From positions 1 to 61,592 of the IMG/VR virus record IMGVR_UViG_3300032561_000023: a stretch of DNA of 61,592 bases. One strand, 5' to 3'. Below are positions 1 to 61,592 of the stretch, piece after piece. Within the stretch, counting starts at the first letter, position 1; the number at the start of each line of letters is the position of its first letter. Under the pieces are notes generated by a model. That model saw only the letters and a program-made list of their open reading frames with translations, was not told where the DNA came from and did not search any database. Source of the stretch: a virus (Duplodnaviria; Caudoviricetes). Both the position numbers and the translations under genes were made by a program.

Positions 1-2
1 AT

Positions 3-452
3 TCTGTAACAATCGCTGGTTACACTCCAGTTGTAACATTAAGTTCTGGTTCAGCTACAGCTACAGCTACATTAGCCGCTCAAGTAACAAGTGGTTACAC
101 AGGACGTTACGAGCAGATTATTGCTAACGCCAACATTGGCGGAACATTGTATACTGATTGCGACATCATCAAGCAAGAAGGTTCACGTACATACCGTGTT
201 ATCCAACAAGGTGGTACATACCCAGGTACATTGTGCAAGCTAACAGCAGTTGCTGAAAGCAGTTTGACTACAGGTCAAATGGCAATCATTGCTACTGACA
301 GTGCTGGTGGTATCTATGCTGTATCTAAGTTAACAAACCGTAAGGCATACTTAACTCCAATTTCAGGTACACAGTTTACTACTGGACAAGCGGCCGCATG
401 GAACTTAACAAGTCCAACAGCTAACGTTTCAGTAACACTAGATAACGCTTAA
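3..452 (+). CDS. Virion structural protein, 5'-truncated (frame open from window start)
   Basis: The frame of ORF 147..452 has no stop back to position 3 (SVTIAGYTPVVTLSSGSATATA...). Thr/Ala/Gly-rich and followed by a hairpin. Confidence 0.7.
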   Translation, partial: SVTIAGYTPVVTLSSGSATATATLAAQVTSGYTGRYEQIIANANIGGTLYTDCDIIKQEGSRTYRVIQQGGTYPGTLCKLTAVAESSLTTGQMAIIATDSAGGIYAVSKLTNRKAYLTPISGTQFTTGQAAAWNLTSPTANVSVTLDNA

Positions 453-461
453 TAAACTCAA

Positions 462-479
462 TGGGGACTTCGGTCCCCA
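462..479 (+). terminator. C(UUCG)G hairpin without U-tract (RNA stability element or weak terminator)
   Basis: TGGGGAC-TTCG-GTCCCCA, intergenic. Confidence 0.6.
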
Positions 480-492
480 ATTAGGATTCTAA

Positions 493-1722
493 ATGACAAG
501 AGTTGTAAAAACAAACCAAGGCGATTACCACATATTAGTTCAAAACGGTGGGACAATTATTCTTGACCCTACTAGTTCTGGTCAGGTAACAGTCACTGGC
601 AATCTTGTTGTTAATGGTACAACTACTACAATTAATTCAAGTAATTTGAATGTTGAAGTAAACATATTACAAATTAATGCAGGACTAACTACCAATGGAA
701 TTCCTAGTTCGTTAAGTTATCAATCAGGCCTTCAAGTAGATAGAGGTGTTGCACAACCAGCACAACTGATCTTTGATGAATCAGTAAGACATTATGATCC
801 AACAACTTCTATAGCGGCTACAAGCTATACTGCAACAGGATCAGCAGTAACATTTAATTTTTCAACACAAGGTGCAGTACCATTTCCCGTAGCTTCAAAC
901 GGAAGTACTGGATCAGTTATTGTAGTTGCAGGATTTAGTCCTTCAGCTTATAACGGAACATATACAGTAACAGCTTGCACTACAAGTTCTGTTACTTTTG
1001 CTAGCACAACCACTAGCACAATTACAACATTAGGTACTATAACTTTAAACAAAGGTGGTACTTTTAAATTACAAACAGCAGACGGCATTTTAGGCGGACT
1101 GCAATTAAGAACATTAACAAATGATGGAAACAGTTACCTTGAAGTAGATTTACAAAAAGGAACTCCAACATTTAGATTAGCAAATTCAACAAACGGAGCA
1201 GGAACTCCTTACTCATATCGTGCAGTAAACGCTGACGATATTGTAACAGTTGCATGGGTACAAAATTATATTGCAAGTAGTTGGAGTTCAGGTTCTCCAA
1301 GTGTGCAAGGTACAGCTACAGTTACAACTATTCAACAACCAGTTGGTGTAGCAATCGGATCTGCTAACTCTGCTATTCAAGCATTAAGTTCAAACATTCT
1401 TTTTCAAATTGCTGGATCAACTATCAGCACTTTGAGTTCAACTGGCTTGTTAACTGGTAACGTAAACATTGCAGGTGATACTGTTTCGAATACAACAAAT
1501 GATTTGATACTAAGTGCAAATACTGGAAACGTTCAAGTAAATGCGGTGTTAGATTTAAATAATCAATCAACACCTACATATACAAGCGGCAAAACAAAGA
1601 TATATTCTAGTTCAACTATTGGACCAGGAAGAACAGGTGTGTACATTACAAACAGTACTGTACAAACTCCAGACGAATTGATTAGTAGACAACGAGCAAC
1701 TTTGCTAAGTATTTTACTATAA
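493..1722 (+). CDS. Virion structural / fibre-like protein
   Basis: 409 aa with the fibre motif VTGNLVVNGTTTTINSSNLNVEVNILQIN and SGLQVDRG. AGGA upstream. Confidence 0.65.
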   Translation: MTRVVKTNQGDYHILVQNGGTIILDPTSSGQVTVTGNLVVNGTTTTINSSNLNVEVNILQINAGLTTNGIPSSLSYQSGLQVDRGVAQPAQLIFDESVRHYDPTTSIAATSYTATGSAVTFNFSTQGAVPFPVASNGSTGSVIVVAGFSPSAYNGTYTVTACTTSSVTFASTTTSTITTLGTITLNKGGTFKLQTADGILGGLQLRTLTNDGNSYLEVDLQKGTPTFRLANSTNGAGTPYSYRAVNADDIVTVAWVQNYIASSWSSGSPSVQGTATVTTIQQPVGVAIGSANSAIQALSSNILFQIAGSTISTLSSTGLLTGNVNIAGDTVSNTTNDLILSANTGNVQVNAVLDLNNQSTPTYTSGKTKIYSSSTIGPGRTGVYITNSTVQTPDELISRQRATLLSILL

Positions 1723-1731
1723 GGATAGAAC

Positions 1732-2067
1732 ATGGCATTAACATCAACATTAATCGGAACAACAAACACAACAGTTTATACTAGTTCAGTAACCGCTCCA
1801 CAGATCGGTAATGCTATCACTTGCATGATTGTTTGCAACACAGGTGCAGTAAGTTCAAACTTAACATTATACGCAGTTCCTAACAATGCAGGATCTGTTG
1901 GAACAGCAAGTTCATCAAACATGATTATAAACGCATTAGCAGTTCCTGCAGGTGAAACTGTAAGTCTAGATCAAGAAAAATTAGTATTAAGTGGAAACGA
2001 TACAATCGTAGCAGTTAGCAGTCAAGCTAGCACATTGAATATAACTTTAAGCACATTGCCAGTATAA
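1732..2067 (+). CDS. Small beta-rich structural protein (paralog family 1 of 3)
   Basis: 111 aa with AAGGA SD. Similar by eye to 6632..6964 and 27730..28068. Confidence 0.6.
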   Translation: MALTSTLIGTTNTTVYTSSVTAPQIGNAITCMIVCNTGAVSSNLTLYAVPNNAGSVGTASSSNMIINALAVPAGETVSLDQEKLVLSGNDTIVAVSSQASTLNITLSTLPV

Positions 2068-3266
2068 TGAGATTCCTTAAACAACAAACTCTTAGTCGTC
2101 GAGCAATTTTTGATACTACTGTATACTCAGATACAGCAAATGCCAACGTCTATATAAAACCTACAGGTGCAGGAAGTTTAGTAGTTCCTAATGGTACAAC
2201 TGGTCAACGTCCTGGCAGTCCAACAGCCGGAATGATGCGCTATAATACAACTACAAATGAAATTGAAGTATATCAAGGTAGTGCATGGCGTGCCTTAAGA
2301 TTCAAAGAAGCTACTCAAGTTGTCCAACAAAACTTAGGAGCAGGTGACAGCTCTAGCACTTATTTTGGACCTCTAAACTCAGTATACTATAACCCAACAA
2401 ATATTTCAAGCGATGTTACAAACTTTGGCGCACAGAATATTTTAGTCTATGTTGAAAACATTCCTCAACTTTCTGGTATCAACTATAGTGTTGTACAAAA
2501 CCCAACAATCACTGGATCAACCTATACACCAACATTAAGTTATGCGGCTGTAAGCGGATCAACAACTTTATATTTTAATACAAGTCTTATTGCAACAACA
2601 GCTTCATGGTCAGCTAACGTAGTAACAATTTCATTTCCAGCACAAACACAACAACCATTTGCAACCGGTGCTACTATTACGGTAACAGGATTCACACCGA
2701 GTGGATATAATGGTGTATTCACAGTTACAGGCGGATCATCAACTACTGTAACTTATGCACTAGCATCCAATCCAGGAACTATGACAGTAACAGGTACAGT
2801 AACAGCAAGCGGAACAACTCCAGCAGTTTTTGCGGCAAGTCAAAGTACAACTGTTACAGCTGGATCTTTTATATTAGGTACAACTTATACAATTACAACT
2901 GTTGGTACAACATCATTTACATCAATCGGTGCGTCAAACAATAACGTTGGTACAAGTTTTGTTGCAACAGGTGTTGGTAGCGGAACTGGTACAGCAACGA
3001 CAGTTACTGGAGACATTCTTAATGCACAAGTTACAGGTACAAACATTCAAGCAAGTACCGTAGTAACAGCATTTACAACAGATCCAAATACAGATGCATT
3101 AACTAGTATTACACTAAGCAAAGCAACTACAACAAGTACTTTAGCAGTGAATACACAAATTACAATCGCAGATGTAAGCACACTTGAATCAGGATACTAT
3201 TTGCAATTTACTGCACCAGTACCTTACGGAAAAACTGTCGTAGCATTGCTTGGTTTTGACCAGTAA
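2067..3266 (+). CDS. Virion structural / fibre-associated protein
   Basis: 399 aa, translationally coupled (TAATG). Motif VPNGTTGQRP..GMMRYNTTTNEIEVYQGSAW; Thr-rich modules. Confidence 0.65.
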   Translation: MRFLKQQTLSRRAIFDTTVYSDTANANVYIKPTGAGSLVVPNGTTGQRPGSPTAGMMRYNTTTNEIEVYQGSAWRALRFKEATQVVQQNLGAGDSSSTYFGPLNSVYYNPTNISSDVTNFGAQNILVYVENIPQLSGINYSVVQNPTITGSTYTPTLSYAAVSGSTTLYFNTSLIATTASWSANVVTISFPAQTQQPFATGATITVTGFTPSGYNGVFTVTGGSSTTVTYALASNPGTMTVTGTVTASGTTPAVFAASQSTTVTAGSFILGTTYTITTVGTTSFTSIGASNNNVGTSFVATGVGSGTGTATTVTGDILNAQVTGTNIQASTVVTAFTTDPNTDALTSITLSKATTTSTLAVNTQITIADVSTLESGYYLQFTAPVPYGKTVVALLGFDQ

Positions 3267-3279
3267 TTAGGAGCCTACC

Positions 3280-4350
3280 ATGGGGCGAGAACTAGGTAGA
3301 ATTAGCGGTCCGCTACTATCGGACAATCTGTTACGTAACGGTAATAATCTTGCCTTTGACACACAAGTTTTATATGTAGACGTTAATAACAAGCGTATTG
3401 GTTTTAATACTACAACACCTGTTAACGATTTATATACACCAAACGCAATTGACACAACTACCCTAATAGTCGATTCTACAGCTGATATTGGCAATTTTGT
3501 AATTAGTACCAATAACATTCAAAACGCAGTTGGTAACATTACTTTTAGTTCATCGAATACTGTAGTTGCACCCGGACTAACAACAAATAATCTATATTTG
3601 TATAGCAATAACATTACCGATACCGTAACCAATAATAGTATAAATGTTACAGCGAACGGGTCAGGAACCATTAATCTTGCCAATGGAAACGGGAATGTTC
3701 AAGTTACAGTTAGCGGAAATTTACATGCTACAGGTAACATAACTTTTGATGGAAATATTACTTTAGGAACAAGTTCGAGTAATACAATTAATTTTACAGC
3801 AGAAGTTAACAGTAATATTTTACCTTCAACTACTAATACATACACATTGGGTTCGGGCACAAATCGTTGGAATAATGTCTATACCAACACATTTTCTGTA
3901 AGTTCTACAACAGTTCCAACAACGTCAGCAACAACTTTAAATGCTGGTAATTTAAGTTTCAATGGAAGCACAATTACTAATAATAGTGCATCTGCTAACT
4001 TACAAATACTTCCAACAGGCACAGGAATTATTAGTCTAAACGGAACACAATTTACAGCAGTTAACCAAAATAGTATCACAAATCCGTCAAATGGTGCTTA
4101 TACCCTAGCTGGTACTGCGGCAGGATATTATAAGTTTGCAGGTACAGCAGGTACAGCTATTCCAACAGGTACAACAGCCCAGCGTCCAGTTAATGCAACA
4201 ACTGGTATGATTCGTTTCAATACGTCACTTGGCTATGGAGAATTTTATAATGGTAGTGCATGGAGCGCAATCGGTGGTGCAAGTGCTACTTTAAGTCTTG
4301 ATCAAGTGACTAACATTATGATTACCGATGCCATAATCTTTGGTAGATAA
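3280..4350 (+). CDS. Tail-fibre-like structural protein
   Basis: 356 aa with AGGAG SD. Motifs GRISGPLL.DNLLRNG, NSNILPSTTNTYTLGSGTNRW and C-terminal GMIRFNT. Paralog of 4490..6625. Confidence 0.7.
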   Translation: MGRELGRISGPLLSDNLLRNGNNLAFDTQVLYVDVNNKRIGFNTTTPVNDLYTPNAIDTTTLIVDSTADIGNFVISTNNIQNAVGNITFSSSNTVVAPGLTTNNLYLYSNNITDTVTNNSINVTANGSGTINLANGNGNVQVTVSGNLHATGNITFDGNITLGTSSSNTINFTAEVNSNILPSTTNTYTLGSGTNRWNNVYTNTFSVSSTTVPTTSATTLNAGNLSFNGSTITNNSASANLQILPTGTGIISLNGTQFTAVNQNSITNPSNGAYTLAGTAAGYYKFAGTAGTAIPTGTTAQRPVNATTGMIRFNTSLGYGEFYNGSAWSAIGGASATLSLDQVTNIMITDAIIFGR

Positions 4351-4370
4351 ACCCAAAAACTTAAAACAGC

Positions 4371-4376
4371 TAAATA
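4371..4376 (+). promoter_or_regulatory. Late-promoter-like TAAATA box
   Basis: CTAAATA in intergenic DNA. The same box precedes many structural genes and resembles the T4 late promoter TATAAATA. Confidence 0.55.
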
Positions 4377-4383
4377 CATTGAT

Positions 4384-4489
4384 TACGAAAAATGACCATT
4401 TTTCGTATGGTTAAACAGTGGTAAACCCGCTAAGAGCGTACAGCTGAAAAAGTGGTTAACCGTGAAACACGGGGTATACGGGAGCGTAA
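4384..4489 (+). ncRNA. Candidate structured 5' leader RNA
   Basis: Three hairpins (4384-4407, 4428-4438, 4460-4472) in an unusually long intergenic gap between the TAAATA box and a GGAG SD. Confidence 0.4.
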
Positions 4490-6625
4490 ATGGCTGTTGG
4501 TCGAATTTCGGGTCCGCTCTTAAAGGATAATTTACTTCGTAATGGAGTGAACTTAGCCTTCGAGACGAGCCTTCTCTACTTGGATGTTAATAACAGCCGC
4601 GTCGGCATTAACACCACCACGCCCACAAATGATTTAAGTGTTAATGGCACAACCCGTACTACCAATTTATACATCAGTGGATCATCTACTCTAGGAAATA
4701 TTACCTTTACAGGTAGTACAATTTCTAGTACAGCTACTAATATCACATTCACACCAAGCGGTGGTAGTCCAGCAGTTAACATGACGACTGCCGCTATTGG
4801 TAACTTGCAACTTACTGGAAATAACCTAAGTTCAACTAATACCAATGGCAATATTAATATTACGGCAAATGGTACTGGTGCAATTAATCTTAATAATAAT
4901 GTTCTAGTAACAGGTAATTTACACGCTACTGGAACAATTACTGCTGATGGAAATATTACACTTGGAGCCGCAAGTAACGACACCGTTACATTCACAGGCG
5001 AAGTTAACAGTAACATTTTACCAGCAACTGATAATACATATACTTTAGGTTCAAATAGTTTAACTTGGGCAAACGTATACACCGCTGGCTTAACAACTAG
5101 TACATTTTCATCAACAACACTAAACACAACAACATTTAATACTAGCAACTTAACAGTTTCTGGAAGTACTATTCAGGCTACCGGAACTAATACTAGTATC
5201 TATTTTAACTCTACTGGCACTGGCGGTATTGTGTTTGGTAATTTGCAATTTACAAATAATACTATTACTAATATTGTGCCAAATGCTGTGACACAATTCA
5301 CAGAAACAACAAGTAGTGCAAGTTTTACAGGAACTATCGCACCAGGGACACCAATTGCAATTACAGCAAGTATCGCTGGTTCAGTATTGACTGTTTCACA
5401 AGTTCCATTTTGGGTTCCAGGCGGAAGTATTTCATTTGCTGGCTATACTCAGTATTTGAGTATGAGCCCAGGCATCATTGTTGGAAACGGCGCATTTACA
5501 GCAGAAGCATGGTTCTACATGACTACTGGTACACCAGCATTTATTTTTGGCGGATCATCAAATTATGGATTTGGATTACACATTGATTCAATGACTAGCA
5601 TTTCGAGTTCAACATTCAATGTAACAAGTAACTCATACACCGTTCCAACAATGAATCTAAACACTTGGTATCATGTGGCTGTAACACGTAACAGCTCAGG
5701 AGTTGAGACATTATTTTTAAATGGAACACGTTCAACCACTGGTACAACAAGTACAAATTTAAACTATCAAGGGTTTACTTCATTAATTGGTGAGCAAGGT
5801 AACTTAGGATACTTTGCCGGAAGATTAACTAATTTAAGAATAGTAGTTGGCAGTAATGTCTATGACCCAACACAAACAACTATAACAGTTCCAAATAGTG
5901 CGTTGACTGCGGTAGCTAATACAAAATTGTTGTTAGATGCATCAACTCCATCTACTTACACAACAGATACATCTGGACCTTCAGGATACCAAACATTAAC
6001 AGCAAATGGTCCAACTTTTTCAGTTGCAACACCGTATGCATCAGGAACCCCAACAATTATTCCTGGAATGGTATTAACTGGAAGTAGTATAACTAACGGT
6101 ACATTTATTGTAAACAATATTTCTGGATCAGGTACAAGCACTGGTACTTGGGGTATTAGCGTGTCATATGCAAATGCTATTAATAGTGAAACAATGACAG
6201 CCACTCCAGTTATTTTAAATGTGTCAGCAGTTGCAAGTGGAACAATTTTAGCAGGTATGTCTTTAAGCGGTACAGGTATTACATCTGGAACTGGAATTGT
6301 CCAAGTCGGTACAGGATCTGGAGGAACAGGAACATATTACGTTGCGCCAAGTCAAACAGTATCTACTCCAACAACAATTTCTGGAACAAGTCAAGGATTT
6401 GTACAATTTGCAGGAACAGGCGGTGTTGTAATTCCTGTTGGTAATAATAGTAACTATCCTAGCACACTTTATGAGCAAACTGGAATGATTCGTTTTAATA
6501 CAGATCAACAATATGTTGAGGTATATAATGGATCTGGTTGGGGAAGTGTTGCAGGTAGTAGCTCAGGTGTGACAACATCTACAGCAAACTCAATTGGAGC
6601 TGGTCTGGCACTAGCATTAGGATAA
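4490..6625 (+). CDS. Tail-fibre-like protein with LamG/ConA-like lectin domain
   Basis: 711 aa. FTAEAWFY...LNTWYHVAVTRNSSG..LFLNG...YFAGRLTNLRI is a LamG-type signature. Both termini resemble 3280..4350. Confidence 0.7.
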   Translation: MAVGRISGPLLKDNLLRNGVNLAFETSLLYLDVNNSRVGINTTTPTNDLSVNGTTRTTNLYISGSSTLGNITFTGSTISSTATNITFTPSGGSPAVNMTTAAIGNLQLTGNNLSSTNTNGNINITANGTGAINLNNNVLVTGNLHATGTITADGNITLGAASNDTVTFTGEVNSNILPATDNTYTLGSNSLTWANVYTAGLTTSTFSSTTLNTTTFNTSNLTVSGSTIQATGTNTSIYFNSTGTGGIVFGNLQFTNNTITNIVPNAVTQFTETTSSASFTGTIAPGTPIAITASIAGSVLTVSQVPFWVPGGSISFAGYTQYLSMSPGIIVGNGAFTAEAWFYMTTGTPAFIFGGSSNYGFGLHIDSMTSISSSTFNVTSNSYTVPTMNLNTWYHVAVTRNSSGVETLFLNGTRSTTGTTSTNLNYQGFTSLIGEQGNLGYFAGRLTNLRIVVGSNVYDPTQTTITVPNSALTAVANTKLLLDASTPSTYTTDTSGPSGYQTLTANGPTFSVATPYASGTPTIIPGMVLTGSSITNGTFIVNNISGSGTSTGTWGISVSYANAINSETMTATPVILNVSAVASGTILAGMSLSGTGITSGTGIVQVGTGSGGTGTYYVAPSQTVSTPTTISGTSQGFVQFAGTGGVVIPVGNNSNYPSTLYEQTGMIRFNTDQQYVEVYNGSGWGSVAGSSSGVTTSTANSIGAGLALALG

Positions 6626-6631
6626 GAGATT

Positions 6632-6964
6632 ATGGGAACAGTATTTAAAAACGCATTAGCAACAGGATTAGGAACAACTCCAACAACCGTATTGACAACT
6701 AACGGTAGTGCAACAACAACCGTTATTGGACTAAGTTTAACTAATACTACTAGCAGTATTATTCAAGCTAGCATTCAATTACAAGATACAGTAGCAGGAA
6801 CACTTGCATATTTTATAAACAACATAACCATCCCGCCGAATAGTAGCGCACGGGTAGTTACAGGCGGTGAAAAATTAAATCTGGGACCACTCACTTATGT
6901 GATTATTACATCAAATCTTGCTAGCAGTATAGATTTAGTAATGAGTTGGGTCGAGATCAGTTAA
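6632..6964 (+). CDS. Small beta-rich structural protein (paralog 2 of 3)
   Basis: 110 aa. TVIGLSLTNT...NNITIPPNSS...GEKLNL resembles 1732..2067. Confidence 0.6.
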   Translation: MGTVFKNALATGLGTTPTTVLTTNGSATTTVIGLSLTNTTSSIIQASIQLQDTVAGTLAYFINNITIPPNSSARVVTGGEKLNLGPLTYVIITSNLASSIDLVMSWVEIS

Positions 6965-6979
6965 AGGATAATTACTATT

Positions 6980-7360
6980 ATGGCATATACAATTGGAACA
7001 GAACTTAATCAAAGCGACAACTTAGGTGAAGGTAATCCCCGATATTTTTATGGATTACAACGTTTAGATGATGGTACATTATACTTTTACAAAATCGATC
7101 AGCTAACATCTAGTGCAACATTAACACTAAATGTCCCAGGACCAAACGGCTCAAACTTTGAACAATTTGAATATGGAGTTGATTTCTTTGACGGACGTTT
7201 GGCAACAGATCATAGCCGTCCTTATCCTAACTTGATTTTTGATCAATATCGTTTTGATAATAAAAATTGTTATTATTATTTAGATAGTCAAGGCGAGTTA
7301 GTTGTACGTGTTAATCAAACATATACATATTCACAAGCACAAATTATTTCGTCGAACTAA
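6980..7360 (+). CDS. Hypothetical protein, probably virion-associated
   Basis: 126 aa with AAGGA SD, aromatic-rich, inside the structural operon. Confidence 0.55.
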   Translation: MAYTIGTELNQSDNLGEGNPRYFYGLQRLDDGTLYFYKIDQLTSSATLTLNVPGPNGSNFEQFEYGVDFFDGRLATDHSRPYPNLIFDQYRFDNKNCYYYLDSQGELVVRVNQTYTYSQAQIISSN

Positions 7361-7375
7361 TAGGAAAGACAAAAC

Positions 7376-10300
7376 ATGGCACAAGAATTTAAAATTGGAA
7401 GATTGCGTTTTACATGGGCAGGTGCATGGCTACCTGGAACTATGTACGCTCGAGATACTGTAGTTAGTTATCAAGGTAAAACCTATGTTTGTCTAGTACC
7501 AAATACATCTAGTTCAATAAGTTTTTATAATGACTTAAATGCATCCACACCATTATGGAATTTAATTTTAGATGGTAAATCATTTTTAGGAATATGGTCG
7601 ACTGGAACATATTATAGTCTAGGTAACATTGTTATCTTTGGCGGATTTGTATACTACTGTAATACTCCGCACACTTCTACAACATTCGTCAGTCAATCCG
7701 GTAACTGGAGTATCTACACAGAATTTACACACTGGTTATTGTCATGGCAACCAAACACAGTCTACGGTGTTAATGACGTTGTAACTTACGGCGGAACAGT
7801 ATATAAGTGTATTGCTGATCATACTTCTGCTGGTACATTACAAGCTACCGGTGCTGTAGCAACAGGTTCTCAATTAACAATTAACTTTAATGCGTATACT
7901 GTACCTGTTTTTGCAACTGGTACTAGTGTTACATTATCGGGATTTGTTCCAACACAAATTAACGGAGTTTATACTGTTGTATCAAGTACAATTAGTAGTG
8001 TTACATTTAATTCTAGTATTGTTTTAGGCGGAAATATTTCAACAGCTGGTATTGCCGTCGGTGTTTCACAGTTAGGTTTAGAATTAAATCAAAGTGCATG
8101 GACTGTACTAGATCAGGGTGTTAGTTATACAGGAGCATGGACTCCGAATACTCGTTACAAATTAAACGACATTGTACAAGTCGGCGGTAATTTATATATT
8201 TGTACTCAGTATTTTGTTTCAGCATCTTCATTCTCTTACCCAACTTCATCTAGTTGGACTACAAACTGGTCAGTTTGGATTCCAGATGAACGTTACATGA
8301 GTGCTTGGAATTCAAGTTCAGTATATCAAGTAGGCGATATTGTAACCTATGGTGGTAATAACTATATCAATAATACTATTGGTAATCAAAATAACGTTCC
8401 TCCATTTGATACTACAGATTGGACGTTAATTGTTCCTGGATCGACAACTCCTGTCGACTGGATTGTTGGCGGATCTTACACTATTGGAACAGTTGTTCGT
8501 AGAAACGGTCAGTTATTCCAAGCAGTCATTGATAATACTGCACAAGATCCAACTGCAATTAGTATTGCAACAACTTATACCGCGGCAGGAAGTTCGGGTA
8601 CAACTATGGTTGTTGCTAGTACAACTGGTGTTCAAGTTGGAATGATTGTTATTGGTGCCGGATTTAGTCTTGGTCAAGCAGTTAACGCGATCCCAGTAGC
8701 AGGTACAGTTACGTTAAATTATGCCCCAGATGGAACATTAACTAATGGTCAAGCAATTAATTTTGTAGGTATTAACTATACATATTGGAAACTTTTAAAT
8801 CCAGGTGTGCTATGGACTAATCGCTGGGCAACAGGAAACTCATACGCCGTTGGCGACCTTGTTATCTGGCAAAATGCAACATACCAATGTGACCAAACAC
8901 ATACATCAACTGCATTAAATCGTCCAGATTTAGATGTGGCAAACACATATTGGAAAATTTACGTTGACCATTTTAGAAAAAATGCGTTGAATACATTAGG
9001 TGATATTGAATCATACAAGAACGGTTCTTATAATGCAATATCAGCAGGTACTACAGGATTTGTTTTACGTAGTACAAGCAACTATCCAACATGGAGTCAA
9101 ATCAACACAAGTAATAACGTATTTTATGTGTCAACACTTACTGGTCTTGATTCTCCAAACTACGGAAGAAGTTGGGATCGTCCTTGGAAAACTATTGCCT
9201 ATGCGGCCGCATTTGTTGGCGCAGGAACACAAAATCCAAACGCTGTTGCTTTATTAACATCTAACAAATCATGGATGTTAGCAGAGATGGTGCAATGGGC
9301 AAATTATCAAATTAATAATAATATTAGTCCGTATACAACATCGTATGCATTTAATTCAACAAAAGCCGCACGTGACGCAGGTTTAATTATCGATGCAATC
9401 GCATATGATCTTGCACGTGGAGGCAACAGTCAAACTGTAGCGGCCGCACTAAGTTTCTTTGCTTACGGCCAAACAAATACATTTATTAGCACAGCAGTAG
9501 CCGCAGATGTTCCGTACTATCTTCCAATGTTAAGTTATTTGAATAACTTAATAAGTTATGCATTAGGTCAAGTTGCACCTGGAACTAGTTATCAATCAGT
9601 TAACGGAATAAATCCTGTTGTTTATCAAAATACTTCTGGTCCTGCGGCTGAAGGAACAACAGTAGTTCAAGCTTCGAGTCTATTCACTTATATCTATACA
9701 GCATTGACAAATCAAAGTACAGCATTGTTACCAACACAGAACCAAGGTGTAGCATGTACTATTTTTGTTAAGACTGGAAATTATTACGAAACATTACCAA
9801 TTGTTGTTCCAGCTAACGTTGCAATTATTGGAGACGAATTAAGAGGAGTAGTTGTACAACCACGTACAAATATTTTCACAACATGTACTGCTACAACTGC
9901 TGGAACAAACTTATTTACAGTTACAAGTACAAACGGATTAGCAGATCAAATGCCAATTCAGTTTGCCGACCCAACAATATCAACAACAGCAGTTTATACA
10001 GCTATTGGTGGTAACGTTGTTGCAGGCCAAACATATTATGTCATTGGATCAACAATAACTTCAACACAATTTAGTGTTGCACAAAGTCCGACAACAACAT
10101 TTACTGGTAATACAACAATAAACAGTCAAACAATTACAGATGTTCCAAATATTATTGGACTTGCTGTAGGCGCCACAATTACAGGAGCTGGAATTCAATC
10201 TGGTACTACAATTACAAATATCACAACAGCACCAAGTAATTCAAGTTTGAATTCAATTACTATCAGTACAGCGGCAACAGCGACAGCTATTGGAATAACT

Positions 10301-13300
10301 CTTGTTTCAACAGGAGCAGTATTGCCATTAACCACTGCTACTGGAACAATGAACGTTTATGCAGGCGACTGTTTGAAAGATATGTTCCGTGTACGTAACG
10401 GTACTGGTGTTCGTAACATGACATTAACTGGATTGCAAGGAACATTGCTAGCACCAGATGCATATCAAATTCAACGCCCAAGCGGCGGATCTTATTGTGC
10501 GTTTGATCCAGGAACTGGTCCAAACGATTCTACAACTTGGATCGTTAGACGCAGTCCGTTCTTTGAAAACGTAACAACATTTGGAAACGGTGCTTCAGGC
10601 GCAAAGATCGACGGTACACTACACAATGGCGGAAATAAATCCATGGTGTTTAATGACTTTACACAAGTTATTAACGATGGTATTGGTATTTGGTGTACAG
10701 GTCCAGGAGCGTTGACTGAGTGTATTAGTGTGTTCTGCTATTACGGATACACTGGTTACTTTGCAGAAGCAGGCGGACGTATACGTGCGGCCAATGGTAA
10801 TAGTTCATATGGTTCATACGGTGTTATTTCAGAAGGTTACGACCTAACAGAAACTCCTGTAATCGGAACAATTTACAACCAATCAAGCCAAGTTCAAGCT
10901 AGTGTCCAAAGTAGTTTAGGATCTGCGGCTCAATTGATTAAATTAAACTATTCAAACGCTGGTTCTGCTTACAACACTACAACAACTAACTTATTAAATT
11001 ATAGTAACAACTTCTTAGGAAGTAGTTGGAATACTGATGGTAACATCATATTCACTAAAACATTTACAGCGCCAACCGGTAACGTTGAAGCCTATACTAT
11101 GACAGGTACTGGTGCTTCGTCAACTGGCTATATCTATCAGAATATTTCTATAAATCCAGCAGGTGCAACATATACTAACGTACCTTCAACTACTATCAGC
11201 GGTACTGGTGGCGGAGCTACTTTTAACGTTACCGTTACTAATACTTCATACGTCGTTACTGTTAATAACGGAGGTACTGGATATGCAATTGGTAACCAAG
11301 TTAGTATTTCTGGAGCATTACTAGGAGGTAAAGCTAGTGTCAATGATTGTATTATTACAGTAAACTCTTTATCTGGCAACAGTATTTTATCTATTGTTAG
11401 TGCAGGAACTATACCAACAGGCAGTGCTCAAAATTATACTGCTAGTGTTTATGTGTATCAAGGAACTTCTACACAAATCGATATTCAAGCAATTTATTCT
11501 GGAACAAGTACTCGTACAAGTGCAATCAACTACAATTTTACAACTGGTGTGGTTACTCCAAGTAATGCTAACAGCGGATTTTTACCAACACAATACGGCG
11601 CACAAGTTACACTAGTAACTGGCTGGTATAGACTATGGTTTGCATTTAATGACTCAAGCGGTTTAAATAATGCCATCCAATTGAGAATTTATCCTAAAGG
11701 ACTAACTGGTTCTGCAAACACATACAATTATTTGTATGGCGCTCAGTTAGAAATTTCTCCATCAACATTTAGTCCAAGTTTTTATTTAGAAACTCAAGCA
11801 ACGAGATATTCTGCTTATGCAAACTATAATATCACTGGAGCAGGTACCGGAGCATCATTACTTGGAGACGAATTAAGATCTAGTGGTATATTCCAAAGTT
11901 TAGTAACAACTGGCGGTTCTGGATATTTGACTGCAAGTAATAACGCCCAAGGTGGTACCAATCAATACGTTACGCTATCGGCATCAGATGTAAATCAGCC
12001 AAGCAACTATATTGGTATGCGTGTGTTCATTCAGTCAGGCACAGGTGCTGGTCAGTATGGATATATTGCAAGTTTCAATACTACAAGTAAACAAGCCTAC
12101 GTATTGAGAGAATCATTTACTCCTTTACAAATTGCAAGTTCAAGCGCAGTAACTGGAGCATTTACGCTTGCATCCAATTCATCAACAAATTCGTTGTATG
12201 TAGGTATGCCAGCGCAGTTTATTCCAACATACTATACTACATCTGTTACATCAACTTCTTTATCACAGACGACTGTAACACAAGCAACTGGCGGAACAAC
12301 AAACACTCTTACAGTATCTAGTACAGTTGGTTTAACTGTTAATATGCCAGTATATTTTACAGCAGGTAGCGGAGCAGTATTCAGTAACGTTACAGTAGGA
12401 TATACATATTATATTGCAACAATCGTTAATAGTACAACAATTCAAATTGCTACACAATCATTTGGTGCAGTATGGCCATTGACTAGTGCAAGTGGTACTA
12501 TGGTATTAAACTTTACTTCTGGTACAAGTTATATACAAGCAAGTACATCGAATATGACTGTAAATTATCCAATTCAATTTACAGGAACATCAATCGGTGG
12601 ACTAAGTATTGGAACTACATACTATATTAATGACGTTATTGATAGTAATGACTTTACAATTTCTAATGCAACTGTAAGCGTTACCGTAACTGCAACTAAT
12701 TCTGTTAATAATGGATTAACTGTTGCATCAACAGCTAACCTTGCAATATTAAACCCTATTGTGTTTACTGCACCAGCAATTTCTGGTAGTGGCATCGCTG
12801 ATACAACAAAATATTATATCAGCACAATTATAGATGCATTTACATTTACAATTTCATCTTCAATTATTACACAACCAGTAACTGTTACAACCGGCGGAAC
12901 AAACTTAATTACTACAACAAGTACAAGTAATTTTGTTGTTAATCAACCTGTTATTTTCACAGGAACAAGTTTTGGTGGAATTCAAACAGAAACAGTTTAT
13001 TACATTTCAAGTATTAGCGGAGATGGAGTGACATTTACAGTTAGTCAAACACTAGGCGGCGGTACATTAGTATTATCAAGTGCTACTGGGGCAATGGTAC
13101 TAAGAACTTGTCCAGCACCGTTGACGCTTACAACTACTTCTGGTAGTTCGATGGTTGGAGTAAGCACCAGCAAGAAAATTTCTGTAAACTTAGGGTTAGG
13201 CACAATGACTGGTACATTCTCAACATCATTATTTGGGGGTGTAAGTCCAGCAACTACATATTATATTGCATCAATTGTAACACCTGGTACTGGTGGACAA

Positions 13301-15709
13301 TTTACATTGAGTTCAACATCAAACTTAGCAACACCAGTTACGTTACTAACAAAAACAGGTACAATGAACGTTGCGGCTTGCGGATGGGATCATGTTATTT
13401 CAGGATATCCTATTGTTCCAAGTTTAGATTCTACTAGCGTATATTATATCGAACCAAGACCTACATTTAGTGCTCCTGGATTCTATCAATCTGTTGCTAG
13501 TGCAACAGTAACACTAGCGAATTCAGTGAACTGGATTGCAATTGGCTACGGTAATAATACATTTATTGCATTACCAAGTGCAAATGCTGTTGGAGCAGTA
13601 AGTACTGATGGAAGTTTATGGTCAAGTCTAGCATTACCATATAGTGCAAGTTGGACTGGAATTGCGTTTGGTAACAACTATTTTGTTGCAATTAATTCTA
13701 CAAATAGTAACGTAGCTTATTCAAATAGCAACGGAGCAGGTTGGAGAACTAGCACATTACCTAGCAACCCATCTGGTGGTTGGGGATTTGTTGCATACGG
13801 TAACGGAACGTTTGTTGCTCTTAATAAGGGCGGAACATCTGCGGCATATTCTACTAACTTTGGCTTAACATGGACTTCTGCAACAATGCCAGTTAATCAA
13901 ACACAATGGACTGGTTTAGCATGGGGCGGCGGTGTTTGGATCGCAGTAGCAAATAATTCGTCTACAGTATGTTATAGCTTAGATGGAATTACTTGGGTAA
14001 CTTCGTTAACCATCAACGGTTTAGTAACACCGTTAGTGCTACCAACATCTAGCGCATGGAGCGGAATAGCATACGGTAATGGTCGTTTTGTTGTTGTAGC
14101 AAGTGACGGATCAGCACCATCTTATAGCTTTGATGGTATTAACTGGAACCAAGCTAATATAGGAGTAGTTGCAACACTAATAAAATATGGTCAAGGTTCT
14201 TTCGTTGCAGTAAGTAACGGAGCCACTGTTGCATATAACAGTGAAAACGGATTAGATTGGACTATAAGAACAGTTACAAATGACGGATATACTTCGTTAG
14301 GATTTGGGTTTACTTCTGGAAATAATGGAGTATTCCCAACCTTGAGCGGACAAAACGTAGGTAGTGTAATCGTGTCTGGAGTTCGTGCAAAAGGACGTCC
14401 ACAGATTACTTCTGGAGGAATGGTATCAGTGAGTGAATTTGAACCAGGATCTGGATATATTACACAAACAATATCTTCATTTGTGAGTGCAACAGCAAGC
14501 GGAGGAACCGCAGTTTTAACATTCTCTTCAACGCAAAATTCTGTTCCATACTTTAATGGATCAACGATTGTAGTAAGTGGATTTACTCCATCTGCACTTA
14601 ATGGAACATTTATTGTTACTGCAAGTTCAACAACATCTGTAAGTTATTCGCTAGCAGGATCTTATACTGCAACAGTATTTGGATCAGTATCATCTTTAGC
14701 TACATTATCATTTACGGATCCAAACGTAACAAGTTTAGCTTCTGTAACAGTTCGTTCAAGTAACGGTGTACTAGGAAATCCAACATTTGTTAATAAAGGT
14801 ACTGGATACAATAGTACAACTACTTCTGTTGCAATTACTGGTAATGGTTATGCGGATACATATCAAGTTGGATTGAATTTAGTTGTTAATAATCTTACAT
14901 TATTACCAAGTCAAGGTTCAAACTTAACAATTGCCGGCAACACTACACAAGTGTATAAAATTACTAGTGCAACAGCCGTATTTGGAACTGTTGCACCAAC
15001 GCTTCAGGCAAACATTGCAATTAGTCCGGCTATGACATTAGCATTAAGTCCAGGAAACGGTGCAGTAGTTACTATTCGTCAGAAATATAGTCAATGTCGT
15101 ATTACTAACCATGACTTCTTGAATATTGGTTACGGTGACCAGGCAAACAGTAATTACCCAGGATATCCAGCCGCTGGTTATTCGAGTATACCAGGAAACC
15201 AAGTAGTTGAAGTTAACTTTGGTCGTGTGTTCTTTACATCAACTGACCAGGATGGTAACTTTAAAGTCGGTAACTTGTTTGGTGTTCAACAAGCAACTGG
15301 TATTGTTACATTGAGTGCAAGTCAATTTGGATTAAGCGGATTGAGTGCATTGAGTTTGGGCGGTATTAGTGTAGGCGGATCAAGCGTACAAGTTAATCAG
15401 TTTAGTACTGACGGAACTTTTACTGCAAACAGCGATGCAATTATTCCTACGCAGAAAGCTATTAGAACTTACTTAACCAGTCGTTTAAGTCAAGGTGGAT
15501 CAAACACCTTTACTGGATTGATTACAGCAGGTACAGTTCAGATTGGCGGACCAAACTTTATTCGTTCAAGTATTCCTAACGGACAAACTGGTTCCGTAGT
15601 GAAAATGGTGAATAAAGTGTATGTAAATGCTAGCGGAGTTGACGGAAATATGGTGGCGTTAGACTTCTTTATGAACAATAGCGTACATAAGAGCACATCT
15701 CAGCAATAA
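7376..15709 (+). CDS. Giant modular virion structural protein (2777 aa)
   Basis: N-terminal W..g..Y..GDiV.ygG..Y.C repeats (CBM5/12-like), a beta-helix-like middle, W...ayGnG.fva repeats and C-terminal HDFL.IG...GRVFFTSTDQDGNF.VG. Confidence 0.75.
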   Translation: MAQEFKIGRLRFTWAGAWLPGTMYARDTVVSYQGKTYVCLVPNTSSSISFYNDLNASTPLWNLILDGKSFLGIWSTGTYYSLGNIVIFGGFVYYCNTPHTSTTFVSQSGNWSIYTEFTHWLLSWQPNTVYGVNDVVTYGGTVYKCIADHTSAGTLQATGAVATGSQLTINFNAYTVPVFATGTSVTLSGFVPTQINGVYTVVSSTISSVTFNSSIVLGGNISTAGIAVGVSQLGLELNQSAWTVLDQGVSYTGAWTPNTRYKLNDIVQVGGNLYICTQYFVSASSFSYPTSSSWTTNWSVWIPDERYMSAWNSSSVYQVGDIVTYGGNNYINNTIGNQNNVPPFDTTDWTLIVPGSTTPVDWIVGGSYTIGTVVRRNGQLFQAVIDNTAQDPTAISIATTYTAAGSSGTTMVVASTTGVQVGMIVIGAGFSLGQAVNAIPVAGTVTLNYAPDGTLTNGQAINFVGINYTYWKLLNPGVLWTNRWATGNSYAVGDLVIWQNATYQCDQTHTSTALNRPDLDVANTYWKIYVDHFRKNALNTLGDIESYKNGSYNAISAGTTGFVLRSTSNYPTWSQINTSNNVFYVSTLTGLDSPNYGRSWDRPWKTIAYAAAFVGAGTQNPNAVALLTSNKSWMLAEMVQWANYQINNNISPYTTSYAFNSTKAARDAGLIIDAIAYDLARGGNSQTVAAALSFFAYGQTNTFISTAVAADVPYYLPMLSYLNNLISYALGQVAPGTSYQSVNGINPVVYQNTSGPAAEGTTVVQASSLFTYIYTALTNQSTALLPTQNQGVACTIFVKTGNYYETLPIVVPANVAIIGDELRGVVVQPRTNIFTTCTATTAGTNLFTVTSTNGLADQMPIQFADPTISTTAVYTAIGGNVVAGQTYYVIGSTITSTQFSVAQSPTTTFTGNTTINSQTITDVPNIIGLAVGATITGAGIQSGTTITNITTAPSNSSLNSITISTAATATAIGITLVSTGAVLPLTTATGTMNVYAGDCLKDMFRVRNGTGVRNMTLTGLQGTLLAPDAYQIQRPSGGSYCAFDPGTGPNDSTTWIVRRSPFFENVTTFGNGASGAKIDGTLHNGGNKSMVFNDFTQVINDGIGIWCTGPGALTECISVFCYYGYTGYFAEAGGRIRAANGNSSYGSYGVISEGYDLTETPVIGTIYNQSSQVQASVQSSLGSAAQLIKLNYSNAGSAYNTTTTNLLNYSNNFLGSSWNTDGNIIFTKTFTAPTGNVEAYTMTGTGASSTGYIYQNISINPAGATYTNVPSTTISGTGGGATFNVTVTNTSYVVTVNNGGTGYAIGNQVSISGALLGGKASVNDCIITVNSLSGNSILSIVSAGTIPTGSAQNYTASVYVYQGTSTQIDIQAIYSGTSTRTSAINYNFTTGVVTPSNANSGFLPTQYGAQVTLVTGWYRLWFAFNDSSGLNNAIQLRIYPKGLTGSANTYNYLYGAQLEISPSTFSPSFYLETQATRYSAYANYNITGAGTGASLLGDELRSSGIFQSLVTTGGSGYLTASNNAQGGTNQYVTLSASDVNQPSNYIGMRVFIQSGTGAGQYGYIASFNTTSKQAYVLRESFTPLQIASSSAVTGAFTLASNSSTNSLYVGMPAQFIPTYYTTSVTSTSLSQTTVTQATGGTTNTLTVSSTVGLTVNMPVYFTAGSGAVFSNVTVGYTYYIATIVNSTTIQIATQSFGAVWPLTSASGTMVLNFTSGTSYIQASTSNMTVNYPIQFTGTSIGGLSIGTTYYINDVIDSNDFTISNATVSVTVTATNSVNNGLTVASTANLAILNPIVFTAPAISGSGIADTTKYYISTIIDAFTFTISSSIITQPVTVTTGGTNLITTTSTSNFVVNQPVIFTGTSFGGIQTETVYYISSISGDGVTFTVSQTLGGGTLVLSSATGAMVLRTCPAPLTLTTTSGSSMVGVSTSKKISVNLGLGTMTGTFSTSLFGGVSPATTYYIASIVTPGTGGQFTLSSTSNLATPVTLLTKTGTMNVAACGWDHVISGYPIVPSLDSTSVYYIEPRPTFSAPGFYQSVASATVTLANSVNWIAIGYGNNTFIALPSANAVGAVSTDGSLWSSLALPYSASWTGIAFGNNYFVAINSTNSNVAYSNSNGAGWRTSTLPSNPSGGWGFVAYGNGTFVALNKGGTSAAYSTNFGLTWTSATMPVNQTQWTGLAWGGGVWIAVANNSSTVCYSLDGITWVTSLTINGLVTPLVLPTSSAWSGIAYGNGRFVVVASDGSAPSYSFDGINWNQANIGVVATLIKYGQGSFVAVSNGATVAYNSENGLDWTIRTVTNDGYTSLGFGFTSGNNGVFPTLSGQNVGSVIVSGVRAKGRPQITSGGMVSVSEFEPGSGYITQTISSFVSATASGGTAVLTFSSTQNSVPYFNGSTIVVSGFTPSALNGTFIVTASSTTSVSYSLAGSYTATVFGSVSSLATLSFTDPNVTSLASVTVRSSNGVLGNPTFVNKGTGYNSTTTSVAITGNGYADTYQVGLNLVVNNLTLLPSQGSNLTIAGNTTQVYKITSATAVFGTVAPTLQANIAISPAMTLALSPGNGAVVTIRQKYSQCRITNHDFLNIGYGDQANSNYPGYPAAGYSSIPGNQVVEVNFGRVFFTSTDQDGNFKVGNLFGVQQATGIVTLSASQFGLSGLSALSLGGISVGGSSVQVNQFSTDGTFTANSDAIIPTQKAIRTYLTSRLSQGGSNTFTGLITAGTVQIGGPNFIRSSIPNGQTGSVVKMVNKVYVNASGVDGNMVALDFFMNNSVHKSTSQQ

Positions 15710-15711
15710 GA

Positions 15712-15717
15712 TAAATA
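15712..15717 (+). promoter_or_regulatory. Late-promoter-like TAAATA box
   Basis: GATAAATA between the two giant genes, followed by a GAGGA SD. Confidence 0.55.
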
Positions 15718-15743
15718 TTAACAGACCAGAGGAATGAAATAAA

Positions 15744-18700
15744 ATGGCAGAATTTAAATTAGGTAGAATTAAGTTTGTTTACCAAGGTACATGGACTATC
15801 GGTACTTCTTACGTTGTAGACGACGTAGTTACAGTTGGTGGTAAAACATACATTTGTACGCAAAGTAACACAGCATCTGCGTTATTTGCAACAGACTTAA
15901 ATTCCGGATACTGGAGTATTGTAGCAGACGGTTCTCGCTGGACCGGCAACTGGGCAAACAGTACTTATTATCTTGTTGGCGACCAAGTACTTTACGGCGG
16001 TATTATTTATCAATGTACAACTGCTCATACAAGTGCAAGCTCAACAGCAACATTAACCGCTACTGCCGCAACAGCTAATGGAACTACTGCAACAATTACA
16101 TTTAATGCATTAAGTTCAAACATCCAACCATTCCTCGTTGGAGCTAGTATTACTGTTAGCGGATTTACTGCACAATCTGCATTTAACGGAACATATACTG
16201 TAACCGCATGTACTCCTACAACTGTTAGCTATGCATTGTCTCAAACATTAACTGGTACCGTAATGGGTACAGTAAGCGGCACAGGTACATTAGGTTTAGA
16301 AGTTAATCAAACTAGCTGGACAGCTTTTGCAAACAATTTAAATTGGACCAATACATGGTCAACAAACACACGATATAAAGTTCGTGACTTAGTATCTTAC
16401 GGCGGTTACACATATTTGTGTAATACTGCACACGTTTCTGCTAATACAACTGCTTCAGGATTAGAAGCTAACCAAAGTAGCTGGGATGTATTCAATGCAG
16501 GCATAGCATATCAAGGTGCATGGAGCGGTAGTAGTGTACATTATCGTTTAAATGACATTGTAAAATATGGTGCTAGTTTATGGATTTGTACAACTCCTCA
16601 TACATCAACATCAACATTTGCAACTGCAAACTTTAGTGTTTTTGTAAACGGTTTAGAATATGTAACAGGTAGTTGGTCAGGTTCAACAACATACGTAACA
16701 GGCGACATTGTTAACTATGGTGGTAACTTATATACTGCGATTGCTGTTAACACTAACCAAATTCCAAGCACACAATCTGCATCTTGGCAAATTTTTAACC
16801 AAGGTTTTAGCTTTGTAGGTGACTGGTCAAATGCACTAAGCTATAAAGTTGGTCAAGTTGTGCGCCAAGGCGGATATACTTACTTGTGTACCGCAGATAA
16901 TACAGTATTAACTATCACAGCAACAGCAACTACATCAGGAACAAATTCTGTTACTGTTAGTTCTACCACTGGATTAGCCGCAGGTGTTCCGATTATTTTC
17001 ACAGGAACAAGTTTTGGTAACATTACTTCTGGAACACAATTTTATATTCTTTCTGTAATTGACAGTACACACATTACATTAAGTGCAACTTCTGGTGGAG
17101 CAGTTCTTAACGTTACTTCAGCTACAGGTAGCTTAACAGGCGTTACACAAGTACAACCTCCATTTACCGGATATTGGACACGTTTAAATTCTGGTATTCG
17201 CTGGAATCCAGGAACTGCTACTTATACAAACATTGCAGGAACAAACATTACTGGTTCAGGAACTGGTGCAACATTTGATATCACAGCAAGTAAAACTTAT
17301 TATACTGTAACTGTGCATAGTGGTTCTGCTGGTTCAGGTTATGCATCTACCAACACAATTAAAATCTTAGGATCACAAGTTGGCGGTATTAGTCCAGCTA
17401 ACGATATTACAATTACTGTAACAGGTGTATCTACTGGAGCAATTTCAACAATTACTTCAACTGGTTATAGTGTTACTTGGGTATCTGGTGCAACTTATGT
17501 ACTAGGTGATACAGTTTATTTTGGTGCTAACACTTATATTTGTGTATCTGCACATACTTCATTAACTGGAAATAGACCAGATAACGATGCAACTGGCGCA
17601 TACTGGAACGTATTAGCAAGCGGTGCTGAATCGGCAGTATTGACAACACAAGGTGACATGTTCTATTACGGATCAACAGGTCCAACACGTTTACCAATTG
17701 GTACAGATGGACAAGTTCTTCGTGTAAACGGCAACGTGCCAGCATGGCAATACTATGGCCAAATTAACAATATCGTTTATGTTGGCCCAGCAGGTGTAGA
17801 TACTGTTGCCGCAAGTCAAGGTACAAGTATTGACAAACCTTGGGCAACAATTCGTTATGCTTGTTACCAAGTTGAAAATGGCTATTTGAATACAAACTCA
17901 ACAGCACTATTACAACTTAATAAACAATTCTTATTAAAAGAAATCAATAACTATGTTTACTATCAATATAGTTTTAACGTAACTGGAACATCATCGACAA
18001 CATTAACTGTTGGCGGATCTAGCTCGGTAGCACAAACAACTACTACCAACATGTATGTTGGTATGCCAATAGTGTTTACAACCAGTTCAGGTAGTATTGT
18101 TGCAGGTACAGTATATTATGTACAAGCAATTGGAAGCTCAACAACTTTCTCAATTAGTGCAACTTTTGGTGGTTCAGTGTTTACAGTTGGAACAGGTACA
18201 GCAAACGTAGGTACTTATTCTTATAACCAAGCTAAGACAGAACGTGATACTGGAATTATTGTAGACGGATTAATTTCTGACATTGGAAGAGGCGGTACAT
18301 TAAAAACTACCCAAGCAGTACAAGCATATTTTGCAACTAGCTCATCGTTTGCAACAAACGTAAACTCATACGATATTGTTCCATTTGTATCAGCATTAAA
18401 TTATCTTGGAACACTTGCAGGTAACGTTCTTGCTAATACTGCACCAGGCACAAATTACCAAACAGTTTTAGGTGTTCCATCTGGAAGCAGAGCACAACAA
18501 CAGATTAATACAACATACACAGCAGAAACTACTATACCTGCAAGAATTTTACAGTTATTAGCAATCATCACTGGTCCGCTACAACTTGGAAATACAAATA
18601 GTTTGTTACCAGCTGTTACTCCTAACACAACGATTTTTGTTAAGACAGGTACATACAACGAAGTATTACCAATTGTTGTTCCAGCATACACAGCTATTAT

Positions 18701-21700
18701 TGGTGACGAACTTCGTGGTACTGTTGTACAACCAGCAAATGCTAACTTAAACTTAGTTAATGATAGACCAAAATCTATTAACTCATTAACACGTATTCAA
18801 AGTTTAATTCCAAACTTGTTACAAAATACAGTTATAACAGGAACAACTGGAAATACACAAGTACTAGCGACTACAGCCACAACTGGAACAGGTACAGTTG
18901 CAACAATTAGTTTTGCAACTCAAACATCTGCACCATTTGTTGTAGGACAATACATTACAGTTAGCGGTGTAACTCCAAGTGGTTATAACGGAAGTTATGT
19001 TGTCACAGCAGTAACAACAAATAGTGTAAGCTATGCAAACACAACAACTGCAAGCCAATCAGTTGCAGGTATTGTAAGTAGTCAAGTAACAGGATTGCCA
19101 GCAGGTGATGTTGGTAGTACAACTGCGGTAAACACAGTAAACACAAACGTACAGTTAATCAATAACATGATTTACAACGGTTTACCACAAACTCCTGCAT
19201 TTAGTATTCCTGCCGTAACTAACTATAACACATATTATTTGAATGGATTTAGTTATGGTGTAACACAATTACAAAATAACTATAACTTTATCAAAGCAGA
19301 AATTGCGGCCTACTTAAACACATATTATAGTTCTGTATGGACTACATTTGGTAGCACAAACCAAACAGAAACTTTACGTGATGTTGGTTTTGTAGTAGAC
19401 GGATTACAATATGATATGGCTTATGGTTGTAACAACCAAAGTATCATCAATGGTAGTTCATACTATTCCTTGAATATTCCACAAATTTTAACAGCATATA
19501 GTCCAGCGACAGTTGGCGCATTACAAAGATTACAAGCAATCGTAAGTCAGATTGTTCAAGGTCAATCAGTTACAGCTACTTCTGGTAACAGCGTAACACA
19601 GTCAACTGGTGGTAGTGCTGGTTCTGCGGCGGCTGGTGCATTTGCTGGAGCTCGTGTTGCTGACGTAATTTACTGGTTACAAAACGGTTATGCAAACTCA
19701 ACTGTTAATAATATTACTGGTTCAATTAGCGGAACAACATTGACAGTTACAGCGGCTACATCGACTGTAGCTACTGGTGCGTTGTTAACTGGTACAGTAT
19801 TAACAACAACTGCAACAGCTACTAACAGTGGTACAGGTTTAGTATCTCTAGCTAGTACTACTGGCTTGTCAGCTGGTATGGCTATTACATTTACCGCAAC
19901 ATACGGTTCTGGTAACCAATCAACATTTGGTGGGTTGTCACAAACAACTTATACAATTAACACAGTTTCAGCAGGTTCAGGTGTTACATTATACAACTAT
20001 GGCACATCAACACCTGCAACATTAACAACTGGTACAGGCTTAATGACTGCAACAGCAGGCGTTGCACCAGGTACTTATATTGTTAACCAAATTACAAGTA
20101 TAGCAAGTGCCCAAGCCGCAACTACATTAGCAAGCGGTGGTTCAAGTGGTACTAACACATTTGTAGTATCAAGTGCAACTGGTATTGCGGCAGGTCAACT
20201 TGTAACAGGTACTGGTATTCCAGCTGGTTCATATGTTATTTCAACATATACTTCTGGAACAACTGTTACTCTTGTTACAGCGGCAGGTGCTCCAAGCAAC
20301 TTTACAACTAACGGTTCCGGTGCATACTTATTCTACCCAGCAGGTTCAACAGGTACTTACACAGTTAACGTAAGTCAAACTATTACTGGTATTGCATTAT
20401 CAACTAACGCAACATTTACTCCAATCACATCTGGTGCATTTAGTTTCGCAAGTTCAACAGCATTGCAAACAGCTTACAATGCTTTAGTTGCACGTCAAAG
20501 CGAAATTGCATCAGACGCTCAAGCATGGGTGGCAAAATACAATCAAGCATACAATATTAGTGCAACATTAAGTAACCGCGATGCTGGTTATATTTCAACT
20601 GCATTAGCGTATGACATTTTGTTTGGATCAAACTTTAACAGTATTGCTTGTGGTCGTGCATTTAACCGTTTGAATACAAGTGCTCAAGCGTTGTTAGCAA
20701 ACACAAATAATGAATTGTATGCAACAACTGGTGCAATTACATTTATTGGATTCAAAGCGAAAGAAATCGCGGCAAGCGGTGCAACAGTTCAAGCAAGTAC
20801 ATTGATTGATGATATTGTAACTAAGATTAACGGACAAGTTACAACTACATTGTCTACCGCTACAACAAGTACAAACGTATTAACAGTAGCAAGTACAACC
20901 GGTATGGCAGTAAACATGCCAATCACATTCACCGGATTGCCAAGCCCAATCACAACAACTGCTACAATTACAGCTACTTCAACTAACTTAATTACTGTTG
21001 CCAACTCAACAGGATTTGCTGTTGGACAACAAATTTACTTTACTAGTACAGTATTTGGTAACATTGTTCCAAGTCAATTGTATTACATTGCAAGTTTAAG
21101 TGGTAGCACTATCACCGTAAGTTTAACTTACGGTGGCGCCGCAGTTGCATTGGTTAACGGTACTGGTTCTATGAACGTTACAGTTAATAATGCTGGCGGT
21201 TTATGGAACAATAACACCTATTGGATCAACAGCATTCCAAGCGGAACAACTATTACTATTACAAACAGTTTCAAGAGCGGAACTCCATACACAATTACTA
21301 ACACAGTAACAAGTATGACAGCCGCAGTTACAGCAGGTGCAACAGTCACATGGCCATATTCAAATAACCCAATGATTAACGGATCATTAACATATAATGA
21401 TACATTAACGACCATTCAGGGTGCTGAAATTTTACGTGCAAATATCTCATTCCTTGCATACGAAGCCGCGGCTTATACTCTTGCAAGTTATGGTGGTACA
21501 GTAACAGCTACTACATCAAGCACAAACGTATTCACAACAAGCAGTAATCACAACTTTGTGGTTGGAGACCCAGTTGTGTTTAGCGGAACTGTAGCTGGCG
21601 GTGTTGTTGCAGGAACTACATATTATGTGTTGACAGTTCCAAACTCAACTACATTCTCAGTAAGTTCTACTCAAGCAGGTACAGGAACCCAAGCCGCATT

Positions 21701-24700
21701 GTCATTGACTACAACATCTAGCGATAGTTTCACAGTAAGCTATTACTACAATACTGCTAAGTGTGTACGTGATACTACAAACTTTATTAACGCATTGATA
21801 TATGACTTAAATTACACAGGTAACTATAAGTCAATGAGAGCGGCTGAGCTTTATGTTAATGCTATTACAGGTTCGTTGACACAAAACTTCTACCTAGTAA
21901 GAAATGCTTGCGGTATACGTAACCAAACAATGAACGGTTTGACAGGCACACTAAGTTCTGCAAACGCTTATGGTACAAAACGTCCAACAGCAGGTGCTTA
22001 TACAAGTTTAGATCCAGGATTTGGTCCAAACGATAGTAACTCATGGGTATTCTCACGTAGTACATTCGTACAAAACTGTACAATGTTTGGATATGCATGT
22101 TCTGGTGCAAAAGTTGACGGAGCATTACACGCTGGCGGTTACAAGTCGATGGTTGCTAACGACTATACTTGTGTAATTGGTGATGGTATTGGTTGGTGGA
22201 CAACAGGTACCGGTTCATTATCAGAACTTGTTTCAGTGTTTAACTACTACTCATACGCAGGTTACTTGAGTGAGCTAGGCGGACGCATTCGTGCTACTAA
22301 CGGTAACAGCTCATATGGTACATACGGTGTTATTGCTGAAGGCGTTGATACATACGAAACTCCAATTTACGGTACAGTAAACAACAGAAGTTTTGGTCCA
22401 CAAATTACCAACGTACTTACAGATAGTACAACACAAATTTTACGTCTAGAGTATGAAAATGCCGGACAAAACTATACAAACGCCGTACCAGTAGTAAGCG
22501 GATCTGGTTACAACATTATTTCATATCAAGATGAATATCGCGATGCCGCAGTATTTGAAACACGTTTAATCGACCTTAACAATGGTCAAGGTGTTGGCGG
22601 TTCAGCTTATGTTAGCGCAGTAAACGTTGGTCAAACTAATACATTAGGTGTTGGTTACCATCAAATTGCGGCGGCTGATACAGCATTGACTAGTGCATAC
22701 AACGGTATGAGAATCTTAATTACTGCTGGTACAGGTGTTGGACAATATGCAAATATTTTAACATACACTAACGGTAGTAAAATTGCACAGATTGTTCGTC
22801 CAACATTTGTAACATTAACAGTTACAGGTTCAACAACTACAGTATTGCAAGTTGCAAGTACAAGTACATTATATGTAAATCAACCAATATACCTAAGTGC
22901 AACAACAGCTGGTGTGTTTAGTGCGTACACAGTTTACTATGTACAGTCTATTCCTAACTTAACAACATTCACATTAAGCGCAACATCAAACGGTGCGGCA
23001 ATTACTGGTTTAACATCAACAAGCGCACAAACTATTAGTTTATATGCCGCTGGTTGGGACCATGTTGTTCCAGGAACACCAATCAATAATACAACTGACT
23101 TAACAAGTGCTTATATTATTGAACCGGCAGTTTCATATACAAGCCCAGGTTATACTGCTACTGCAAGAACATTAAGTTCAAGTGTAAACTGGAGTTCTGT
23201 GGCATCCGGTGCAGGGTACTACATGGCTGTTGCTACAGCTAGTACTGCAACAGCATACAGCACAACTGGTAAAACATGGACAGCAGGTGGAGCATTGCCA
23301 AGTTCGACAACATGGAATAACGTTGTATTTGGCGGCGGATCTGGCGCTCAAGCAACTGTTACATTAGGCGGTTTTGGTGGATCTGGTGCAGTATTAACAG
23401 CAACTTTAGGATCTGGATTAACAGCAGGTCAGGTTGTTAGTGTAACTGTTGTTAACGGTGGATATAACTACACAACAGCACCAACAGTTCAATTTGTTGG
23501 TTCTGGTACAGGAGCGGCCGCAACAGCAGTTGTTCTTAACGGTGTAATTCAATCGGTCACTGTTACAGTTAACGGTTCTGGTTATGCTTCAGCTCCAACA
23601 GTTAACGTAGTAACAAGTGCAGTAACAGCAGTAACTCCAATTACATGGGGACGTGGTTATCAAACAACTCCAACAGTTGTTATTGCTCCTCCATTCAGCG
23701 GTACAGTTTGGAGTAACGGTGGAAGTGTAACAAGTGGACAATATTACTATTACTACTATGCTACAACACAAGCAACTAACTACTACCTTGCAACATCAAG
23801 CGGAACATTTAGTTCAACACCTCCATCATTCACATCTGGTACAGGTGCATCAGGAACTTATGGTGTAAACTTAACTTATGTCGGTACACAAGCAACTGTA
23901 ACACCGACATTGACTAATACAGGTGTAAGTAGCTATGCTATTAACCAAATTGGTTATGGTTATACAAGCACACCAACTATTACAATTACAGACTTAGCGG
24001 CAAAATTTGTTGCAATTTCTGGAACTACTGCAACTGCATATCTTGCTCCGAGTAGCATTGGATCTGCATGGACAGCAGGCAACGGTTTACCAACAGCAGG
24101 CTTTACAGGCCTAGCATATGGTAACGGTGTATATGTTGCTGTTGGTATCTATTCAGGAACTAGTGCTATTGCATCGAGTACTGATGGTATTACTTGGGTT
24201 AACAGAACTGCTCCAGGCGTTGCTACTCAAGTATACAGTTCTGTAGCATTTGGACAAATGGGCCCAGGATCAAGCGCAACAACAACAGGTATGTTTGTTG
24301 CAGTTACATCTGGTTCTAACGTAACAGCCTATAGTACAAACGGCGTTTCATGGGTAGCTGGCGGTAACTTACCAAGTGTTGCTAGCTGGTCAAGTGTAAC
24401 ATACGGTAACGGACGTTTTGTTGCAGTAGCATCTGGTAGCAACTTAACTGCTTACAGTAACAACGGTGGTGTTACATGGTATGCAAGTACAGCTAACGGC
24501 GGATCAAACTTACCATTATCACAAAACTGGAGTGGTGTAAAATACGCAGAAGGATTGTTTGTAGCAACAGCTACTAGCCCAACTCCAACAGTTACTACAA
24601 CTACTCCTGTTTCAAACGTGATTACTTTGTCAAGTACAGCTGGTATTAACATTGGTAACACTTTTGTACCAACAGCAGTAACACAAAGTACAACAGCAAC

Positions 24701-27700
24701 AGCAAGTTCTAACTCTACTGCAAGTAATAATAACGCAATTATTATTCCAACAACTACAACAGCTGGTACAGTTTTAAGTCCAATGGGAACAACAACTGGT
24801 ACATGGCTTGCAGGTATGGCATTAACTAGTACTGGTACTGTAACATCTGGTACCTGGGTAACTGCTCTTAATGCTGGTACAGTAACAACAACCGGTATTG
24901 CAAGTACTGTTGCAAGTACAACAGGTACAATTGGTGCATCAATTACAGGTTCAGGTACATTTGCCAGTCCATGGGTTGCAACAATTAGCGGTTTAAGTAG
25001 TGTTGCAACATTCGTAGTTGGCGCACAAATTACTGCAACATCAGGAACAGGTACATTATATGGTAGTACACCAACTAGTGTAACAGTAACAAGTATTGTT
25101 AACTCAACAACTATTACATATTCTGTAGTTGGCGGTACAACACCAACAGCAGGTACAGTAACCAACATCAGTCAAACTGTATTGACAGCAAGCGCATCGA
25201 GCAACTTGTTACCAGGTATGGCTTTAACTGGCGGTGCTGTAACAGCAAGTTATGTAGCTGGACAGATTAGTTCAACAGGTACAGCATTAGCAACAGCATT
25301 GTTCACTGGAACAACTGGAACTAACACAATCGTTCTAAGTTCGTTCACAGTTGGTACTATTGCTTCTGTGGCAGTTGGACAATTTGTTGCTCCAATAGCA
25401 GGTATTCCAGCTAACACATTTGTTACAGCGGTTAACACAACTACAAGCACAATCACTATTAGTGCTAACTTGTATAGTTCAATTTCTGGATCAACTAGCA
25501 CTTATGCGGCTGGTACTGGTGCTGGAACTTATGCGTTAACTCCGTTAACAACTGGTACAATTACTGGAACACCAACTACAGGTACAAGTTATTCAGTAAG
25601 TATTACTCAAACACAGGCCGCGGCTACTGTAACCGGTACGCAAAACTCAATTACAGTTGGTAGTACAGCTGGTATGGTTGCAGGCGAATCAATTGTATTC
25701 ACTGGAACAAGTTTTGGTAACATTGTAGCAAGCACAACATACTACATTACTGAAGTTATTAGCTCAACATTGTTATCAGTTAGTTCAACTTACGGTGGTA
25801 CAAACTTTGTAGTAACTGCTGGTTCAGGTACAATGACTGCAACTGCTGGTTCTGTACTAGGCGGTTTAACTTCAGGTACAACATATTATGTTGTAAGTGT
25901 AAGTGGTAACCAAATTACAGTAAGTTTAAGTAACACATTAACTCCAGTATACTCTGTATCAAGTGGTAACGGTTCATGGAATAGCTTAACTGGTAACAAC
26001 TTTGCGGCAACAAGTTGGGATGGTTTAAACTGGACTCAACAGTTATTGCCAACAAACGCAAGTTGGAGTGCTCCAGCATTTGGTAATATTCAAGCAAGTA
26101 ACGTTGGATATAATCCATTATGGGTAACACTAGCACAGGCTGTACCTGGTACAATTATTTCTGTAGCAAGTTCATCTGGTACAACATTAACTTTAGGCTC
26201 TGCGGCTACACTAGTTGCAGGCCAAGCAATTACATTTGGTACAAGTTTTGGTAACATTGTTGCTGGAACAATTTACTATGTACAAGCATCCATTACTTCA
26301 AGTACAAGTTTAACAATTAGTGCAACATACCTAGGAGGTGCGTTCACAGTTGGAACAGCATCTATTGCAAGTATTGGTACTGTTCTATCTACAACTACTG
26401 CGGCAAGTATGCATACTGGCGCAACACCATTAGGTCGTGCAAAAGTAGCAAGTGGTGCAATTACTGAAATTCGTATGATTGAACCAGGTAGCGGTTTCCC
26501 TAAAGGTAACGTTACTGCAACTACATCAGGAACTAACATTATTACTGTAGATAATACAGAAAACTTAATTGCTTTACAACCAGTAGAGTTTAATACAGTT
26601 AGTGCTGGAGGTTTATCAGTTCAAACAACTTACTATGTAATTGGTTCAAGCATTACTTCTAACTCGTTCCAAGTTGCGGCATCGGCGGCTCTAGCGACAA
26701 TTGGTACAGCAGTAACTTTAACAACAAGTAGTCCAACTGGAATGATTTATACGGCTAGTCCGATTGTAACTATTACTGATCCAAACCACGTTAATACTGC
26801 GGCTACTCGTGTACGTACAGGCGACGGTGTACTAGGTAACCCAAGTTTCCCTAACCGTGGTGCTGGTAACGCGACTGCAACTGCAAGTTCAGGTGGTGAT
26901 GGTTATGCAGATATCTATCAAAACACAGCATACATTAACATCGCTGGATTATATGCAATTCCACAAGCTGGTGCAAACGTACAGTTCTCAAATATTCCAA
27001 ATGCTTGGTACAAACTAGTTATTGTAACCAACCAGTTGGGACAAGCAGGAAACTACACAGCACAGTTCCAAGTTAGCCCAAGTTTAACAACTTACCTTGC
27101 TCCAAACCATGGTGTACTAGTTACAACAAGATTGAAGTACAGTCAGGTTCGTTTAACTGGACATGACTTCTTGTATGTAGGTTCGGGTAACCAAACACAA
27201 ACAAACTATCCAAACGTTACAACTGCTAACGCAATACAAGCCAACCAAACATTCCCAAATATTGGTGGTCGTGTGTTCTTTACAGCTACTGACCAAGACG
27301 GTAACTTTAACGTTGGTAACTTGTTCGGTGTACAACAAGCGACTGGTACTGCTACATTGAATGCTAACGCATTTAACTTAGCTGGTTTGCAGAGCTTGAC
27401 ACTTGGTTCTGTTAACTTAGGAGTTGGTTCAGCAACTATTACACAATTTAGTACTGATCCTTACTTTACTGCTAACAGTGACAACATTCTACCAACACAA
27501 AAGGCTATTAAGAGCTTTATTACAGCCCAAATTGGTGGCGGATCAAGTAGTTTGAACGTAAATACACTAACATCTGGTCAAATCTATGTTGCAAATAACA
27601 GCATTTCTAACATTAACGGAACCCAGATTTATGTCAGCAGTAAAATGCTGTTCACAGGCGGAATTGATGGGGCACCTGTTGCTCTTGTATTCTTTGCATC

Positions 27701-27707
27701 AAGATAA
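15744..27707 (+). CDS. Giant modular virion structural protein (3987 aa), paralog of 7376..15709
   Basis: Same N-terminus (EFK.GR..F...G.W), same domain order and near-identical C-terminal block (GRVFFTATDQDGNFNVGNLFGVQQATG). Confidence 0.75.
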   Translation: MAEFKLGRIKFVYQGTWTIGTSYVVDDVVTVGGKTYICTQSNTASALFATDLNSGYWSIVADGSRWTGNWANSTYYLVGDQVLYGGIIYQCTTAHTSASSTATLTATAATANGTTATITFNALSSNIQPFLVGASITVSGFTAQSAFNGTYTVTACTPTTVSYALSQTLTGTVMGTVSGTGTLGLEVNQTSWTAFANNLNWTNTWSTNTRYKVRDLVSYGGYTYLCNTAHVSANTTASGLEANQSSWDVFNAGIAYQGAWSGSSVHYRLNDIVKYGASLWICTTPHTSTSTFATANFSVFVNGLEYVTGSWSGSTTYVTGDIVNYGGNLYTAIAVNTNQIPSTQSASWQIFNQGFSFVGDWSNALSYKVGQVVRQGGYTYLCTADNTVLTITATATTSGTNSVTVSSTTGLAAGVPIIFTGTSFGNITSGTQFYILSVIDSTHITLSATSGGAVLNVTSATGSLTGVTQVQPPFTGYWTRLNSGIRWNPGTATYTNIAGTNITGSGTGATFDITASKTYYTVTVHSGSAGSGYASTNTIKILGSQVGGISPANDITITVTGVSTGAISTITSTGYSVTWVSGATYVLGDTVYFGANTYICVSAHTSLTGNRPDNDATGAYWNVLASGAESAVLTTQGDMFYYGSTGPTRLPIGTDGQVLRVNGNVPAWQYYGQINNIVYVGPAGVDTVAASQGTSIDKPWATIRYACYQVENGYLNTNSTALLQLNKQFLLKEINNYVYYQYSFNVTGTSSTTLTVGGSSSVAQTTTTNMYVGMPIVFTTSSGSIVAGTVYYVQAIGSSTTFSISATFGGSVFTVGTGTANVGTYSYNQAKTERDTGIIVDGLISDIGRGGTLKTTQAVQAYFATSSSFATNVNSYDIVPFVSALNYLGTLAGNVLANTAPGTNYQTVLGVPSGSRAQQQINTTYTAETTIPARILQLLAIITGPLQLGNTNSLLPAVTPNTTIFVKTGTYNEVLPIVVPAYTAIIGDELRGTVVQPANANLNLVNDRPKSINSLTRIQSLIPNLLQNTVITGTTGNTQVLATTATTGTGTVATISFATQTSAPFVVGQYITVSGVTPSGYNGSYVVTAVTTNSVSYANTTTASQSVAGIVSSQVTGLPAGDVGSTTAVNTVNTNVQLINNMIYNGLPQTPAFSIPAVTNYNTYYLNGFSYGVTQLQNNYNFIKAEIAAYLNTYYSSVWTTFGSTNQTETLRDVGFVVDGLQYDMAYGCNNQSIINGSSYYSLNIPQILTAYSPATVGALQRLQAIVSQIVQGQSVTATSGNSVTQSTGGSAGSAAAGAFAGARVADVIYWLQNGYANSTVNNITGSISGTTLTVTAATSTVATGALLTGTVLTTTATATNSGTGLVSLASTTGLSAGMAITFTATYGSGNQSTFGGLSQTTYTINTVSAGSGVTLYNYGTSTPATLTTGTGLMTATAGVAPGTYIVNQITSIASAQAATTLASGGSSGTNTFVVSSATGIAAGQLVTGTGIPAGSYVISTYTSGTTVTLVTAAGAPSNFTTNGSGAYLFYPAGSTGTYTVNVSQTITGIALSTNATFTPITSGAFSFASSTALQTAYNALVARQSEIASDAQAWVAKYNQAYNISATLSNRDAGYISTALAYDILFGSNFNSIACGRAFNRLNTSAQALLANTNNELYATTGAITFIGFKAKEIAASGATVQASTLIDDIVTKINGQVTTTLSTATTSTNVLTVASTTGMAVNMPITFTGLPSPITTTATITATSTNLITVANSTGFAVGQQIYFTSTVFGNIVPSQLYYIASLSGSTITVSLTYGGAAVALVNGTGSMNVTVNNAGGLWNNNTYWINSIPSGTTITITNSFKSGTPYTITNTVTSMTAAVTAGATVTWPYSNNPMINGSLTYNDTLTTIQGAEILRANISFLAYEAAAYTLASYGGTVTATTSSTNVFTTSSNHNFVVGDPVVFSGTVAGGVVAGTTYYVLTVPNSTTFSVSSTQAGTGTQAALSLTTTSSDSFTVSYYYNTAKCVRDTTNFINALIYDLNYTGNYKSMRAAELYVNAITGSLTQNFYLVRNACGIRNQTMNGLTGTLSSANAYGTKRPTAGAYTSLDPGFGPNDSNSWVFSRSTFVQNCTMFGYACSGAKVDGALHAGGYKSMVANDYTCVIGDGIGWWTTGTGSLSELVSVFNYYSYAGYLSELGGRIRATNGNSSYGTYGVIAEGVDTYETPIYGTVNNRSFGPQITNVLTDSTTQILRLEYENAGQNYTNAVPVVSGSGYNIISYQDEYRDAAVFETRLIDLNNGQGVGGSAYVSAVNVGQTNTLGVGYHQIAAADTALTSAYNGMRILITAGTGVGQYANILTYTNGSKIAQIVRPTFVTLTVTGSTTTVLQVASTSTLYVNQPIYLSATTAGVFSAYTVYYVQSIPNLTTFTLSATSNGAAITGLTSTSAQTISLYAAGWDHVVPGTPINNTTDLTSAYIIEPAVSYTSPGYTATARTLSSSVNWSSVASGAGYYMAVATASTATAYSTTGKTWTAGGALPSSTTWNNVVFGGGSGAQATVTLGGFGGSGAVLTATLGSGLTAGQVVSVTVVNGGYNYTTAPTVQFVGSGTGAAATAVVLNGVIQSVTVTVNGSGYASAPTVNVVTSAVTAVTPITWGRGYQTTPTVVIAPPFSGTVWSNGGSVTSGQYYYYYYATTQATNYYLATSSGTFSSTPPSFTSGTGASGTYGVNLTYVGTQATVTPTLTNTGVSSYAINQIGYGYTSTPTITITDLAAKFVAISGTTATAYLAPSSIGSAWTAGNGLPTAGFTGLAYGNGVYVAVGIYSGTSAIASSTDGITWVNRTAPGVATQVYSSVAFGQMGPGSSATTTGMFVAVTSGSNVTAYSTNGVSWVAGGNLPSVASWSSVTYGNGRFVAVASGSNLTAYSNNGGVTWYASTANGGSNLPLSQNWSGVKYAEGLFVATATSPTPTVTTTTPVSNVITLSSTAGINIGNTFVPTAVTQSTTATASSNSTASNNNAIIIPTTTTAGTVLSPMGTTTGTWLAGMALTSTGTVTSGTWVTALNAGTVTTTGIASTVASTTGTIGASITGSGTFASPWVATISGLSSVATFVVGAQITATSGTGTLYGSTPTSVTVTSIVNSTTITYSVVGGTTPTAGTVTNISQTVLTASASSNLLPGMALTGGAVTASYVAGQISSTGTALATALFTGTTGTNTIVLSSFTVGTIASVAVGQFVAPIAGIPANTFVTAVNTTTSTITISANLYSSISGSTSTYAAGTGAGTYALTPLTTGTITGTPTTGTSYSVSITQTQAAATVTGTQNSITVGSTAGMVAGESIVFTGTSFGNIVASTTYYITEVISSTLLSVSSTYGGTNFVVTAGSGTMTATAGSVLGGLTSGTTYYVVSVSGNQITVSLSNTLTPVYSVSSGNGSWNSLTGNNFAATSWDGLNWTQQLLPTNASWSAPAFGNIQASNVGYNPLWVTLAQAVPGTIISVASSSGTTLTLGSAATLVAGQAITFGTSFGNIVAGTIYYVQASITSSTSLTISATYLGGAFTVGTASIASIGTVLSTTTAASMHTGATPLGRAKVASGAITEIRMIEPGSGFPKGNVTATTSGTNIITVDNTENLIALQPVEFNTVSAGGLSVQTTYYVIGSSITSNSFQVAASAALATIGTAVTLTTSSPTGMIYTASPIVTITDPNHVNTAATRVRTGDGVLGNPSFPNRGAGNATATASSGGDGYADIYQNTAYINIAGLYAIPQAGANVQFSNIPNAWYKLVIVTNQLGQAGNYTAQFQVSPSLTTYLAPNHGVLVTTRLKYSQVRLTGHDFLYVGSGNQTQTNYPNVTTANAIQANQTFPNIGGRVFFTATDQDGNFNVGNLFGVQQATGTATLNANAFNLAGLQSLTLGSVNLGVGSATITQFSTDPYFTANSDNILPTQKAIKSFITAQIGGGSSSLNVNTLTSGQIYVANNSISNINGTQIYVSSKMLFTGGIDGAPVALVFFASR

Positions 27708-27729
27708 AACATTATTGGAGAAATAAAAA

Positions 27730-28068
27730 ATGGCTGGATCAGGAAATAAAGCAACGACACAATTAAACGCAGGTAGCCAAACAGCTTACAGTTTAATTTA
27801 CACAGTACCAACAGGCTACTATGGTGTTTATAACATTTCGTTTACAAACACAAGTAGCTCTGCGGCAACTATCAGATTATATATTGGAGCAAGTACAGCG
27901 GGTTCACAAAACGCAAGCGAATGCTACGAATATCTAACTACAGTTGTAGGCTATGGTGTATTTGAACGTACTGGTATTGTTATGGCCGCAGGTGCTAACA
28001 TCGTTGCATCTTCAAGCATTGCCGGTGTGAACGTTAACGTTTACGGCATTGAAACATCAACATCATAA
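27730..28068 (+). CDS. Small beta-rich structural protein (paralog 3 of 3)
   Basis: 112 aa with GGAG SD. Sequence IYTVP...NISFTNTSSSAATIRLYI...ERTGIVM. Confidence 0.55.
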   Translation: MAGSGNKATTQLNAGSQTAYSLIYTVPTGYYGVYNISFTNTSSSAATIRLYIGASTAGSQNASECYEYLTTVVGYGVFERTGIVMAAGANIVASSSIAGVNVNVYGIETSTS

Positions 28069-28092
28069 TCAGGAAATAAGCGAGAATAAAAT

Positions 28093-30036
28093 ATGGCACG
28101 TTATAATACCACACTAGCGACAGAAATAGTCTCTGGAGCACAAACACTCTTGTCACCAGCACAAGGTGGATACACAGAATTTCAAGGTACTGCACCTTAT
28201 ACTGTAACAATTCCAGGACCATCGTTGTTCCTAGGTCAGACACAAAGTTATTTTAATAACACATCTGGCATAGTTACACTTCAAACGCCAGCTGGTGTCA
28301 TTAACGGTCCTGGTTCAACAAGTTCTAACACAATAGCTTTGCCAGCAGGTAGCAGTATTATTATTGCATCTGATGGCACAAACTACAGCGTTATTACTTT
28401 TCCAGGCGGCCCACAATATGGAGTTACTGGAACATTTTCAAGCGATTTAATTAGTACCAACACAGGTACTGTTAACGTTTTTAATACTAACGCAACAGCA
28501 ATCAACGCATTTGGTAATGCAAGTACAATTAACATTGGTTCAAGTACTGGTACAACAACAATTAATAACTCACTATTAGTTAAGGGCGGTATTACTACAG
28601 TTAACTCAAGTTCAGTATTAGTTGAAGACAAGAACATTGAAATTGGTTATGTTAACCCAGTTAGTTATGGTGGCGGTACTATTGGTACTATTACTGGTTC
28701 ATTGGGCTCGAGTACAACATTTACAAGTATTACTGGTACTAAAGTAACAGCCGCAAGTACATATAGTGGTGTTAGTCAATTCGCAACAAGTGGTGTTGGT
28801 ACCGGTGCAACATTTAACATAACAACTACTGGTGCAGGTACAACATATACTGGCGTAACTACAATTACATTAGTTAACCCGGGTTCAGGATATGCAATTA
28901 ACGATACAATTACTATTGGTGGTAGTTCTTTAGGCGGTACAACTAGCCCAAACAACTTAACATTTACAGTTAGTAACGTAATTTACTCACCATGGACTGC
29001 AACTGTTACTCTTATGACCAACACAACCAACTTGGTCGCTGGTCAATCAGTTAGTGCAACTAACGGTACAGGTAGCTTAGGAGGCGGCGGTACAAGTTAT
29101 ATTATTTCTAACGTTCCAAGTTCAACAAGTATACAAGTAACTGCAACAGGTGGTACAACTCCAACAGCAGGTACTATTACAGCAATTATTCCAGGTAGTG
29201 CTGATACATTTGCCAACGGCGGCGGCATTAAATTATACGGATCAACTAATCACTTATTAACATGGAACAGCGCCGCAAACGGACCAGCTAACGGTAACCA
29301 AAACCCAGCATGGGTAAGTACTGAAGGTTTAATGATTAGTACTTCTAACGGTTTTGGTATTCAAAATACCGGTAACGTTAACTTTAACATTTTAACCAAC
29401 GGACAGGCAACAGGTACTGTATCTATTGCAACTAACGCGGGTACAGGTAACTTGTTTACTAACGCAAGTTCGGGCGTTTCAATTGGTGCTAGCGGTGGTA
29501 CTGCTACAATTAGTAACACTAACCTTACAGTTGGACAGTCTGGTGGTACAGTTACTTTCAACGGTATTACAACTTTCACAATGAACAGCGTAACATCGTT
29601 TAACTTAACTGGCGGTGGTACAATGAACGCTGGTAGTACATATGGTTATTTTAGTTCTCTAGGCGTTGGTACTAACACTAACGGTGGCGGCGGTACAATT
29701 TATGCTTCAAACAACATTGTTGCTTACTATTCTGATGATAGATTAAAGACACGTTTGGGCAAAATTGAAGATGCTCTTGCTAAATTAGAAACATTAAATG
29801 GTTTCTACTTCGAAGCTAACCAAACTGCTCAAGATTTGGGCTATACCGTTCAACGTGAAGTTGGAGTTTCGGCTCAAGAAGTCAACGCAATCCTGCCAGA
29901 AATTATTAAACCAGCTCCGATTGACGCTAAGTACATGACAGTTCAATACGAAAAGTTATTACCTTTAGTAATTGAAGCAGTTAAGGAATTGTCAGCCCAA
30001 GTTAAAGAATTGAAAAAACAAATTAACAAAGAGTAA
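28093..30036 (+). CDS. Tail fibre protein with C-terminal intramolecular chaperone (peptidase S74-like)
   Basis: C-terminus YSDDRLKT...GVSAQEV..ILPEII...V.YEKLLPLVIEAVKELSAQVKELK is the S74 autocleavage/coiled-coil signature. The shaft is Gly/Thr-rich. Confidence 0.85.
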   Translation: MARYNTTLATEIVSGAQTLLSPAQGGYTEFQGTAPYTVTIPGPSLFLGQTQSYFNNTSGIVTLQTPAGVINGPGSTSSNTIALPAGSSIIIASDGTNYSVITFPGGPQYGVTGTFSSDLISTNTGTVNVFNTNATAINAFGNASTINIGSSTGTTTINNSLLVKGGITTVNSSSVLVEDKNIEIGYVNPVSYGGGTIGTITGSLGSSTTFTSITGTKVTAASTYSGVSQFATSGVGTGATFNITTTGAGTTYTGVTTITLVNPGSGYAINDTITIGGSSLGGTTSPNNLTFTVSNVIYSPWTATVTLMTNTTNLVAGQSVSATNGTGSLGGGGTSYIISNVPSSTSIQVTATGGTTPTAGTITAIIPGSADTFANGGGIKLYGSTNHLLTWNSAANGPANGNQNPAWVSTEGLMISTSNGFGIQNTGNVNFNILTNGQATGTVSIATNAGTGNLFTNASSGVSIGASGGTATISNTNLTVGQSGGTVTFNGITTFTMNSVTSFNLTGGGTMNAGSTYGYFSSLGVGTNTNGGGGTIYASNNIVAYYSDDRLKTRLGKIEDALAKLETLNGFYFEANQTAQDLGYTVQREVGVSAQEVNAILPEIIKPAPIDAKYMTVQYEKLLPLVIEAVKELSAQVKELKKQINKE

Positions 30037-30039
30037 AAA

Positions 30040-30429
30040 ATGACAACACCTTCCGGAACAATATACATCAGCCAAGTTGACGGCGAAATTGGACTACCAA
30101 ATAGTAGTCCATATTCTAACCTAAGTTTCTTGAACGGCTATGTTATTCCTGGTCAGCGCGATTCATATCCTGATATGAACGAAATGCGTAACAGAGCATA
30201 CTACCAGTCAAATAACAAAGGCAACTGTAACAACGGTAACTGCGGAAATTGTAATTGTAATTGCGGTAATATCTGTTGCTATAACTGTTATATTAATGGT
30301 CACATTAATTGTACAAACTGCGACGGACAAAACTGGTTACAAAACAACTGTAATTGTAACTGTACCTATAATTGCAATTATGCTTCAGGATCATATAACT
30401 GTAATTGTAATTGTAACTGTAATTGTTAA
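30040..30429 (+). CDS. Cys/Asn-rich protein; putative radical SAM substrate or fibre-tip protein
   Basis: 129 aa. No Cys in residues 1-62, 19 Cys in residues 63-129, 17 of them as Asn-Cys. Starts 3 nt after the fibre gene and lies directly before the rSAM gene. Confidence 0.75.
   Translation: MTTPSGTIYISQVDGEIGLPNSSPYSNLSFLNGYVIPGQRDSYPDMNEMRNRAYYQSNNKGNCNNGNCGNCNCNCGNICCYNCYINGHINCTNCDGQNWLQNNCNCNCTYNCNYASGSYNCNCNCNCNC
30397..30426 (+). repeat. Coding hexamer tandem repeat (AAYTGT)x5 encoding NCNCNCNCNC
   Basis: aactgt aattgt aattgt aactgt aattgt immediately before the stop. Shorter runs near 30247-30264 and 30346-30363. Confidence 0.85.
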
Positions 30430-30445
30430 CAAGACAAGGAACAAC

Positions 30446-31924
30446 ATGATTTTTGAAATTCTGGCAGAAAGATATGGTACTGGCGTTACCGATCAAAAGA
30501 CATTTTTTTACGATAACGAAAAAAATATCTTAAGTGATGAAACTGGTTATATCTGGGAATATCCTAACACCTACGCTAATTCAACATTTATACAAGATGT
30601 TCCATATAAGCCATTTGATAAAAATAATCCTTTGAAAAAATCAAAGGATGTACGTACAGTAAAAATTCAAATGGGGTTATCTTGTAATTACAGTTGTGAT
30701 TATTGCAGTCAGAAATTTGTCGAACGTCCACGTGAAACTAACGCTAAAGATATTGAAAACTTTATGGAGTTATTCAATAACTTAAATTTTAGCGAAGATC
30801 GTGGATTACGTGTTGAGTTCTGGGGCGGCGAGCCATTTGTTTATTGGAAAACAATGAAACCATTGGCCGAAGCTATTGCAGAAAGATTTAAAGACTGGAA
30901 AAATAAACCATCATTTAGCGTTATTACTAATGGTAGTTTGTTAACAGAAGAAAATTGTGCATGGTTATATAGCATGGGATTCCACGTTGCTGTCAGTCAC
31001 GACGGTCCTGGACAATTCACTCGCGGACCAGACCCGTTTGAAGATCCTAAAAAACGTGAAGTTGTATTAGATTTATATCAAATTTTACGTCCTTTAAACC
31101 GTATGAGCTTTAACTCTATGTTAAGTTATAAAAATCAAAGTCGTAAAGCAATTTATGATTGGTTTGTCGACTTTACAAATGATCCAAGTGTATTGTTAGG
31201 CGAAGGAACATTTGTAGATGCATACGATGAAGACGGTTTAGAAAATTCACTTAAAACAAAAGCAGATCATTTTGCCTTTAGACAACGTTCTTTTGGGGAA
31301 ATATTTGGAACTAATGGAGAAATTGGTTTTACAGGTATACTTGGTAAGATTGATAATTTTACAGAAGACTTGTTAACACATCGAGAAGCAGATTATCTCG
31401 GTCAAAAATGCGGCATGGACAGTGAAGAAACTGTTGCATTTGACCTACGTGGAAATGTAATTACATGTCAAAACGTAAGTGCATTAGAAACAGGTAAAAA
31501 TGGTGAACCACATTTAAGCGGTAACATTGCAAATATCGAAGATGTTTCAATTTCAACAAGTACACACTGGTCAAACCGTAAAGAATGTCCAGAGTGCCCC
31601 GTATTACATATTTGTAAAGGTGCATGTATGTTCTTAGATGGCGTTTACTGGAAAGCTAGTTGTAACAATGCCTACTCAGATAACGTGCCATTGTTCGCCG
31701 CAAGTATTGAAAAAATTACAGGCTACATTCCTGTATTAATTAAGAGCGATACATTACCTTTAGATCGTCAAGATATCTGGGGTAATATATACAAACACGA
31801 AGAAGAACAACCAAAGAAAATTATACCAATTAAGGTAGTCAGTGAAAAAGTTGCGGTAATCGATAACATCGAAGTTTACGGCAAAAGTTCCCTGATAAAT
31901 ACTACAGAAGAATCAGGAGCATGA
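30446..31924 (+). CDS. Radical SAM enzyme with SPASM domain (peptide/protein maturase type)
   Basis: Motifs CNYSCDYC, FWGGEP, ITNGSLL and VSHDG. SPASM Cys set KCG..ITCQ..CPECPVLHICKGAC..C. Start moved to ATG 30446 (AAGGA SD), giving 492 aa. Confidence 0.92.
   Translation: MIFEILAERYGTGVTDQKTFFYDNEKNILSDETGYIWEYPNTYANSTFIQDVPYKPFDKNNPLKKSKDVRTVKIQMGLSCNYSCDYCSQKFVERPRETNAKDIENFMELFNNLNFSEDRGLRVEFWGGEPFVYWKTMKPLAEAIAERFKDWKNKPSFSVITNGSLLTEENCAWLYSMGFHVAVSHDGPGQFTRGPDPFEDPKKREVVLDLYQILRPLNRMSFNSMLSYKNQSRKAIYDWFVDFTNDPSVLLGEGTFVDAYDEDGLENSLKTKADHFAFRQRSFGEIFGTNGEIGFTGILGKIDNFTEDLLTHREADYLGQKCGMDSEETVAFDLRGNVITCQNVSALETGKNGEPHLSGNIANIEDVSISTSTHWSNRKECPECPVLHICKGACMFLDGVYWKASCNNAYSDNVPLFAASIEKITGYIPVLIKSDTLPLDRQDIWGNIYKHEEEQPKKIIPIKVVSEKVAVIDNIEVYGKSSLINTTEESGA
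31896..31901 (+). promoter_or_regulatory. Late-promoter-like TAAATA box inside the 3' end of the rSAM gene
   Basis: GATAAATA 24 nt before ATG 31926, with AGGAG SD in between. Confidence 0.45.
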
Positions 31925-31925
31925 A

Positions 31926-32846
31926 ATGAATTTATACTTGGCAAACGGAACTAACAGATTATATGCATTATCAATTCAACTTGACGAGTCAAGTTTGACT
32001 TATAAGACATATGATGTGTATGAAACAATTAAATTAAAGCAATTCTGGGAAACACAAACAGGTAACGTATTACCTGGATCTTTATTTGATAAAGCACCTA
32101 CACCTGCTATAACACCTGCATGGGTTACTGAAACATATTCAGTTTACGAAAGCCAATCACCTGAATCGCAAACTATTAATTTTTCGGACATTCAAGGTTT
32201 ATCTGATTTTTCAGATCACGGTATTTTCATGTTGTATTCACCAGATTCTCCGTCTTATGTTTCTCCGATTAGACCAACGGCTCCTTCTTCGGTGCCAGCA
32301 GGAAAAACATCGATTAGAGTTCCACTTCATAACGGATACGCACTGACTACTGGTTCAAAAATGAGTCCATTTGTTCATAGTGCATTTAATAACAATATTG
32401 CTATGATTGCAATATGTGTGCCATTTGCAAGTGCTCCAGTTGATCAATGGTCAATTGTGTTTAACGTGAAAGATTCTAGTTTGTTTAAGTTAACATCTGG
32501 ACAAGCAACAACACCAATGCAAGGAAATAGCGTTGGTAAATTTACAAAAAGTTTATTACCTAAAGTATGGTTTACTAATAAAACTATGACTGTAACTGCT
32601 GATGGATTTGTTGATGTTCCTTTTTACTTAGGAGATTCAACAGGAAATCCTATCACACAATCAGATGCAACTGTATATTTGAAAACCACAGCAGGACAGT
32701 TAAACAAACAACAAGTTACCACAATTAATGGTCAAGGTACTGTTCGTTTAATTGCAAGTCATTTAGTTTCTGGAGAAACTGCAACTATTAGTTGCGGATT
32801 TAAATTATTCTCGGGAACAGACGATTGCGTTGTCACTGTAAATTAA
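31926..32846 (+). CDS. Hypothetical protein with probable C-terminal Ig-like beta-sandwich
   Basis: 306 aa. The C-terminal ~95 aa alternate like Big-1-type strands (GNPI....VYLKTTAGQLN..QVTT.NGQGTVRL). Confidence 0.55.
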   Translation: MNLYLANGTNRLYALSIQLDESSLTYKTYDVYETIKLKQFWETQTGNVLPGSLFDKAPTPAITPAWVTETYSVYESQSPESQTINFSDIQGLSDFSDHGIFMLYSPDSPSYVSPIRPTAPSSVPAGKTSIRVPLHNGYALTTGSKMSPFVHSAFNNNIAMIAICVPFASAPVDQWSIVFNVKDSSLFKLTSGQATTPMQGNSVGKFTKSLLPKVWFTNKTMTVTADGFVDVPFYLGDSTGNPITQSDATVYLKTTAGQLNKQQVTTINGQGTVRLIASHLVSGETATISCGFKLFSGTDDCVVTVN

Positions 32847-32853
32847 GGAAAAT

Positions 32854-34065
32854 ATGAAAATAGGAATTGTAGGTTCTGGAACCGCCAGCGCAGTTTCACT
32901 ATTAAAAATATTTGAACAACTCGAAAAACATCAATGTAAGCATGTTGATGTTTTTTGCATTTATGATCCTAACATTCCTATCACTACGGTAGGGGAAAGC
33001 ACTAGTTCGTTATTGCCAATCTTGTTATACAACGTAGCAAATTTTTCAATAACCGAAGAAATGCAACATTTTGATGGTACATTAAGATGGGGTACTCGAT
33101 ACTATTGGAAAGATGCTAACGATACAGAGTTTTTTGTTAAAAACGGTATACCAGGTTTGCACGTTAATAGTGAAAAATTTAGTAGATTTGTAATTAATAG
33201 GCTAGATGAAATTTACGAAAACTTTAGCCAGATACATGGCAACGTATCTAGTATGACACAAGATGCATATAAAGTTACGGCAGTCATCGATGATGTTGAA
33301 CATAAATTTGATTTTTTAATCGATTGCAGAGGAAATCCAACAGAAGAAGAATTGAATAGTGGCGCATACAGCTTTCCTCAATTTGAAACAGTTAATTCTG
33401 TTATATTATATCCAGATTTTAAAGAATATAATGAAGATATTACATCAGCGTATGTACATGAAGATGGGTGGATGTTCGGAGTTCCACTAACACATCGAAA
33501 AGCGTTTGGATATTTGTACAATAAAAACTTTACAAGTCACGAAGAAGCAAGTGAAAAATTTGCAAAATTAAAAGGTATCGATACAATTAATCTAAGAAGA
33601 TTCAGTTGGAGACAGTATTATAAAAATACTGCTATGGACGGAAGAATTATGTCTATGGGAAATCGATTACAATTCTTTGAACCTGCACAAGCATTGCCGT
33701 TACATTATTACATTAATTTAACAATGGAATTCATTAGTCGAATTATTAATAATAATTTAGACGTACATAAGATGAATATACAATTAAATTTTGACCATAG
33801 AAAAAATATAGAAGGAATGCAAAATTTAATTGCATTAAATTATTGCGGGTCTTGTAATATTAAAAGTCCGTTCTGGGAATATGCTACAATTAACTCAAGA
33901 AAACGTCTAAAAAATTCTCAACAGTTTCAACAATATTTAAGAGACTGTGAAAAATCTGAAAAAATTGAAATATACTGGTGGCATAACGCCCAGTTAATGA
34001 AAGAATACATTGACGGATTTGGAATTAAATTAGATCAACTAAGTCAAAAACAGTCTGCAACTTAG
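32854..34065 (+). CDS. Tryptophan-halogenase-like flavoprotein (divergent)
   Basis: Motifs IGIVGSGTAS, VGEST, FDFLIDCRG, GWMFGVPL..R..FGYLY and GNRLQFFEP follow the PrnA-family order. Confidence 0.8.
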   Translation: MKIGIVGSGTASAVSLLKIFEQLEKHQCKHVDVFCIYDPNIPITTVGESTSSLLPILLYNVANFSITEEMQHFDGTLRWGTRYYWKDANDTEFFVKNGIPGLHVNSEKFSRFVINRLDEIYENFSQIHGNVSSMTQDAYKVTAVIDDVEHKFDFLIDCRGNPTEEELNSGAYSFPQFETVNSVILYPDFKEYNEDITSAYVHEDGWMFGVPLTHRKAFGYLYNKNFTSHEEASEKFAKLKGIDTINLRRFSWRQYYKNTAMDGRIMSMGNRLQFFEPAQALPLHYYINLTMEFISRIINNNLDVHKMNIQLNFDHRKNIEGMQNLIALNYCGSCNIKSPFWEYATINSRKRLKNSQQFQQYLRDCEKSEKIEIYWWHNAQLMKEYIDGFGIKLDQLSQKQSAT

Positions 34066-34474
34066 TTCTTATTGTTTTGCTACTAAAACTGTTACGTAAC
34101 CCTTGGTGCAAAGGTTTAGGAGCACGATCGATAGTAGTCCATGCCCATCCAATATGTTCGTCACTTAGTGTTGGAATAAATTCAGATTCTATCACACACA
34201 AGTATGTGTGGAAATTAAAAACTTTGTCGTTACTAACAAATGTTTCTAGAGGTATAGTTTTAATTATATTAGGTACAGCGCCTATTTCTTCTTTAATTTC
34301 ACGTTGTAAACCTTGCCAAGGTGTTTCTCCAGTGATATTAGTACCACCTACTAGCCCCCAAGTGCCTTCGTGTTTACCGTGACTTTTTTGAAGAAGTAAA
34401 AATCGTTGTGTAGACTTTGCATAAAACAATGCACCACTACAAACAATTTGTTCTTTTACAATACTATTTTCCAT
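34025..34474 (-). CDS. Nudix hydrolase
   Basis: Nudix box GGTNITGETPWQGLQREIKEEIG; LSDEH..WAW. Exact start uncertain. Confidence 0.9.
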   Translation of the reverse strand: MENSIVKEQIVCSGALFYAKSTQRFLLLQKSHGKHEGTWGLVGGTNITGETPWQGLQREIKEEIGAVPNIIKTIPLETFVSNDKVFNFHTYLCVIESEFIPTLSDEHIGWAWTTIDRAPKPLHQGLRNSFSSKTIRTKLQTVFDLVDLI

Positions 34475-35916
34475 TGGCCGGCACCATATTCACCTTCAAA
34501 GCTCTTAACCCATGAAACACCATTCCATGTGTATTGAACTCCAGTGTATATATTCGTTTGCCATACCATAGTATCCGATTCTTGACTTGCATTAAAAATA
34601 ACATGCCATGCAGATCCGGTATATTCTATAATATCGTTTGCATGTGCTACTAAATTACCCCACACAACCGCAGGTGTTGTATTGCTTGCATTTCCAATAT
34701 CTTCAATAATTAAATATCTAGTACCAGCAGTAGGGCTATTAGGTGTATATGTTTGTGGATTAATAATAGCATCAAATGTACCAGGACTGTTTGGTCTATA
34801 ACTAGTAGATGCATTATATCCAGCATCTGTTTCTAGTTTACCAGTACTATCTATACCAGTATTTGATGTAAGTGTATCTGGATTCCAATTAACTTGTAGT
34901 ACTGTTGGGTTAGTAGGATTAACAGCAATAGTTCCGATAACATAAGTACCATTCGGTTGCAATAAGTATAGCATACTCGATCCTGCAACATATTGACCAG
35001 TGAATAATTGGAACAAACTTAACCAATCTTGGGGCGTACCGGTGGCTGTTGGAATACTCAGTGTTGGTTCTGGAGGAACTATACCTGCTGTACTTTCTAA
35101 TAATGTTGCTTGATTGTCGTAAACTTGAATTTTAAATCCGGTAACAGTAACAGTTTCTGAAGAAATTAAATCACTAAAAGACGGACTATTTCCATCTGTT
35201 TGCAATGTTGGATCTATACCAAGTCCATCAATGTACCCTGCAGGATAATTTGAATTGTTGCTGTATAAACTTGTGATAATTTTTGTAATAACACCAAGAT
35301 GTTTGACCTTAACTGGAGGACTAATCCATATAGGAGTATCTAAAGTCAGCGTTGCAACATCAATTGGAGTATCGGTACCAACGGGCACTTGTTTACTACC
35401 CCATACTACGTCACCTAAATTAAGAACAGTTAAGCTGGTCCAGTCAATGTAGTTGTCTGTAGTTTGTAATTCTAAACTAGGATTGAATAATACCAATACT
35501 TGTTCAAGTATTTGTAATTTTTGATCAGTACTACTTGTCCAAATATCGCATTTCATTTTTAAATTAAACGGAGTTGGCATTAGGCGTTCAACAGTATAGT
35601 TACGTCCTTGCGCTCCAGTATAACTTCCATCGTTAACATCTCTTTCACGGAAATTTAATTTTCCAACATACGTTTGATCAGCAAGACGATTGCGGTCTAA
35701 TTCTAAACCTGTTATGTAAACACTAATACGTGGAATACTATTAACAGCATTTTCACTGTTCATACGCATGATACTAGCTACTTGTCTGTCTGCATCTCCG
35801 TACAAAACAGGTACTTGATGTAGTGTTCCGTCACCATATTTGACCACAAAATTGCTAAACACACGCATTGTTTGTGTCAAATATCTTCTTACTTGTCCGT
35901 CATAGAACCATTGCAT
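34456..35916 (-). CDS. Tail sheath stabiliser / tail terminator (T4 gp15-like) with C-terminal extension
   Basis: Motifs FYDGQVRRYL..F, VPVLYG, PRISVYITGLELD..R, MPTPFNL and QILEQVLVLFNP. Adjacent to the neck genes. Confidence 0.75.
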   Translation of the reverse strand: MQWFYDGQVRRYLTQTMRVFSNFVVKYGDGTLHQVPVLYGDADRQVASIMRMNSENAVNSIPRISVYITGLELDRNRLADQTYVGKLNFRERDVNDGSYTGAQGRNYTVERLMPTPFNLKMKCDIWTSSTDQKLQILEQVLVLFNPSLELQTTDNYIDWTSLTVLNLGDVVWGSKQVPVGTDTPIDVATLTLDTPIWISPPVKVKHLGVITKIITSLYSNNSNYPAGYIDGLGIDPTLQTDGNSPSFSDLISSETVTVTGFKIQVYDNQATLLESTAGIVPPEPTLSIPTATGTPQDWLSLFQLFTGQYVAGSSMLYLLQPNGTYVIGTIAVNPTNPTVLQVNWNPDTLTSNTGIDSTGKLETDAGYNASTSYRPNSPGTFDAIINPQTYTPNSPTAGTRYLIIEDIGNASNTTPAVVWGNLVAHANDIIEYTGSAWHVIFNASQESDTMVWQTNIYTGVQYTWNGVSWVKSFEGEYGAGQWKIVL

Positions 35917-37376
35917 TATAAATCCGCCCTAGGTTTAAGAGCAGTAGACAAACTTTGTCGTTGTGCATCTCTTGTGTTATATAGTGTCACAGTCCATTGA
36001 CCATCACTAGGTATGGTTTGTTGTGTATCGTCAATTACAGGCAACGTAATTCTTAAACAAGTAGTTTGTATTCCTGCTGGACTTGTGTAAACATATGAAC
36101 TATACAACGATGGATAATCGCTTAATGCAAATTCAAGTTGTGTTGGACCAGATTTAATAACAGCATATGGAATTGCATTATTGATTGCAAATAAAATTCT
36201 AGTGTTTACTTGAGTCGCCCCTTGTGTTAGTGTAACAACATCACTGGCCACTTGACTATTATATGTGTAACTGGTGTTATTGATAAAGCCAGTTTTTAGT
36301 GTTTGTCTTGTATCATTGTTTGTCATATTCATTCTAACAGCATCTTCAACTTTAATCCACCCACTTGATTTTTGATCAAAGCGGAATAATCTGTTAGGTA
36401 AAAAATCTGTGCGTAAAAAGAAATCATCTGCACCTGGATTTTCAGGAAATTGAATACCAAATCCAAATGCATAACCGTTAACAGGATAACCATCACCGAT
36501 TAAGTAACCAGTATAACCTGTACGTACAGGTCTAGCATTATTTTCGTTAGCAAGATAACTAACCTGACTTGCATCTAATGATGTTTCATCGACGGTTTCT
36601 AATAATGGTTTGCCAGTATTAGGATCGACAGCAAGCGTATAAAATTGTCTAGTTTCATATCCACTCTTAGGAGCATCGGCTTCTGCTTGTGCTACAATCT
36701 GCTGATTAATTTCGATTTCTTTATTAAACGTACTCAGCAAATCTTTTAGAGTTACATTAGCACCCACAATAGGATCACCGTTAGCATCTGTAGCTTGTTG
36801 ATTAAAGATAGTATCAAATTGTTGGCTATCTGTAACACGTTTAAGTTTTAATCTATATAAATGTGGGAACCAAGTTACACTAAATCCTTCACTTGCACGA
36901 CCTACATCAGTAACAGTATAGTATCTTGGCAAACTAACATCATAATTATTAAGAGCAAAATCATCTCTTAAATGGGGTAACTCTAATACATCGCCGCTAA
37001 TAGGTTTACGTCCTATAGTTTTAACAATGTCATTAATATGTACGGTCATGTACAATGTGTCATTATCAATAAACAAACCAAATTGACTTAAATTAAAATC
37101 AATATTTTGTACATTGTACATGCCTCGAATTCTGTAAATTTCATTATCGTACGTGCTATCGCGATTTTCCAAGAAAAGCAAATCTTGAATATTTGTAGGT
37201 TGGGCACTAGGATAATTAGGCTGATCAGCAGTGGCATTTGTTGGGTCGGTATTAGCACCTAAATACTTGTGCCAATAGACATCGGTTCCTCCCGCTTGGA
37301 ACATTTCGCTAGCTTGACGATCTATGAATTTATAGTCGTTGCCTTTTTCTGGTTTGTATAAGGATAATCGTGGCAT
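35916..37376 (-). CDS. Neck / head-completion protein (T4 gp14-like), extended
   Basis: Motifs DLLFLENRD..Y, LSQFGLFIDND and GDVLELPH. Coupled to the gp15-like gene. Confidence 0.7.
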   Translation of the reverse strand: MPRLSLYKPEKGNDYKFIDRQASEMFQAGGTDVYWHKYLGANTDPTNATADQPNYPSAQPTNIQDLLFLENRDSTYDNEIYRIRGMYNVQNIDFNLSQFGLFIDNDTLYMTVHINDIVKTIGRKPISGDVLELPHLRDDFALNNYDVSLPRYYTVTDVGRASEGFSVTWFPHLYRLKLKRVTDSQQFDTIFNQQATDANGDPIVGANVTLKDLLSTFNKEIEINQQIVAQAEADAPKSGYETRQFYTLAVDPNTGKPLLETVDETSLDASQVSYLANENNARPVRTGYTGYLIGDGYPVNGYAFGFGIQFPENPGADDFFLRTDFLPNRLFRFDQKSSGWIKVEDAVRMNMTNNDTRQTLKTGFINNTSYTYNSQVASDVVTLTQGATQVNTRILFAINNAIPYAVIKSGPTQLEFALSDYPSLYSSYVYTSPAGIQTTCLRITLPVIDDTQQTIPSDGQWTVTLYNTRDAQRQSLSTALKPRADL

Positions 37377-37381
37377 ATTGA

Positions 37382-37401
37382 TATTTATCGTTAGCTAAAT
37401 A
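37382..37401. promoter_or_regulatory. Back-to-back divergent TAAATA late-promoter boxes
   Basis: TATTTA at 37382-37387 (minus-strand TAAATA) and TAAATA at 37396-37401, in a 42-bp gap between divergent neck genes. Confidence 0.65.
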
Positions 37402-37418
37402 TACTAGGAGAGTAAAAA

Positions 37419-38204
37419 ATGGACGATTTACCATCAACTACGCAGAGTAATTCCACTGTAGAAAGAAATAAGGTTTTTGACTATATAAAAACCATGCTTG
37501 GCGACGGCATGATTGATGTCGAATTAGATCCTAAACATATGGAAATTGCGTTAGATCGTGCATTAACTCGTTATCGTCAAAGAAGTAGTAATAGCGTAGA
37601 AGAAAGTTATTTGTTTTTAGAACTCATACAGGATCAAAACGAATATAGATTACCCGACGAAGTTATAAGTGTTAGACAAGTATTTCGTCGAGCTATTGGT
37701 TCAAGAAGTGGTATAGGTGCAGGCGGAACATTGTTCGAGCCGTTCAACTTGGCGTACACTAACACTTACTTGATGTCAGGTAGTATGATGGGTGGCCTAG
37801 CAACTTATGATGCTTTTGCTGGCTATCAAAAATTAGTAGGACGTATGTTTGGTAGTTATATCGAATTCCTCTGGAAACCAACCACACATATTTTAAATAT
37901 TTTACAACGTCCTTTTGCTCAAGGCGAACAAATTCTCATTCAAAGCTATAATTATCGTCCCGACTGGGTTCTGTTACAAGATCCTTATGCTAAACAGTGG
38001 TTAAAGGACTATGCACTTGCCACAGCTAAAGGCATGCTAGGAGAAGCACGTAGTAAATTTGGGTCAATTGCAGGTCCCGGTAGTCCTATTACACTAAATG
38101 GAACTGCCCTTTTAACTGATTCAAAAGCCGAATTAGAAAAATTAGACAAAGAAATTGAAACTCTAGTTAGCGGCGGAACGGGCTATTATTTCATAACTGG
38201 CTAA
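37419..38204 (+). CDS. Neck protein (T4 gp13-like)
   Basis: LG..MIDVELD...WLKDYALATAK..LGEARSKF....GP...ITLNG. AGGAG SD. Confidence 0.8.
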   Translation: MDDLPSTTQSNSTVERNKVFDYIKTMLGDGMIDVELDPKHMEIALDRALTRYRQRSSNSVEESYLFLELIQDQNEYRLPDEVISVRQVFRRAIGSRSGIGAGGTLFEPFNLAYTNTYLMSGSMMGGLATYDAFAGYQKLVGRMFGSYIEFLWKPTTHILNILQRPFAQGEQILIQSYNYRPDWVLLQDPYAKQWLKDYALATAKGMLGEARSKFGSIAGPGSPITLNGTALLTDSKAELEKLDKEIETLVSGGTGYYFITG

Positions 38205-38212
38205 GAAAATTC

Positions 38213-38242
38213 TTGACCCCTGTAATAAAAGTGTTATATACT
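38213..38242 (+). promoter_or_regulatory. Sigma70-like promoter for dNMP kinase
   Basis: TTGACC at 38213-38218 and TATACT at 38237-38242, 18-bp spacer. Confidence 0.6.
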
Positions 38243-38265
38243 AGCACTACTTACAGGGGATTCTT

Positions 38266-38976
38266 ATGATTATTGGTGTATGCGGTTTTATCGGTTCTGG
38301 CAAAGATACTATTGCCGATTACTTAACTAACTTTCACGGTTTTCGACGAGAATCCTTTGCAAATAGTCTTAAAGATGCAGTAAGCTATGTGTTTGGCTGG
38401 GATCGAACCATGTTAGAAGGACGCACAAAACAAGCCCGTGAATGGCGCGAACAAGTTGATCCATGGTGGGCAGAACGCTTAAACATGCCTAATTTAACAC
38501 CACGTTGGGTATTACAATACTGGGGCACTGAAGTTTGTCGCAAGGCTTTCCATGACGATATTTGGATTGCTTCATTAGAGAATAAACTACGCAACTCGAA
38601 AGATGACATAGTCATTAGTGACTGCCGTTTTCCTAATGAAATTGCTAGTATTAAAAAAGCGGGCGGCATTGTTATTCGTGTGAAACGTGGTCCGGAACCT
38701 GCATGGTACAATGATGCCGCTGATATGAATGCCGGCGACAAGTGTATGAATTGGATGCTAGCTAAGACTAGAATGGAAAAACTAGGAATTCATGCTAGTG
38801 AAACAGCATGGGTCGGCACTAAGTTTGATTATGTGTTTTCTAATGATTCTAGCATAGACGATTTATATACTCAGATAAAAACTCTTATAAATCCGGAACA
38901 AGATCCCCTTGTCGCCATTGAACGCCTTCTCGATGAAGAACCCGTTGACAATTGGCACACACGGATTTTAGATTAA
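38266..38976 (+). CDS. Deoxynucleoside monophosphate kinase (T4 gp1-like)
   Basis: Motifs IIGVCGFIGSGKDT, SFANSLKD, PRWVLQYWGTEV.R, ISDCRFPNE and HASE. Confidence 0.9.
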   Translation: MIIGVCGFIGSGKDTIADYLTNFHGFRRESFANSLKDAVSYVFGWDRTMLEGRTKQAREWREQVDPWWAERLNMPNLTPRWVLQYWGTEVCRKAFHDDIWIASLENKLRNSKDDIVISDCRFPNEIASIKKAGGIVIRVKRGPEPAWYNDAADMNAGDKCMNWMLAKTRMEKLGIHASETAWVGTKFDYVFSNDSSIDDLYTQIKTLINPEQDPLVAIERLLDEEPVDNWHTRILD

Positions 38977-39211
38977 CAAATTTACAATTATCTAAATTTC
39001 CATCAACGTGGAACACATTGAATACTTCTTTATGCGGGCTTTTAAACCCGCATTTGTCGCAAGTATTTTTTAGTTTATATCCAGCTTGTTGCCATCTAGG
39101 CAATTTAACACCTCGTAAGCAATTACCGCACATGCTCCTATAATAAGCCTGTCCGTTTTTATAATAATTGATAGCTACAGGTGCTCTTCCGCACGAACAT
39201 AATGGTCTCAT
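38885..39211 (-). CDS. Zinc-binding HNH-like protein
   Basis: CSC, CGNC, CDKCG and VFHVDGNLDN....NL..VCANCQR. Confidence 0.7.
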   Translation of the reverse strand: MRPLCSCGRAPVAINYYKNGQAYYRSMCGNCLRGVKLPRWQQAGYKLKNTCDKCGFKSPHKEVFNVFHVDGNLDNCKFVNLKSVCANCQRVLHREGVQWRQGDLVPDL

Positions 39212-39277
39212 ATTTTATTTAAGCCTTTTTAGAGCCTTTTTATAGGCTTATATAAGCGTTGTTTTACCAAAATGCCA

Positions 39278-39283
39278 TAAATA
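39278..39283 (+). promoter_or_regulatory. Late-promoter-like TAAATA box for the sheath gene
   Basis: CATAAATA 32 nt upstream of ATG 39316, with GGAG SD. Confidence 0.6.
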
Positions 39284-39315
39284 CATTAAGAACATGTACT
39301 CATGGAGATAACACA

Positions 39316-42300
39316 ATGGCTCAACTAAATTCACCTGGCGTAAGCGTAACCGTAGTAAACGAAAGTTTCTACACTCCCGGCGCACCAGGTACTGTACCTT
39401 TAATCGTCGTTGCTACGCAAGCAAACAAAATGAATTCGGCTGGAACAGGTACTGCTCCAGGAACCCTAGAAGCAAATGCTGGTCAAGTATACTTGTTAAC
39501 AAGTCAAATGGACTTGGGCAACACATTCGGTATTCCTTACTTCCAAACTGATGCAGAAAATAATCCAGTTAACGCAGGTGAATTAAACGAATATGGTCTA
39601 CAAGCCGCTTATAGTTTTTTAGGCGTTAGTAATCAAGCATACGTTGTACGTGCAGACATTGACACTAGTCAACTTATTGGTACAGCTACAATTCCAACTG
39701 GTTCGCCAGTTGACGGAACATATTGGTGGGATACTGCAACAACTAGTTTTGGTATTTTCCAATGGAACGGAAGTGCTCCAACAGCTACAAACGGACAAAC
39801 TTTTGTTAACCAAATTCCAACAGTAATTAATGCAGGTTCAGGTTTATATAACACTGGAACGTATGCTCCATTACCAAGTTTTGGTGCTGTAGGATCTTAT
39901 GCGATTGTTACAGCTACAACACTTGCAACTCTATGGTACAAACAATATAATACAGCAAGTGATGGTACAGGCGGCACAACTGCTGGTGCAAGCACAGCAG
40001 GTATATGGGTACAGGTTGGTTCGACTGCTTGGACTGCAAGTATGCCAACAGTTACAAGTAGCGTTGCTTCAACTAGTGCAACTATTTCAAGTGGCGATAC
40101 ATTGATTGTTAACGGTTATACTGTTACTGGTGCAACTACATTCGGTGGCTTAGTTACAGCACTAGGATCACATGTTACTGGTGTTACAGCAAGCGTACAA
40201 AACGGTTATTTGAATTTATATTCAACTGGTGTTGCAATTACACTAGGCGGTACATTAACTAGTACAAATAAAATTATCAGTGCAGGAACTTATAATGCAC
40301 CAGCATTAGCAATTTCTCCACACTATACTGTTCCACAATGGGCAGGTAGTTATTCAAGTGGTGTTTTAACTCCAGGATCAACTTACCCAACAGGTAGTAT
40401 TTGGATTAAAACAACTCCAGTAAACTTAGGTGCAAACTGGGATATTGAAAAATATAACGCATCTACAGCTAGCTGGATTCGTCAAACGATTTCAGCATTG
40501 TATGGTAGCAACCAGGCCGCTATGGCCGCATTAGACCCAACAGGTGGCGGTATTAATATTCCAGTTGGCCAAATCTATGTAAAATACAATGATGACGAGT
40601 TGACTAACCCAACTTATGCAAACTTTAAAATTTATCAACGTCTATCAACTGGTGTAACTAGCTCAACTTCAAATGCAATAACAGCAAGTACATTTACATC
40701 TGGTACATATACATTCACTATTTCATCAAGCCAAGTTGGTACAGCAGTATTGCCAAGCTATGCAACTGTAAGTTTCACAGCAGTTGGTAATGCAACAACT
40801 GACTCTCAAGCATTAACAACAGCGATTAACAACGCAGTAGTTTCATTAGGCAACGTTGTAGCAAGTGTAACAAGTCTAAATCAAATTGTATTAACACATA
40901 CACAAGGTGGTGATATTAGATTACAAGACGGCACAGGAACACCAATTGGTAAAATCTTTACTGTTGGAACAAATAGTGCTTTCTACGCAGACCCAACAGG
41001 AACTGCAAACTACTATATTATCACAGCTTGGGCAAGTGCTACATCAACAGGTACAGCACTAGTAACTCCTTCAGCAACTGCTCCAACAACAACTCCAGCT
41101 AACGGAACATTGTGGTATAACAGTTCTGTAAGCGATGTGGACATCTTAGTTAACGATGGTTCACATTGGAGAGGTTATGCTAGTACTGCTGGTAAAGTTG
41201 TAGTTAACCAAGGTGTTGGTTATACTAACGGTTACTCACAAACTGATGCCAACGGTCCAATTATCAGCGCAACACAACCAACAACAAACAGTTCAGGTGG
41301 TGTATTACAGCACGGTGATTTGTGGATTAACACAAGCAATTTACAAGCCTGGCCACAAATTTATCGTTATAACTTCTTAACAAAAGCATGGGTGTTGATT
41401 GATACTACAGATCACACAACAAGTAACGGTATTATTTTTGCCGATGCACGTTGGAGTGACCAAAACAATAATTCAGTTGGTGCAAAAACTGGAATGGAAG
41501 CACCTGATGCAATCACAACATTATTAACAACCGACTTTGTTGATTTTGACACTCCGAATGCACAGTTATATCCAAAAGGTACATTGTTATTCAACCTACG
41601 TCGTAGCAGTTTTAATGTAAAACGTTATGTAACTAACTATGTTAATACTCAAGCATACAATACGAACTTATCAGGTACACCATTGATGACATCATATTAT
41701 CCAGATTCATGGGTAACTGATGCCGCAAATGATTATAAGGGCCGTGGAGTATTTGGAACACACGCTCAACGAGCAGTGGTTGTACAAGCACTCAACGCTT
41801 TAATTGAAAATAATCAACAAATTCGTGACGAAGATAGTCGTGTATTTGACATCATTGCATGTCCAGGTTATTTAGAAACATTACCAGCATTGGTAAGTCT
41901 AAACAATGATCGTGGGTTGTTATCATTCATTATTGCAGATGCTCCAGCACATTTACAACCCGATGCAACAAGTTTAAGCAATTGGGGTAATAATGTGAAA
42001 AATGCTCCTGTTGACGGATGGGACGGATTAGTAACGACAGATGCTAATTCAGCAGTTTATTATCCATGGGGCTTAACAACAGACTTGTTAGGTAATAACA
42101 TTGTTGTTCCTCCAAGTCACATTATGTTACGTACTATTGCATTAAGCGACAATGTTGCTTATCCTTGGTTTGCTCCAGCAGGTGTACGTCGTGGTGGTGT
42201 AACTAATGCAAGTAGCGTAGGTTATGTTGATGCAACAACTGGTGAATTCAATACAGTTGCATTGAACACAGGACAACGTGACACATTAGCTAGCATCCAC

Positions 42301-42705
42301 GTAAACCCAATTACATACATTGGTGGAGTTGGTCTAGTAACTTATGGACAGTACACACGTCAATTGGTTGCAAGTAGTTTAGATCGTATCAACGTTGCAC
42401 GTTTAGTAATTTACTTACGTTACAAGTTGAATGCTATTTCTAAACCATACATTTTTGAACCAAACGATACAATTACCCGTAACGAAATTAAACAAGAAAT
42501 TGAAAAATTATTGCTTAACTTAACGGCTGAACGTGCTCTATACGACTACCTAGTAGTTTGCGACACTTCAAACAACACACCAAGCAGAATCGATGCTAAT
42601 GAGTTATACGTTGACATTGCTATTGAGCCAGTCAAGTCAGTTGAATTCATTTACATTCCATTACGCTTAGAAAACACTGGCGCTATTGCTGGGTTGAGCA
42701 AATAA
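39316..42705 (+). CDS. Contractile tail sheath protein (T4 gp18-like) with large insertions
   Basis: N-terminal LNSPGVSVTVVNESFY. C-terminal PWFAPAGVRRG, SSLDRINVARL, FEPND..TR and DIAIEPVKSVEFIYIP. Start reassigned to 39316. Confidence 0.93.
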   Translation: MAQLNSPGVSVTVVNESFYTPGAPGTVPLIVVATQANKMNSAGTGTAPGTLEANAGQVYLLTSQMDLGNTFGIPYFQTDAENNPVNAGELNEYGLQAAYSFLGVSNQAYVVRADIDTSQLIGTATIPTGSPVDGTYWWDTATTSFGIFQWNGSAPTATNGQTFVNQIPTVINAGSGLYNTGTYAPLPSFGAVGSYAIVTATTLATLWYKQYNTASDGTGGTTAGASTAGIWVQVGSTAWTASMPTVTSSVASTSATISSGDTLIVNGYTVTGATTFGGLVTALGSHVTGVTASVQNGYLNLYSTGVAITLGGTLTSTNKIISAGTYNAPALAISPHYTVPQWAGSYSSGVLTPGSTYPTGSIWIKTTPVNLGANWDIEKYNASTASWIRQTISALYGSNQAAMAALDPTGGGINIPVGQIYVKYNDDELTNPTYANFKIYQRLSTGVTSSTSNAITASTFTSGTYTFTISSSQVGTAVLPSYATVSFTAVGNATTDSQALTTAINNAVVSLGNVVASVTSLNQIVLTHTQGGDIRLQDGTGTPIGKIFTVGTNSAFYADPTGTANYYIITAWASATSTGTALVTPSATAPTTTPANGTLWYNSSVSDVDILVNDGSHWRGYASTAGKVVVNQGVGYTNGYSQTDANGPIISATQPTTNSSGGVLQHGDLWINTSNLQAWPQIYRYNFLTKAWVLIDTTDHTTSNGIIFADARWSDQNNNSVGAKTGMEAPDAITTLLTTDFVDFDTPNAQLYPKGTLLFNLRRSSFNVKRYVTNYVNTQAYNTNLSGTPLMTSYYPDSWVTDAANDYKGRGVFGTHAQRAVVVQALNALIENNQQIRDEDSRVFDIIACPGYLETLPALVSLNNDRGLLSFIIADAPAHLQPDATSLSNWGNNVKNAPVDGWDGLVTTDANSAVYYPWGLTTDLLGNNIVVPPSHIMLRTIALSDNVAYPWFAPAGVRRGGVTNASSVGYVDATTGEFNTVALNTGQRDTLASIHVNPITYIGGVGLVTYGQYTRQLVASSLDRINVARLVIYLRYKLNAISKPYIFEPNDTITRNEIKQEIEKLLLNLTAERALYDYLVVCDTSNNTPSRIDANELYVDIAIEPVKSVEFIYIPLRLENTGAIAGLSK

Positions 42706-42715
42706 GGAGACATAA

Positions 42716-43351
42716 ATGGCAATTGCGGCACTTTCAAATTTTACAGTACCACTAGCAAGTGATCAAAGCGCGGCTTCACAAGGCATGTTAATGCCTAAGT
42801 TGAAGTATCGTTTTAGAATTAACTTTGAAAACTTTGGTGTAAGTACTCCAACAACCGAACTAACTAAACAAGTTGCTGAAGCGGCTCGTCCAAGTGTTGA
42901 ATTCGAAGATCAAAAGATTGATATCTACAACAGTATCATTCACTACGCTGGAAAACCTAAGTGGAAACCACTTACAGTTAAACTACGTGATGATGTTACT
43001 GGTGCAGTTAGCAAGTTGGTCGGCGAACAAAATCAGAAACAATTTGACTTCTTTGAACAAAGTTCAGCGGCCGCGGCTGGTGATTACAAGTTCACAATGC
43101 GTATTGAAATGCTTGACGGTGGTAATGGATCTAACACACCTAACGTTCTTGAAACATGGGAACTATATGGTTGCTACGTCCAGCAAACAAACTGGCAAGA
43201 ATTAAAGTACAGTGAACAAGGTCCTGTTATGATTGACTTAACAATTCAGTTTGATAATGCAGTACAAACTGATCCAGTTCCAGCAATTGGCGCTCCTAAA
43301 TCAGTGATGATTCCAGGTGCCGCTAGTGGTAAGAACGCAATCGGTTCATAA
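42716..43351 (+). CDS. Tail tube protein (T4 gp19-like)
   Basis: Follows the sheath gene. PKLKYRFR, YAGKPKW.P.TV.LRDD, ETWELYGC and LTIQFDNA. Confidence 0.85.
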   Translation: MAIAALSNFTVPLASDQSAASQGMLMPKLKYRFRINFENFGVSTPTTELTKQVAEAARPSVEFEDQKIDIYNSIIHYAGKPKWKPLTVKLRDDVTGAVSKLVGEQNQKQFDFFEQSSAAAAGDYKFTMRIEMLDGGNGSNTPNVLETWELYGCYVQQTNWQELKYSEQGPVMIDLTIQFDNAVQTDPVPAIGAPKSVMIPGAASGKNAIGS

Positions 43352-43355
43352 TATT

Positions 43356-43378
43356 AAGCCTACGCAAGTAGGCTTTTT
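43356..43378 (+). terminator. Rho-independent terminator
   Basis: AAGCCTAC-GCAA-GTAGGCTT followed by TTT. Confidence 0.8.
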
Positions 43379-43426
43379 ATTGACTATTCATTAAATACGC
43401 AGTTTACTATTTAAATAAATAATAGT

Positions 43427-44434
43427 ATGGCCTTTACATCTAACCGCAATTTACAAGCAAACAACGAGCTTTTTCTAAAAGATTATCAACACGCGGCTCG
43501 TGTGTTCTCCGACGACCAGTTTAGGCTTGCTCCTAAACAAAAATTTCTATTCCATGTTGCATTTGGCATCAATAGCTCAACTGTTTATAATTTAAATTTA
43601 ATTCAGCGTTACGGTAAAGAAATTAATATGTTAGTAAAAAGTGTTGACTTACCACACTTTACTATCAAAACTGATATGGTAAATCAGTATAACAGAAAGA
43701 AACAAATTCAGTACATGCATGAACCTATGGAAATAGGAATTAAATTTCATGATGATAATATGGGATTAATTAATGCGTTGTGGCAAAATTATTACAATTA
43801 TTACTACGCAGATCCAACTAGTGCATCGGTACAAGGTGCATACGAAAGAACTGCGACACAAAATTCTAACTATATTCCAACAGCATATGGTTTAGATAAC
43901 GGAAGCACGATTCCATTTTTTAGTTATATTAAAATTTATCAAATGGCTAGACACGAGTATGTTCAATATACATTGTCTAATCCAATTATCAGTAGTTGGA
44001 ATCATAATCGATTAGATTATAGCCAAGGAAATCAAACGCATGAGTTTGATATGAAGTTAAAGTATGAAGCTGTAAGTTACAATGTTGGTTCTGTAGATCC
44101 TGATAAAGATCCTTCTGGAGGCGTCGAAGGGTTTGGCGATACACATTATGATCACACACATAGTCCATTATATGGTGTTAATCCAGACCCAACTGTTAAC
44201 AGTCCAAGTTTCGTAGAAGCATTAGATGTTAGATCTAATGCTCCTGGTTTTCTTGATAGTGTAATAACACAAATCAATACATATCAAAATACTCAACAAC
44301 CGATTAGTGCAAATGGTACTAGCGGAATTACTAGCCCTAATCCATATAATAATGCAAGCGGACTTAGTGGATTTAGTTTTCCAATGAGCAACACCGATAG
44401 CAACACAACTCTTGCAACTCAACGAAAAAAGTAA
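43427..44434 (+). CDS. Tail-tube-fold protein (gp54/gp48-like baseplate-tube junction)
   Basis: LVKSVDLP.F......NQYNRK, I.FHDDN, Y.L.NP.ISSWNH..LDY and M.LKYE match the tube-like fold pattern. Confidence 0.6.
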   Translation: MAFTSNRNLQANNELFLKDYQHAARVFSDDQFRLAPKQKFLFHVAFGINSSTVYNLNLIQRYGKEINMLVKSVDLPHFTIKTDMVNQYNRKKQIQYMHEPMEIGIKFHDDNMGLINALWQNYYNYYYADPTSASVQGAYERTATQNSNYIPTAYGLDNGSTIPFFSYIKIYQMARHEYVQYTLSNPIISSWNHNRLDYSQGNQTHEFDMKLKYEAVSYNVGSVDPDKDPSGGVEGFGDTHYDHTHSPLYGVNPDPTVNSPSFVEALDVRSNAPGFLDSVITQINTYQNTQQPISANGTSGITSPNPYNNASGLSGFSFPMSNTDSNTTLATQRKK

Positions 44435-44443
44435 GGAAATAAC

Positions 44444-44809
44444 ATGATTGGAAATTTACCTGCAACACAGCAGAATGGTTCAGTAACCGTCAAAACATTC
44501 TTCGATACTTATTTTAATACTCCCGTAAGTTTTCCTGCTGTAGAAATAGACGCAACTGTTGCATTTTTTGTTAAACGTGGGTTTGATTATACAAGTGCTA
44601 GTAGTACTGCAATTATTTTATTAAATCAATCAAGAGTAGAAAATGTCAGTGTCTTTACTTTACTAGACAAACTAAAAAGTTTGACAGACGTACAACTTAG
44701 TCAAGTAGTGGCACAAGTACTAAACGCTTACAGAGAAAATACTAGCCTATTAGGTTTTAGAACATCTGTATCCACCGATACTTTTGAAGCCCGCAATATT
44801 TTAATATAA
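44444..44809 (+). CDS. Hypothetical protein
   Basis: 121 aa with AAGGA SD, inside the morphogenesis operon. Confidence 0.6.
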   Translation: MIGNLPATQQNGSVTVKTFFDTYFNTPVSFPAVEIDATVAFFVKRGFDYTSASSTAIILLNQSRVENVSVFTLLDKLKSLTDVQLSQVVAQVLNAYRENTSLLGFRTSVSTDTFEARNILI

Positions 44810-44810
44810 T

Positions 44811-45236
44811 ATGGCAAAGTTCGCACGTGGCAAATTTAACATGAAGCACCCAGACAAGTATGTTGGTACTAAATTGCCAACATATAGAAGTAGCTGGGAA
44901 TGGAGCTTTATGAATTTTTGCGATAATAACGAAAACGTGCAAAAATGGGCAAGCGAAGCCGTACAAATTCCCTATAGAGATCCGTTAACTGACAGACAAA
45001 CAGTCTATGTACCCGATTTCTTCATTCAATATGTTGACCGTAATAATCGTGTTATTACAGAGTTGATAGAAATTAAACCAGCAAGTCAGACAATTTTAGA
45101 ACGTGTTGGTAAAAATAAATTCAATCAAGCACAGTTTGTAAAAAATCAAGCCAAATGGGCGGCGGCTGGGCTTTGGTGTAGACAGCAAGGCATACAATTC
45201 AGAATCCTTAATGAAAATGATATCTTCCATCAATAA
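44811..45236 (+). CDS. Head completion nuclease (T4 gp4-like, TnsA-type fold)
   Basis: KYVG....YRSSWE..FM.FCD.N..V.KWASE...IPY, YVPDF, LIEIKP and NQAKW.AA. Confidence 0.85.
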   Translation: MAKFARGKFNMKHPDKYVGTKLPTYRSSWEWSFMNFCDNNENVQKWASEAVQIPYRDPLTDRQTVYVPDFFIQYVDRNNRVITELIEIKPASQTILERVGKNKFNQAQFVKNQAKWAAAGLWCRQQGIQFRILNENDIFHQ

Positions 45237-45253
45237 GTAGGATAAGTAATGTT

Positions 45254-45736
45254 ATGACTAAAAAACTTGAAGAAATCCTAAACTTACCTGAAAGCAAGAA
45301 AATTGTTAAGCAGGAAGAAAAAGAACAGAAAAAAGCTGAATTAGCACAACCATTTATTCGCGATATGAGCGAGTACGATAAAATATCAGCGGCCCTTCCA
45401 CAAGTAAAAGGTTTGGGTGATGCCGGTGATGCCGAGCTTGATGACCTGGCTAAAAAGGCTCAAGATGCTTACGAAGATATTATGGATTTGGGCATGAACG
45501 TTGAAGCTAGATATAGCGGCAGATTGTTTGAAGTTGCGGCTAGTATGCTAGGACATGCTATTAGTGCTAAAAGTGCTAAACTAGACAAAAAGTTAAAAAT
45601 GATCGATTTGCAGTTGAAAAAGCAAAAATTAGACCAAGATAACAGTCAATCCGATGAAGGTGTAACTATTCCAGGAGATGGAGTTATTATCACAGATCGT
45701 AATAGCCTAATAGAAAAATTAAAGAATTTAAAATAA
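45254..45736 (+). CDS. Putative terminase small subunit (gp16-like)
   Basis: Helical; R.FEVAASML resembles the gp16 R.yEV...l motif. Lies upstream of terL. Confidence 0.5.
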   Translation: MTKKLEEILNLPESKKIVKQEEKEQKKAELAQPFIRDMSEYDKISAALPQVKGLGDAGDAELDDLAKKAQDAYEDIMDLGMNVEARYSGRLFEVAASMLGHAISAKSAKLDKKLKMIDLQLKKQKLDQDNSQSDEGVTIPGDGVIITDRNSLIEKLKNLK

Positions 45737-45757
45737 ATATAGTACTAGGACCAGACT

Positions 45758-46393
45758 ATGAAATCATACAAAGAATACTTGACCGAAAGCAAGAAAGTTT
45801 ACGAATTTAAAGTAAAAATTGCCGGAGATCACCCAGATAATGCCGTTGAGCAAATTAAAGGCTCACTAGCTCAATTCCATGTTAGTAAAGTTAGCAAAGG
45901 GATGACAACACCAATTCAAGAACGTCACAGCGAATTTCCAGAACATAAAAATGTTGGAATGACTATCTATGATGTAACTACAGATTATCCAGCAACACAG
46001 TTGCAAATACGAGATATGGTAGCTACTGGTTTAGGTGTTACACATAGTCACGTTATTGTTAGAAACATGGCTGAAGAAGCAGAACATGCGTTAAATCACG
46101 AACATGATAAAAAATCTGGTAAAGCATTAGTTGGTACAACACAGGAACCTAGTAACCATGGCGATATGGTTAATGACAAATACAAGTATGATTTGTTAAA
46201 AGAATTAGGTAAAGAAAAACATAATATGACACAAATCAAAGGATTTAACGATCAAATTCTGGCAAATAGCTTGCCTGGTGTGTCAGAAGAATATAAAAAA
46301 GTAAAAGATTTTAACTCAAACAAACAAGGGAATGTCAGCGCAATCGGTACTAAGCAAAACAAACTCCCTGTACTACCTAAGGGAGCAAGATAA
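45758..46393 (+). CDS. Hypothetical protein, probably head-associated
   Basis: MKSYKEYLTES start is typical of T4-like prohead-processed proteins. TAAATA at 45734 and AGGA SD. Confidence 0.55.
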   Translation: MKSYKEYLTESKKVYEFKVKIAGDHPDNAVEQIKGSLAQFHVSKVSKGMTTPIQERHSEFPEHKNVGMTIYDVTTDYPATQLQIRDMVATGLGVTHSHVIVRNMAEEAEHALNHEHDKKSGKALVGTTQEPSNHGDMVNDKYKYDLLKELGKEKHNMTQIKGFNDQILANSLPGVSEEYKKVKDFNSNKQGNVSAIGTKQNKLPVLPKGAR

Positions 46394-48126
46394 TGCATTT
46401 ATACGATTTAATGGCAAAATTAAAAAAGATTGAAGAAGCTGGCGAACCAGCTTCAATGGATTCAGCAAGACCAGGTACACCTCAAGGTCCTGCAATGCCA
46501 GCACAACAGTCTACACAGCAAACACAAACAATATCTCCACAAGCTGATCGTCCAGGTCTTGCACCACACGGTGATCCTAAATTGTACGATGTACAAAAGT
46601 GGTTATCAAGCCCTCCATTCAATTATCCAGTTAAACCAGATGGATTAAATGGACCAGTTACAAAGAAATATTACGACATGGCTCAGCACACACATGAAGA
46701 GTTAGTAAATTTCCAACAACCAACTGCTAGTGCTTATGGTATGACAGCAGGTGCATGGATCGGTCATGCATACGGTGCATTAAAGGCATTTTTTAGTAAT
46801 TTTGGTAAAGGTTTTAATTATGCGTCTAGTAATGATTTAAATCCACCTACTATGAAAGAAAGTCTTGAAAGACTTCGTAGAATTGACGAAGGCACAGATG
46901 TAGAAGTTGATGAATGCGGTCCAATGCCAATGATGCCACATGCCGGACAACAAGACAATGTGACTATGAATGTTAATATGTCTGGTCAAGGCGAAGGCGG
47001 CATTCGTAGTCTAATGGATATTCTACGTAGTATTGAAAAAGGCGAACAAGGCGAAGAGCCAATGATGGTAATTGGTAAAGGACCAGACGAACACGATGCA
47101 GAAGAGCCAATGATGGGAGATATGATTGCACACATGTCAGACGAAGGGCAAAGTGATGATAGTCCACTTACATCTGATGAGCGCGGAGTAGGCGAAGAGT
47201 TTGATGATGACGAGGAAACTTATGGCAATAGTGCCAAGGGATCTGCAGGACATCATGTTCATGGGATTGACGCAGTTACATTCAGCGGCGATGATATGAA
47301 TAGTAAAGGTAAAATTAGCCCAGTTCAACGTGCTCCTGGTACAAACAGTTTACGTGAACCAAGCAACTTTGACGAGTCATTGGTAAATCGTTTAAGTCAA
47401 ATGTACCAGGCTATTAAAGAAGAACGTACGGAAGAAAAGAACGAAAAGGGTGAAGTTACTAAATGGAAAGAAGAAACTCCATGGCGCAAGGCTACAAACA
47501 AAGACGGCCGTGGCAAAGTAACTAACATGAGTGATAAAGCTCGCCGTGAAACAGAAAAACTGGCCAAGAAAGATGTAAAAGAAAACGCTCATCACGAGGA
47601 CGACGAAGAAAGAAAAATTCGACACCTAATGCGAAAATATGGTTGGAGTCATCAAGAGGCATTAGAGTATTACCACTATGAAGAGCATGATCCTAAAGAT
47701 TATGAAGACATGGAAGAATCTGCCAAATGGCGTGATCCTAAGTATAAAGGTAAACTGTTTACTCAAAAGAAAGGCGACAGCGACGATTACGATCATATAG
47801 ATTATGGATACGGGATGAAAGAAAGACCTAAAAAAGATCCTGGACAAAAACGCTCTACATTTGACAGAGATACTGTATGGACAGATCCATTAGATACTAG
47901 AAGTAATTTACCTAAGCATCACAATGATCCTGAGAACTGGGGGTATGGTAGTATCTCTAGTAAAGGCGACTCAAAAGGAAAACTTACGGCTGATAGAAGA
48001 AAGCGTATGAAAAATGATATTCGAGGAAGTTTAGGACAACACCATACTCCAACCTTACCAGAACAGATGAATGAAAGCAAAGAATTAAACGATATTATTG
48101 CATTAACAAAAATGTTAAAAGGTTAA
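46393..48126 (+). CDS. Acidic low-complexity protein; putative internal head protein
   Basis: 577 aa, highly charged, with repeated xxES/xxEN motifs and one PGBD-like motif (VKPDGLNGPVT). Confidence 0.5.
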   Translation: MHLYDLMAKLKKIEEAGEPASMDSARPGTPQGPAMPAQQSTQQTQTISPQADRPGLAPHGDPKLYDVQKWLSSPPFNYPVKPDGLNGPVTKKYYDMAQHTHEELVNFQQPTASAYGMTAGAWIGHAYGALKAFFSNFGKGFNYASSNDLNPPTMKESLERLRRIDEGTDVEVDECGPMPMMPHAGQQDNVTMNVNMSGQGEGGIRSLMDILRSIEKGEQGEEPMMVIGKGPDEHDAEEPMMGDMIAHMSDEGQSDDSPLTSDERGVGEEFDDDEETYGNSAKGSAGHHVHGIDAVTFSGDDMNSKGKISPVQRAPGTNSLREPSNFDESLVNRLSQMYQAIKEERTEEKNEKGEVTKWKEETPWRKATNKDGRGKVTNMSDKARRETEKLAKKDVKENAHHEDDEERKIRHLMRKYGWSHQEALEYYHYEEHDPKDYEDMEESAKWRDPKYKGKLFTQKKGDSDDYDHIDYGYGMKERPKKDPGQKRSTFDRDTVWTDPLDTRSNLPKHHNDPENWGYGSISSKGDSKGKLTADRRKRMKNDIRGSLGQHHTPTLPEQMNESKELNDIIALTKMLKG

Positions 48127-48160
48127 GTTTCGTCGCAGTTAGCACCCTGTCCAAGGTGCC

Positions 48161-48188
48161 AAATAGACCCTTCGGGGTCTATTTTTTT
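48161..48188 (+). terminator. Rho-independent terminator with UUCG loop
   Basis: AAATAGACCC-TTCG-GGGTCTATTT followed by TTTT. Confidence 0.85.
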
Positions 48189-48202
48189 CGGTAAATAAAA
48201 AT

Positions 48203-49804
48203 ATGGCAAAATCACTAGACGGCGTCTTAACCAAAAAAGCGCATAAAACAGAAAAGTTCACTGAGGAGCAAGTAGCTAGCCTCATGGCATGTGCTGACCC
48301 TGACAAAGGGTATTTGCATTTTGCTAAAAACTTTTTCCACATTCAGCATCCTGTTAAAGGTAAAGTTAAATTTGAACCTTATGAATATCAGGAAAGACTA
48401 TTAAGTGCGTATCACGATTATCGATTTAACATTAATATGTTACCGCGTCAAAGTGGTAAGACTACTTGTGCAAGTTCCTACTTGCTGTGGTATGCAATGT
48501 TTCACCCAGATCAAACAATTCTAGTTGCCGCGCACAAGTTTACAGGCGCACAAGAAATTATGCAACGTATTCGTTATGGATACGAACTTTGCGAAGATTA
48601 TATTCGATGCGGTGTTGTTAGTTATAACAAGGGTAGTATAGAATTTGATAACGGATCACGTATTGTAAGTCAAACAACTACAGGCACAACGGGTCGTGGT
48701 ATGTCTATATCATTACTATACTGTGACGAGTTTGCATTCGTGCAACCTAACATTGCTACAGAATTCTGGACCTCAATTTCACCAACACTAGCAACTGGTG
48801 GTCGTGCAATTATTACATCAACACCGAACAGTGACGAAGATGAGTTTGCTACGATTTGGAAAGAGTCACAAGATAAATTTGATGAGCACGGCAATACTAA
48901 AGATGACGGTTTAGGACGTAATGGGTTCCATGGATTCCGTGCCGAATGGTACGAACACCCAGATCGTGATGAGCAGTGGAAACAAACTGAAATGGGACGT
49001 ATTGGCGAAGAACGTTTCCGTCGTGAATATGGTTGCGAGTTCTTGGTATTTGATGAAACGTTGATTAGTTCGTTGAAACTTATCGACATGTTAGGTAGAG
49101 AACCACAATTTAAGATGGGGCAAGTTCGTTGGTATAAAAAACCAGAAGTTGGAAAAGTTTATCTAGTAGCACTAGATCCAAGTTTAGGAACAGGCGGAGA
49201 TTACGGCGCAATTGAAGTATTTGAAATGCCTGAAATGATACAAATTGCAGAGTGGCAACATAACATTACTCCTATTCAACAACAGGTTAAAATATTAAGA
49301 GATATATTAAAATATGTGTCAGAAGAGATAGGCGAAGAAAATTATAATAGTATCTATTGGAGCGTGGAAAACAATACCGTGGGTGAAAGTGCCCTAGTTG
49401 TTATAGACAATTTAGGAGAAGAAACCTTCCCAGGATTATTCTTAAGTGAACCCATGCGTAAAGGGCACGTTAAGAAATTCCGCAAAGGATTTAATACTAC
49501 ATTCGGCAACAAAATTAGTACTTGTGCTAAAGTTAAGTATCTTATTGAAGAAGATAAATGTGTATTAAATAGCAAGAGTTTAATCAGCGAACTCAAGACA
49601 TTTATTGCAAAAGGTACAACTTTTGCGGCAAAAGAAGGGCAACATGACGATTTAGTAGCGGCTTTGCTACTAGTTGTACGCATGAGCTTGCTACTAGCAG
49701 AATGGGATCCAACAGTATTCGATAGGCTAAAAGTACATAGTGACTGGGCTGAAGACGAAAACTTTGAACTACCTCTGCCTATTTTTATATCTACTGGAAT
49801 GTGA
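48203..49804 (+). CDS. terL: Terminase large subunit (T4 gp17-like)
   Basis: Walker A PRQSGKTT, Walker B LLYCDEFAF, ITSTPN, FRREYGCEF, nuclease ALDPS.G.GGDY and HDDLV. Confidence 0.95.
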   Translation: MAKSLDGVLTKKAHKTEKFTEEQVASLMACADPDKGYLHFAKNFFHIQHPVKGKVKFEPYEYQERLLSAYHDYRFNINMLPRQSGKTTCASSYLLWYAMFHPDQTILVAAHKFTGAQEIMQRIRYGYELCEDYIRCGVVSYNKGSIEFDNGSRIVSQTTTGTTGRGMSISLLYCDEFAFVQPNIATEFWTSISPTLATGGRAIITSTPNSDEDEFATIWKESQDKFDEHGNTKDDGLGRNGFHGFRAEWYEHPDRDEQWKQTEMGRIGEERFRREYGCEFLVFDETLISSLKLIDMLGREPQFKMGQVRWYKKPEVGKVYLVALDPSLGTGGDYGAIEVFEMPEMIQIAEWQHNITPIQQQVKILRDILKYVSEEIGEENYNSIYWSVENNTVGESALVVIDNLGEETFPGLFLSEPMRKGHVKKFRKGFNTTFGNKISTCAKVKYLIEEDKCVLNSKSLISELKTFIAKGTTFAAKEGQHDDLVAALLLVVRMSLLLAEWDPTVFDRLKVHSDWAEDENFELPLPIFISTGM

Positions 49805-49814
49805 TAAATATCGT

Positions 49815-51986
49815 ATGGACACAAATTTGAATAAAATAGCCAAGGACCTGTATGGAAAGATAGAAACTCGCTTTCCTGACATCAAAATTGGCGATGAAAA
49901 TGCCGAAGTTTTAAGTAGAAAAGCAGACATTCCACGAGCACGATTCTTCGAGTTCGAGTATGAACACGATGGTGTTAAACTTGGTAATGTTGCAATTACG
50001 TTGGATTCTGATGATGGAGTAGTAGTACAAATTAGCGGAAGTTTAGCAGAAAAAAAACACCCAGGCGTTTTCAAATTTATTCGTGGATTAAGATCATTTG
50101 CTAAGGACAGACTATTAAATTTTGATATTCAAAACATTAACAAAGATCAATTAGATAAAAGAGACTACGAGTTTCAATCGAAGCCTAAGGAAGAATTCAC
50201 CATGATGGAAAGTAAAATGTATGGTACTGCTAAGATCAGTTACCAGGATCTAGGAGAAGCTAGACTTGTTATTAAACACAGTCAGCCTGTTAACTTAGAT
50301 CTAGCCGCAGGACGTACAATGCACATTGAAGGCATCTATGTAGAAAATGCACAAGGTGAACGTTTTAAATATCCATACAAACATCTTAACGGTGCTCGTG
50401 CTTTAGCAGAACACATTAAGGCCGGTGGTAATCCTTACGATAATATTGGTAAACATATCACAAGTCTAAGTGAAGAACTAGCACAGTTACGTAAATTTAA
50501 AAGCTATGTTAGCCGTAATGAAACTTTATCAGAAGCAATGGGCGGCATTACCGATGTAGTGTTTAATCGTATTGATTCTATTAAAAAAGAAATTCACAAC
50601 CTACAACGTCCATCATACTATCAAGCATTTGCAGAATCATTTGAAACACGTGAAGAGCAAATGATTCCAGAAGAAATCATGAGTGATTTTATTGATCGCT
50701 TGACTATTCGTACATTTAATGAAGAATTAAAAACAGCATTTCCTTTTATCTTTCGTTTGATTGATGAAAGCGATATTCCAGTTCGCGAGCTAACAGCAGA
50801 TGATTTATTAGACGAAGCAGGAAATCCTGCACAAGCGGCAATTGCAATTTCTAAAAAAGAATCAGGCAAATACAATAAAGAAGGTAAACGAATCAAAGAA
50901 TCTCCAGAAGATCAATTTGAATCATTTATGAATCAACTTGTTGCCGAAGACGAAACAGATCAACAAGGTGTAAACACTTTGTTTAGTAGTATTCCAGAAG
51001 TAAGAGCACAAGCAGTTAAAAATTTAAAAGACAAAATTAGTCAAGGTTTAAAACCAGGAACTGATGGAGTTAATGCCGCGCTAACTTTAAAAGGTATTAT
51101 TGACAGTGACAAGTTTACTGAAAATTATCTAAAAGGTATGTCGGATAACGATAACATTGTTACTGTATTGAAACAATTTATTAAAGATGTTGCAAACAAT
51201 GATCCTAAAGCCGCTACATCAGGAAAAAATCCTGGAGCACAAGATGCGGCTAAAGAATTATTAGCAAGTGGCGAATTAGATAACATGAGCGCAGAAGTAA
51301 CACCTGATATAGGTTCAGAAGCTCCACCAGAAGCTCCTCCTGCACAGGAACCTAGCGCAGAAACACCTCCACCAAGTCCAGAAGCTCCTCCAGCGCCAGG
51401 GGGCGAAGTACCTCCTGAATTAGGTGCAGGTGCTCCTCCTGCTCCTGAAGCTCCTCCTGCTCCTGTTGCAGAAAGTGCTGGTAGAAATCTTGCAAAAATA
51501 AAAGCAAAAATTATTAAAGCTCGTGAATGCGGTGCTGATCTAAGTACAAAAATGGATTTTGGTCACAGAGCTATGACACTTCACGATGCAATCAAAGAAT
51601 GTGGGATGACTCCAATGGAATGTGGATTTGAAGAATCTGAATTTACACACAACATCGGAATGGCACACAAGCCAAGTAAATCACACGGTGAACAAGAAAT
51701 TGAAAGTAGTATTAGCGGATTTTGGAATCCAGATGCACACATGACTGAAGGCAATTTTACAATTGGTGCTACTCGTGTAATTTCAAAGATTTTAAAAAGT
51801 TATAAAAACGGTGAATACCAACACGCTACTCCACATGATGTAAAGAAAGTTATTTCTAAAGTCAAGCAAATGGATCCACAAAGTAGTGTCAAAGGTGTAA
51901 CACATAAACCAAATGCTCATCCAGCAGACATGCCAAGTTCTGTAGCAGAGGAGCTATCAAGAATTAGAAAATTGTCAGGTGTTTAA
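49815..51986 (+). CDS. Large hypothetical protein, probably virion/head-associated
   Basis: Start reassigned to ATG 49815. Ordered N-terminal half, Pro/Glu/Ala linker, C-terminal EELSRIRKLSGV. Confidence 0.6.
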   Translation: MDTNLNKIAKDLYGKIETRFPDIKIGDENAEVLSRKADIPRARFFEFEYEHDGVKLGNVAITLDSDDGVVVQISGSLAEKKHPGVFKFIRGLRSFAKDRLLNFDIQNINKDQLDKRDYEFQSKPKEEFTMMESKMYGTAKISYQDLGEARLVIKHSQPVNLDLAAGRTMHIEGIYVENAQGERFKYPYKHLNGARALAEHIKAGGNPYDNIGKHITSLSEELAQLRKFKSYVSRNETLSEAMGGITDVVFNRIDSIKKEIHNLQRPSYYQAFAESFETREEQMIPEEIMSDFIDRLTIRTFNEELKTAFPFIFRLIDESDIPVRELTADDLLDEAGNPAQAAIAISKKESGKYNKEGKRIKESPEDQFESFMNQLVAEDETDQQGVNTLFSSIPEVRAQAVKNLKDKISQGLKPGTDGVNAALTLKGIIDSDKFTENYLKGMSDNDNIVTVLKQFIKDVANNDPKAATSGKNPGAQDAAKELLASGELDNMSAEVTPDIGSEAPPEAPPAQEPSAETPPPSPEAPPAPGGEVPPELGAGAPPAPEAPPAPVAESAGRNLAKIKAKIIKARECGADLSTKMDFGHRAMTLHDAIKECGMTPMECGFEESEFTHNIGMAHKPSKSHGEQEIESSISGFWNPDAHMTEGNFTIGATRVISKILKSYKNGEYQHATPHDVKKVISKVKQMDPQSSVKGVTHKPNAHPADMPSSVAEELSRIRKLSGV

Positions 51987-51987
51987 T

Positions 51988-52776
51988 ATGAAAAAAATTA
52001 CAGAATCAGAATTAAAGAGTCTTGCAAGAAGATTGCGTGAGTATACTGCGGTAACCGAAGATGAAACGGTTCCGCCAGAACAATTATTAAAGCAGTACGA
52101 TGATGCAATTAGTGCTATGAAATCCATGCTTAAAGATAATCCAGCTGTACAAGTATCTATTAATGACTTGCAACAAAAACGCGAGGCACTAATTAAAGCT
52201 AACCCTAGTCTTGCTCCACAAACGAATAACAACGAACCTCCTGCTAAAAAATCTTGGAATGCAAACACACTTGGTTTAGGTATGGGTATGCAAGGCAAAC
52301 CAGATCTTAAAGTACAACAACTACAACAAATGCTTCACATCGAACCAGCAGATGGTCGATTTGGTCCAGCAACACAAAAAGCAGTTATTGCAAAACAAAA
52401 TGAATTGATTCAAAGAGGCGCAAAGATTAAAGCAGACGGAGCATGGGGTCCACGCTCTATGCAAGCTCTAACAGATTTTCCAGATCTTACACCTGTAGAA
52501 CCGTCTCAGGACAACAATAAATCTCAACCAGTAGTTAATGTTGAAGTTCCTACCGGTGATACATCTGGCACCGCAGGCACAGATAATGTTAAACCAACTC
52601 CAGCACCAGCCCAGCAACCTGTTGAAAAACCAGATTATACCAAAACTGGTTTGACTACTTCCGATGGACGTCCTGTTACCAGCTCTGATGGTAGCCAAGT
52701 AAAAACAGGAGCTCAAAGAGAGTCAGTTGGATACGACGAGATAAATCGAATTGTAAGTTTGGTACACTACAGATAA
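51988..52776 (+). CDS. Peptidoglycan-binding-domain protein
   Basis: V.QLQ.ML....DGRFGPATQKAV...Q and ADGAWGPRSMQAL are PG_binding_1-like motifs. Confidence 0.65.
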   Translation: MKKITESELKSLARRLREYTAVTEDETVPPEQLLKQYDDAISAMKSMLKDNPAVQVSINDLQQKREALIKANPSLAPQTNNNEPPAKKSWNANTLGLGMGMQGKPDLKVQQLQQMLHIEPADGRFGPATQKAVIAKQNELIQRGAKIKADGAWGPRSMQALTDFPDLTPVEPSQDNNKSQPVVNVEVPTGDTSGTAGTDNVKPTPAPAQQPVEKPDYTKTGLTTSDGRPVTSSDGSQVKTGAQRESVGYDEINRIVSLVHYR

Positions 52777-52812
52777 TCGAGTAAAATACTCACATTTCAA
52801 GCAAGATTTCTC

Positions 52813-52841
52813 TTGCAGAACTAAATAAAAGTGCGTACAAT
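52813..52841 (+). promoter_or_regulatory. Sigma70-like promoter with embedded TAAATA box, upstream of the SSB gene
   Basis: TTGCAG-N17-TACAAT, with TAAATA at 52822-52827. Confidence 0.55.
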
Positions 52842-52864
52842 AACATGTATGCACTTTTTGTTTT
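52827..52864 (+). terminator. Hairpin plus U-tract overlapping the promoter
   Basis: AAAAGTGCGTACA-ATAACA-TGTATGCACTTTT then TGTTTT. Confidence 0.6.
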
Positions 52865-52928
52865 ATCGGGTGATAAAACAACTATAGGCAAATAAAAAGC
52901 ACACAAAGGCTAACAATAGGAGAATATT

Positions 52929-53909
52929 ATGGCAACTTTGGCAGAAATTAGAGCAAAATTAAAATCGTCTGAACAAAAAGGTTCAGGAGAACGTACAGGC
53001 GGAGATAAATCAATTTATCCGTTCTGGAACTTAAAAGAAGGCGGAGAATCTACACTTAGATTTTTACCAGATGGTAACTCCGACAACACCTTTTTCTGGG
53101 TTGAGAGAGCAATGATCAAATTGCCTTTCTCAGGCATCAAAGGTGAATCAGAAAGCAAAAACATCACAGTACAAGTACCATGCGTTGAAATGTATGGCGA
53201 CACTTGCCCAATCTTGGCAGAAGTACGTGGATGGTTCAAAGACCCTTCATTAGAAGACATGGGTCGTAAATACTGGAAAAAGCGTAGTTACATTTTCCAA
53301 GGTTTCGTTGTTGAAGACGGACTTGGTGAAAAAGCAGAAGAACAACCAGAAAATCCAATCCGCCGTTTCATTATCGGTCCACAGATTTTCCAATCAATTC
53401 GTGCGGCACTTGTTGACCCAGAGTTGGAAGATTTGCCAACTGATTATGTACACGGTTTAGATTACCGTATGAAGAAAACATCAAAAGGTGGTTATGCTGA
53501 CTACTCAACATCAAGTTGGGCACGTCGCGAGCGTCCACTAAGCGATGTTGAACAAGCGGCAATCGCTCAACATAGCTTGTTTAACTTAACAGACTTCTTG
53601 CCTAAGAAGCCAGGTGAAGTTGAATTGAAAGTTATGAAGGAAATGTTTGAAGCGTCAGTTGACGGCGAACCATATGACATGGAACGTTGGGGTCAATACT
53701 TCAAGCCAGCAGGTATGAGCCAAAACACTGGCGATCCTGTTAAGTCAACTCCTAAAGCAAGTGCTCCAGCGGCAAGCGATGACTATGATGACGAACCAGC
53801 ACCAGTAGCTAAGTCTACTCCTGCTCCAGCACCAAAAGCTGAAGCAAGTGCAGGCGGTGATTCACGTGCTCAAGACATCTTGGCAATGATTCGCAATCGT
53901 CAGAAGTAA
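52929..53909 (+). CDS. Single-stranded DNA-binding protein (T4 gp32-like)
   Basis: Motifs LRFLPDG, C.EMYGDTCPI, YWKKRSY and GGYADYSTS.W; acidic flexible tail; AGGAG SD. Confidence 0.88.
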   Translation: MATLAEIRAKLKSSEQKGSGERTGGDKSIYPFWNLKEGGESTLRFLPDGNSDNTFFWVERAMIKLPFSGIKGESESKNITVQVPCVEMYGDTCPILAEVRGWFKDPSLEDMGRKYWKKRSYIFQGFVVEDGLGEKAEEQPENPIRRFIIGPQIFQSIRAALVDPELEDLPTDYVHGLDYRMKKTSKGGYADYSTSSWARRERPLSDVEQAAIAQHSLFNLTDFLPKKPGEVELKVMKEMFEASVDGEPYDMERWGQYFKPAGMSQNTGDPVKSTPKASAPAASDDYDDEPAPVAKSTPAPAPKAEASAGGDSRAQDILAMIRNRQK

Positions 53910-53917
53910 GCATACGG

Positions 53918-53939
53918 GTAAGGGACTTCGGTCCCTTAC
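53918..53939 (+). terminator. C(UUCG)G hairpin without U-tract
   Basis: GTAAGGGAC-TTCG-GTCCCTTAC between the SSB gene and uvsX. Confidence 0.65.
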
Positions 53940-53960
53940 AATCATTTAGGAGAAACACAT

Positions 53961-55019
53961 ATGGCTACAAAAGCCTTCGATTTATCAAAATTTAGAAAGA
54001 CCTTGACCAAAAGTATCGATGGTCTTGGAGTAGGATTTAATGATCCTACAGATTGGGTTAGTACAGGCAATTATACGCTTAACTACCTAATCAGCGGAGA
54101 CTTTAACAAAGGTGTTCCGTTAGGCAAAGTAACTGTATTTGCCGGAGAATCTGGTGCTGGTAAGAGTTTTATCTGCTCAGGAAATTTAATTCGTAACGCA
54201 CAACAACAAGGCATTTATGTTATCTTAATTGATAGCGAAAACGCACTTGATGAAAAGTGGTTACACGATTTAGGTGTTGATACAGCCGAAGATAAATTGC
54301 TTAAACTTAACATGGCAATGATCGACGATGTGGCAAAAACCATTCACGAGTTCATGAAAGAATACAAGGAAATGACTGACCGTCCGAAGGTCCTCTTTGT
54401 CATAGACAGCCTTGGTATGCTTTTAACACCTACTGATATTAATCAGTTTGAAGCGGGTGATTTGAAAGGTGATATGGGTCGTAAACCTAAGGCATTGACA
54501 GCACTTGTTCGTAACTGTGTAAACATGTTTGGTAACTATAACGTAGGTATGGTTTGTACAAATCACACATACGCAAGCCAGGATATGTTCGATCCAGACG
54601 ACAAGATTTCAGGTGGACAAGGCTTTGTCTACGCAAGTTCTATCGTAGTTGCTATGAAGAAATTGAAGTTGAAAGAAGACGAAGATGGTAACAAGGTTTC
54701 AGAAGTAAACGGTATCCGTGCCGCTTGCAAAATTATGAAAACTCGTTATGCTAAACCTTTCGAAACTGTACAAATTAAGATTCCATATGAAACAGGTATG
54801 AATCCTTATAGCGGTATGGTTGATATGCTTGAGAAGCAAGGCTTGTTAAAACAAGAAGGCAACAGGCTCAAGTGGGTTGATCCAGAGACAGGTGAGGAAT
54901 TCAAATTCTACCGAAAAGAATGGAAAGATGATAAATTAGATATGATTATGGCAAAATACCATATCAAAACTGAAACAACAACTACCATTCCTGAGGAGAC
55001 AGACGAGAATGTTGACTGA
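53961..55019 (+). CDS. uvsX: RecA-like recombinase UvsX
   Basis: Motifs AGESGAGKS, IDSENALD, VIDSLGML, GDMGRKPK, NHTY and SGGQGFVYASS. Confidence 0.92.
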   Translation: MATKAFDLSKFRKTLTKSIDGLGVGFNDPTDWVSTGNYTLNYLISGDFNKGVPLGKVTVFAGESGAGKSFICSGNLIRNAQQQGIYVILIDSENALDEKWLHDLGVDTAEDKLLKLNMAMIDDVAKTIHEFMKEYKEMTDRPKVLFVIDSLGMLLTPTDINQFEAGDLKGDMGRKPKALTALVRNCVNMFGNYNVGMVCTNHTYASQDMFDPDDKISGGQGFVYASSIVVAMKKLKLKEDEDGNKVSEVNGIRAACKIMKTRYAKPFETVQIKIPYETGMNPYSGMVDMLEKQGLLKQEGNRLKWVDPETGEEFKFYRKEWKDDKLDMIMAKYHIKTETTTTIPEETDENVD

Positions 55020-55248
55020 AACACAAATTAGTGATATCTGGGTATTCTTTACAGAATATATTGACAAGAAGCAATTAGAAACAGCGGCTGAACGCTATGT
55101 AGACCTACTAGCAGATTTCGGTGTTCCTGATAGAGTTATGCAATCAGTCACAGGTGTCGATACAATCTTAGATAATGCTATCGAGTACTATCTTGATGAA
55201 GTTGACGAAGACGAAGATGGCGAAGACTACGACGAATTGGAGTTTTAA
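55009..55248 (+). CDS. Small acidic hypothetical protein
   Basis: 79 aa with an acidic C-terminus, overlapping both neighbours. Confidence 0.6.
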   Translation: MLTETQISDIWVFFTEYIDKKQLETAAERYVDLLADFGVPDRVMQSVTGVDTILDNAIEYYLDEVDEDEDGEDYDELEF

Positions 55249-55703
55249 TGGGGTGGTATTCTAAAGTTTCGAAAGATATTAGTAATATACCAGATGCGGC
55301 TGAATATTTTGAAGCCGAACTGTTAGAAGCTAAAAAAGAATGTAATATTAGTGGAAATGTTGAACGTGCCGCGGCGGCAATGCCAGGTGTTGTTGAACAA
55401 AGATTCGCTCAGTTGCAGGAAATTGAAGCTATCTTAGAATACCTTAACATCGAACTTCGTCGTTTGAAGAGTAGTCACTTTCGTAAGTACTTAGAAAACT
55501 ATCAACGTGCTCTAAGCAGTCGAGATTGTGAAAAATTTGTCGAAGGTGAGGCAGATGTAGTTGACTTTGAAAAAATTATCAACGAATTTGCCTTACTACG
55601 CAACAAGTGGTTAGGTATTACTAAAGCACTTGACCAAAAACAGTGGCAAATTACAAATATTGTAAAATTACGTGTCGCTGGAATGGAAGATGCAAGTATA
55701 TAA
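55248..55703 (+). CDS. uvsY: Recombination mediator UvsY-like
   Basis: 151-aa helical protein between uvsX and uvsW. KALDQKQWQITNIVKLRVAG resembles the UvsY C-terminus. Confidence 0.7.
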   Translation: MGWYSKVSKDISNIPDAAEYFEAELLEAKKECNISGNVERAAAAMPGVVEQRFAQLQEIEAILEYLNIELRRLKSSHFRKYLENYQRALSSRDCEKFVEGEADVVDFEKIINEFALLRNKWLGITKALDQKQWQITNIVKLRVAGMEDASI

Positions 55704-55726
55704 CTAATTTGTCCAAAATTATGACC

Positions 55727-55759
55727 ATAGGCCTTAAATAATATTGAGGCCTATTTTTT
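55727..55759 (+). terminator. Rho-independent terminator
   Basis: ATAGGCCT-(12 nt)-AGGCCTAT followed by TTTTT. Confidence 0.75.
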
Positions 55760-55767
55760 CTAAGAGG

Positions 55768-55796
55768 TTGACCTTTGAAAAAAGTAAGCGTATACT
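55768..55796 (+). promoter_or_regulatory. Near-consensus sigma70 promoter
   Basis: TTGACC-N17-TATACT. ATG 55804 lies 7 nt downstream with no SD. Confidence 0.75.
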
Positions 55797-55803
55797 AACT
55801 AAT

Positions 55804-57003
55804 ATGCACGTAGATACACTATTAACAAAAATTATTGACGAACCTGAGTCATATTCTAAAACAGTTTTACCTAAAAAGGATTACGGAACATTGTTGAGTT
55901 TATATTCTTCAATTTCCAGTCCTACTTATATAACTGAAAACCAAGGTCGTCTAATTTTACGAATTCTTGAAGAAAATTCTAAAAAATTATCGAAATTTTC
56001 TGAAGAAATTTCTCATGTAATTTCCAATCCTATATGGTCAAGAACGTTCCGGCAAGTGGAACAGGTGAGAAAAATGTATATAACACCTAACCCCGATGAC
56101 TGTGCAACTATAACCATAGAATTCACATTTTCTTCACAAATTCGCAAAGTTTTGCAAGACACATCTCGACTATGCGAAAACTTAGATATGACATCTAATG
56201 GTAAAAAATACGTTGCAGACCTTACGGAACGAAATATTATCACACTAGTCGATGCACTGAAACCTTTTAAGTTTGAAATTGACGAAACACTGAAAAATCA
56301 CTATGAAACCATAAAATCTTGGTCATTACAAGAAGTATGTGACCAATTTTTAATCGGCAACATGACCAGTACAAACTTCCAAAAACACATTACAGCCGAC
56401 TTAGGAATAGAAACTGCCATTGATCAAAACATTATCATTGACCGCAGTATGCGCTACCAGTATCGACCAGAAATTTCCAAAAAAATCGGTGAAAATTTGA
56501 CCGAAGTGATTGCTAACCGAGAAAAAACTCGAGTTTGGATCGACAAAAAAGACCACAAAATTTCAGAAATTATTGCAAGTTTAATCAGTTTAAAACGCAC
56601 TCCTATACTGGTTGTATTCGATTCTCTTGCCAATGAAAAATATTTAGAAAATCTTGAAATTTTGTCAGATGCCCTTGAAGAAAATGGAATTTTTGACAAA
56701 ATTGGAGTTTACTTTAGACTGACAAATGACGAAGTTGGAAAGAAATTTAACAAAATTATTTCAGAAAAACATTATAATAGTGTGTTAGATCAGTCGCTAC
56801 AAGTGGCCGCAGTACAGAGTGGAAAATTACCGAAATTTTTCCTGAAAAATCCATGGCGTCCTATGAGTGTTATTGCGCTAGACACAAAAATGGGGTTACG
56901 TCACGGTAAAACTTCCGTGTATGCCAACTGCTGTGATTGCATAGTTGAGTGGGCAGACCAGCCAACTATGTTTGAAAAAAGGATAGTTAACACATGGCAG
57001 TAA
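55804..57003 (+). CDS. Hypothetical protein
   Basis: 399 aa from ATG 55804; the upstream TTG lies within the terminator/promoter. No motif recognised. Confidence 0.65.
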   Translation: MHVDTLLTKIIDEPESYSKTVLPKKDYGTLLSLYSSISSPTYITENQGRLILRILEENSKKLSKFSEEISHVISNPIWSRTFRQVEQVRKMYITPNPDDCATITIEFTFSSQIRKVLQDTSRLCENLDMTSNGKKYVADLTERNIITLVDALKPFKFEIDETLKNHYETIKSWSLQEVCDQFLIGNMTSTNFQKHITADLGIETAIDQNIIIDRSMRYQYRPEISKKIGENLTEVIANREKTRVWIDKKDHKISEIIASLISLKRTPILVVFDSLANEKYLENLEILSDALEENGIFDKIGVYFRLTNDEVGKKFNKIISEKHYNSVLDQSLQVAAVQSGKLPKFFLKNPWRPMSVIALDTKMGLRHGKTSVYANCCDCIVEWADQPTMFEKRIVNTWQ

Positions 57004-58463
57004 AATTAGTAATTCGAGACGAAGTTAACATTAAATTCGAAGGCTTGCAATTAGAAGCTCGCAAAAAATTGGCTAATACTTTTAAGTATGAAGATCCAAC
57101 TGCACGTTATCGTCCAGCTTATAAATTAGGTCGTTGGGACGGTAAAGTGTCAATGTTTGGGCTTGGCGGCAATGGTTATTTGAGTCAGCTAGAAAAGTGT
57201 CTTGGCATACTTGCAGACATGGATATTGACATTGATGAATTAGAAGATTTGCGTACAACTAGCAAAATTGAATTCACTCCTGTGACTGCAAATTACTGGG
57301 CAGACCAAGGAAAAGTATGGCCTGAAGGACATAGATTTGCTGGACAACCTATTGTGTTACGTGATGATCAAACGGAAGTAGTCAATAGATTTTTCACTAA
57401 CACTCAAGCATTGCAGGAAGTTGCAACCGGGGCTGGTAAGACTATTATGACAGCGACACTAGCGCATTGTGCTGAAAAATATGGTCGCACAATTACTATT
57501 GTTCCTAACAAAGACTTAGTTACCCAGACAGAAGAAGATTTTATTAACGTTGAATTAGATGTTGGCGTTTATTATGGTGATCGTAAAGATTTAGGTAAGA
57601 CACATACTATATGTACTTGGCAATCGCTTAACATATTAGATAAAAAATCCAAGAACTGGGATGCAGAATTAGCTTACACCCTGGCAGAATTCCTTGACGG
57701 AGTTAAGACTGTTATTGTTGATGAAGTACACATGGCTAAGGCAGAAGTTCTTAAGAATTTACTCACACAAAACTTGTGTAACGCACCTATTCGTTGGGGA
57801 TTAACTGGTACAGTCCCTAAAGATGCGTTTGAAGCTGAACCTATTTTTGCATCAATAGGTCCTGTAGTCGGTGGAATTAAGGCACATGAATTACAAGAGA
57901 TGGGTGTGCTTAGTAACTTACATGTAAACATCTTACAACTAATAGATTTACCAGAATTTAAAACATATCAAGAAGAATTAAAGTATCTTGTCACTAACAA
58001 AGACAGGATGACATATTTTAGTAAACTAGTTCAAGGCTTAGCAGAAACAGGCAATACACTAATTCTAGTCAATAGGATCGATACAGGCAAATTATTAACA
58101 GAAATGATAGAAGGCGCTGTTTTTATTTCAGGCGAAGTAAAAGGCACGAAACGCAAAGAGGAATACAAAGAACATGCAACAAATGATAACAAGATTACTG
58201 TGGCGACTTTTGGTGTGGCCGCTGTGGGTATTAATATCCCCCGTATTTTTAATCTGGTTCTTCTTGAGCCCGGAAAGAGCTTTGTTAGGGTTATACAAAG
58301 CATTGGGCGAGGCATTAGAAAAGCGGAAGACAAAGACTTTGTACAAATCTGGGACGTTACGTCGACCTGTAAATTTGCCAAGCGTCACCTCACGACGAGG
58401 AAGAAATTTTACAAGGATGCCAAATATCCGTTCACGATTGAAAAGATAGATTGGCAAAAATAA
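56994..58463 (+). CDS. uvsW: SF2 DNA helicase UvsW-like
   Basis: Motifs LRDDQ, ATGAGKT, VIVDEVH, GLTGT, AVGINIP and QSIGRGIR. Confidence 0.9.
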   Translation: MAVKLVIRDEVNIKFEGLQLEARKKLANTFKYEDPTARYRPAYKLGRWDGKVSMFGLGGNGYLSQLEKCLGILADMDIDIDELEDLRTTSKIEFTPVTANYWADQGKVWPEGHRFAGQPIVLRDDQTEVVNRFFTNTQALQEVATGAGKTIMTATLAHCAEKYGRTITIVPNKDLVTQTEEDFINVELDVGVYYGDRKDLGKTHTICTWQSLNILDKKSKNWDAELAYTLAEFLDGVKTVIVDEVHMAKAEVLKNLLTQNLCNAPIRWGLTGTVPKDAFEAEPIFASIGPVVGGIKAHELQEMGVLSNLHVNILQLIDLPEFKTYQEELKYLVTNKDRMTYFSKLVQGLAETGNTLILVNRIDTGKLLTEMIEGAVFISGEVKGTKRKEEYKEHATNDNKITVATFGVAAVGINIPRIFNLVLLEPGKSFVRVIQSIGRGIRKAEDKDFVQIWDVTSTCKFAKRHLTTRKKFYKDAKYPFTIEKIDWQK

Positions 58464-58469
58464 GGAATT

Positions 58470-58976
58470 ATGCAGATATTAACATTAGACAACGAGATGT
58501 TCTCATTGAACAACTTACCAGAGGAAGTAGACGAAAATACAAGATTCGCAGTATTAGATAACAGTTCGCCAGACGATCCGGATTTCTTATTCATGCCTTT
58601 AATATTCCTGGAAAGTTTTAACGCTCCAGCTATGGTCTTAAGAATCGGCAATGATGAAATTGCAATGCCAATAGATTGGTCAATTGCTGTGGGTGATAGT
58701 CAAAGCGGATGTGACATTGAAATTTTACCGTTAACTAGTTTAAATGACAGAGGTTTTGAAGCATTGTGTTTCAATCCACTAAGCTCGTTTAGGGTAGAGT
58801 TTAAAAAGATTGAAATTGTAAATTTTTACAATGATGTTAAATGGTATTTTCCTAAAATGAAAAATAGTCAATTATTAGCGACTCCATTACAACAAGGAAA
58901 TAAACCAGACTGTGTATATTTTGTCAAAGAAATCAGTAGACAAAATGAAATTATTCAATTGGATAAAATATTATGA
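58470..58976 (+). CDS. Hypothetical protein
   Basis: 168 aa with AAGGA SD, acidic and beta-rich. Confidence 0.6.
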   Translation: MQILTLDNEMFSLNNLPEEVDENTRFAVLDNSSPDDPDFLFMPLIFLESFNAPAMVLRIGNDEIAMPIDWSIAVGDSQSGCDIEILPLTSLNDRGFEALCFNPLSSFRVEFKKIEIVNFYNDVKWYFPKMKNSQLLATPLQQGNKPDCVYFVKEISRQNEIIQLDKIL

Positions 58977-59608
58977 CATTACAAGTAGCATATTTTCAAC
59001 CCGTAATTATGGCAATGGATACAGTACCGCCAGTAGAATTTAGCAAAATCTATGCCCTTGCTGAAGAGCTACATCGCCATCCGGAATTGAATGATAGTGG
59101 TAATCCTATGCTTAGTATTCGAGGCGGTCAGCAGATACATGTATACCCTAATGATTTAAATTTAGATGTTACATGGCTTAAAAATTGGTTAGAAAGTATC
59201 TGTCAAGGTTACATGGAACTAGTGACACAACAATCAGGCCATCAAGAGTTAAAGATGTGTAAACCAGTTATCGGAAGTATCTGGACCATTAGACAAGAGT
59301 CAGGCGATTATCAAGAAATTCATACACATCCAAATGCTCATCTAAGCGGGAATATCTATATCAGTGCTCCGGAATTAGACGACGAAACTAAAAATCCAAC
59401 GGACAGTCAAGTTGTTTTCCAACTGCCTCAGAACAGAGATTTAACAAAATTTATCATGCAGGATACATGGAAATATACTCCTACTCCTGGAACTGTAATT
59501 TTATTTCCAAGTTATATTCCACATACAGTTTATCCTTGGAAGGGTGTTGGATCACGGTTAGTTATGGCATTTGATGCAAAATTATTCCCTAAAGACGAAC
59601 AAGTATGA
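58973..59608 (+). CDS. 2OG-Fe(II) oxygenase-like protein
   Basis: W......GDYQEIHTH....LSG.IYI, P.PGTVILFPSYIPHTVYP and R...AF. Confidence 0.8.
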   Translation: MTLQVAYFQPVIMAMDTVPPVEFSKIYALAEELHRHPELNDSGNPMLSIRGGQQIHVYPNDLNLDVTWLKNWLESICQGYMELVTQQSGHQELKMCKPVIGSIWTIRQESGDYQEIHTHPNAHLSGNIYISAPELDDETKNPTDSQVVFQLPQNRDLTKFIMQDTWKYTPTPGTVILFPSYIPHTVYPWKGVGSRLVMAFDAKLFPKDEQV

Positions 59609-60171
59609 AATTAATTCCGCTCGGTATTCAAATTTATCAAAGCAAGATTTCTCAAGAATTTTACGATTTCTTGCTGAATGAATATGAAAATAATTTAGAG
59701 TCTTACGAACAATTACATCAGAATGAAAACTTCTGGGATGGTGCAGATTTTTCATTTTTAAAGGAAGAACACAAGGATTATATTGAAAAAAACATCCAGG
59801 TACATGTAACAGAATACATTGGAAATAACATTTTAAAGTTGAAAAAACAATGGATTAATGTACAAGCACATGATGGATTTTTGCCTTTACATAATCATTT
59901 TGGAACTTTATCTTATGTAATCTATTTAAAAACTCCTAAGTATCGAGCTAACTATTTGAACAAAAGACGTCAACAAATTGACTATACGGAAGGTTCCATA
60001 CAATTTACATACGGGCATACAAATAGTTTATTTCCAGCACATGCACTTGTGCAACCAGAAGAAAAAATGATTTTAATTTTTCCTGCTGAGATAATGCATT
60101 ACGTCTATCCATTCAGGGATCGCGAAAGTAAGCGGGTGTCAGTTAGCGGAAATTTGCATAAGGATACATGA
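59605..60171 (+). CDS. 2OG-Fe(II) oxygenase-like protein
   Basis: WINVQ....FLPLHNH.G.LSYVIYL, ILIFPA...HYVYPF and RVSVSGN. Confidence 0.8.
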   Translation: MKLIPLGIQIYQSKISQEFYDFLLNEYENNLESYEQLHQNENFWDGADFSFLKEEHKDYIEKNIQVHVTEYIGNNILKLKKQWINVQAHDGFLPLHNHFGTLSYVIYLKTPKYRANYLNKRRQQIDYTEGSIQFTYGHTNSLFPAHALVQPEEKMILIFPAEIMHYVYPFRDRESKRVSVSGNLHKDT

Positions 60172-60172
60172 A

Positions 60173-60457
60173 ATGGGCAGTCTTAAACCAGGTGCAACTT
60201 ATATTTACGAACGTGACGGCAACACTACCTATGCTAGAGAATTTGGAGCAGACCCAAGTACTCGGAAAGCTGTTGGTTGGGATTATGATCCTGAAGAATC
60301 GAAACGATTTGATGTGCGGACTGGCGGTCAAAAAGAATTAGATGACCACAATGAATGGATTAGAATACGATTAGCAGGAAAGGACAATCCCGCCTTGCAA
60401 AAAGCCATAGATCGTGTTAAAATGTTATACAAACTAAGCCAAGAAAAATATGAGTGA
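60173..60457 (+). CDS. Hypothetical protein
   Basis: 94 aa with AAGGA SD; YIYER.G.TTYAREFG. Confidence 0.6.
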   Translation: MGSLKPGATYIYERDGNTTYAREFGADPSTRKAVGWDYDPEESKRFDVRTGGQKELDDHNEWIRIRLAGKDNPALQKAIDRVKMLYKLSQEKYE

Positions 60458-60926
60458 TAAAATCGAACTTAAAGAAAAAATAGCATTTGTTGACCTAAAT
60501 GCAAAGTCTGTTTGGGATGAAATGACTCCTGAACAACAAAAAAGTCTTAAGAGCGAGTTATACATTCTTAACCGTTATATCAGTAGTGTAAAAAGTAATA
60601 AACGTGAAATCCAAGAACACTTTATATTAACCGTTAATGAGTATTTTAACAAGAACTGGAATGTTTTACAAAAACATCCTAAGCTACTTTGGCAGTTATT
60701 GTGTATGTGTAGTTATGATGGTACTACACAATTCTATCATGAATGGATTGGTTTTAAAAAGAAAGCGGGTGGCAGTAAAAAGGCAAAATTCCTAGAAGAA
60801 TTAATGCCTAATGCTAAACGTGATGAAATAGAAATGTTGGCAGTTATGTCAACAGATAAAGAAATTAAAGACCTTGCACGTCAACACGGCATGGATGAAG
60901 CAACGATTGCTAAAAAATTAAAATGA
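60450..60926 (+). CDS. Putative clamp-loader small subunit (gp62-like)
   Basis: YILNRYIS...VNEY.N......HPKLLWQLL...W pattern in a replication-gene context. Confidence 0.45.
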   Translation: MSDKIELKEKIAFVDLNAKSVWDEMTPEQQKSLKSELYILNRYISSVKSNKREIQEHFILTVNEYFNKNWNVLQKHPKLLWQLLCMCSYDGTTQFYHEWIGFKKKAGGSKKAKFLEELMPNAKRDEIEMLAVMSTDKEIKDLARQHGMDEATIAKKLK

Positions 60927-61592
60927 TGGCTTTAGCTAACCAACCATTCGTATGTCAATATTGTAACAAAGGGTTTATGCAGGAAAAAACCCTGTTTGTG
61001 CATGTTTGCGAACAAAAACGCAGAGCACTTGCACGTACAGAAAGACATGTAGTATTAGGCTACGATACCTTTAATAGGTTTTATCAAACAACTCAAAACA
61101 ATAAAGGTAGTAAGACTTATGATGAGTTTGCAAAAAGTCCTTACTATAATGCTTTTGTTAAATTTGGTAGTTTTGTCAGTAATGTTAACCCCTTATACCC
61201 AGAGAGATTCATCGATTATGTTGTCACTAGTGGAGTGAAGTTAGACCATTGGTGTAGAGAAGAATTATATGAACAGTATGTATTCGATTTGATTAAACGA
61301 GAATCTGTCGAGACAGCTCTCGAGCGTAGCATCATACACATGCAAGAGTGGGGAGAAGCAAATAATGCGGCTTGGAACCATTATTTCAATTATGTTAGTC
61401 TAAGTCGTGCATGTTATGATATTAAAGATGGAAAAATTAGTCCGTGGTTAGTTTTAAATAGTACAAGCGGAAAAACTATGCTACAAAAGTTTAGCGATGA
61501 ACAGTTGGCACATATACAAAATATCATTGATCCGCCATTCTGGGTAAGTAAATTTAAAAAATTACCAGCAGATGTTGAACTAGTTAAACAAG
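60923..61592 (+). CDS. Zinc-finger-containing hypothetical protein, 3'-truncated (absent from ORF track)
   Basis: ATGA overlap with the previous stop. Translates MMALANQPFVCQYCNKGFMQEKTLFVHVCEQKRR... and stays open to the window end. Confidence 0.75.
   Translation, partial: MMALANQPFVCQYCNKGFMQEKTLFVHVCEQKRRALARTERHVVLGYDTFNRFYQTTQNNKGSKTYDEFAKSPYYNAFVKFGSFVSNVNPLYPERFIDYVVTSGVKLDHWCREELYEQYVFDLIKRESVETALERSIIHMQEWGEANNAAWNHYFNYVSLSRACYDIKDGKISPWLVLNSTSGKTMLQKFSDEQLAHIQNIIDPPFWVSKFKKLPADVELVKQ

Follow-up and report, generated by a model that had tools for sequence, protein, structure and literature searches.

The window, i.e. the whole stretch of viral DNA that was analysed (61,592 nucleotides), is a 61.6-kb piece of a large myovirus. 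Its ORF listing contains five plus-strand genes (Table 1), which are as tightly packed and co-oriented as the first-pass annotation had claimed, with gaps of 3, 16, 1, and 7 nt. Promoter-like sites show no excess within the cluster (26 versus 27.3 ± 6.1 in shuffles), which is consistent with a single transcription unit. That the cluster lacks a transporter or leader peptidase, also noted earlier, was confirmed using Pfam, NCBIfam, and PHROGs, which detect no such transporter or peptidase family in the five genes. A 112-aa gene upstream displays a weak match to a PHROG tail-fibre family (8.1e-05), and has tblastn matches immediately 5' of the fibre in loci L003-L009, L011, and L012.

Table 1. 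Features of the cluster and its upstream neighbour (positions in the window)
Feature	Coordinates	Strand	Evidence
112-aa gene upstream of fibre, co-conserved in the window's group (context only)	27730..28068	+	tblastn, PHROG
S74 tail fibre, 647 aa	28093..30036	+	Pfam Peptidase_S74, PHROG tail-fibre/baseplate families
NC129, 129 aa, presumed substrate	30040..30429	+	ORF; 18 homologues; group A and B homologues adjoin enzyme
Radical SAM/SPASM enzyme, 492 aa	30446..31924	+	Pfam, PHROG 1802, alignment, AF2 model, Foldseek
p306, 306 aa, frequent third member	31926..32846	+	BLASTP, Jackhmmer, AF2 model
Halogenase-fold flavoprotein, 403 aa, lineage-specific accessory	32854..34065	+	Pfam Trp_halogenase, alignments

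Proteins surrounding the enzyme

The tail fibre belongs to the S74 intramolecular-chaperone fibres, with a C-terminal Peptidase_S74 domain (residues 547-604, 34.5 bits versus a cut-off of 22, 2.5e-08) and a Ser...Lys cleavage motif. The sequence YSDDRLK, at the start of this domain, occupies the position expected for the putative self-cleavage. The fibre also matches PHROG tail-fibre and baseplate families, with values down to 3.7e-26. NC129 consists of a conserved N-terminal part of ~60 aa, followed by an Asn/Cys-rich domain ending in NCNCNCNC-stop. Neither NC129 nor p306 has a match in Pfam, NCBIfam, or PHROGs, and NC129 has none among 50,697 cultured-phage records, so no virion proteome covers it. 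It has 18 homologues (35-87% identity), in which M1, G61, C63, N67, N93-C94-D95, Q101, N111-C112, and C123 are invariant, and which share the pattern GNCNNGNC..NCNCGN..NC..NCD.Q.WLQ.NCNCACTYNC..YNCNC. NC129 is, given this residue-level conservation, a real gene rather than chance low complexity; its repeat is encoded by mixed synonymous codons.

p306 is composed of an N-terminal α/β domain of ~200 aa, without match, and a C-terminal Ig-like (Big_1/invasin-like) domain. Its AF2 model (pLDDT 87.2, pTM 0.85) finds PDB matches restricted to the Ig-like part, and full-length matches in BFVD that are all uncharacterised phage proteins. p306 is related to RSP15 ORF047 (BLASTP E 9e-8), its family was found in 76 loci by Jackhmmer, and it is present in 125/200 enzyme-bearing loci. 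The flavoprotein has the fold of a tryptophan halogenase (Pfam Trp_halogenase, 101.5 bits versus a cut-off of 21, 6.5e-29). Besides their fold, flavin-dependent tryptophan halogenases are recognised by a catalytic Lys and a WxWxIP motif. When aligned to PyrH (5uao) and RebH, the protein displays WMFGVP where WxWxIP is expected, and an Arg at the position of the catalytic Lys of PyrH (TLRWGTRYYW versus TWKLGIRFEW), in a piece of the alignment that scores only 19.5 bits. Both deviations are conserved in relatives, TLRWGTRYYW being kept in L006, L009, and L012, with SMRLGISHTW in L004. The assignment as a flavin-dependent tryptophan halogenase was therefore limited to the fold. The gene is confined to group A, to which the window belongs (L003-L012 and L081). 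There it is absent from L003 and L005, and it is missing from every other group.

Sequence and predicted fold of the radical SAM/SPASM enzyme

Although the enzyme ORF is open from 30296, homologues point to the ATG at 30446 as the conserved start, since they open with the same M-[IL]-F-E-I. An AAGGA 7 nt 5' of this ATG also supports it. The protein matches Pfam Radical_SAM (38.2 bits, cut-off 29.5) and Fer4_12 (26.1 bits, cut-off 22), as well as PHROG 1802 at 5.4e-60. Radical SAM proteins have a partial TIM-barrel core with a CX3CX2C motif, which binds the [4Fe-4S] cluster that cleaves SAM. In a 26-sequence alignment this motif (C80/C84/C87) is invariant, which together with the Pfam score and the fold places the enzyme in the radical SAM superfamily. 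SPASM proteins are defined by CX9-15GX4C ... CX2CX5CX3C ... C and two auxiliary clusters. The enzyme has seven further Cys that are invariant in the 26 sequences (C322, C341, C381, C384, C390, C394, and C406), with no eighth. Their spacing, which includes an equally invariant G336 (C322-x13-G336-x4-C341, C381-x2-C384-x5-C390-x3-C394, and C406), fits this definition. There is no match to the Pfam SPASM model at E ≤ 0.01, and the assignment to the SPASM subfamily thus rests on motif and fold.

In the AF2 model (pLDDT 84.1, pTM 0.83), a small three-stranded β unit precedes the core. No RRE-type winged helix is seen in this model, the N terminus consisting only of the three strands and one short helix. 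The best Foldseek matches are anSME 4K39 (E 2e-11, TMt 0.62-0.67) and CteB 5WHY/5WGG, i.e. the predicted fold is anSME/CteB-like. The best NCBIfam matches are maturases that form thioethers in Cys-containing peptides (geopeptide, PapB, QhpD, CcpM, and SCIFF). All scores fall far under the family cut-offs (the best is 73 bits versus 400), and the reaction type therefore cannot be read from homology. Membership in the anSME family (TIGR03942) was rejected, with 41.3 bits versus 349.45 and no sulfatase motif in NC129 or the tails, as was membership in the PapB-type ranthipeptide maturases (NF047865), with 71.2 bits versus 340 and only the N-terminal core aligning. In GenBank record KP202971.1, the homologue in phage JWF is labelled an anaerobic sulfatase-maturating enzyme.

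Association of the enzyme with Cys-rich tails of tail fibres

Enzyme homologues were examined in 80 viral contigs (43-78% identity), in 80 loci of bacterial genomes, and in two cultured phages, JWF and RSP15. They are nearly always found near a same-strand (Asn-Cys)n protein, which usually carries the motif at its very C terminus. Using a loose motif, defined as (NC)2 or longer or at least three [NDSQGT]C in a row, a matching ORF was found at 68/80 viral loci, nearly always on the strand of the enzyme. A strict motif, which required at least three consecutive [NDSQGTA]C, was found at 57/80 viral and 62/80 genome loci, or at 27/38 and 41/41, respectively, of those with full flanks. Nine of the 11 full-flank viral loci missed by the strict motif have an NC129 homologue as assessed by tblastn, and the remaining two (L067 and L076) terminate in NCRNCNC. 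The strict scan also missed RSP15, whose tail is short (NCQC). Per 100,000 aa, motif ORFs number 14.8 in same-strand sequence close to the enzyme, versus 1.8 elsewhere.

In the reverse test, viral sequence was searched with a DNA-level pattern encoding NCNCNCNC plus TRR, i.e. (NC)4-stop. This retrieved 51 stretches, 50 of which have a true stop, and in 38/50 the enzyme lies downstream on the same strand at a distance of 17-3629 nt (median 1470). In ten of the 12 loci without the enzyme, the sequence breaks off within 1.5 kb downstream, and only L091 and L099 have more than 5 kb and yet no enzyme. The enzyme is therefore present in 38/40 loci with a tail and enough sequence to judge. The proposed linkage between a radical SAM/SPASM gene and a Cys-rich neighbour is thus conserved in both directions.

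This pairing is present in three independent collections and in hundreds of phages and prophages. It occurs in jumbo myoviruses, one Ackermannviridae phage, JWF-like phages with lambda-type tail genes, and many Burkholderiales prophages. We found no description of such a system in our literature searches. The first-pass annotation had described the S74 fibre, Cys-rich ORF, radical SAM gene, unknown gene, and halogenase as one maturation system, and had proposed looking for recurring synteny of the first three. Only part of this stands. The pairing of enzyme and Cys tail recurs, whereas the five-gene order is restricted to group A. The conserved unit is the radical SAM/SPASM enzyme and an (Asn-Cys)n protein, not the five genes.

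The pairing is also linked to tail fibres; in most lineages (Asn-Cys)n is the C-terminal tail of a recognisable tail fibre. Proteins of 300-600 aa that match tail-fibre families bear the same tail and accompany the same enzyme clade, and nine of ten tailed proteins examined match PHROG tail-fibre families. The (xC)n tail of NC129 is found on these fibres too. The enzyme clade tracks its presumed substrate, homologues paired with NC129-type proteins being 57-78% identical to that of the window, and those paired with fibre tails 43-49%. Tail motifs are repeated 3-10-fold, 88/111 distinct tails terminate in Cys, and many end in CC or CGCC. The x of (xC)n is Asn for 357/504 residues, Ala for 47, and Asp for 41. 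In RSP15, the side-tail-fibre ORF048 terminates in NTNCQCGN, and in group D fibres His-rich stretches (DPHHHxxNC...) stand just ahead of the tail. JWF gp028 has NCNCDCNCNCSC immediately ahead of a Hint self-cleaving domain; L041 and a Burkholderia paludis prophage also have a Hint domain after the Cys tail. Cleavage by Hint would leave the Cys tail as the mature C terminus.

NC129 homologues adjoin the enzyme in groups A and B. In group A, the NC129 gene is at a constant spot, 3-6 nt 3' of the fibre gene, which immediately precedes it. In other phages this position is taken by small Asn-Cys-tailed distal-fibre modules. Most of these small proteins (81-167 aa), found after S74-type fibres, have LSQFTNNLGNYG in common with full-length tailed fibres, in which it belongs to the distal part. 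However, at ~40 viral loci the NC129 homologue and the enzyme sit among non-structural genes (PhoH, 2OG oxygenase, and exonuclease), and a virion role of the NC129 family is therefore not secure. In other group B loci, the two genes flank two desaturase-like genes, and the group B homologue bears an extra hydrophobic C-terminal domain. Together, this argues against a fibre role for the family in those phages.

Proposed tip modification, alternatives, and known systems

With moderate confidence, we propose that a dedicated radical SAM/SPASM enzyme post-translationally modifies tail-fibre or fibre-tip proteins at their (Asn-Cys)n tails, most likely by thioether stapling. We infer three things: the tail is the target of the enzyme, the reaction forms thioethers, and NC129 belongs to the virion. 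Thioether formation is supported indirectly, by the count of seven auxiliary Cys in place of eight, by the richness of the presumed substrate in Cys, and by the NxxcB and PapB precedents. In the window, the presumed substrate would be NC129, encoded between the S74-chaperone fibre and the enzyme. The thiolate of a substrate Cys would bind auxiliary cluster I at its open site, H would be abstracted from the adjacent Asn (or Asp/Ala at that position) by the 5'-deoxyadenosyl radical, and a thioether between the Cys sulfur and carbon would then form. Repeated along the 1:1 donor/acceptor repeat, the reaction would yield a stapled, rigid, protease- and redox-resistant tip, with staples that either stay in a single chain or bridge the three fibre chains. 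p306 may be a conserved non-enzymatic partner, structural or involved in assembly. The halogenase-fold flavoprotein could be an optional oxidative tailoring enzyme, a role that 2OG-oxygenase-like and desaturase-like genes may play in other lineages. A more ambitious version, which we advance tentatively, is that tailed phages of various morphotypes share a portable tip-stapling module, in which the enzyme makes a thioether ladder in the C-terminal tails of receptor-binding fibres, possibly joining three chains, and an oxygenase or flavoprotein may add decoration.

We consider it unlikely that NC129 is instead a precursor from which a RiPP-like peptide or small protein is released (a bacteriocin, signal, or host-directed factor), with a leader of ~60 aa, an Asn/Cys core, and an incidental fibre neighbour. 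The conserved, leader-like N terminus before a Cys-rich core would fit a precursor, as would the ~40 viral gene pairs outside a recognisable tail module, the variable oxidative genes close by (reminiscent of the tailoring enzymes of RiPP clusters), and the RiPP maturases among the best NCBIfam matches. Nevertheless, the cluster does not have the make-up of a classical RiPP cluster (leader-core precursor, RRE, peptidase and/or exporter), there being no peptidase or exporter gene and no predicted RRE fold. Although NC129 alone could pass as a precursor, the substrate in most lineages would be a fibre of 200-600 aa, unlike a short RiPP precursor. The occurrence of the same tail and enzyme clade on large fibre-matching proteins, the constant location after the fibre in group A, and the small tailed fibre modules in the same place elsewhere also argue against release. 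Equally doubtful is a reaction on the Cys tail without thioethers, i.e. conversion of Cys to formylglycine as by anSME, epimerisation, or another change giving a reactive or altered tip. In its favour, anSME is the top structural match, its NCBIfam model aligns across nearly the whole core (residues 76-394), and it handles a folded-protein substrate without an RRE, matching the absence of an RRE here. anSME acts on the sulfatase motif C/S-x-P/A-x-R, and has eight auxiliary Cys that fully ligate both clusters. Neither NC129 nor the tails contain that motif, the phage enzyme conserves seven such Cys rather than eight and scores far below the anSME cut-off, and Cys alternates 1:1 with Asn, Asp, or Ala, as would be expected of a donor/acceptor repeat.

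Less probable again is that trimeric fibres bind metal or iron-sulfur through these tails at their ends, with the enzyme serving another purpose or only helping to load a cluster. CxC repeats are typical of metal-binding proteins too, and the tip of the T4 long fibre has His-x-His iron sites. The CxC and CC runs, the frequent CC or CGCC endings, and the His-rich stretches of group D fibres are all in line with metal binding. This would leave unexplained why an enzyme of one clade accompanies the tails at 38/40 judgeable loci in the reverse test and at 41/41 genome loci in the forward test. Metal binding and covalent modification of the tails are not mutually exclusive. Finally, it is highly improbable that the association is an artefact of non-coding low-complexity DNA beside an unrelated auxiliary metabolic gene; NC129 does lack family matches and is of low complexity, but the conservation among its homologues, the two-way association, and the recurrence across collections all speak against this.

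Taken together, these findings suggest that phages chemically modify the tips that they use to touch their hosts. Radical SAM peptide chemistry has been described for secreted natural products and for a small number of enzyme subunits. If our proposal is correct, virion assembly also uses it. Sequence alone would then not suffice to understand the receptor-binding proteins of many environmental phages, or to obtain them in active form. In the more ambitious version, this would be the first RiPP-type radical chemistry building a virion part, creating a new enzyme-made chemical structure where phage contacts host. If the proposal holds, (Asn-Cys)n-stop beside this enzyme clade would flag distal fibre tips in unannotated phage genomes. 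Enzymologists would gain a natural, highly repetitive, presumed SPASM substrate, and phage engineers a possible route to hyper-stable fibres. Because cultured carriers exist, the Achromobacter phages JWF and 2-1, the question is directly testable.

Among known devices that mature tail-fibre tips are S74 intramolecular chaperones and the metal-bound tip of T4 gp37. Like the proposed modification, these are accessory routes to a stable trimeric distal tip, and S74 is itself present on the fibre of the window, but none is known to draw on a dedicated redox enzyme of its own or on covalent chemistry at side chains. anSME resembles the phage enzyme in structure, in its SPASM domain, and in using a protein substrate without an RRE. 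It differs in turning Cys into formylglycine rather than a thioether, in its eight rather than seven auxiliary Cys, and in that neither a sulfatase gene nor its motif is found here. PapB/PapA (freyrasin ranthipeptide) and CteB (SCIFF/thermocellin) are closer in chemistry, as SPASM enzymes that put several thioethers into Cys-rich peptides. CteB, which ranks high among both the sequence and the structure matches, has an N-terminal RRE, whereas the phage enzyme has just the three-stranded unit. PapB is the second-best NCBIfam match (8.7e-20), although far below its cut-off, and is reported (PMC12373016) to make six Cys-Asp/Glu thioethers and to be able to use a C-terminal residue. In both systems the substrates are leader-core peptides, not the presumed structural phage proteins seen here. 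NxxcB, the radical SAM enzyme of the streptococcal RaS-RiPP system NxxcB/NxxcA, is reported (PMC9389541) to join the Cys sulfur to the β-carbon of the Asn three residues upstream, and also to take Ala, Gln, and Asp as acceptors. The NCNC of phage tails holds overlapping N-x-x-C units, and the variation at the x position (Asn, then Ala, then Asp) resembles this acceptor tolerance. However, NxxcA is a short quorum-regulated streptococcal peptide with a single motif, unlike the 3-10-fold repeat at the C terminus of a fibre or a 129-aa protein, and the likeness does not extend to sequence-level membership, because NxxcB is not among the NCBIfam matches listed. In the maturation of quinohemoprotein amine dehydrogenase (QhpD/QhpC), the SPASM enzyme QhpD, the third-best NCBIfam match (7.6e-16), scores only 57.8 bits versus a cut-off of 453, and its substrate is a subunit of a periplasmic enzyme rather than a virion fibre. 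QhpD nonetheless introduces Cys-to-Asp/Glu thioethers into a protein subunit that is retained in a larger assembly, and thus offers a precedent for stapling a structural protein instead of a secreted peptide.

The five-gene cluster and its surroundings

The first-pass annotation had described five tightly packed co-oriented genes, and both the coordinates and the intergenic gaps (3, 16, 1, and 7 nt) were confirmed. The start of the gene for the radical SAM/SPASM protein (hereafter the enzyme) was chosen because homologues open with M-[IL]-F-E-I and it is preceded, at a distance of 7 nt, by AAGGA. The surroundings of the cluster are structural genes. The large upstream ORF probably encodes a giant fibre or whisker protein, and the opposite strand encodes, downstream of the cluster, a tail-sheath stabiliser of the T4 gp15 type. 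The NUDIX hydrolase gene is kept at the same place, with 84-91% identity, in the loci most similar to the window (group A, defined below).

Genes of the cluster and neighbouring features in the window
Feature	Position	Strand	Annotation
Large upstream ORF (3987 aa)	15744-27707	+	Thr/Ser/Gly/Ala-rich; five CBM_5_12 carbohydrate-binding repeats near N terminus
ORF 1, S74 fibre	28093-30036	+	Pfam S74 chaperone domain, 2.5e-08
ORF 2, NC129 (Asn/Cys-rich, 129 aa; presumed substrate)	30040-30429	+	No family found in Pfam, NCBIfam, or PHROGs
ORF 3, enzyme	30446-31924 (ORF open from 30296)	+	Pfam Radical_SAM, Fer4_12
ORF 4, p306 (306 aa)	31926-32846	+	No family found in Pfam, NCBIfam, or PHROGs
ORF 5, halogenase-like	32854-34065	+	Pfam Trp_halogenase, 6.5e-29
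NUDIX hydrolase gene	34025-34474	-	Converges on cluster end; 41-nt overlap with halogenase-like gene

The record (61.6 kb) is estimated to be 17% complete. Identification of the window as a T4-like cyanophage was dropped because its structural proteins are nearest to those of jumbo phages, one of them being 38% identical to a protein of, e.g., Agrobacterium phage Atu_ph07. No match to the nucleotides of the cluster was found among cultured phages by megablast, and among bacterial assemblies the closest enzyme, with 61% identity, is that of a Polynucleobacter.

The enzyme, its relatives, and their gene neighbourhoods

C80/C84/C87 and exactly seven further Cys in SPASM spacing are kept in 26 sequences of the enzyme family. 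In the structural model (pLDDT 84.1, pTM 0.83), the N-terminal unit has three strands, and a winged helix is absent. The top Foldseek match is anSME (4K39, E 2e-11), followed by CteB, ChlB, TigE, and SuiB, and a profile search of PDB sequences places TigE, CteB, and anSME at the top. The best NCBIfam matches are geopeptide, PapB, QhpD, nif11-like, CcpM, and SCIFF maturases, all far below their cut-offs, and the enzyme falls below the cut-off of every curated family. Beyond the SPASM domain, a C-terminal stretch (residues ~441-465, R441-x-D443...KKIIPI) is kept in all the groups described below; in the window's own group, the model shows two long β strands after it.

In tblastn, 10 records of cultured phages match the enzyme, with 43-45% identity in three phages, Ralstonia phage RSP15 (Ackermannviridae) and Achromobacter phages JWF and 2-1. 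In RSP15 and JWF, the gene is directly 3' of tail-fibre genes. JWF gp028 carries ...RQNCNCDCNCNCSC immediately ahead of a Hint self-cleaving domain, and the side-tail-fibre protein ORF048 of RSP15 ends with ...NTNCQCGN. A scan of IMG/VR with the enzyme identified 82 relatives, from which 80 loci were kept and sorted into four groups (L followed by a number denotes a compared locus). Group A (L003-L012, L081) has the gene order of the window, except that the halogenase-like gene is missing in L003 and L005. In group B (~40 loci: L013-L052, L066), the enzyme adjoins an NC129 homologue. Group C (L053-L058) encodes a JWF-gp028-like fibre ending with NCNCNCACDCCC, followed by a p306 homologue and the enzyme, and group D (L059-L080) encodes fibres of ~400 aa with a C-terminal ...DPHHHxxNCxNCNCNC-stop. 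In the L059-L079 fibres, the last ~30 residues include His-rich stretches (HLDTNHHFDPHHHHNNC...) just ahead of the Cys tail, reminiscent of the His-x-His metal sites in other fibre tips. A scan of prokaryotes (one genome per species) yielded 179 relatives, 80 of which were kept, mostly from freshwater Burkholderiales (Limnohabitans, Polynucleobacter, Rhodoferax, and Polaromonas) and including Burkholderia paludis MSh1.

Unbiased clustering of neighbours finds the p306 family in 125 of 200 enzyme-bearing loci (76 loci, the window among them, by Jackhmmer); group B and JWF lack it. RSP15 ORF047 is a homologue of p306 (E 9e-8), and the p306 model (pLDDT 87.2) has a C-terminal Ig-like domain resembling the Big domains of intimin, invasin, and GH2; leads below 0.9 in the protein atlas are likewise Big_1/Invasin_D3 clusters. 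No PDB structure matched the N-terminal ~200 aa, and full-length BFVD matches are uncharacterised phage proteins throughout. Complex prediction with p306 and NC129 gave scores of 0.00 and 0.00, in a run without controls and with an uncertain partner fold, which speak neither for nor against a complex. JWF gp029 shows no similarity to p306.

The accompanying oxidative genes vary. A 2OG-FeII_Oxy_5-like protein is encoded in 117/200 loci, directly upstream of the enzyme in prophage loci, and is missing in groups A and D; by Jackhmmer, JWF gp029 and RSP15 ORF046 fall outside this oxygenase family, and neither has a Pfam match. The halogenase-fold protein occurs in group A only, has Arg at the position of the catalytic Lys of PyrH and WMFGVP in place of WxWxIP, and both features are kept in its relatives. 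L036 has two desaturase-like genes between those for the enzyme and the NC129 homologue (fatty-acid-desaturase-like, di-iron; 8437-9165 and 9162-9866, with overlapping stop and start codons), and a spacing of ~1.45 kb suggests the same arrangement in L023, L032, L034, L038, L039, and L066. The core is therefore the enzyme with a Cys-tailed protein; p306 is frequent, and an oxidative enzyme that varies in kind is optional. The five-gene order of the window occurs in group A only.

Association of Cys tails with the enzyme

We defined a strict motif as at least three [NDSQGTA]C in a row, on the strand of the enzyme and between -4.5 and +3.5 kb of it. It was found in 57/80 viral loci (27/38 with full flanks) and in 62/80 genome loci (41/41 with full flanks). 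In 62 of the 80 genome loci, the repeat is on a same-strand protein of 100-620 aa upstream of the enzyme, mostly at the C terminus or a few residues off (NCNCNCACDCCC, NCNCNCNCCGC, NCNCDCNCC, etc.). Nine of the 11 full-flank viral misses are group B loci with an NC129 homologue detected by tblastn, and the remaining two (L067 and L076) have a C-terminal NCRNCNC; RSP15 also escapes the strict motif. Near the enzyme, ORFs with the motif reach 14.8 per 100,000 aa, versus 1.8 elsewhere; there were 26 background hits, several of them the same repeat read in its antisense frame.

In a reverse test, viral DNA was searched with a pattern for NCNCNCNC followed by TRR, without using the enzyme; the loci overlap in part with contigs of the IMG/VR scan, and many are new. 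The pattern matched 51 stretches, 50 with a true stop, and in 38 of these 50 the same strand encodes the enzyme 17-3629 nt further downstream (median distance 1470 nt). Ten of the 12 loci lacking it have <1.5 kb of sequence downstream. The other two, L091 and L099, have room downstream yet no enzyme homologue was found in >5 kb beyond their common 36-aa ORF; no other locus clearly breaks the pairing. This ORF, which ends with FICNCNCNCNCNCNC-stop, is found at L091:6684-6794, L099:5061-5171, and L107:12870-12980.

Among 111 distinct tails, Cys is the last residue in 88. The runs comprise 3-10 units, and the residue alternating with Cys (504 positions) is mainly Asn (357), followed by Ala (47) and Asp (41). 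Nine of ten tailed proteins tested matched PHROG tail-fibre families, the tenth being a 93-aa protein. Small tailed proteins (81-167 aa) come after S74-type fibres in many loci, at times two in tandem, and most have the motif LSQFTNNLGNYG in common with group D fibres, where it belongs to the distal part. NC129 has the same position in the window. Tandem pairs of Cys-tailed small fibre-module genes upstream of one enzyme gene (L103, L111, L113, L116, L131, and L134) may encode alternative tips.

NC129 is more than a plain repeat: its Cys/Asn framework, with NCD.Q.WLQ among the invariant parts, is fixed across 18 homologues. Its lead below 0.9 in the protein atlas is a 130-aa viral cluster with 91 members. 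Group B loci lie outside tail modules and tblastn identified no relative of NC129 in cultured phages, which is evidence against NC129 as a fibre component. The group B homologue is often extended by a hydrophobic domain of ~170 aa, with no Pfam family; the one cultured relative, 36.9% identical, is a hypothetical protein in Synechococcus phage SynMITS9220M01. This extension, possibly a membrane anchor or a further self-processing domain, starts after ...NCNCSKIICTKL and has a hydrophobic end (L018:8487-9395, L036:9902-10804, and ~30 further group B loci). In L041, a Hint domain replaces it. Hint domains directly follow the Cys repeat in L002:5799-7250 (JWF gp028), L041:1646-2554, L144 (B. paludis MSh1), and L151, with junctions such as NCNCSC/FPAGT and ACTC/FPAGT. 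Hint self-cleavage would make the repeat the mature C terminus, and could proceed via a thioester capturable by another group.

Candidate chemistry and comparison with known systems

The enzyme would act on the Cys tails, since nothing else readily explains the two-way association; metal binding by the tails is a rival account of their function. Thioether formation is the favoured candidate chemistry, because the presumed substrate is rich in Cys, which alternates 1:1, as donor, with a possible acceptor. A rival modification is formylglycine formation. anSME, the first structural match, has eight auxiliary Cys; with seven in the enzyme, one cluster site would stay free to bind a substrate thiolate, as in CteB, which argues for thioethers. 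A released RiPP is a further rival, and the earlier observation that the cluster contains no transporter or leader peptidase was borne out. Two precedents also favour thioethers. According to PMC9389541, NxxcB forms Cys-to-Asn β-thioethers and tolerates Ala, Gln, and Asp; the NCNC of the tails contains N-x-x-C. According to PMC12373016, PapB installs several Cys-Asp/Glu links and accepts C-terminal residues.

In openly searchable full texts, we found no description of a radical SAM enzyme tied to Cys-tailed phage fibres, and passages in PMC12801897, PMC5332604, PMC7159879, PMC9959647, and PMC6591296 do not bear on such a pairing. The nearest remark, in PMC7029224, concerns pelagimyophages, in whose host-recognition cluster radical SAM cassettes vary. 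SPASM enzymes and Cys-tailed phage fibre proteins form a widespread, apparently undescribed pairing. The initial interpretation, a RiPP-type modification of the virion tip, is partly supported and now sharpened: the link of the enzyme to Cys tails on fibres holds, and a virion role for the NC129 family is not secure. Unlike a classical RiPP cluster, the phage system is without an RRE, peptidase, or exporter; its mode of working would resemble that of a ranthipeptide maturase or an NxxC maturase, or that of QhpD on its protein subunit.

Follow-up and report, generated by a model that had tools for sequence, protein, structure and literature searches.

The window analysed (61,592 nt, IMG/VR record IMGVR_UViG_3300032561_000023) contains a conserved gene for a 129-aa protein with an asparagine- and cysteine-rich C-terminal core, located between a distal tail-fibre gene and a gene for a radical-SAM/SPASM enzyme. 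The reading favoured here, with moderate confidence, is that this protein is a fibre-tip accessory protein and that the enzyme cross-links its Asn/Cys domain in situ. The linkage of the two genes across many phage loci argues strongly for an enzyme-substrate relation, and genomic position supports a virion location moderately well. Thioether chemistry and a stabilising or receptor-binding role are suggested tentatively.

Genomic context of the Asn/Cys gene

Upstream of the Asn/Cys gene are two giant tail-fibre genes (Table 1), which show that this region of the window serves host recognition in a large myovirus. The surrounding tail module contains these giant fibres together with sheath and gp15-like genes. 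The small fibre-like gene is syntenic in close relatives, and 3 nt separate the stop codon of the 647-aa fibre from the start of the Asn/Cys gene.

Table 1. Features of the window around the Asn/Cys gene
Feature	Position	Strand	Details
Two giant tail-fibre genes	7376..27707	+	2777 and 3987 aa; phrog_9851 'tail fiber protein', E 5e-113 and 1e-132
Small fibre-like protein	27730..28068	+	112 aa; phrog_11338 'tail fiber protein', E 8e-5
Distal tail-fibre protein	28093..30036	+	647 aa; PHROGs long tail fiber distal subunit, tail fiber
Peptidase_S74 intramolecular chaperone of the 647-aa fibre	~29731-29904		Residues 547-604; PF13884, E 2.5e-8, above cut-off
Asn/Cys protein gene	30040-30429	+	ATG to TAA; 129 aa
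N-terminal module of the 129-aa protein	30040..30213	+	Residues 1-58, no Cys
Asn/Cys-rich core and stop codon	30214..30429	+	Residues 59-129: 71 aa, 25 Asn, 19 Cys, 17 NC
Radical-SAM/SPASM enzyme	30446..31924	+	492 aa; Pfam Radical_SAM and Fer4_12; phrog_1802, E 5e-60
Protein with C-terminal Ig-like domain	31926..32846	+	306 aa; AlphaFold2 mean pLDDT 77
FAD-dependent, tryptophan-halogenase-like enzyme	32854..34065	+	403 aa; PF04820, E 6.5e-29; phrog_2928, E 3e-51

The 306-aa protein downstream of the enzyme has no match in Pfam, PHROG, or NCBIfam, and Foldseek returned only Ig-like/Big-domain matches (TM <=0.29). It is homologous to gp047 of Ralstonia phage RSP15 (E 9e-8), has homologues at 14 loci, including Burkholderiales genome bins, and recurs as a partner where the system adjoins a fibre gene. 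The halogenase-like enzyme that follows is possibly a tailoring enzyme, and it is uncertain that it belongs to the system. Its homologues lie no more than 6 kb away in 26 of the 101 dereplicated Asn/Cys loci. The Trp or Tyr of the conserved W/Y-L-Q motif shows no association with this gene (Trp in 16 of the 26 loci with it and in 44 of the 75 without).

Across the 101 loci, the radical-SAM enzyme is often joined by a 2OG-Fe(II) oxygenase (65 loci), an Asp/Asn beta-hydroxylase (41), the halogenase-like enzyme, or a second radical-SAM enzyme (25). Most cassettes are surrounded by genes for PhoH, purine synthesis, exonuclease, and oxygenase, with no recognisable tail module; a non-structural role is possible in such phages. 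A promoter and terminator scan of 27000-35000 gave counts no higher than those of shuffled sequence, and no attenuator was found 3′ of the Asn/Cys gene.

Composition and conservation of the Asn/Cys protein

The first of the Cys residues is C63, and all of them lie within residues 63-129, leaving residues 1-62 without Cys. The ten overlapping NxxC registers are at positions 65, 70, 72, 77, 103, 105, 120, 122, 124, and 126, and the protein ends in NCNCNCNCNC. Asn is encoded by AAC (17) and AAT (14), and Cys by TGT (14) and TGC (5). All of the Cys, NC, and NxxC counts of the original prediction, as well as its mixed AAT/AAC codons, were reproduced by this recount. When the core was shuffled with its composition kept, the mean number of NC dipeptides was 6.7 (sd 1.8) and the observed 17 was reached in none of 20000 shuffles; the order of the residues is therefore non-random, as is their composition. 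The NxxC registers arise automatically from the NC repeats and thus are not separate evidence.

There are 61 homologues of the protein, and the two-part build that had been proposed for it, a Cys-free N-terminal part followed by an Asn/Cys core, is real and family-wide in the resulting 62 sequences. In their alignment, C63, N65, C83, C91, Q101, and N105 are invariant and 25 more columns are at least 90 % conserved. The Cys pattern is position-specific and is kept down to 38 % identity. Codon comparison with the orthologue at locus L010 shows 58 identical, 53 synonymous-only, and 17 non-synonymous codons (27 synonymous-only and 11 non-synonymous in the core), indicating purifying selection on the protein. 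Together with the conserved, position-specific core outside the terminal repeat, this agrees with the earlier suggestion of selection on the protein rather than slippage alone. ORF 30040-30429 is a real, conserved gene.

In contigs from four lake sequencing runs, which drop rare variants, the gene is without indel or substitution where covered. Cultured-phage records, from which near-identical entries may be absent, were searched by megablast with 28000-34500 and by tblastn with the full-length protein and with residues 1-62; with the low-complexity filter on, these searches gave no match or only chance matches (E 6-8). Likewise, ESM Atlas look-ups matched only unnamed viral clusters, and no description of the Asn/Cys protein system was found in the literature searched.

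Linkage to a radical-SAM/SPASM enzyme

The enzyme has a CxxxCxxC motif (C80/C84/C87) and a seven-Cys SPASM region (C322, C341, C381, C384, C390, C394, and C406), and all ten of these Cys are invariant in 11 diverse homologues. Its profile aligns with the anaerobic sulfatase-maturating enzyme across the SPASM part (4k36). An alternative start at 30296 was rejected because it falls inside the Asn/Cys gene; a better fit is the ATG at 30446, which is preceded by AAGGA.

NCBIfam gave 55 matching models, and for each of the 25 maturase models listed among them the enzyme scores below the cut-off (best 73 bits against 400). For example, it reaches 71.2 bits against 340 for PapB (E 9e-20), 57.8 against 453 for QhpD (TIGR03906, E 8e-16), 44.5 against 425 for the SCIFF maturase, and 41.3 against 349 for the anaerobic sulfatase-maturating enzyme. 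With scores so far under the cut-offs, the reaction cannot be read from homology. Both the nearest solved relative (5wgg, E 8e-10) and the nearest curated ones cross-link peptides or proteins, and no sulfatase substrate is annotated by Pfam or PHROG among the neighbouring genes.

Starting from the substrate, 80 IMG/VR loci with an Asn/Cys protein were compared, and 79 of these have a homologue of the enzyme on the same strand (42-75 % identity), within approximately 2.5 kb of the Asn/Cys gene in 76 of the 79. The only locus without it (L068) ends approximately 100 nt past the Asn/Cys gene. Dereplication leaves 101 loci; 100 of them encode the enzyme, and gene order and the other neighbours vary among them across at least five cassette types. 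Starting from the enzyme, exactly one ORF with an (Asn/Asp)-Cys tract, defined as at least four [N/D]C in 24 aa, lies beside it in 79 of 85 loci. Five of the six exceptions are contigs cut at the enzyme, and the sixth is Ralstonia phage RSP15, in which a fibre gene lies two genes upstream of the enzyme and has a short Asn/Cys-containing tail at its end. The functional tie that had been proposed between the neighbouring enzyme and the Asn/Cys tract is therefore supported from both sides (100/101 and 79/85 loci), these being counts of loci and not of independent events, because many of the loci are from related lake phages.

The enzyme is encoded on at least 552 IMG/VR contigs, and its carriers also include cultured Achromobacter and Ralstonia phages. 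The genes of approximately 240-276 aa directly upstream of the enzyme in Achromobacter phage JWF and in RSP15 were considered as substrates and rejected, since their products are not Cys-rich.

Over the 1076 Cys of the whole family, the preceding residue is N in 813, A in 104, D in 75, and Q in 40. In the accessible text of its description, NxxcB is stated to accept Asn, Asp, Ala, and Gln as the thioether acceptor (PMC9389541). The residues preceding Cys in the family are the same four, and this was counted in favour of the cross-linked reading.

The core might instead be a metal-binding fibre tip, in which CxC and NC residues coordinate Zn, Fe, or Fe-S, possibly between chains, and the radical-SAM enzyme acts otherwise, for example by modifying a single residue or another substrate. 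The needle of T4 gp37 binds iron through HxH repeats, and the Asn/Cys protein is likewise at a distal-fibre position, with 19 Cys in 67 residues at regular CxC spacing. AlphaFold2, run without cofactors, gave no confident fold for the core (pLDDT <50 for residues 61-88 and 104-129) alongside a folded N-terminal module, as would be expected if the core needs either covalent bridges or metal, and a metal-thiolate cluster would fit the conserved Asn/Cys pattern as well. Metal binding alone, however, leaves unexplained both the near-obligate linkage to the enzyme and the conservation of Asn as strong as that of Cys, and there is no match to a metallothionein or other metal-binding family in Pfam or NCBIfam. 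As the whole explanation it is unlikely, but it is compatible with cross-linking of the same core.

The N-terminal module

Residues 1-58 are predicted to form a small folded domain (AlphaFold2 block-mean pLDDT 72-86 for residues 1-60). No solved structure resembles this module: a Foldseek search of the PDB with the model of the protein returned nothing significant. Likewise, the 129-aa protein has no match to Pfam Gp38, and its Foldseek matches to Gp38-domain proteins (E 1.5-2.8) are not significant.

A profile of residues 1-56 has 958 matches at E <=1e-3. Among the 150 listed of these, the match starts at residue 1 in all but two (residues 2 and 20), and, of the 111 that are new and have at least 120 aa, 45 are Cys-poor. 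The Cys-poor proteins, matched with E values from 1e-7 to 1e-9, have PHROG matches to tail fibre and, towards the C-terminus, a Gly_rich_2, Fibrinogen_C, Laminin_G_3, or Collar domain. Relatives of the module match phrog_26817/phrog_26746 over their first ~55 residues; the 129-aa protein itself has no direct PHROG match.

Upstream of the Cys-poor relatives, PHROGs for the long tail fibre distal subunit are found in at least 27 of 63 loci, as for the 647-aa fibre of the window, and the Asn/Cys relatives are directly downstream of an S74 ORF in 15 of 101 loci. The original prediction had compared the N-terminus with small proteins downstream of phage fibres and had proposed profiling it and tabulating its neighbours and C-terminal domains; this was done, and the homologues often do adjoin fibre genes. 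The module may dock onto the fibre, and may be reused by phages to attach many different binding domains.

Fibre, S74 and Hint architectures

In 10 of the 62 family members, an S74 chaperone domain follows straight after the last core Cys (C-F-W, then S-D-D-x-L-K), and 24 of 52 stand-alone members end in Trp, therefore the stand-alone form looks like a cleaved product. Several relatives have a Hint domain after the core (PF05203, E 5.5e-10). The 129-aa protein itself has neither S74 nor Hint, and ends with the core. An S74 domain is fused, adjacent, or nearby in 23 of 101 loci. It is probable that the S74 or Hint domain behind the core is shed in these relatives.

The tract is also present in true fibres. 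Gp028 of Achromobacter phage JWF, a fibre according to tail-fibre PHROGs, is encoded two genes upstream of the enzyme and has an N/D-C run directly before its Hint domain. At five Burkholderiales genome-bin loci there are fibres with a terminal NC/DC run. The fibres with C-end Asn/Cys tracts beside the enzyme are 320 to 480 aa long and are without the N-terminal module. Because the same enzyme family serves these tracts, the module is unlikely to be the recognition leader of the enzyme.

This also bears on a classical RiPP, in which residues 1-58 would be cut off as a leader and the modified core freed during infection as a diffusible peptide (antimicrobial, signal, or metallophore). The enzyme is of the RiPP radical-SAM/SPASM type, the protein is in two parts, and many cassettes include extra tailoring-type enzymes and are mostly outside recognisable tail modules. 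The 'leader', however, is a confidently folded 58-aa domain common to hundreds of proteins with ordinary binding domains, and it is missing from the fibres that the enzyme family also accompanies. The core shows strong conservation and no hypervariability, and the S74 and Hint fusions cleave C-terminal to it, not N-terminal. None of the annotated clusters of conserved neighbours was recognisable as a protease or an exporter, several further clusters being without annotation. The description of the protein as a precursor with a leader, in the RiPP sense, was accordingly not upheld, and release of a free peptide is considered distinctly improbable.

The last 31 nt of coding sequence (30396-30426) are a tandem repeat with a 6-nt unit (5.2 copies, 88 % match), and an orthologue has seven terminal NC units to the five seen here; slippage probably sets the length of the tail. 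The view that the whole core is a slippage product of low complexity, or a disulfide-rich knob, with the enzyme unrelated, draws on this repeat and its differing copy number, but was already disfavoured and has very little probability left given the position-specific Cys pattern, the 53 synonymous against 17 non-synonymous differences, the NC excess far beyond shuffles, and an enzyme that stays linked despite shifting gene order.

Proposed mechanism and implications

In the favoured cross-linked fibre-tip reading, the 129-aa protein would be virion-associated. Its gene occupies the slot just after the distal-fibre gene, as do those of the gp38-type tip adhesins of T-even phages. The N-terminal module, which probably stays on, would here bear an Asn/Cys-rich domain in place of a lectin-like or glycine-rich one. 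The core, residues 59-129, is the proposed substrate region, and would be modified post-translationally by the adjacent enzyme. The likeliest product would be several intramolecular thioethers from Cys sulfur to carbon on neighbouring Asn, Asp, Ala, or Gln residues, by which a core without predicted fold may become a compact, covalently stapled knob or rod.

A wider proposal is made more tentatively: lake and other phages may use radical-SAM/SPASM enzymes to staple an Asn/Cys module, either at the distal ends of fibres or on a detachable fibre-tip protein, with S74 or Hint domains shed after maturation. If so, this module would be the first receptor-recognition part of a virion to be stapled (thioether-laddered) by an enzyme. 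Radical-SAM/SPASM peptide maturases are known for small secreted natural products, and chaperones, in some cases together with metal ions, are known to assist the folding of phage fibres. The near-obligate pairing of such an enzyme with an Asn/Cys fibre module would unite the two fields, and would suggest that the host-recognition tip can be built or hardened by covalent, enzymatic stapling. The system is also a possible new radical-SAM reaction on a repetitive NC scaffold, giving a compact and possibly very stable display module.

Comparison with known systems

Dioxygenases, tryptophan halogenases, and 'radical SAM cassettes' have been noted in aquatic myophages, in cyanophages and pelagimyophages (PMC2938197; PMC7029224), and such enzyme genes have been placed within a host-recognition cluster (PMC7029224). 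In the accessible portions of their texts, neither paper names a substrate or an Asn/Cys protein (PMC2938197; PMC7029224). The protein described here would supply a substrate for these unexplained cassettes and for the oxygenase/halogenase arrays.

By description, NxxcA/NxxcB of streptococci is similar in that a radical-SAM enzyme with auxiliary Fe-S clusters acts on Cys beside Asn. The CxxxCxxC motif and SPASM Cys are shared, whereas the short leader-core precursor and the shp/rgg context are not. The NxxcB substrate is a short peptide with one motif, encoded in a streptococcal quorum-sensing (shp/rgg) operon, in contrast to a 129-aa protein with a folded N-terminal domain and 19 Cys in a lake myophage tail-fibre module.

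The best curated and solved matches of the enzyme, PapB and the CteB-type 5WGG, are ranthipeptide/SCIFF maturases, and the likeness is limited to the N-terminal radical-SAM core. These maturases form multiple thioethers in Cys-rich substrates. The nearest functional analogy is QhpD/QhpC, the latter being the gamma subunit of quinohemoprotein amine dehydrogenase. In that system a radical-SAM/SPASM enzyme staples a small Cys-rich protein, by Cys-to-Asp/Glu thioethers, and the protein is kept in a larger assembly. Here the context is not that of a dehydrogenase, and the protein to be stapled would be a phage fibre accessory protein.

On the fibre side, autoprocessing S74/Hint fibres are comparable, since S74 directly follows the core in 10 of the 62 family members, Hint does so in several, and the 647-aa fibre upstream also has an S74 domain; they differ from the 129-aa protein in their C-terminal S74. 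The gp38 adhesins of T2 and S16 are small proteins, in which the N-terminal part serves for attachment and the C-terminal part, which is variable, for binding. The Asn/Cys protein resembles these gp38-type adhesins in its gene position immediately after the distal-fibre gene and in having N-module relatives with glycine-rich domains, and is set apart from them by its Asn/Cys-rich C-terminal domain and its linkage to a radical-SAM enzyme.

Linkage of the radical-SAM enzyme with the Asn/Cys tract

Enzyme-substrate pairing of the Asn/Cys protein with the radical-SAM/SPASM (rSAM) enzyme encoded beside it is strongly supported. In the best 80 of the 86 IMG/VR stretches that encode a relative of the protein, a same-strand rSAM homologue is present in 79, mostly directly upstream or downstream and no more than ~2.5 kb away in 76; the sole exception is a contig that ends ~100 nt past the Asn/Cys gene. 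An enzyme-alignment query identified relatives in at least 552 IMG/VR stretches and six bacterial genome-bin contigs. When 85 enzyme-anchored loci (77 new IMG/VR, the six genome-bin, and two cultured-phage loci) were scanned for same-strand ORFs with at least four (N/D)C in 24 residues beside the enzyme, exactly one such ORF was present in 79. Five of the six others are contigs cut at the enzyme, and the sixth is Ralstonia phage RSP15, where a short tail with Asn/Cys closes the fibre gene and stays below the threshold.

Once loci with identical cores are removed, the enzyme is found in 100 out of 101 loci, counts which are not independent events since many of the loci come from related lake phages. 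There are at least five cassette types, which vary in gene order and in their remaining neighbours, and retention of the enzyme despite these differences argues for a linkage that is functional, not merely inherited.

In the window enzyme, C80/84/87 form a CxxxCxxC motif and the SPASM motif is complete with seven Cys; none of these Cys varies across 11 homologues (42-69 % identity). In two fetched loci (L063:1485-2933 and L064), the rSAM reference taken from the tblastn match translates with one in-frame stop; possible reasons are gene disruption, sequencing error, recoding, and an end coordinate set beyond the gene.

The Asn/Cys core

Script counts reproduced the figures of the original prediction: all 19 Cys fall within residues 63-129 and none within residues 1-62, the core has 17 Asn-Cys (NC) dipeptides and 10 overlapping NxxC positions, the C-terminus is NCNCNCNCNC, and codon usage is mixed (Asn AAC 17, AAT 14; Cys TGT 14, TGC 5). 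The ten NxxC registers arise automatically from the NC repeats and carry no independent weight. A hexanucleotide repeat makes up the final 31 nt.

Among metagenome proteins, 61 homologues were found (identity down to 38 %), with invariant columns C63, N65, C83, C91, Q101, and N105 and 25 further columns at least 90 % conserved, a position-specific Cys/Asn pattern. Origin of the gene as a slippage artefact is ruled out by these homologues and this conservation. Comparison with the orthologue in one related locus (L010) shows 53 synonymous and 17 non-synonymous codon differences, and seven versus five terminal NC units; the core body is thus under purifying selection, with drift confined to tail length. 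Together with the conserved columns, this bears out the earlier suggestion of selection on the protein rather than slippage alone.

Near-identical sequence is present in lake and freshwater metagenome runs (at least half of sampled words in ten that carry no flag as possible sources), and contigs from four of these, all lake runs, cover the gene with no differences. The NC-repeat DNA at 30395-30429 also matches other, far more abundant contigs in four lake runs (depth 19-266 versus ~5 for this phage), some with two such tracts ~590 nt apart, so other abundant lake entities encode NC repeats too.

Four architectures are seen among the relatives. S74 domains auto-cleave and Hint domains autoprocess. 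A terminal Trp is present in 24 of the 52 stand-alone homologues and the S74 junction follows C-F-W, by which the stand-alone forms resemble a cleaved product of the S74 form. The Hint domain starts directly after the last core Cys in Achromobacter phage JWF gp028 (L002:3799-5250) and in four further loci (L031, L059, L065, and L071). The thioester chemistry of this intein-like domain may only cut the protein or may in addition join the core to another partner. The ~170-aa post-core domain has no Pfam, PHROG, or ESM Atlas family match; its tail is membrane-anchor-like, and in these loci the rSAM gene is always directly upstream. In one locus, a glycine-rich domain is inserted between N-module and core.

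Features of the window, genes within 6 kb of the Asn/Cys gene in the 101 dereplicated loci, and architectures of the Asn/Cys protein (L-numbers are fetched loci carrying relatives)
Feature	Location	Strand	Details
Two adjacent giant tail-fibre genes	7376-27707	+	2777 and 3987 aa; several stretches of each match phrog_9851 'tail fiber protein'
112-aa fibre-like gene			After giant fibres, before 647-aa fibre
647-aa distal fibre			Upstream of Asn/Cys gene; C-terminal Peptidase_S74 chaperone
Asn/Cys gene	30040-30429	+	ATG to TAA, open throughout, 129 residues
492-aa rSAM enzyme	30446-31924	+	Next after 129-aa gene
306-aa protein			After rSAM enzyme, before halogenase-like gene
Tryptophan-halogenase-like FAD enzyme			After 306-aa gene
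NUDIX, gp15-like tail protein, virion protein, then sheath gene		opposite	Beyond halogenase-like gene
Two tandem 2OG-Fe(II) oxygenase genes	58973-60171		PF13759, E 7.5e-23 and 7.9e-16; ~29 kb downstream of Asn/Cys gene
2OG-Fe(II) oxygenases			65/101 loci
Asp/Asn beta-hydroxylase, PF05118	e.g. L003:4136-4909		41/101 loci; E 1.4e-9
Two small proteins without assigned family			42/101 and 41/101 loci
Halogenase-like enzyme			26/101 loci, window among them
Second, different rSAM, ~500 aa	e.g. L016:5439-6968		25/101 loci
Fatty-acid-desaturase-like di-iron protein, PF00487	e.g. L005:5536-6261		17 members; E 2.7e-12
Stand-alone Asn/Cys protein			125-173 aa; form in window
Core then S74			10/62 homologues; junction straight after last core Cys, '..C-F-W | S-D-D-x-L-K'
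Core then Hint domain			PF05203, up to E 5.5e-10
Core then ~170-aa domain, hydrophobic tail	e.g. L003:2328-3227, L021, L073, L110		At least 38/101 loci

The N-terminal module and its setting

Searched as a profile, the first ~56 residues matched 958 proteins (E ≤1e-3) among 1.8 billion representatives, and the match begins at residue 1 in 148 of the 150 proteins listed (residues 2 and 20 in the exceptions). Of those listed, 144 are new and 111 of these are at least 120 aa, 62 being NC-rich and 45 Cys-poor. Domains present in the Cys-poor proteins are Gly_rich_2, Fibrinogen_C, Laminin_G_3 plus DUF7483, or Collar, and the C-terminal parts of these proteins match tail-fibre or virion PHROGs. The Cys-poor alignment led to 80 loci, 68 after dereplication, of which 63 had a same-strand ORF within 300 nt upstream; the top families of these ORFs were 'long tail fiber protein distal subunit' (at least 27/63) and 'tail fiber protein' (26/63), the same PHROGs as for the 647-aa fibre of the window.

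The N-terminus had been likened to those of small proteins downstream of phage fibres, and this holds, homologues with varied C-terminal binding domains being encoded beside fibre genes. Based on these neighbours and domains, the N-module marks small proteins whose genes come right behind distal-fibre genes and whose C-terminal binding domains are swappable. The gp38-type adhesins are encoded in this slot as well; for the 129-aa protein, neither Pfam nor Foldseek, including PDB, gave a significant match to Gp38 in sequence or fold.

In the window, 3 nt separate the stop codon of the 647-aa fibre from the start of the 129-aa gene, and the neighbourhood is the tail/host-recognition part of a large myovirus (CheckV completeness estimate 17 % for the 61.6-kb record). 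The two giant fibres have similar N-termini. The 306-aa neighbour, a homologue of RSP15 gp047 (E 9e-8), recurs in 14 loci in which the system and a fibre gene are adjacent, and its predicted model has only a generic Ig-like C-terminal domain.

Evidence speaks against the idea that the N-terminus also serves as a leader, since the enzyme also partners fibres that end in the tract and have no N-module. JWF gp028, with tail-fibre PHROG matches, has an N/D-C run directly before its Hint domain and is encoded two genes upstream of the enzyme; likewise, five Burkholderiales genome-bin loci encode ~320-aa fibres ending in an NC/DC run. As the terminal (N/D/A)C tract is common to all enzyme partners, the N-module is disfavoured as the recognition leader.

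Proposed function

On balance, we lean towards a fibre-tip accessory protein, in which the N-module would dock the 129-aa protein at the fibre tip and the rSAM/SPASM enzyme would staple the Asn/Cys domain in place, most likely through thioethers from Cys sulfur to a carbon of a neighbouring residue. Virion location is moderately supported for the window. Thioether formation is the most likely predicted reaction: the nearest curated and solved relatives of the enzyme are thioether-forming or protein-cross-linking SPASM enzymes, albeit with all scores far below family cut-offs; across the family, N, A, D, or Q precedes 1032 of 1076 Cys, and PMC9389541 reports these four as acceptors for NxxcB; and no fold is predicted for the core by itself, where AlphaFold2 with the family alignment gives block-mean pLDDT of 32-51 (a single block at 69), against 72-86 for residues 1-60.

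What speaks most against a structural role in every phage is that the flanks of most cassettes hold PhoH, purine-synthesis, DNA-binding, and exonuclease genes, not tail genes, and that just 23 of 101 loci have an S74 domain fused, adjacent, or nearby. Of the alternatives, a tip in which the Cys hold metal as thiolates, with or without bridges, is unlikely. A released RiPP is rather less likely still; no protease or exporter was recognised among the annotated neighbour clusters, several clusters having no annotation. An unrelated disulfide or low-complexity product is very improbable, and shuffled 71-residue cores have 6.7 ± 1.8 NC dipeptides, with 0 of 20000 reaching 17.

Besides the stapling proposed for the fibre-tip protein, the PF05118 enzyme shares a cassette with an Asn-rich protein in other loci, a hint that Asn might be hydroxylated as well; there is no PF05118 gene in the window. 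The PF00487 protein sits between the rSAM and Asn/Cys genes in some cassettes.

Comparison with known systems

QhpD and PapB carry out thioether-forming chemistry, and the solved structure entry 5WGG is CteB. Full-text literature searches found no paper linking an rSAM enzyme to a phage fibre or an Asn/Cys-rich phage protein; the supplements of PMC7029224 and PMC2938197 may list such neighbourhoods. Both describe unexplained enzyme genes of aquatic myophages: rSAM cassettes in pelagimyophage host-recognition clusters (PMC7029224), and dioxygenase and halogenase arrays in cyanophages (PMC2938197). In its mode of action the system would resemble QhpD/QhpC, the ranthipeptide systems, and NxxcB; it falls outside all three by the membership tests applied. 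Read as a fibre-tip accessory, it would represent a fibre module of the virion that is matured by a RiPP-type rSAM enzyme.
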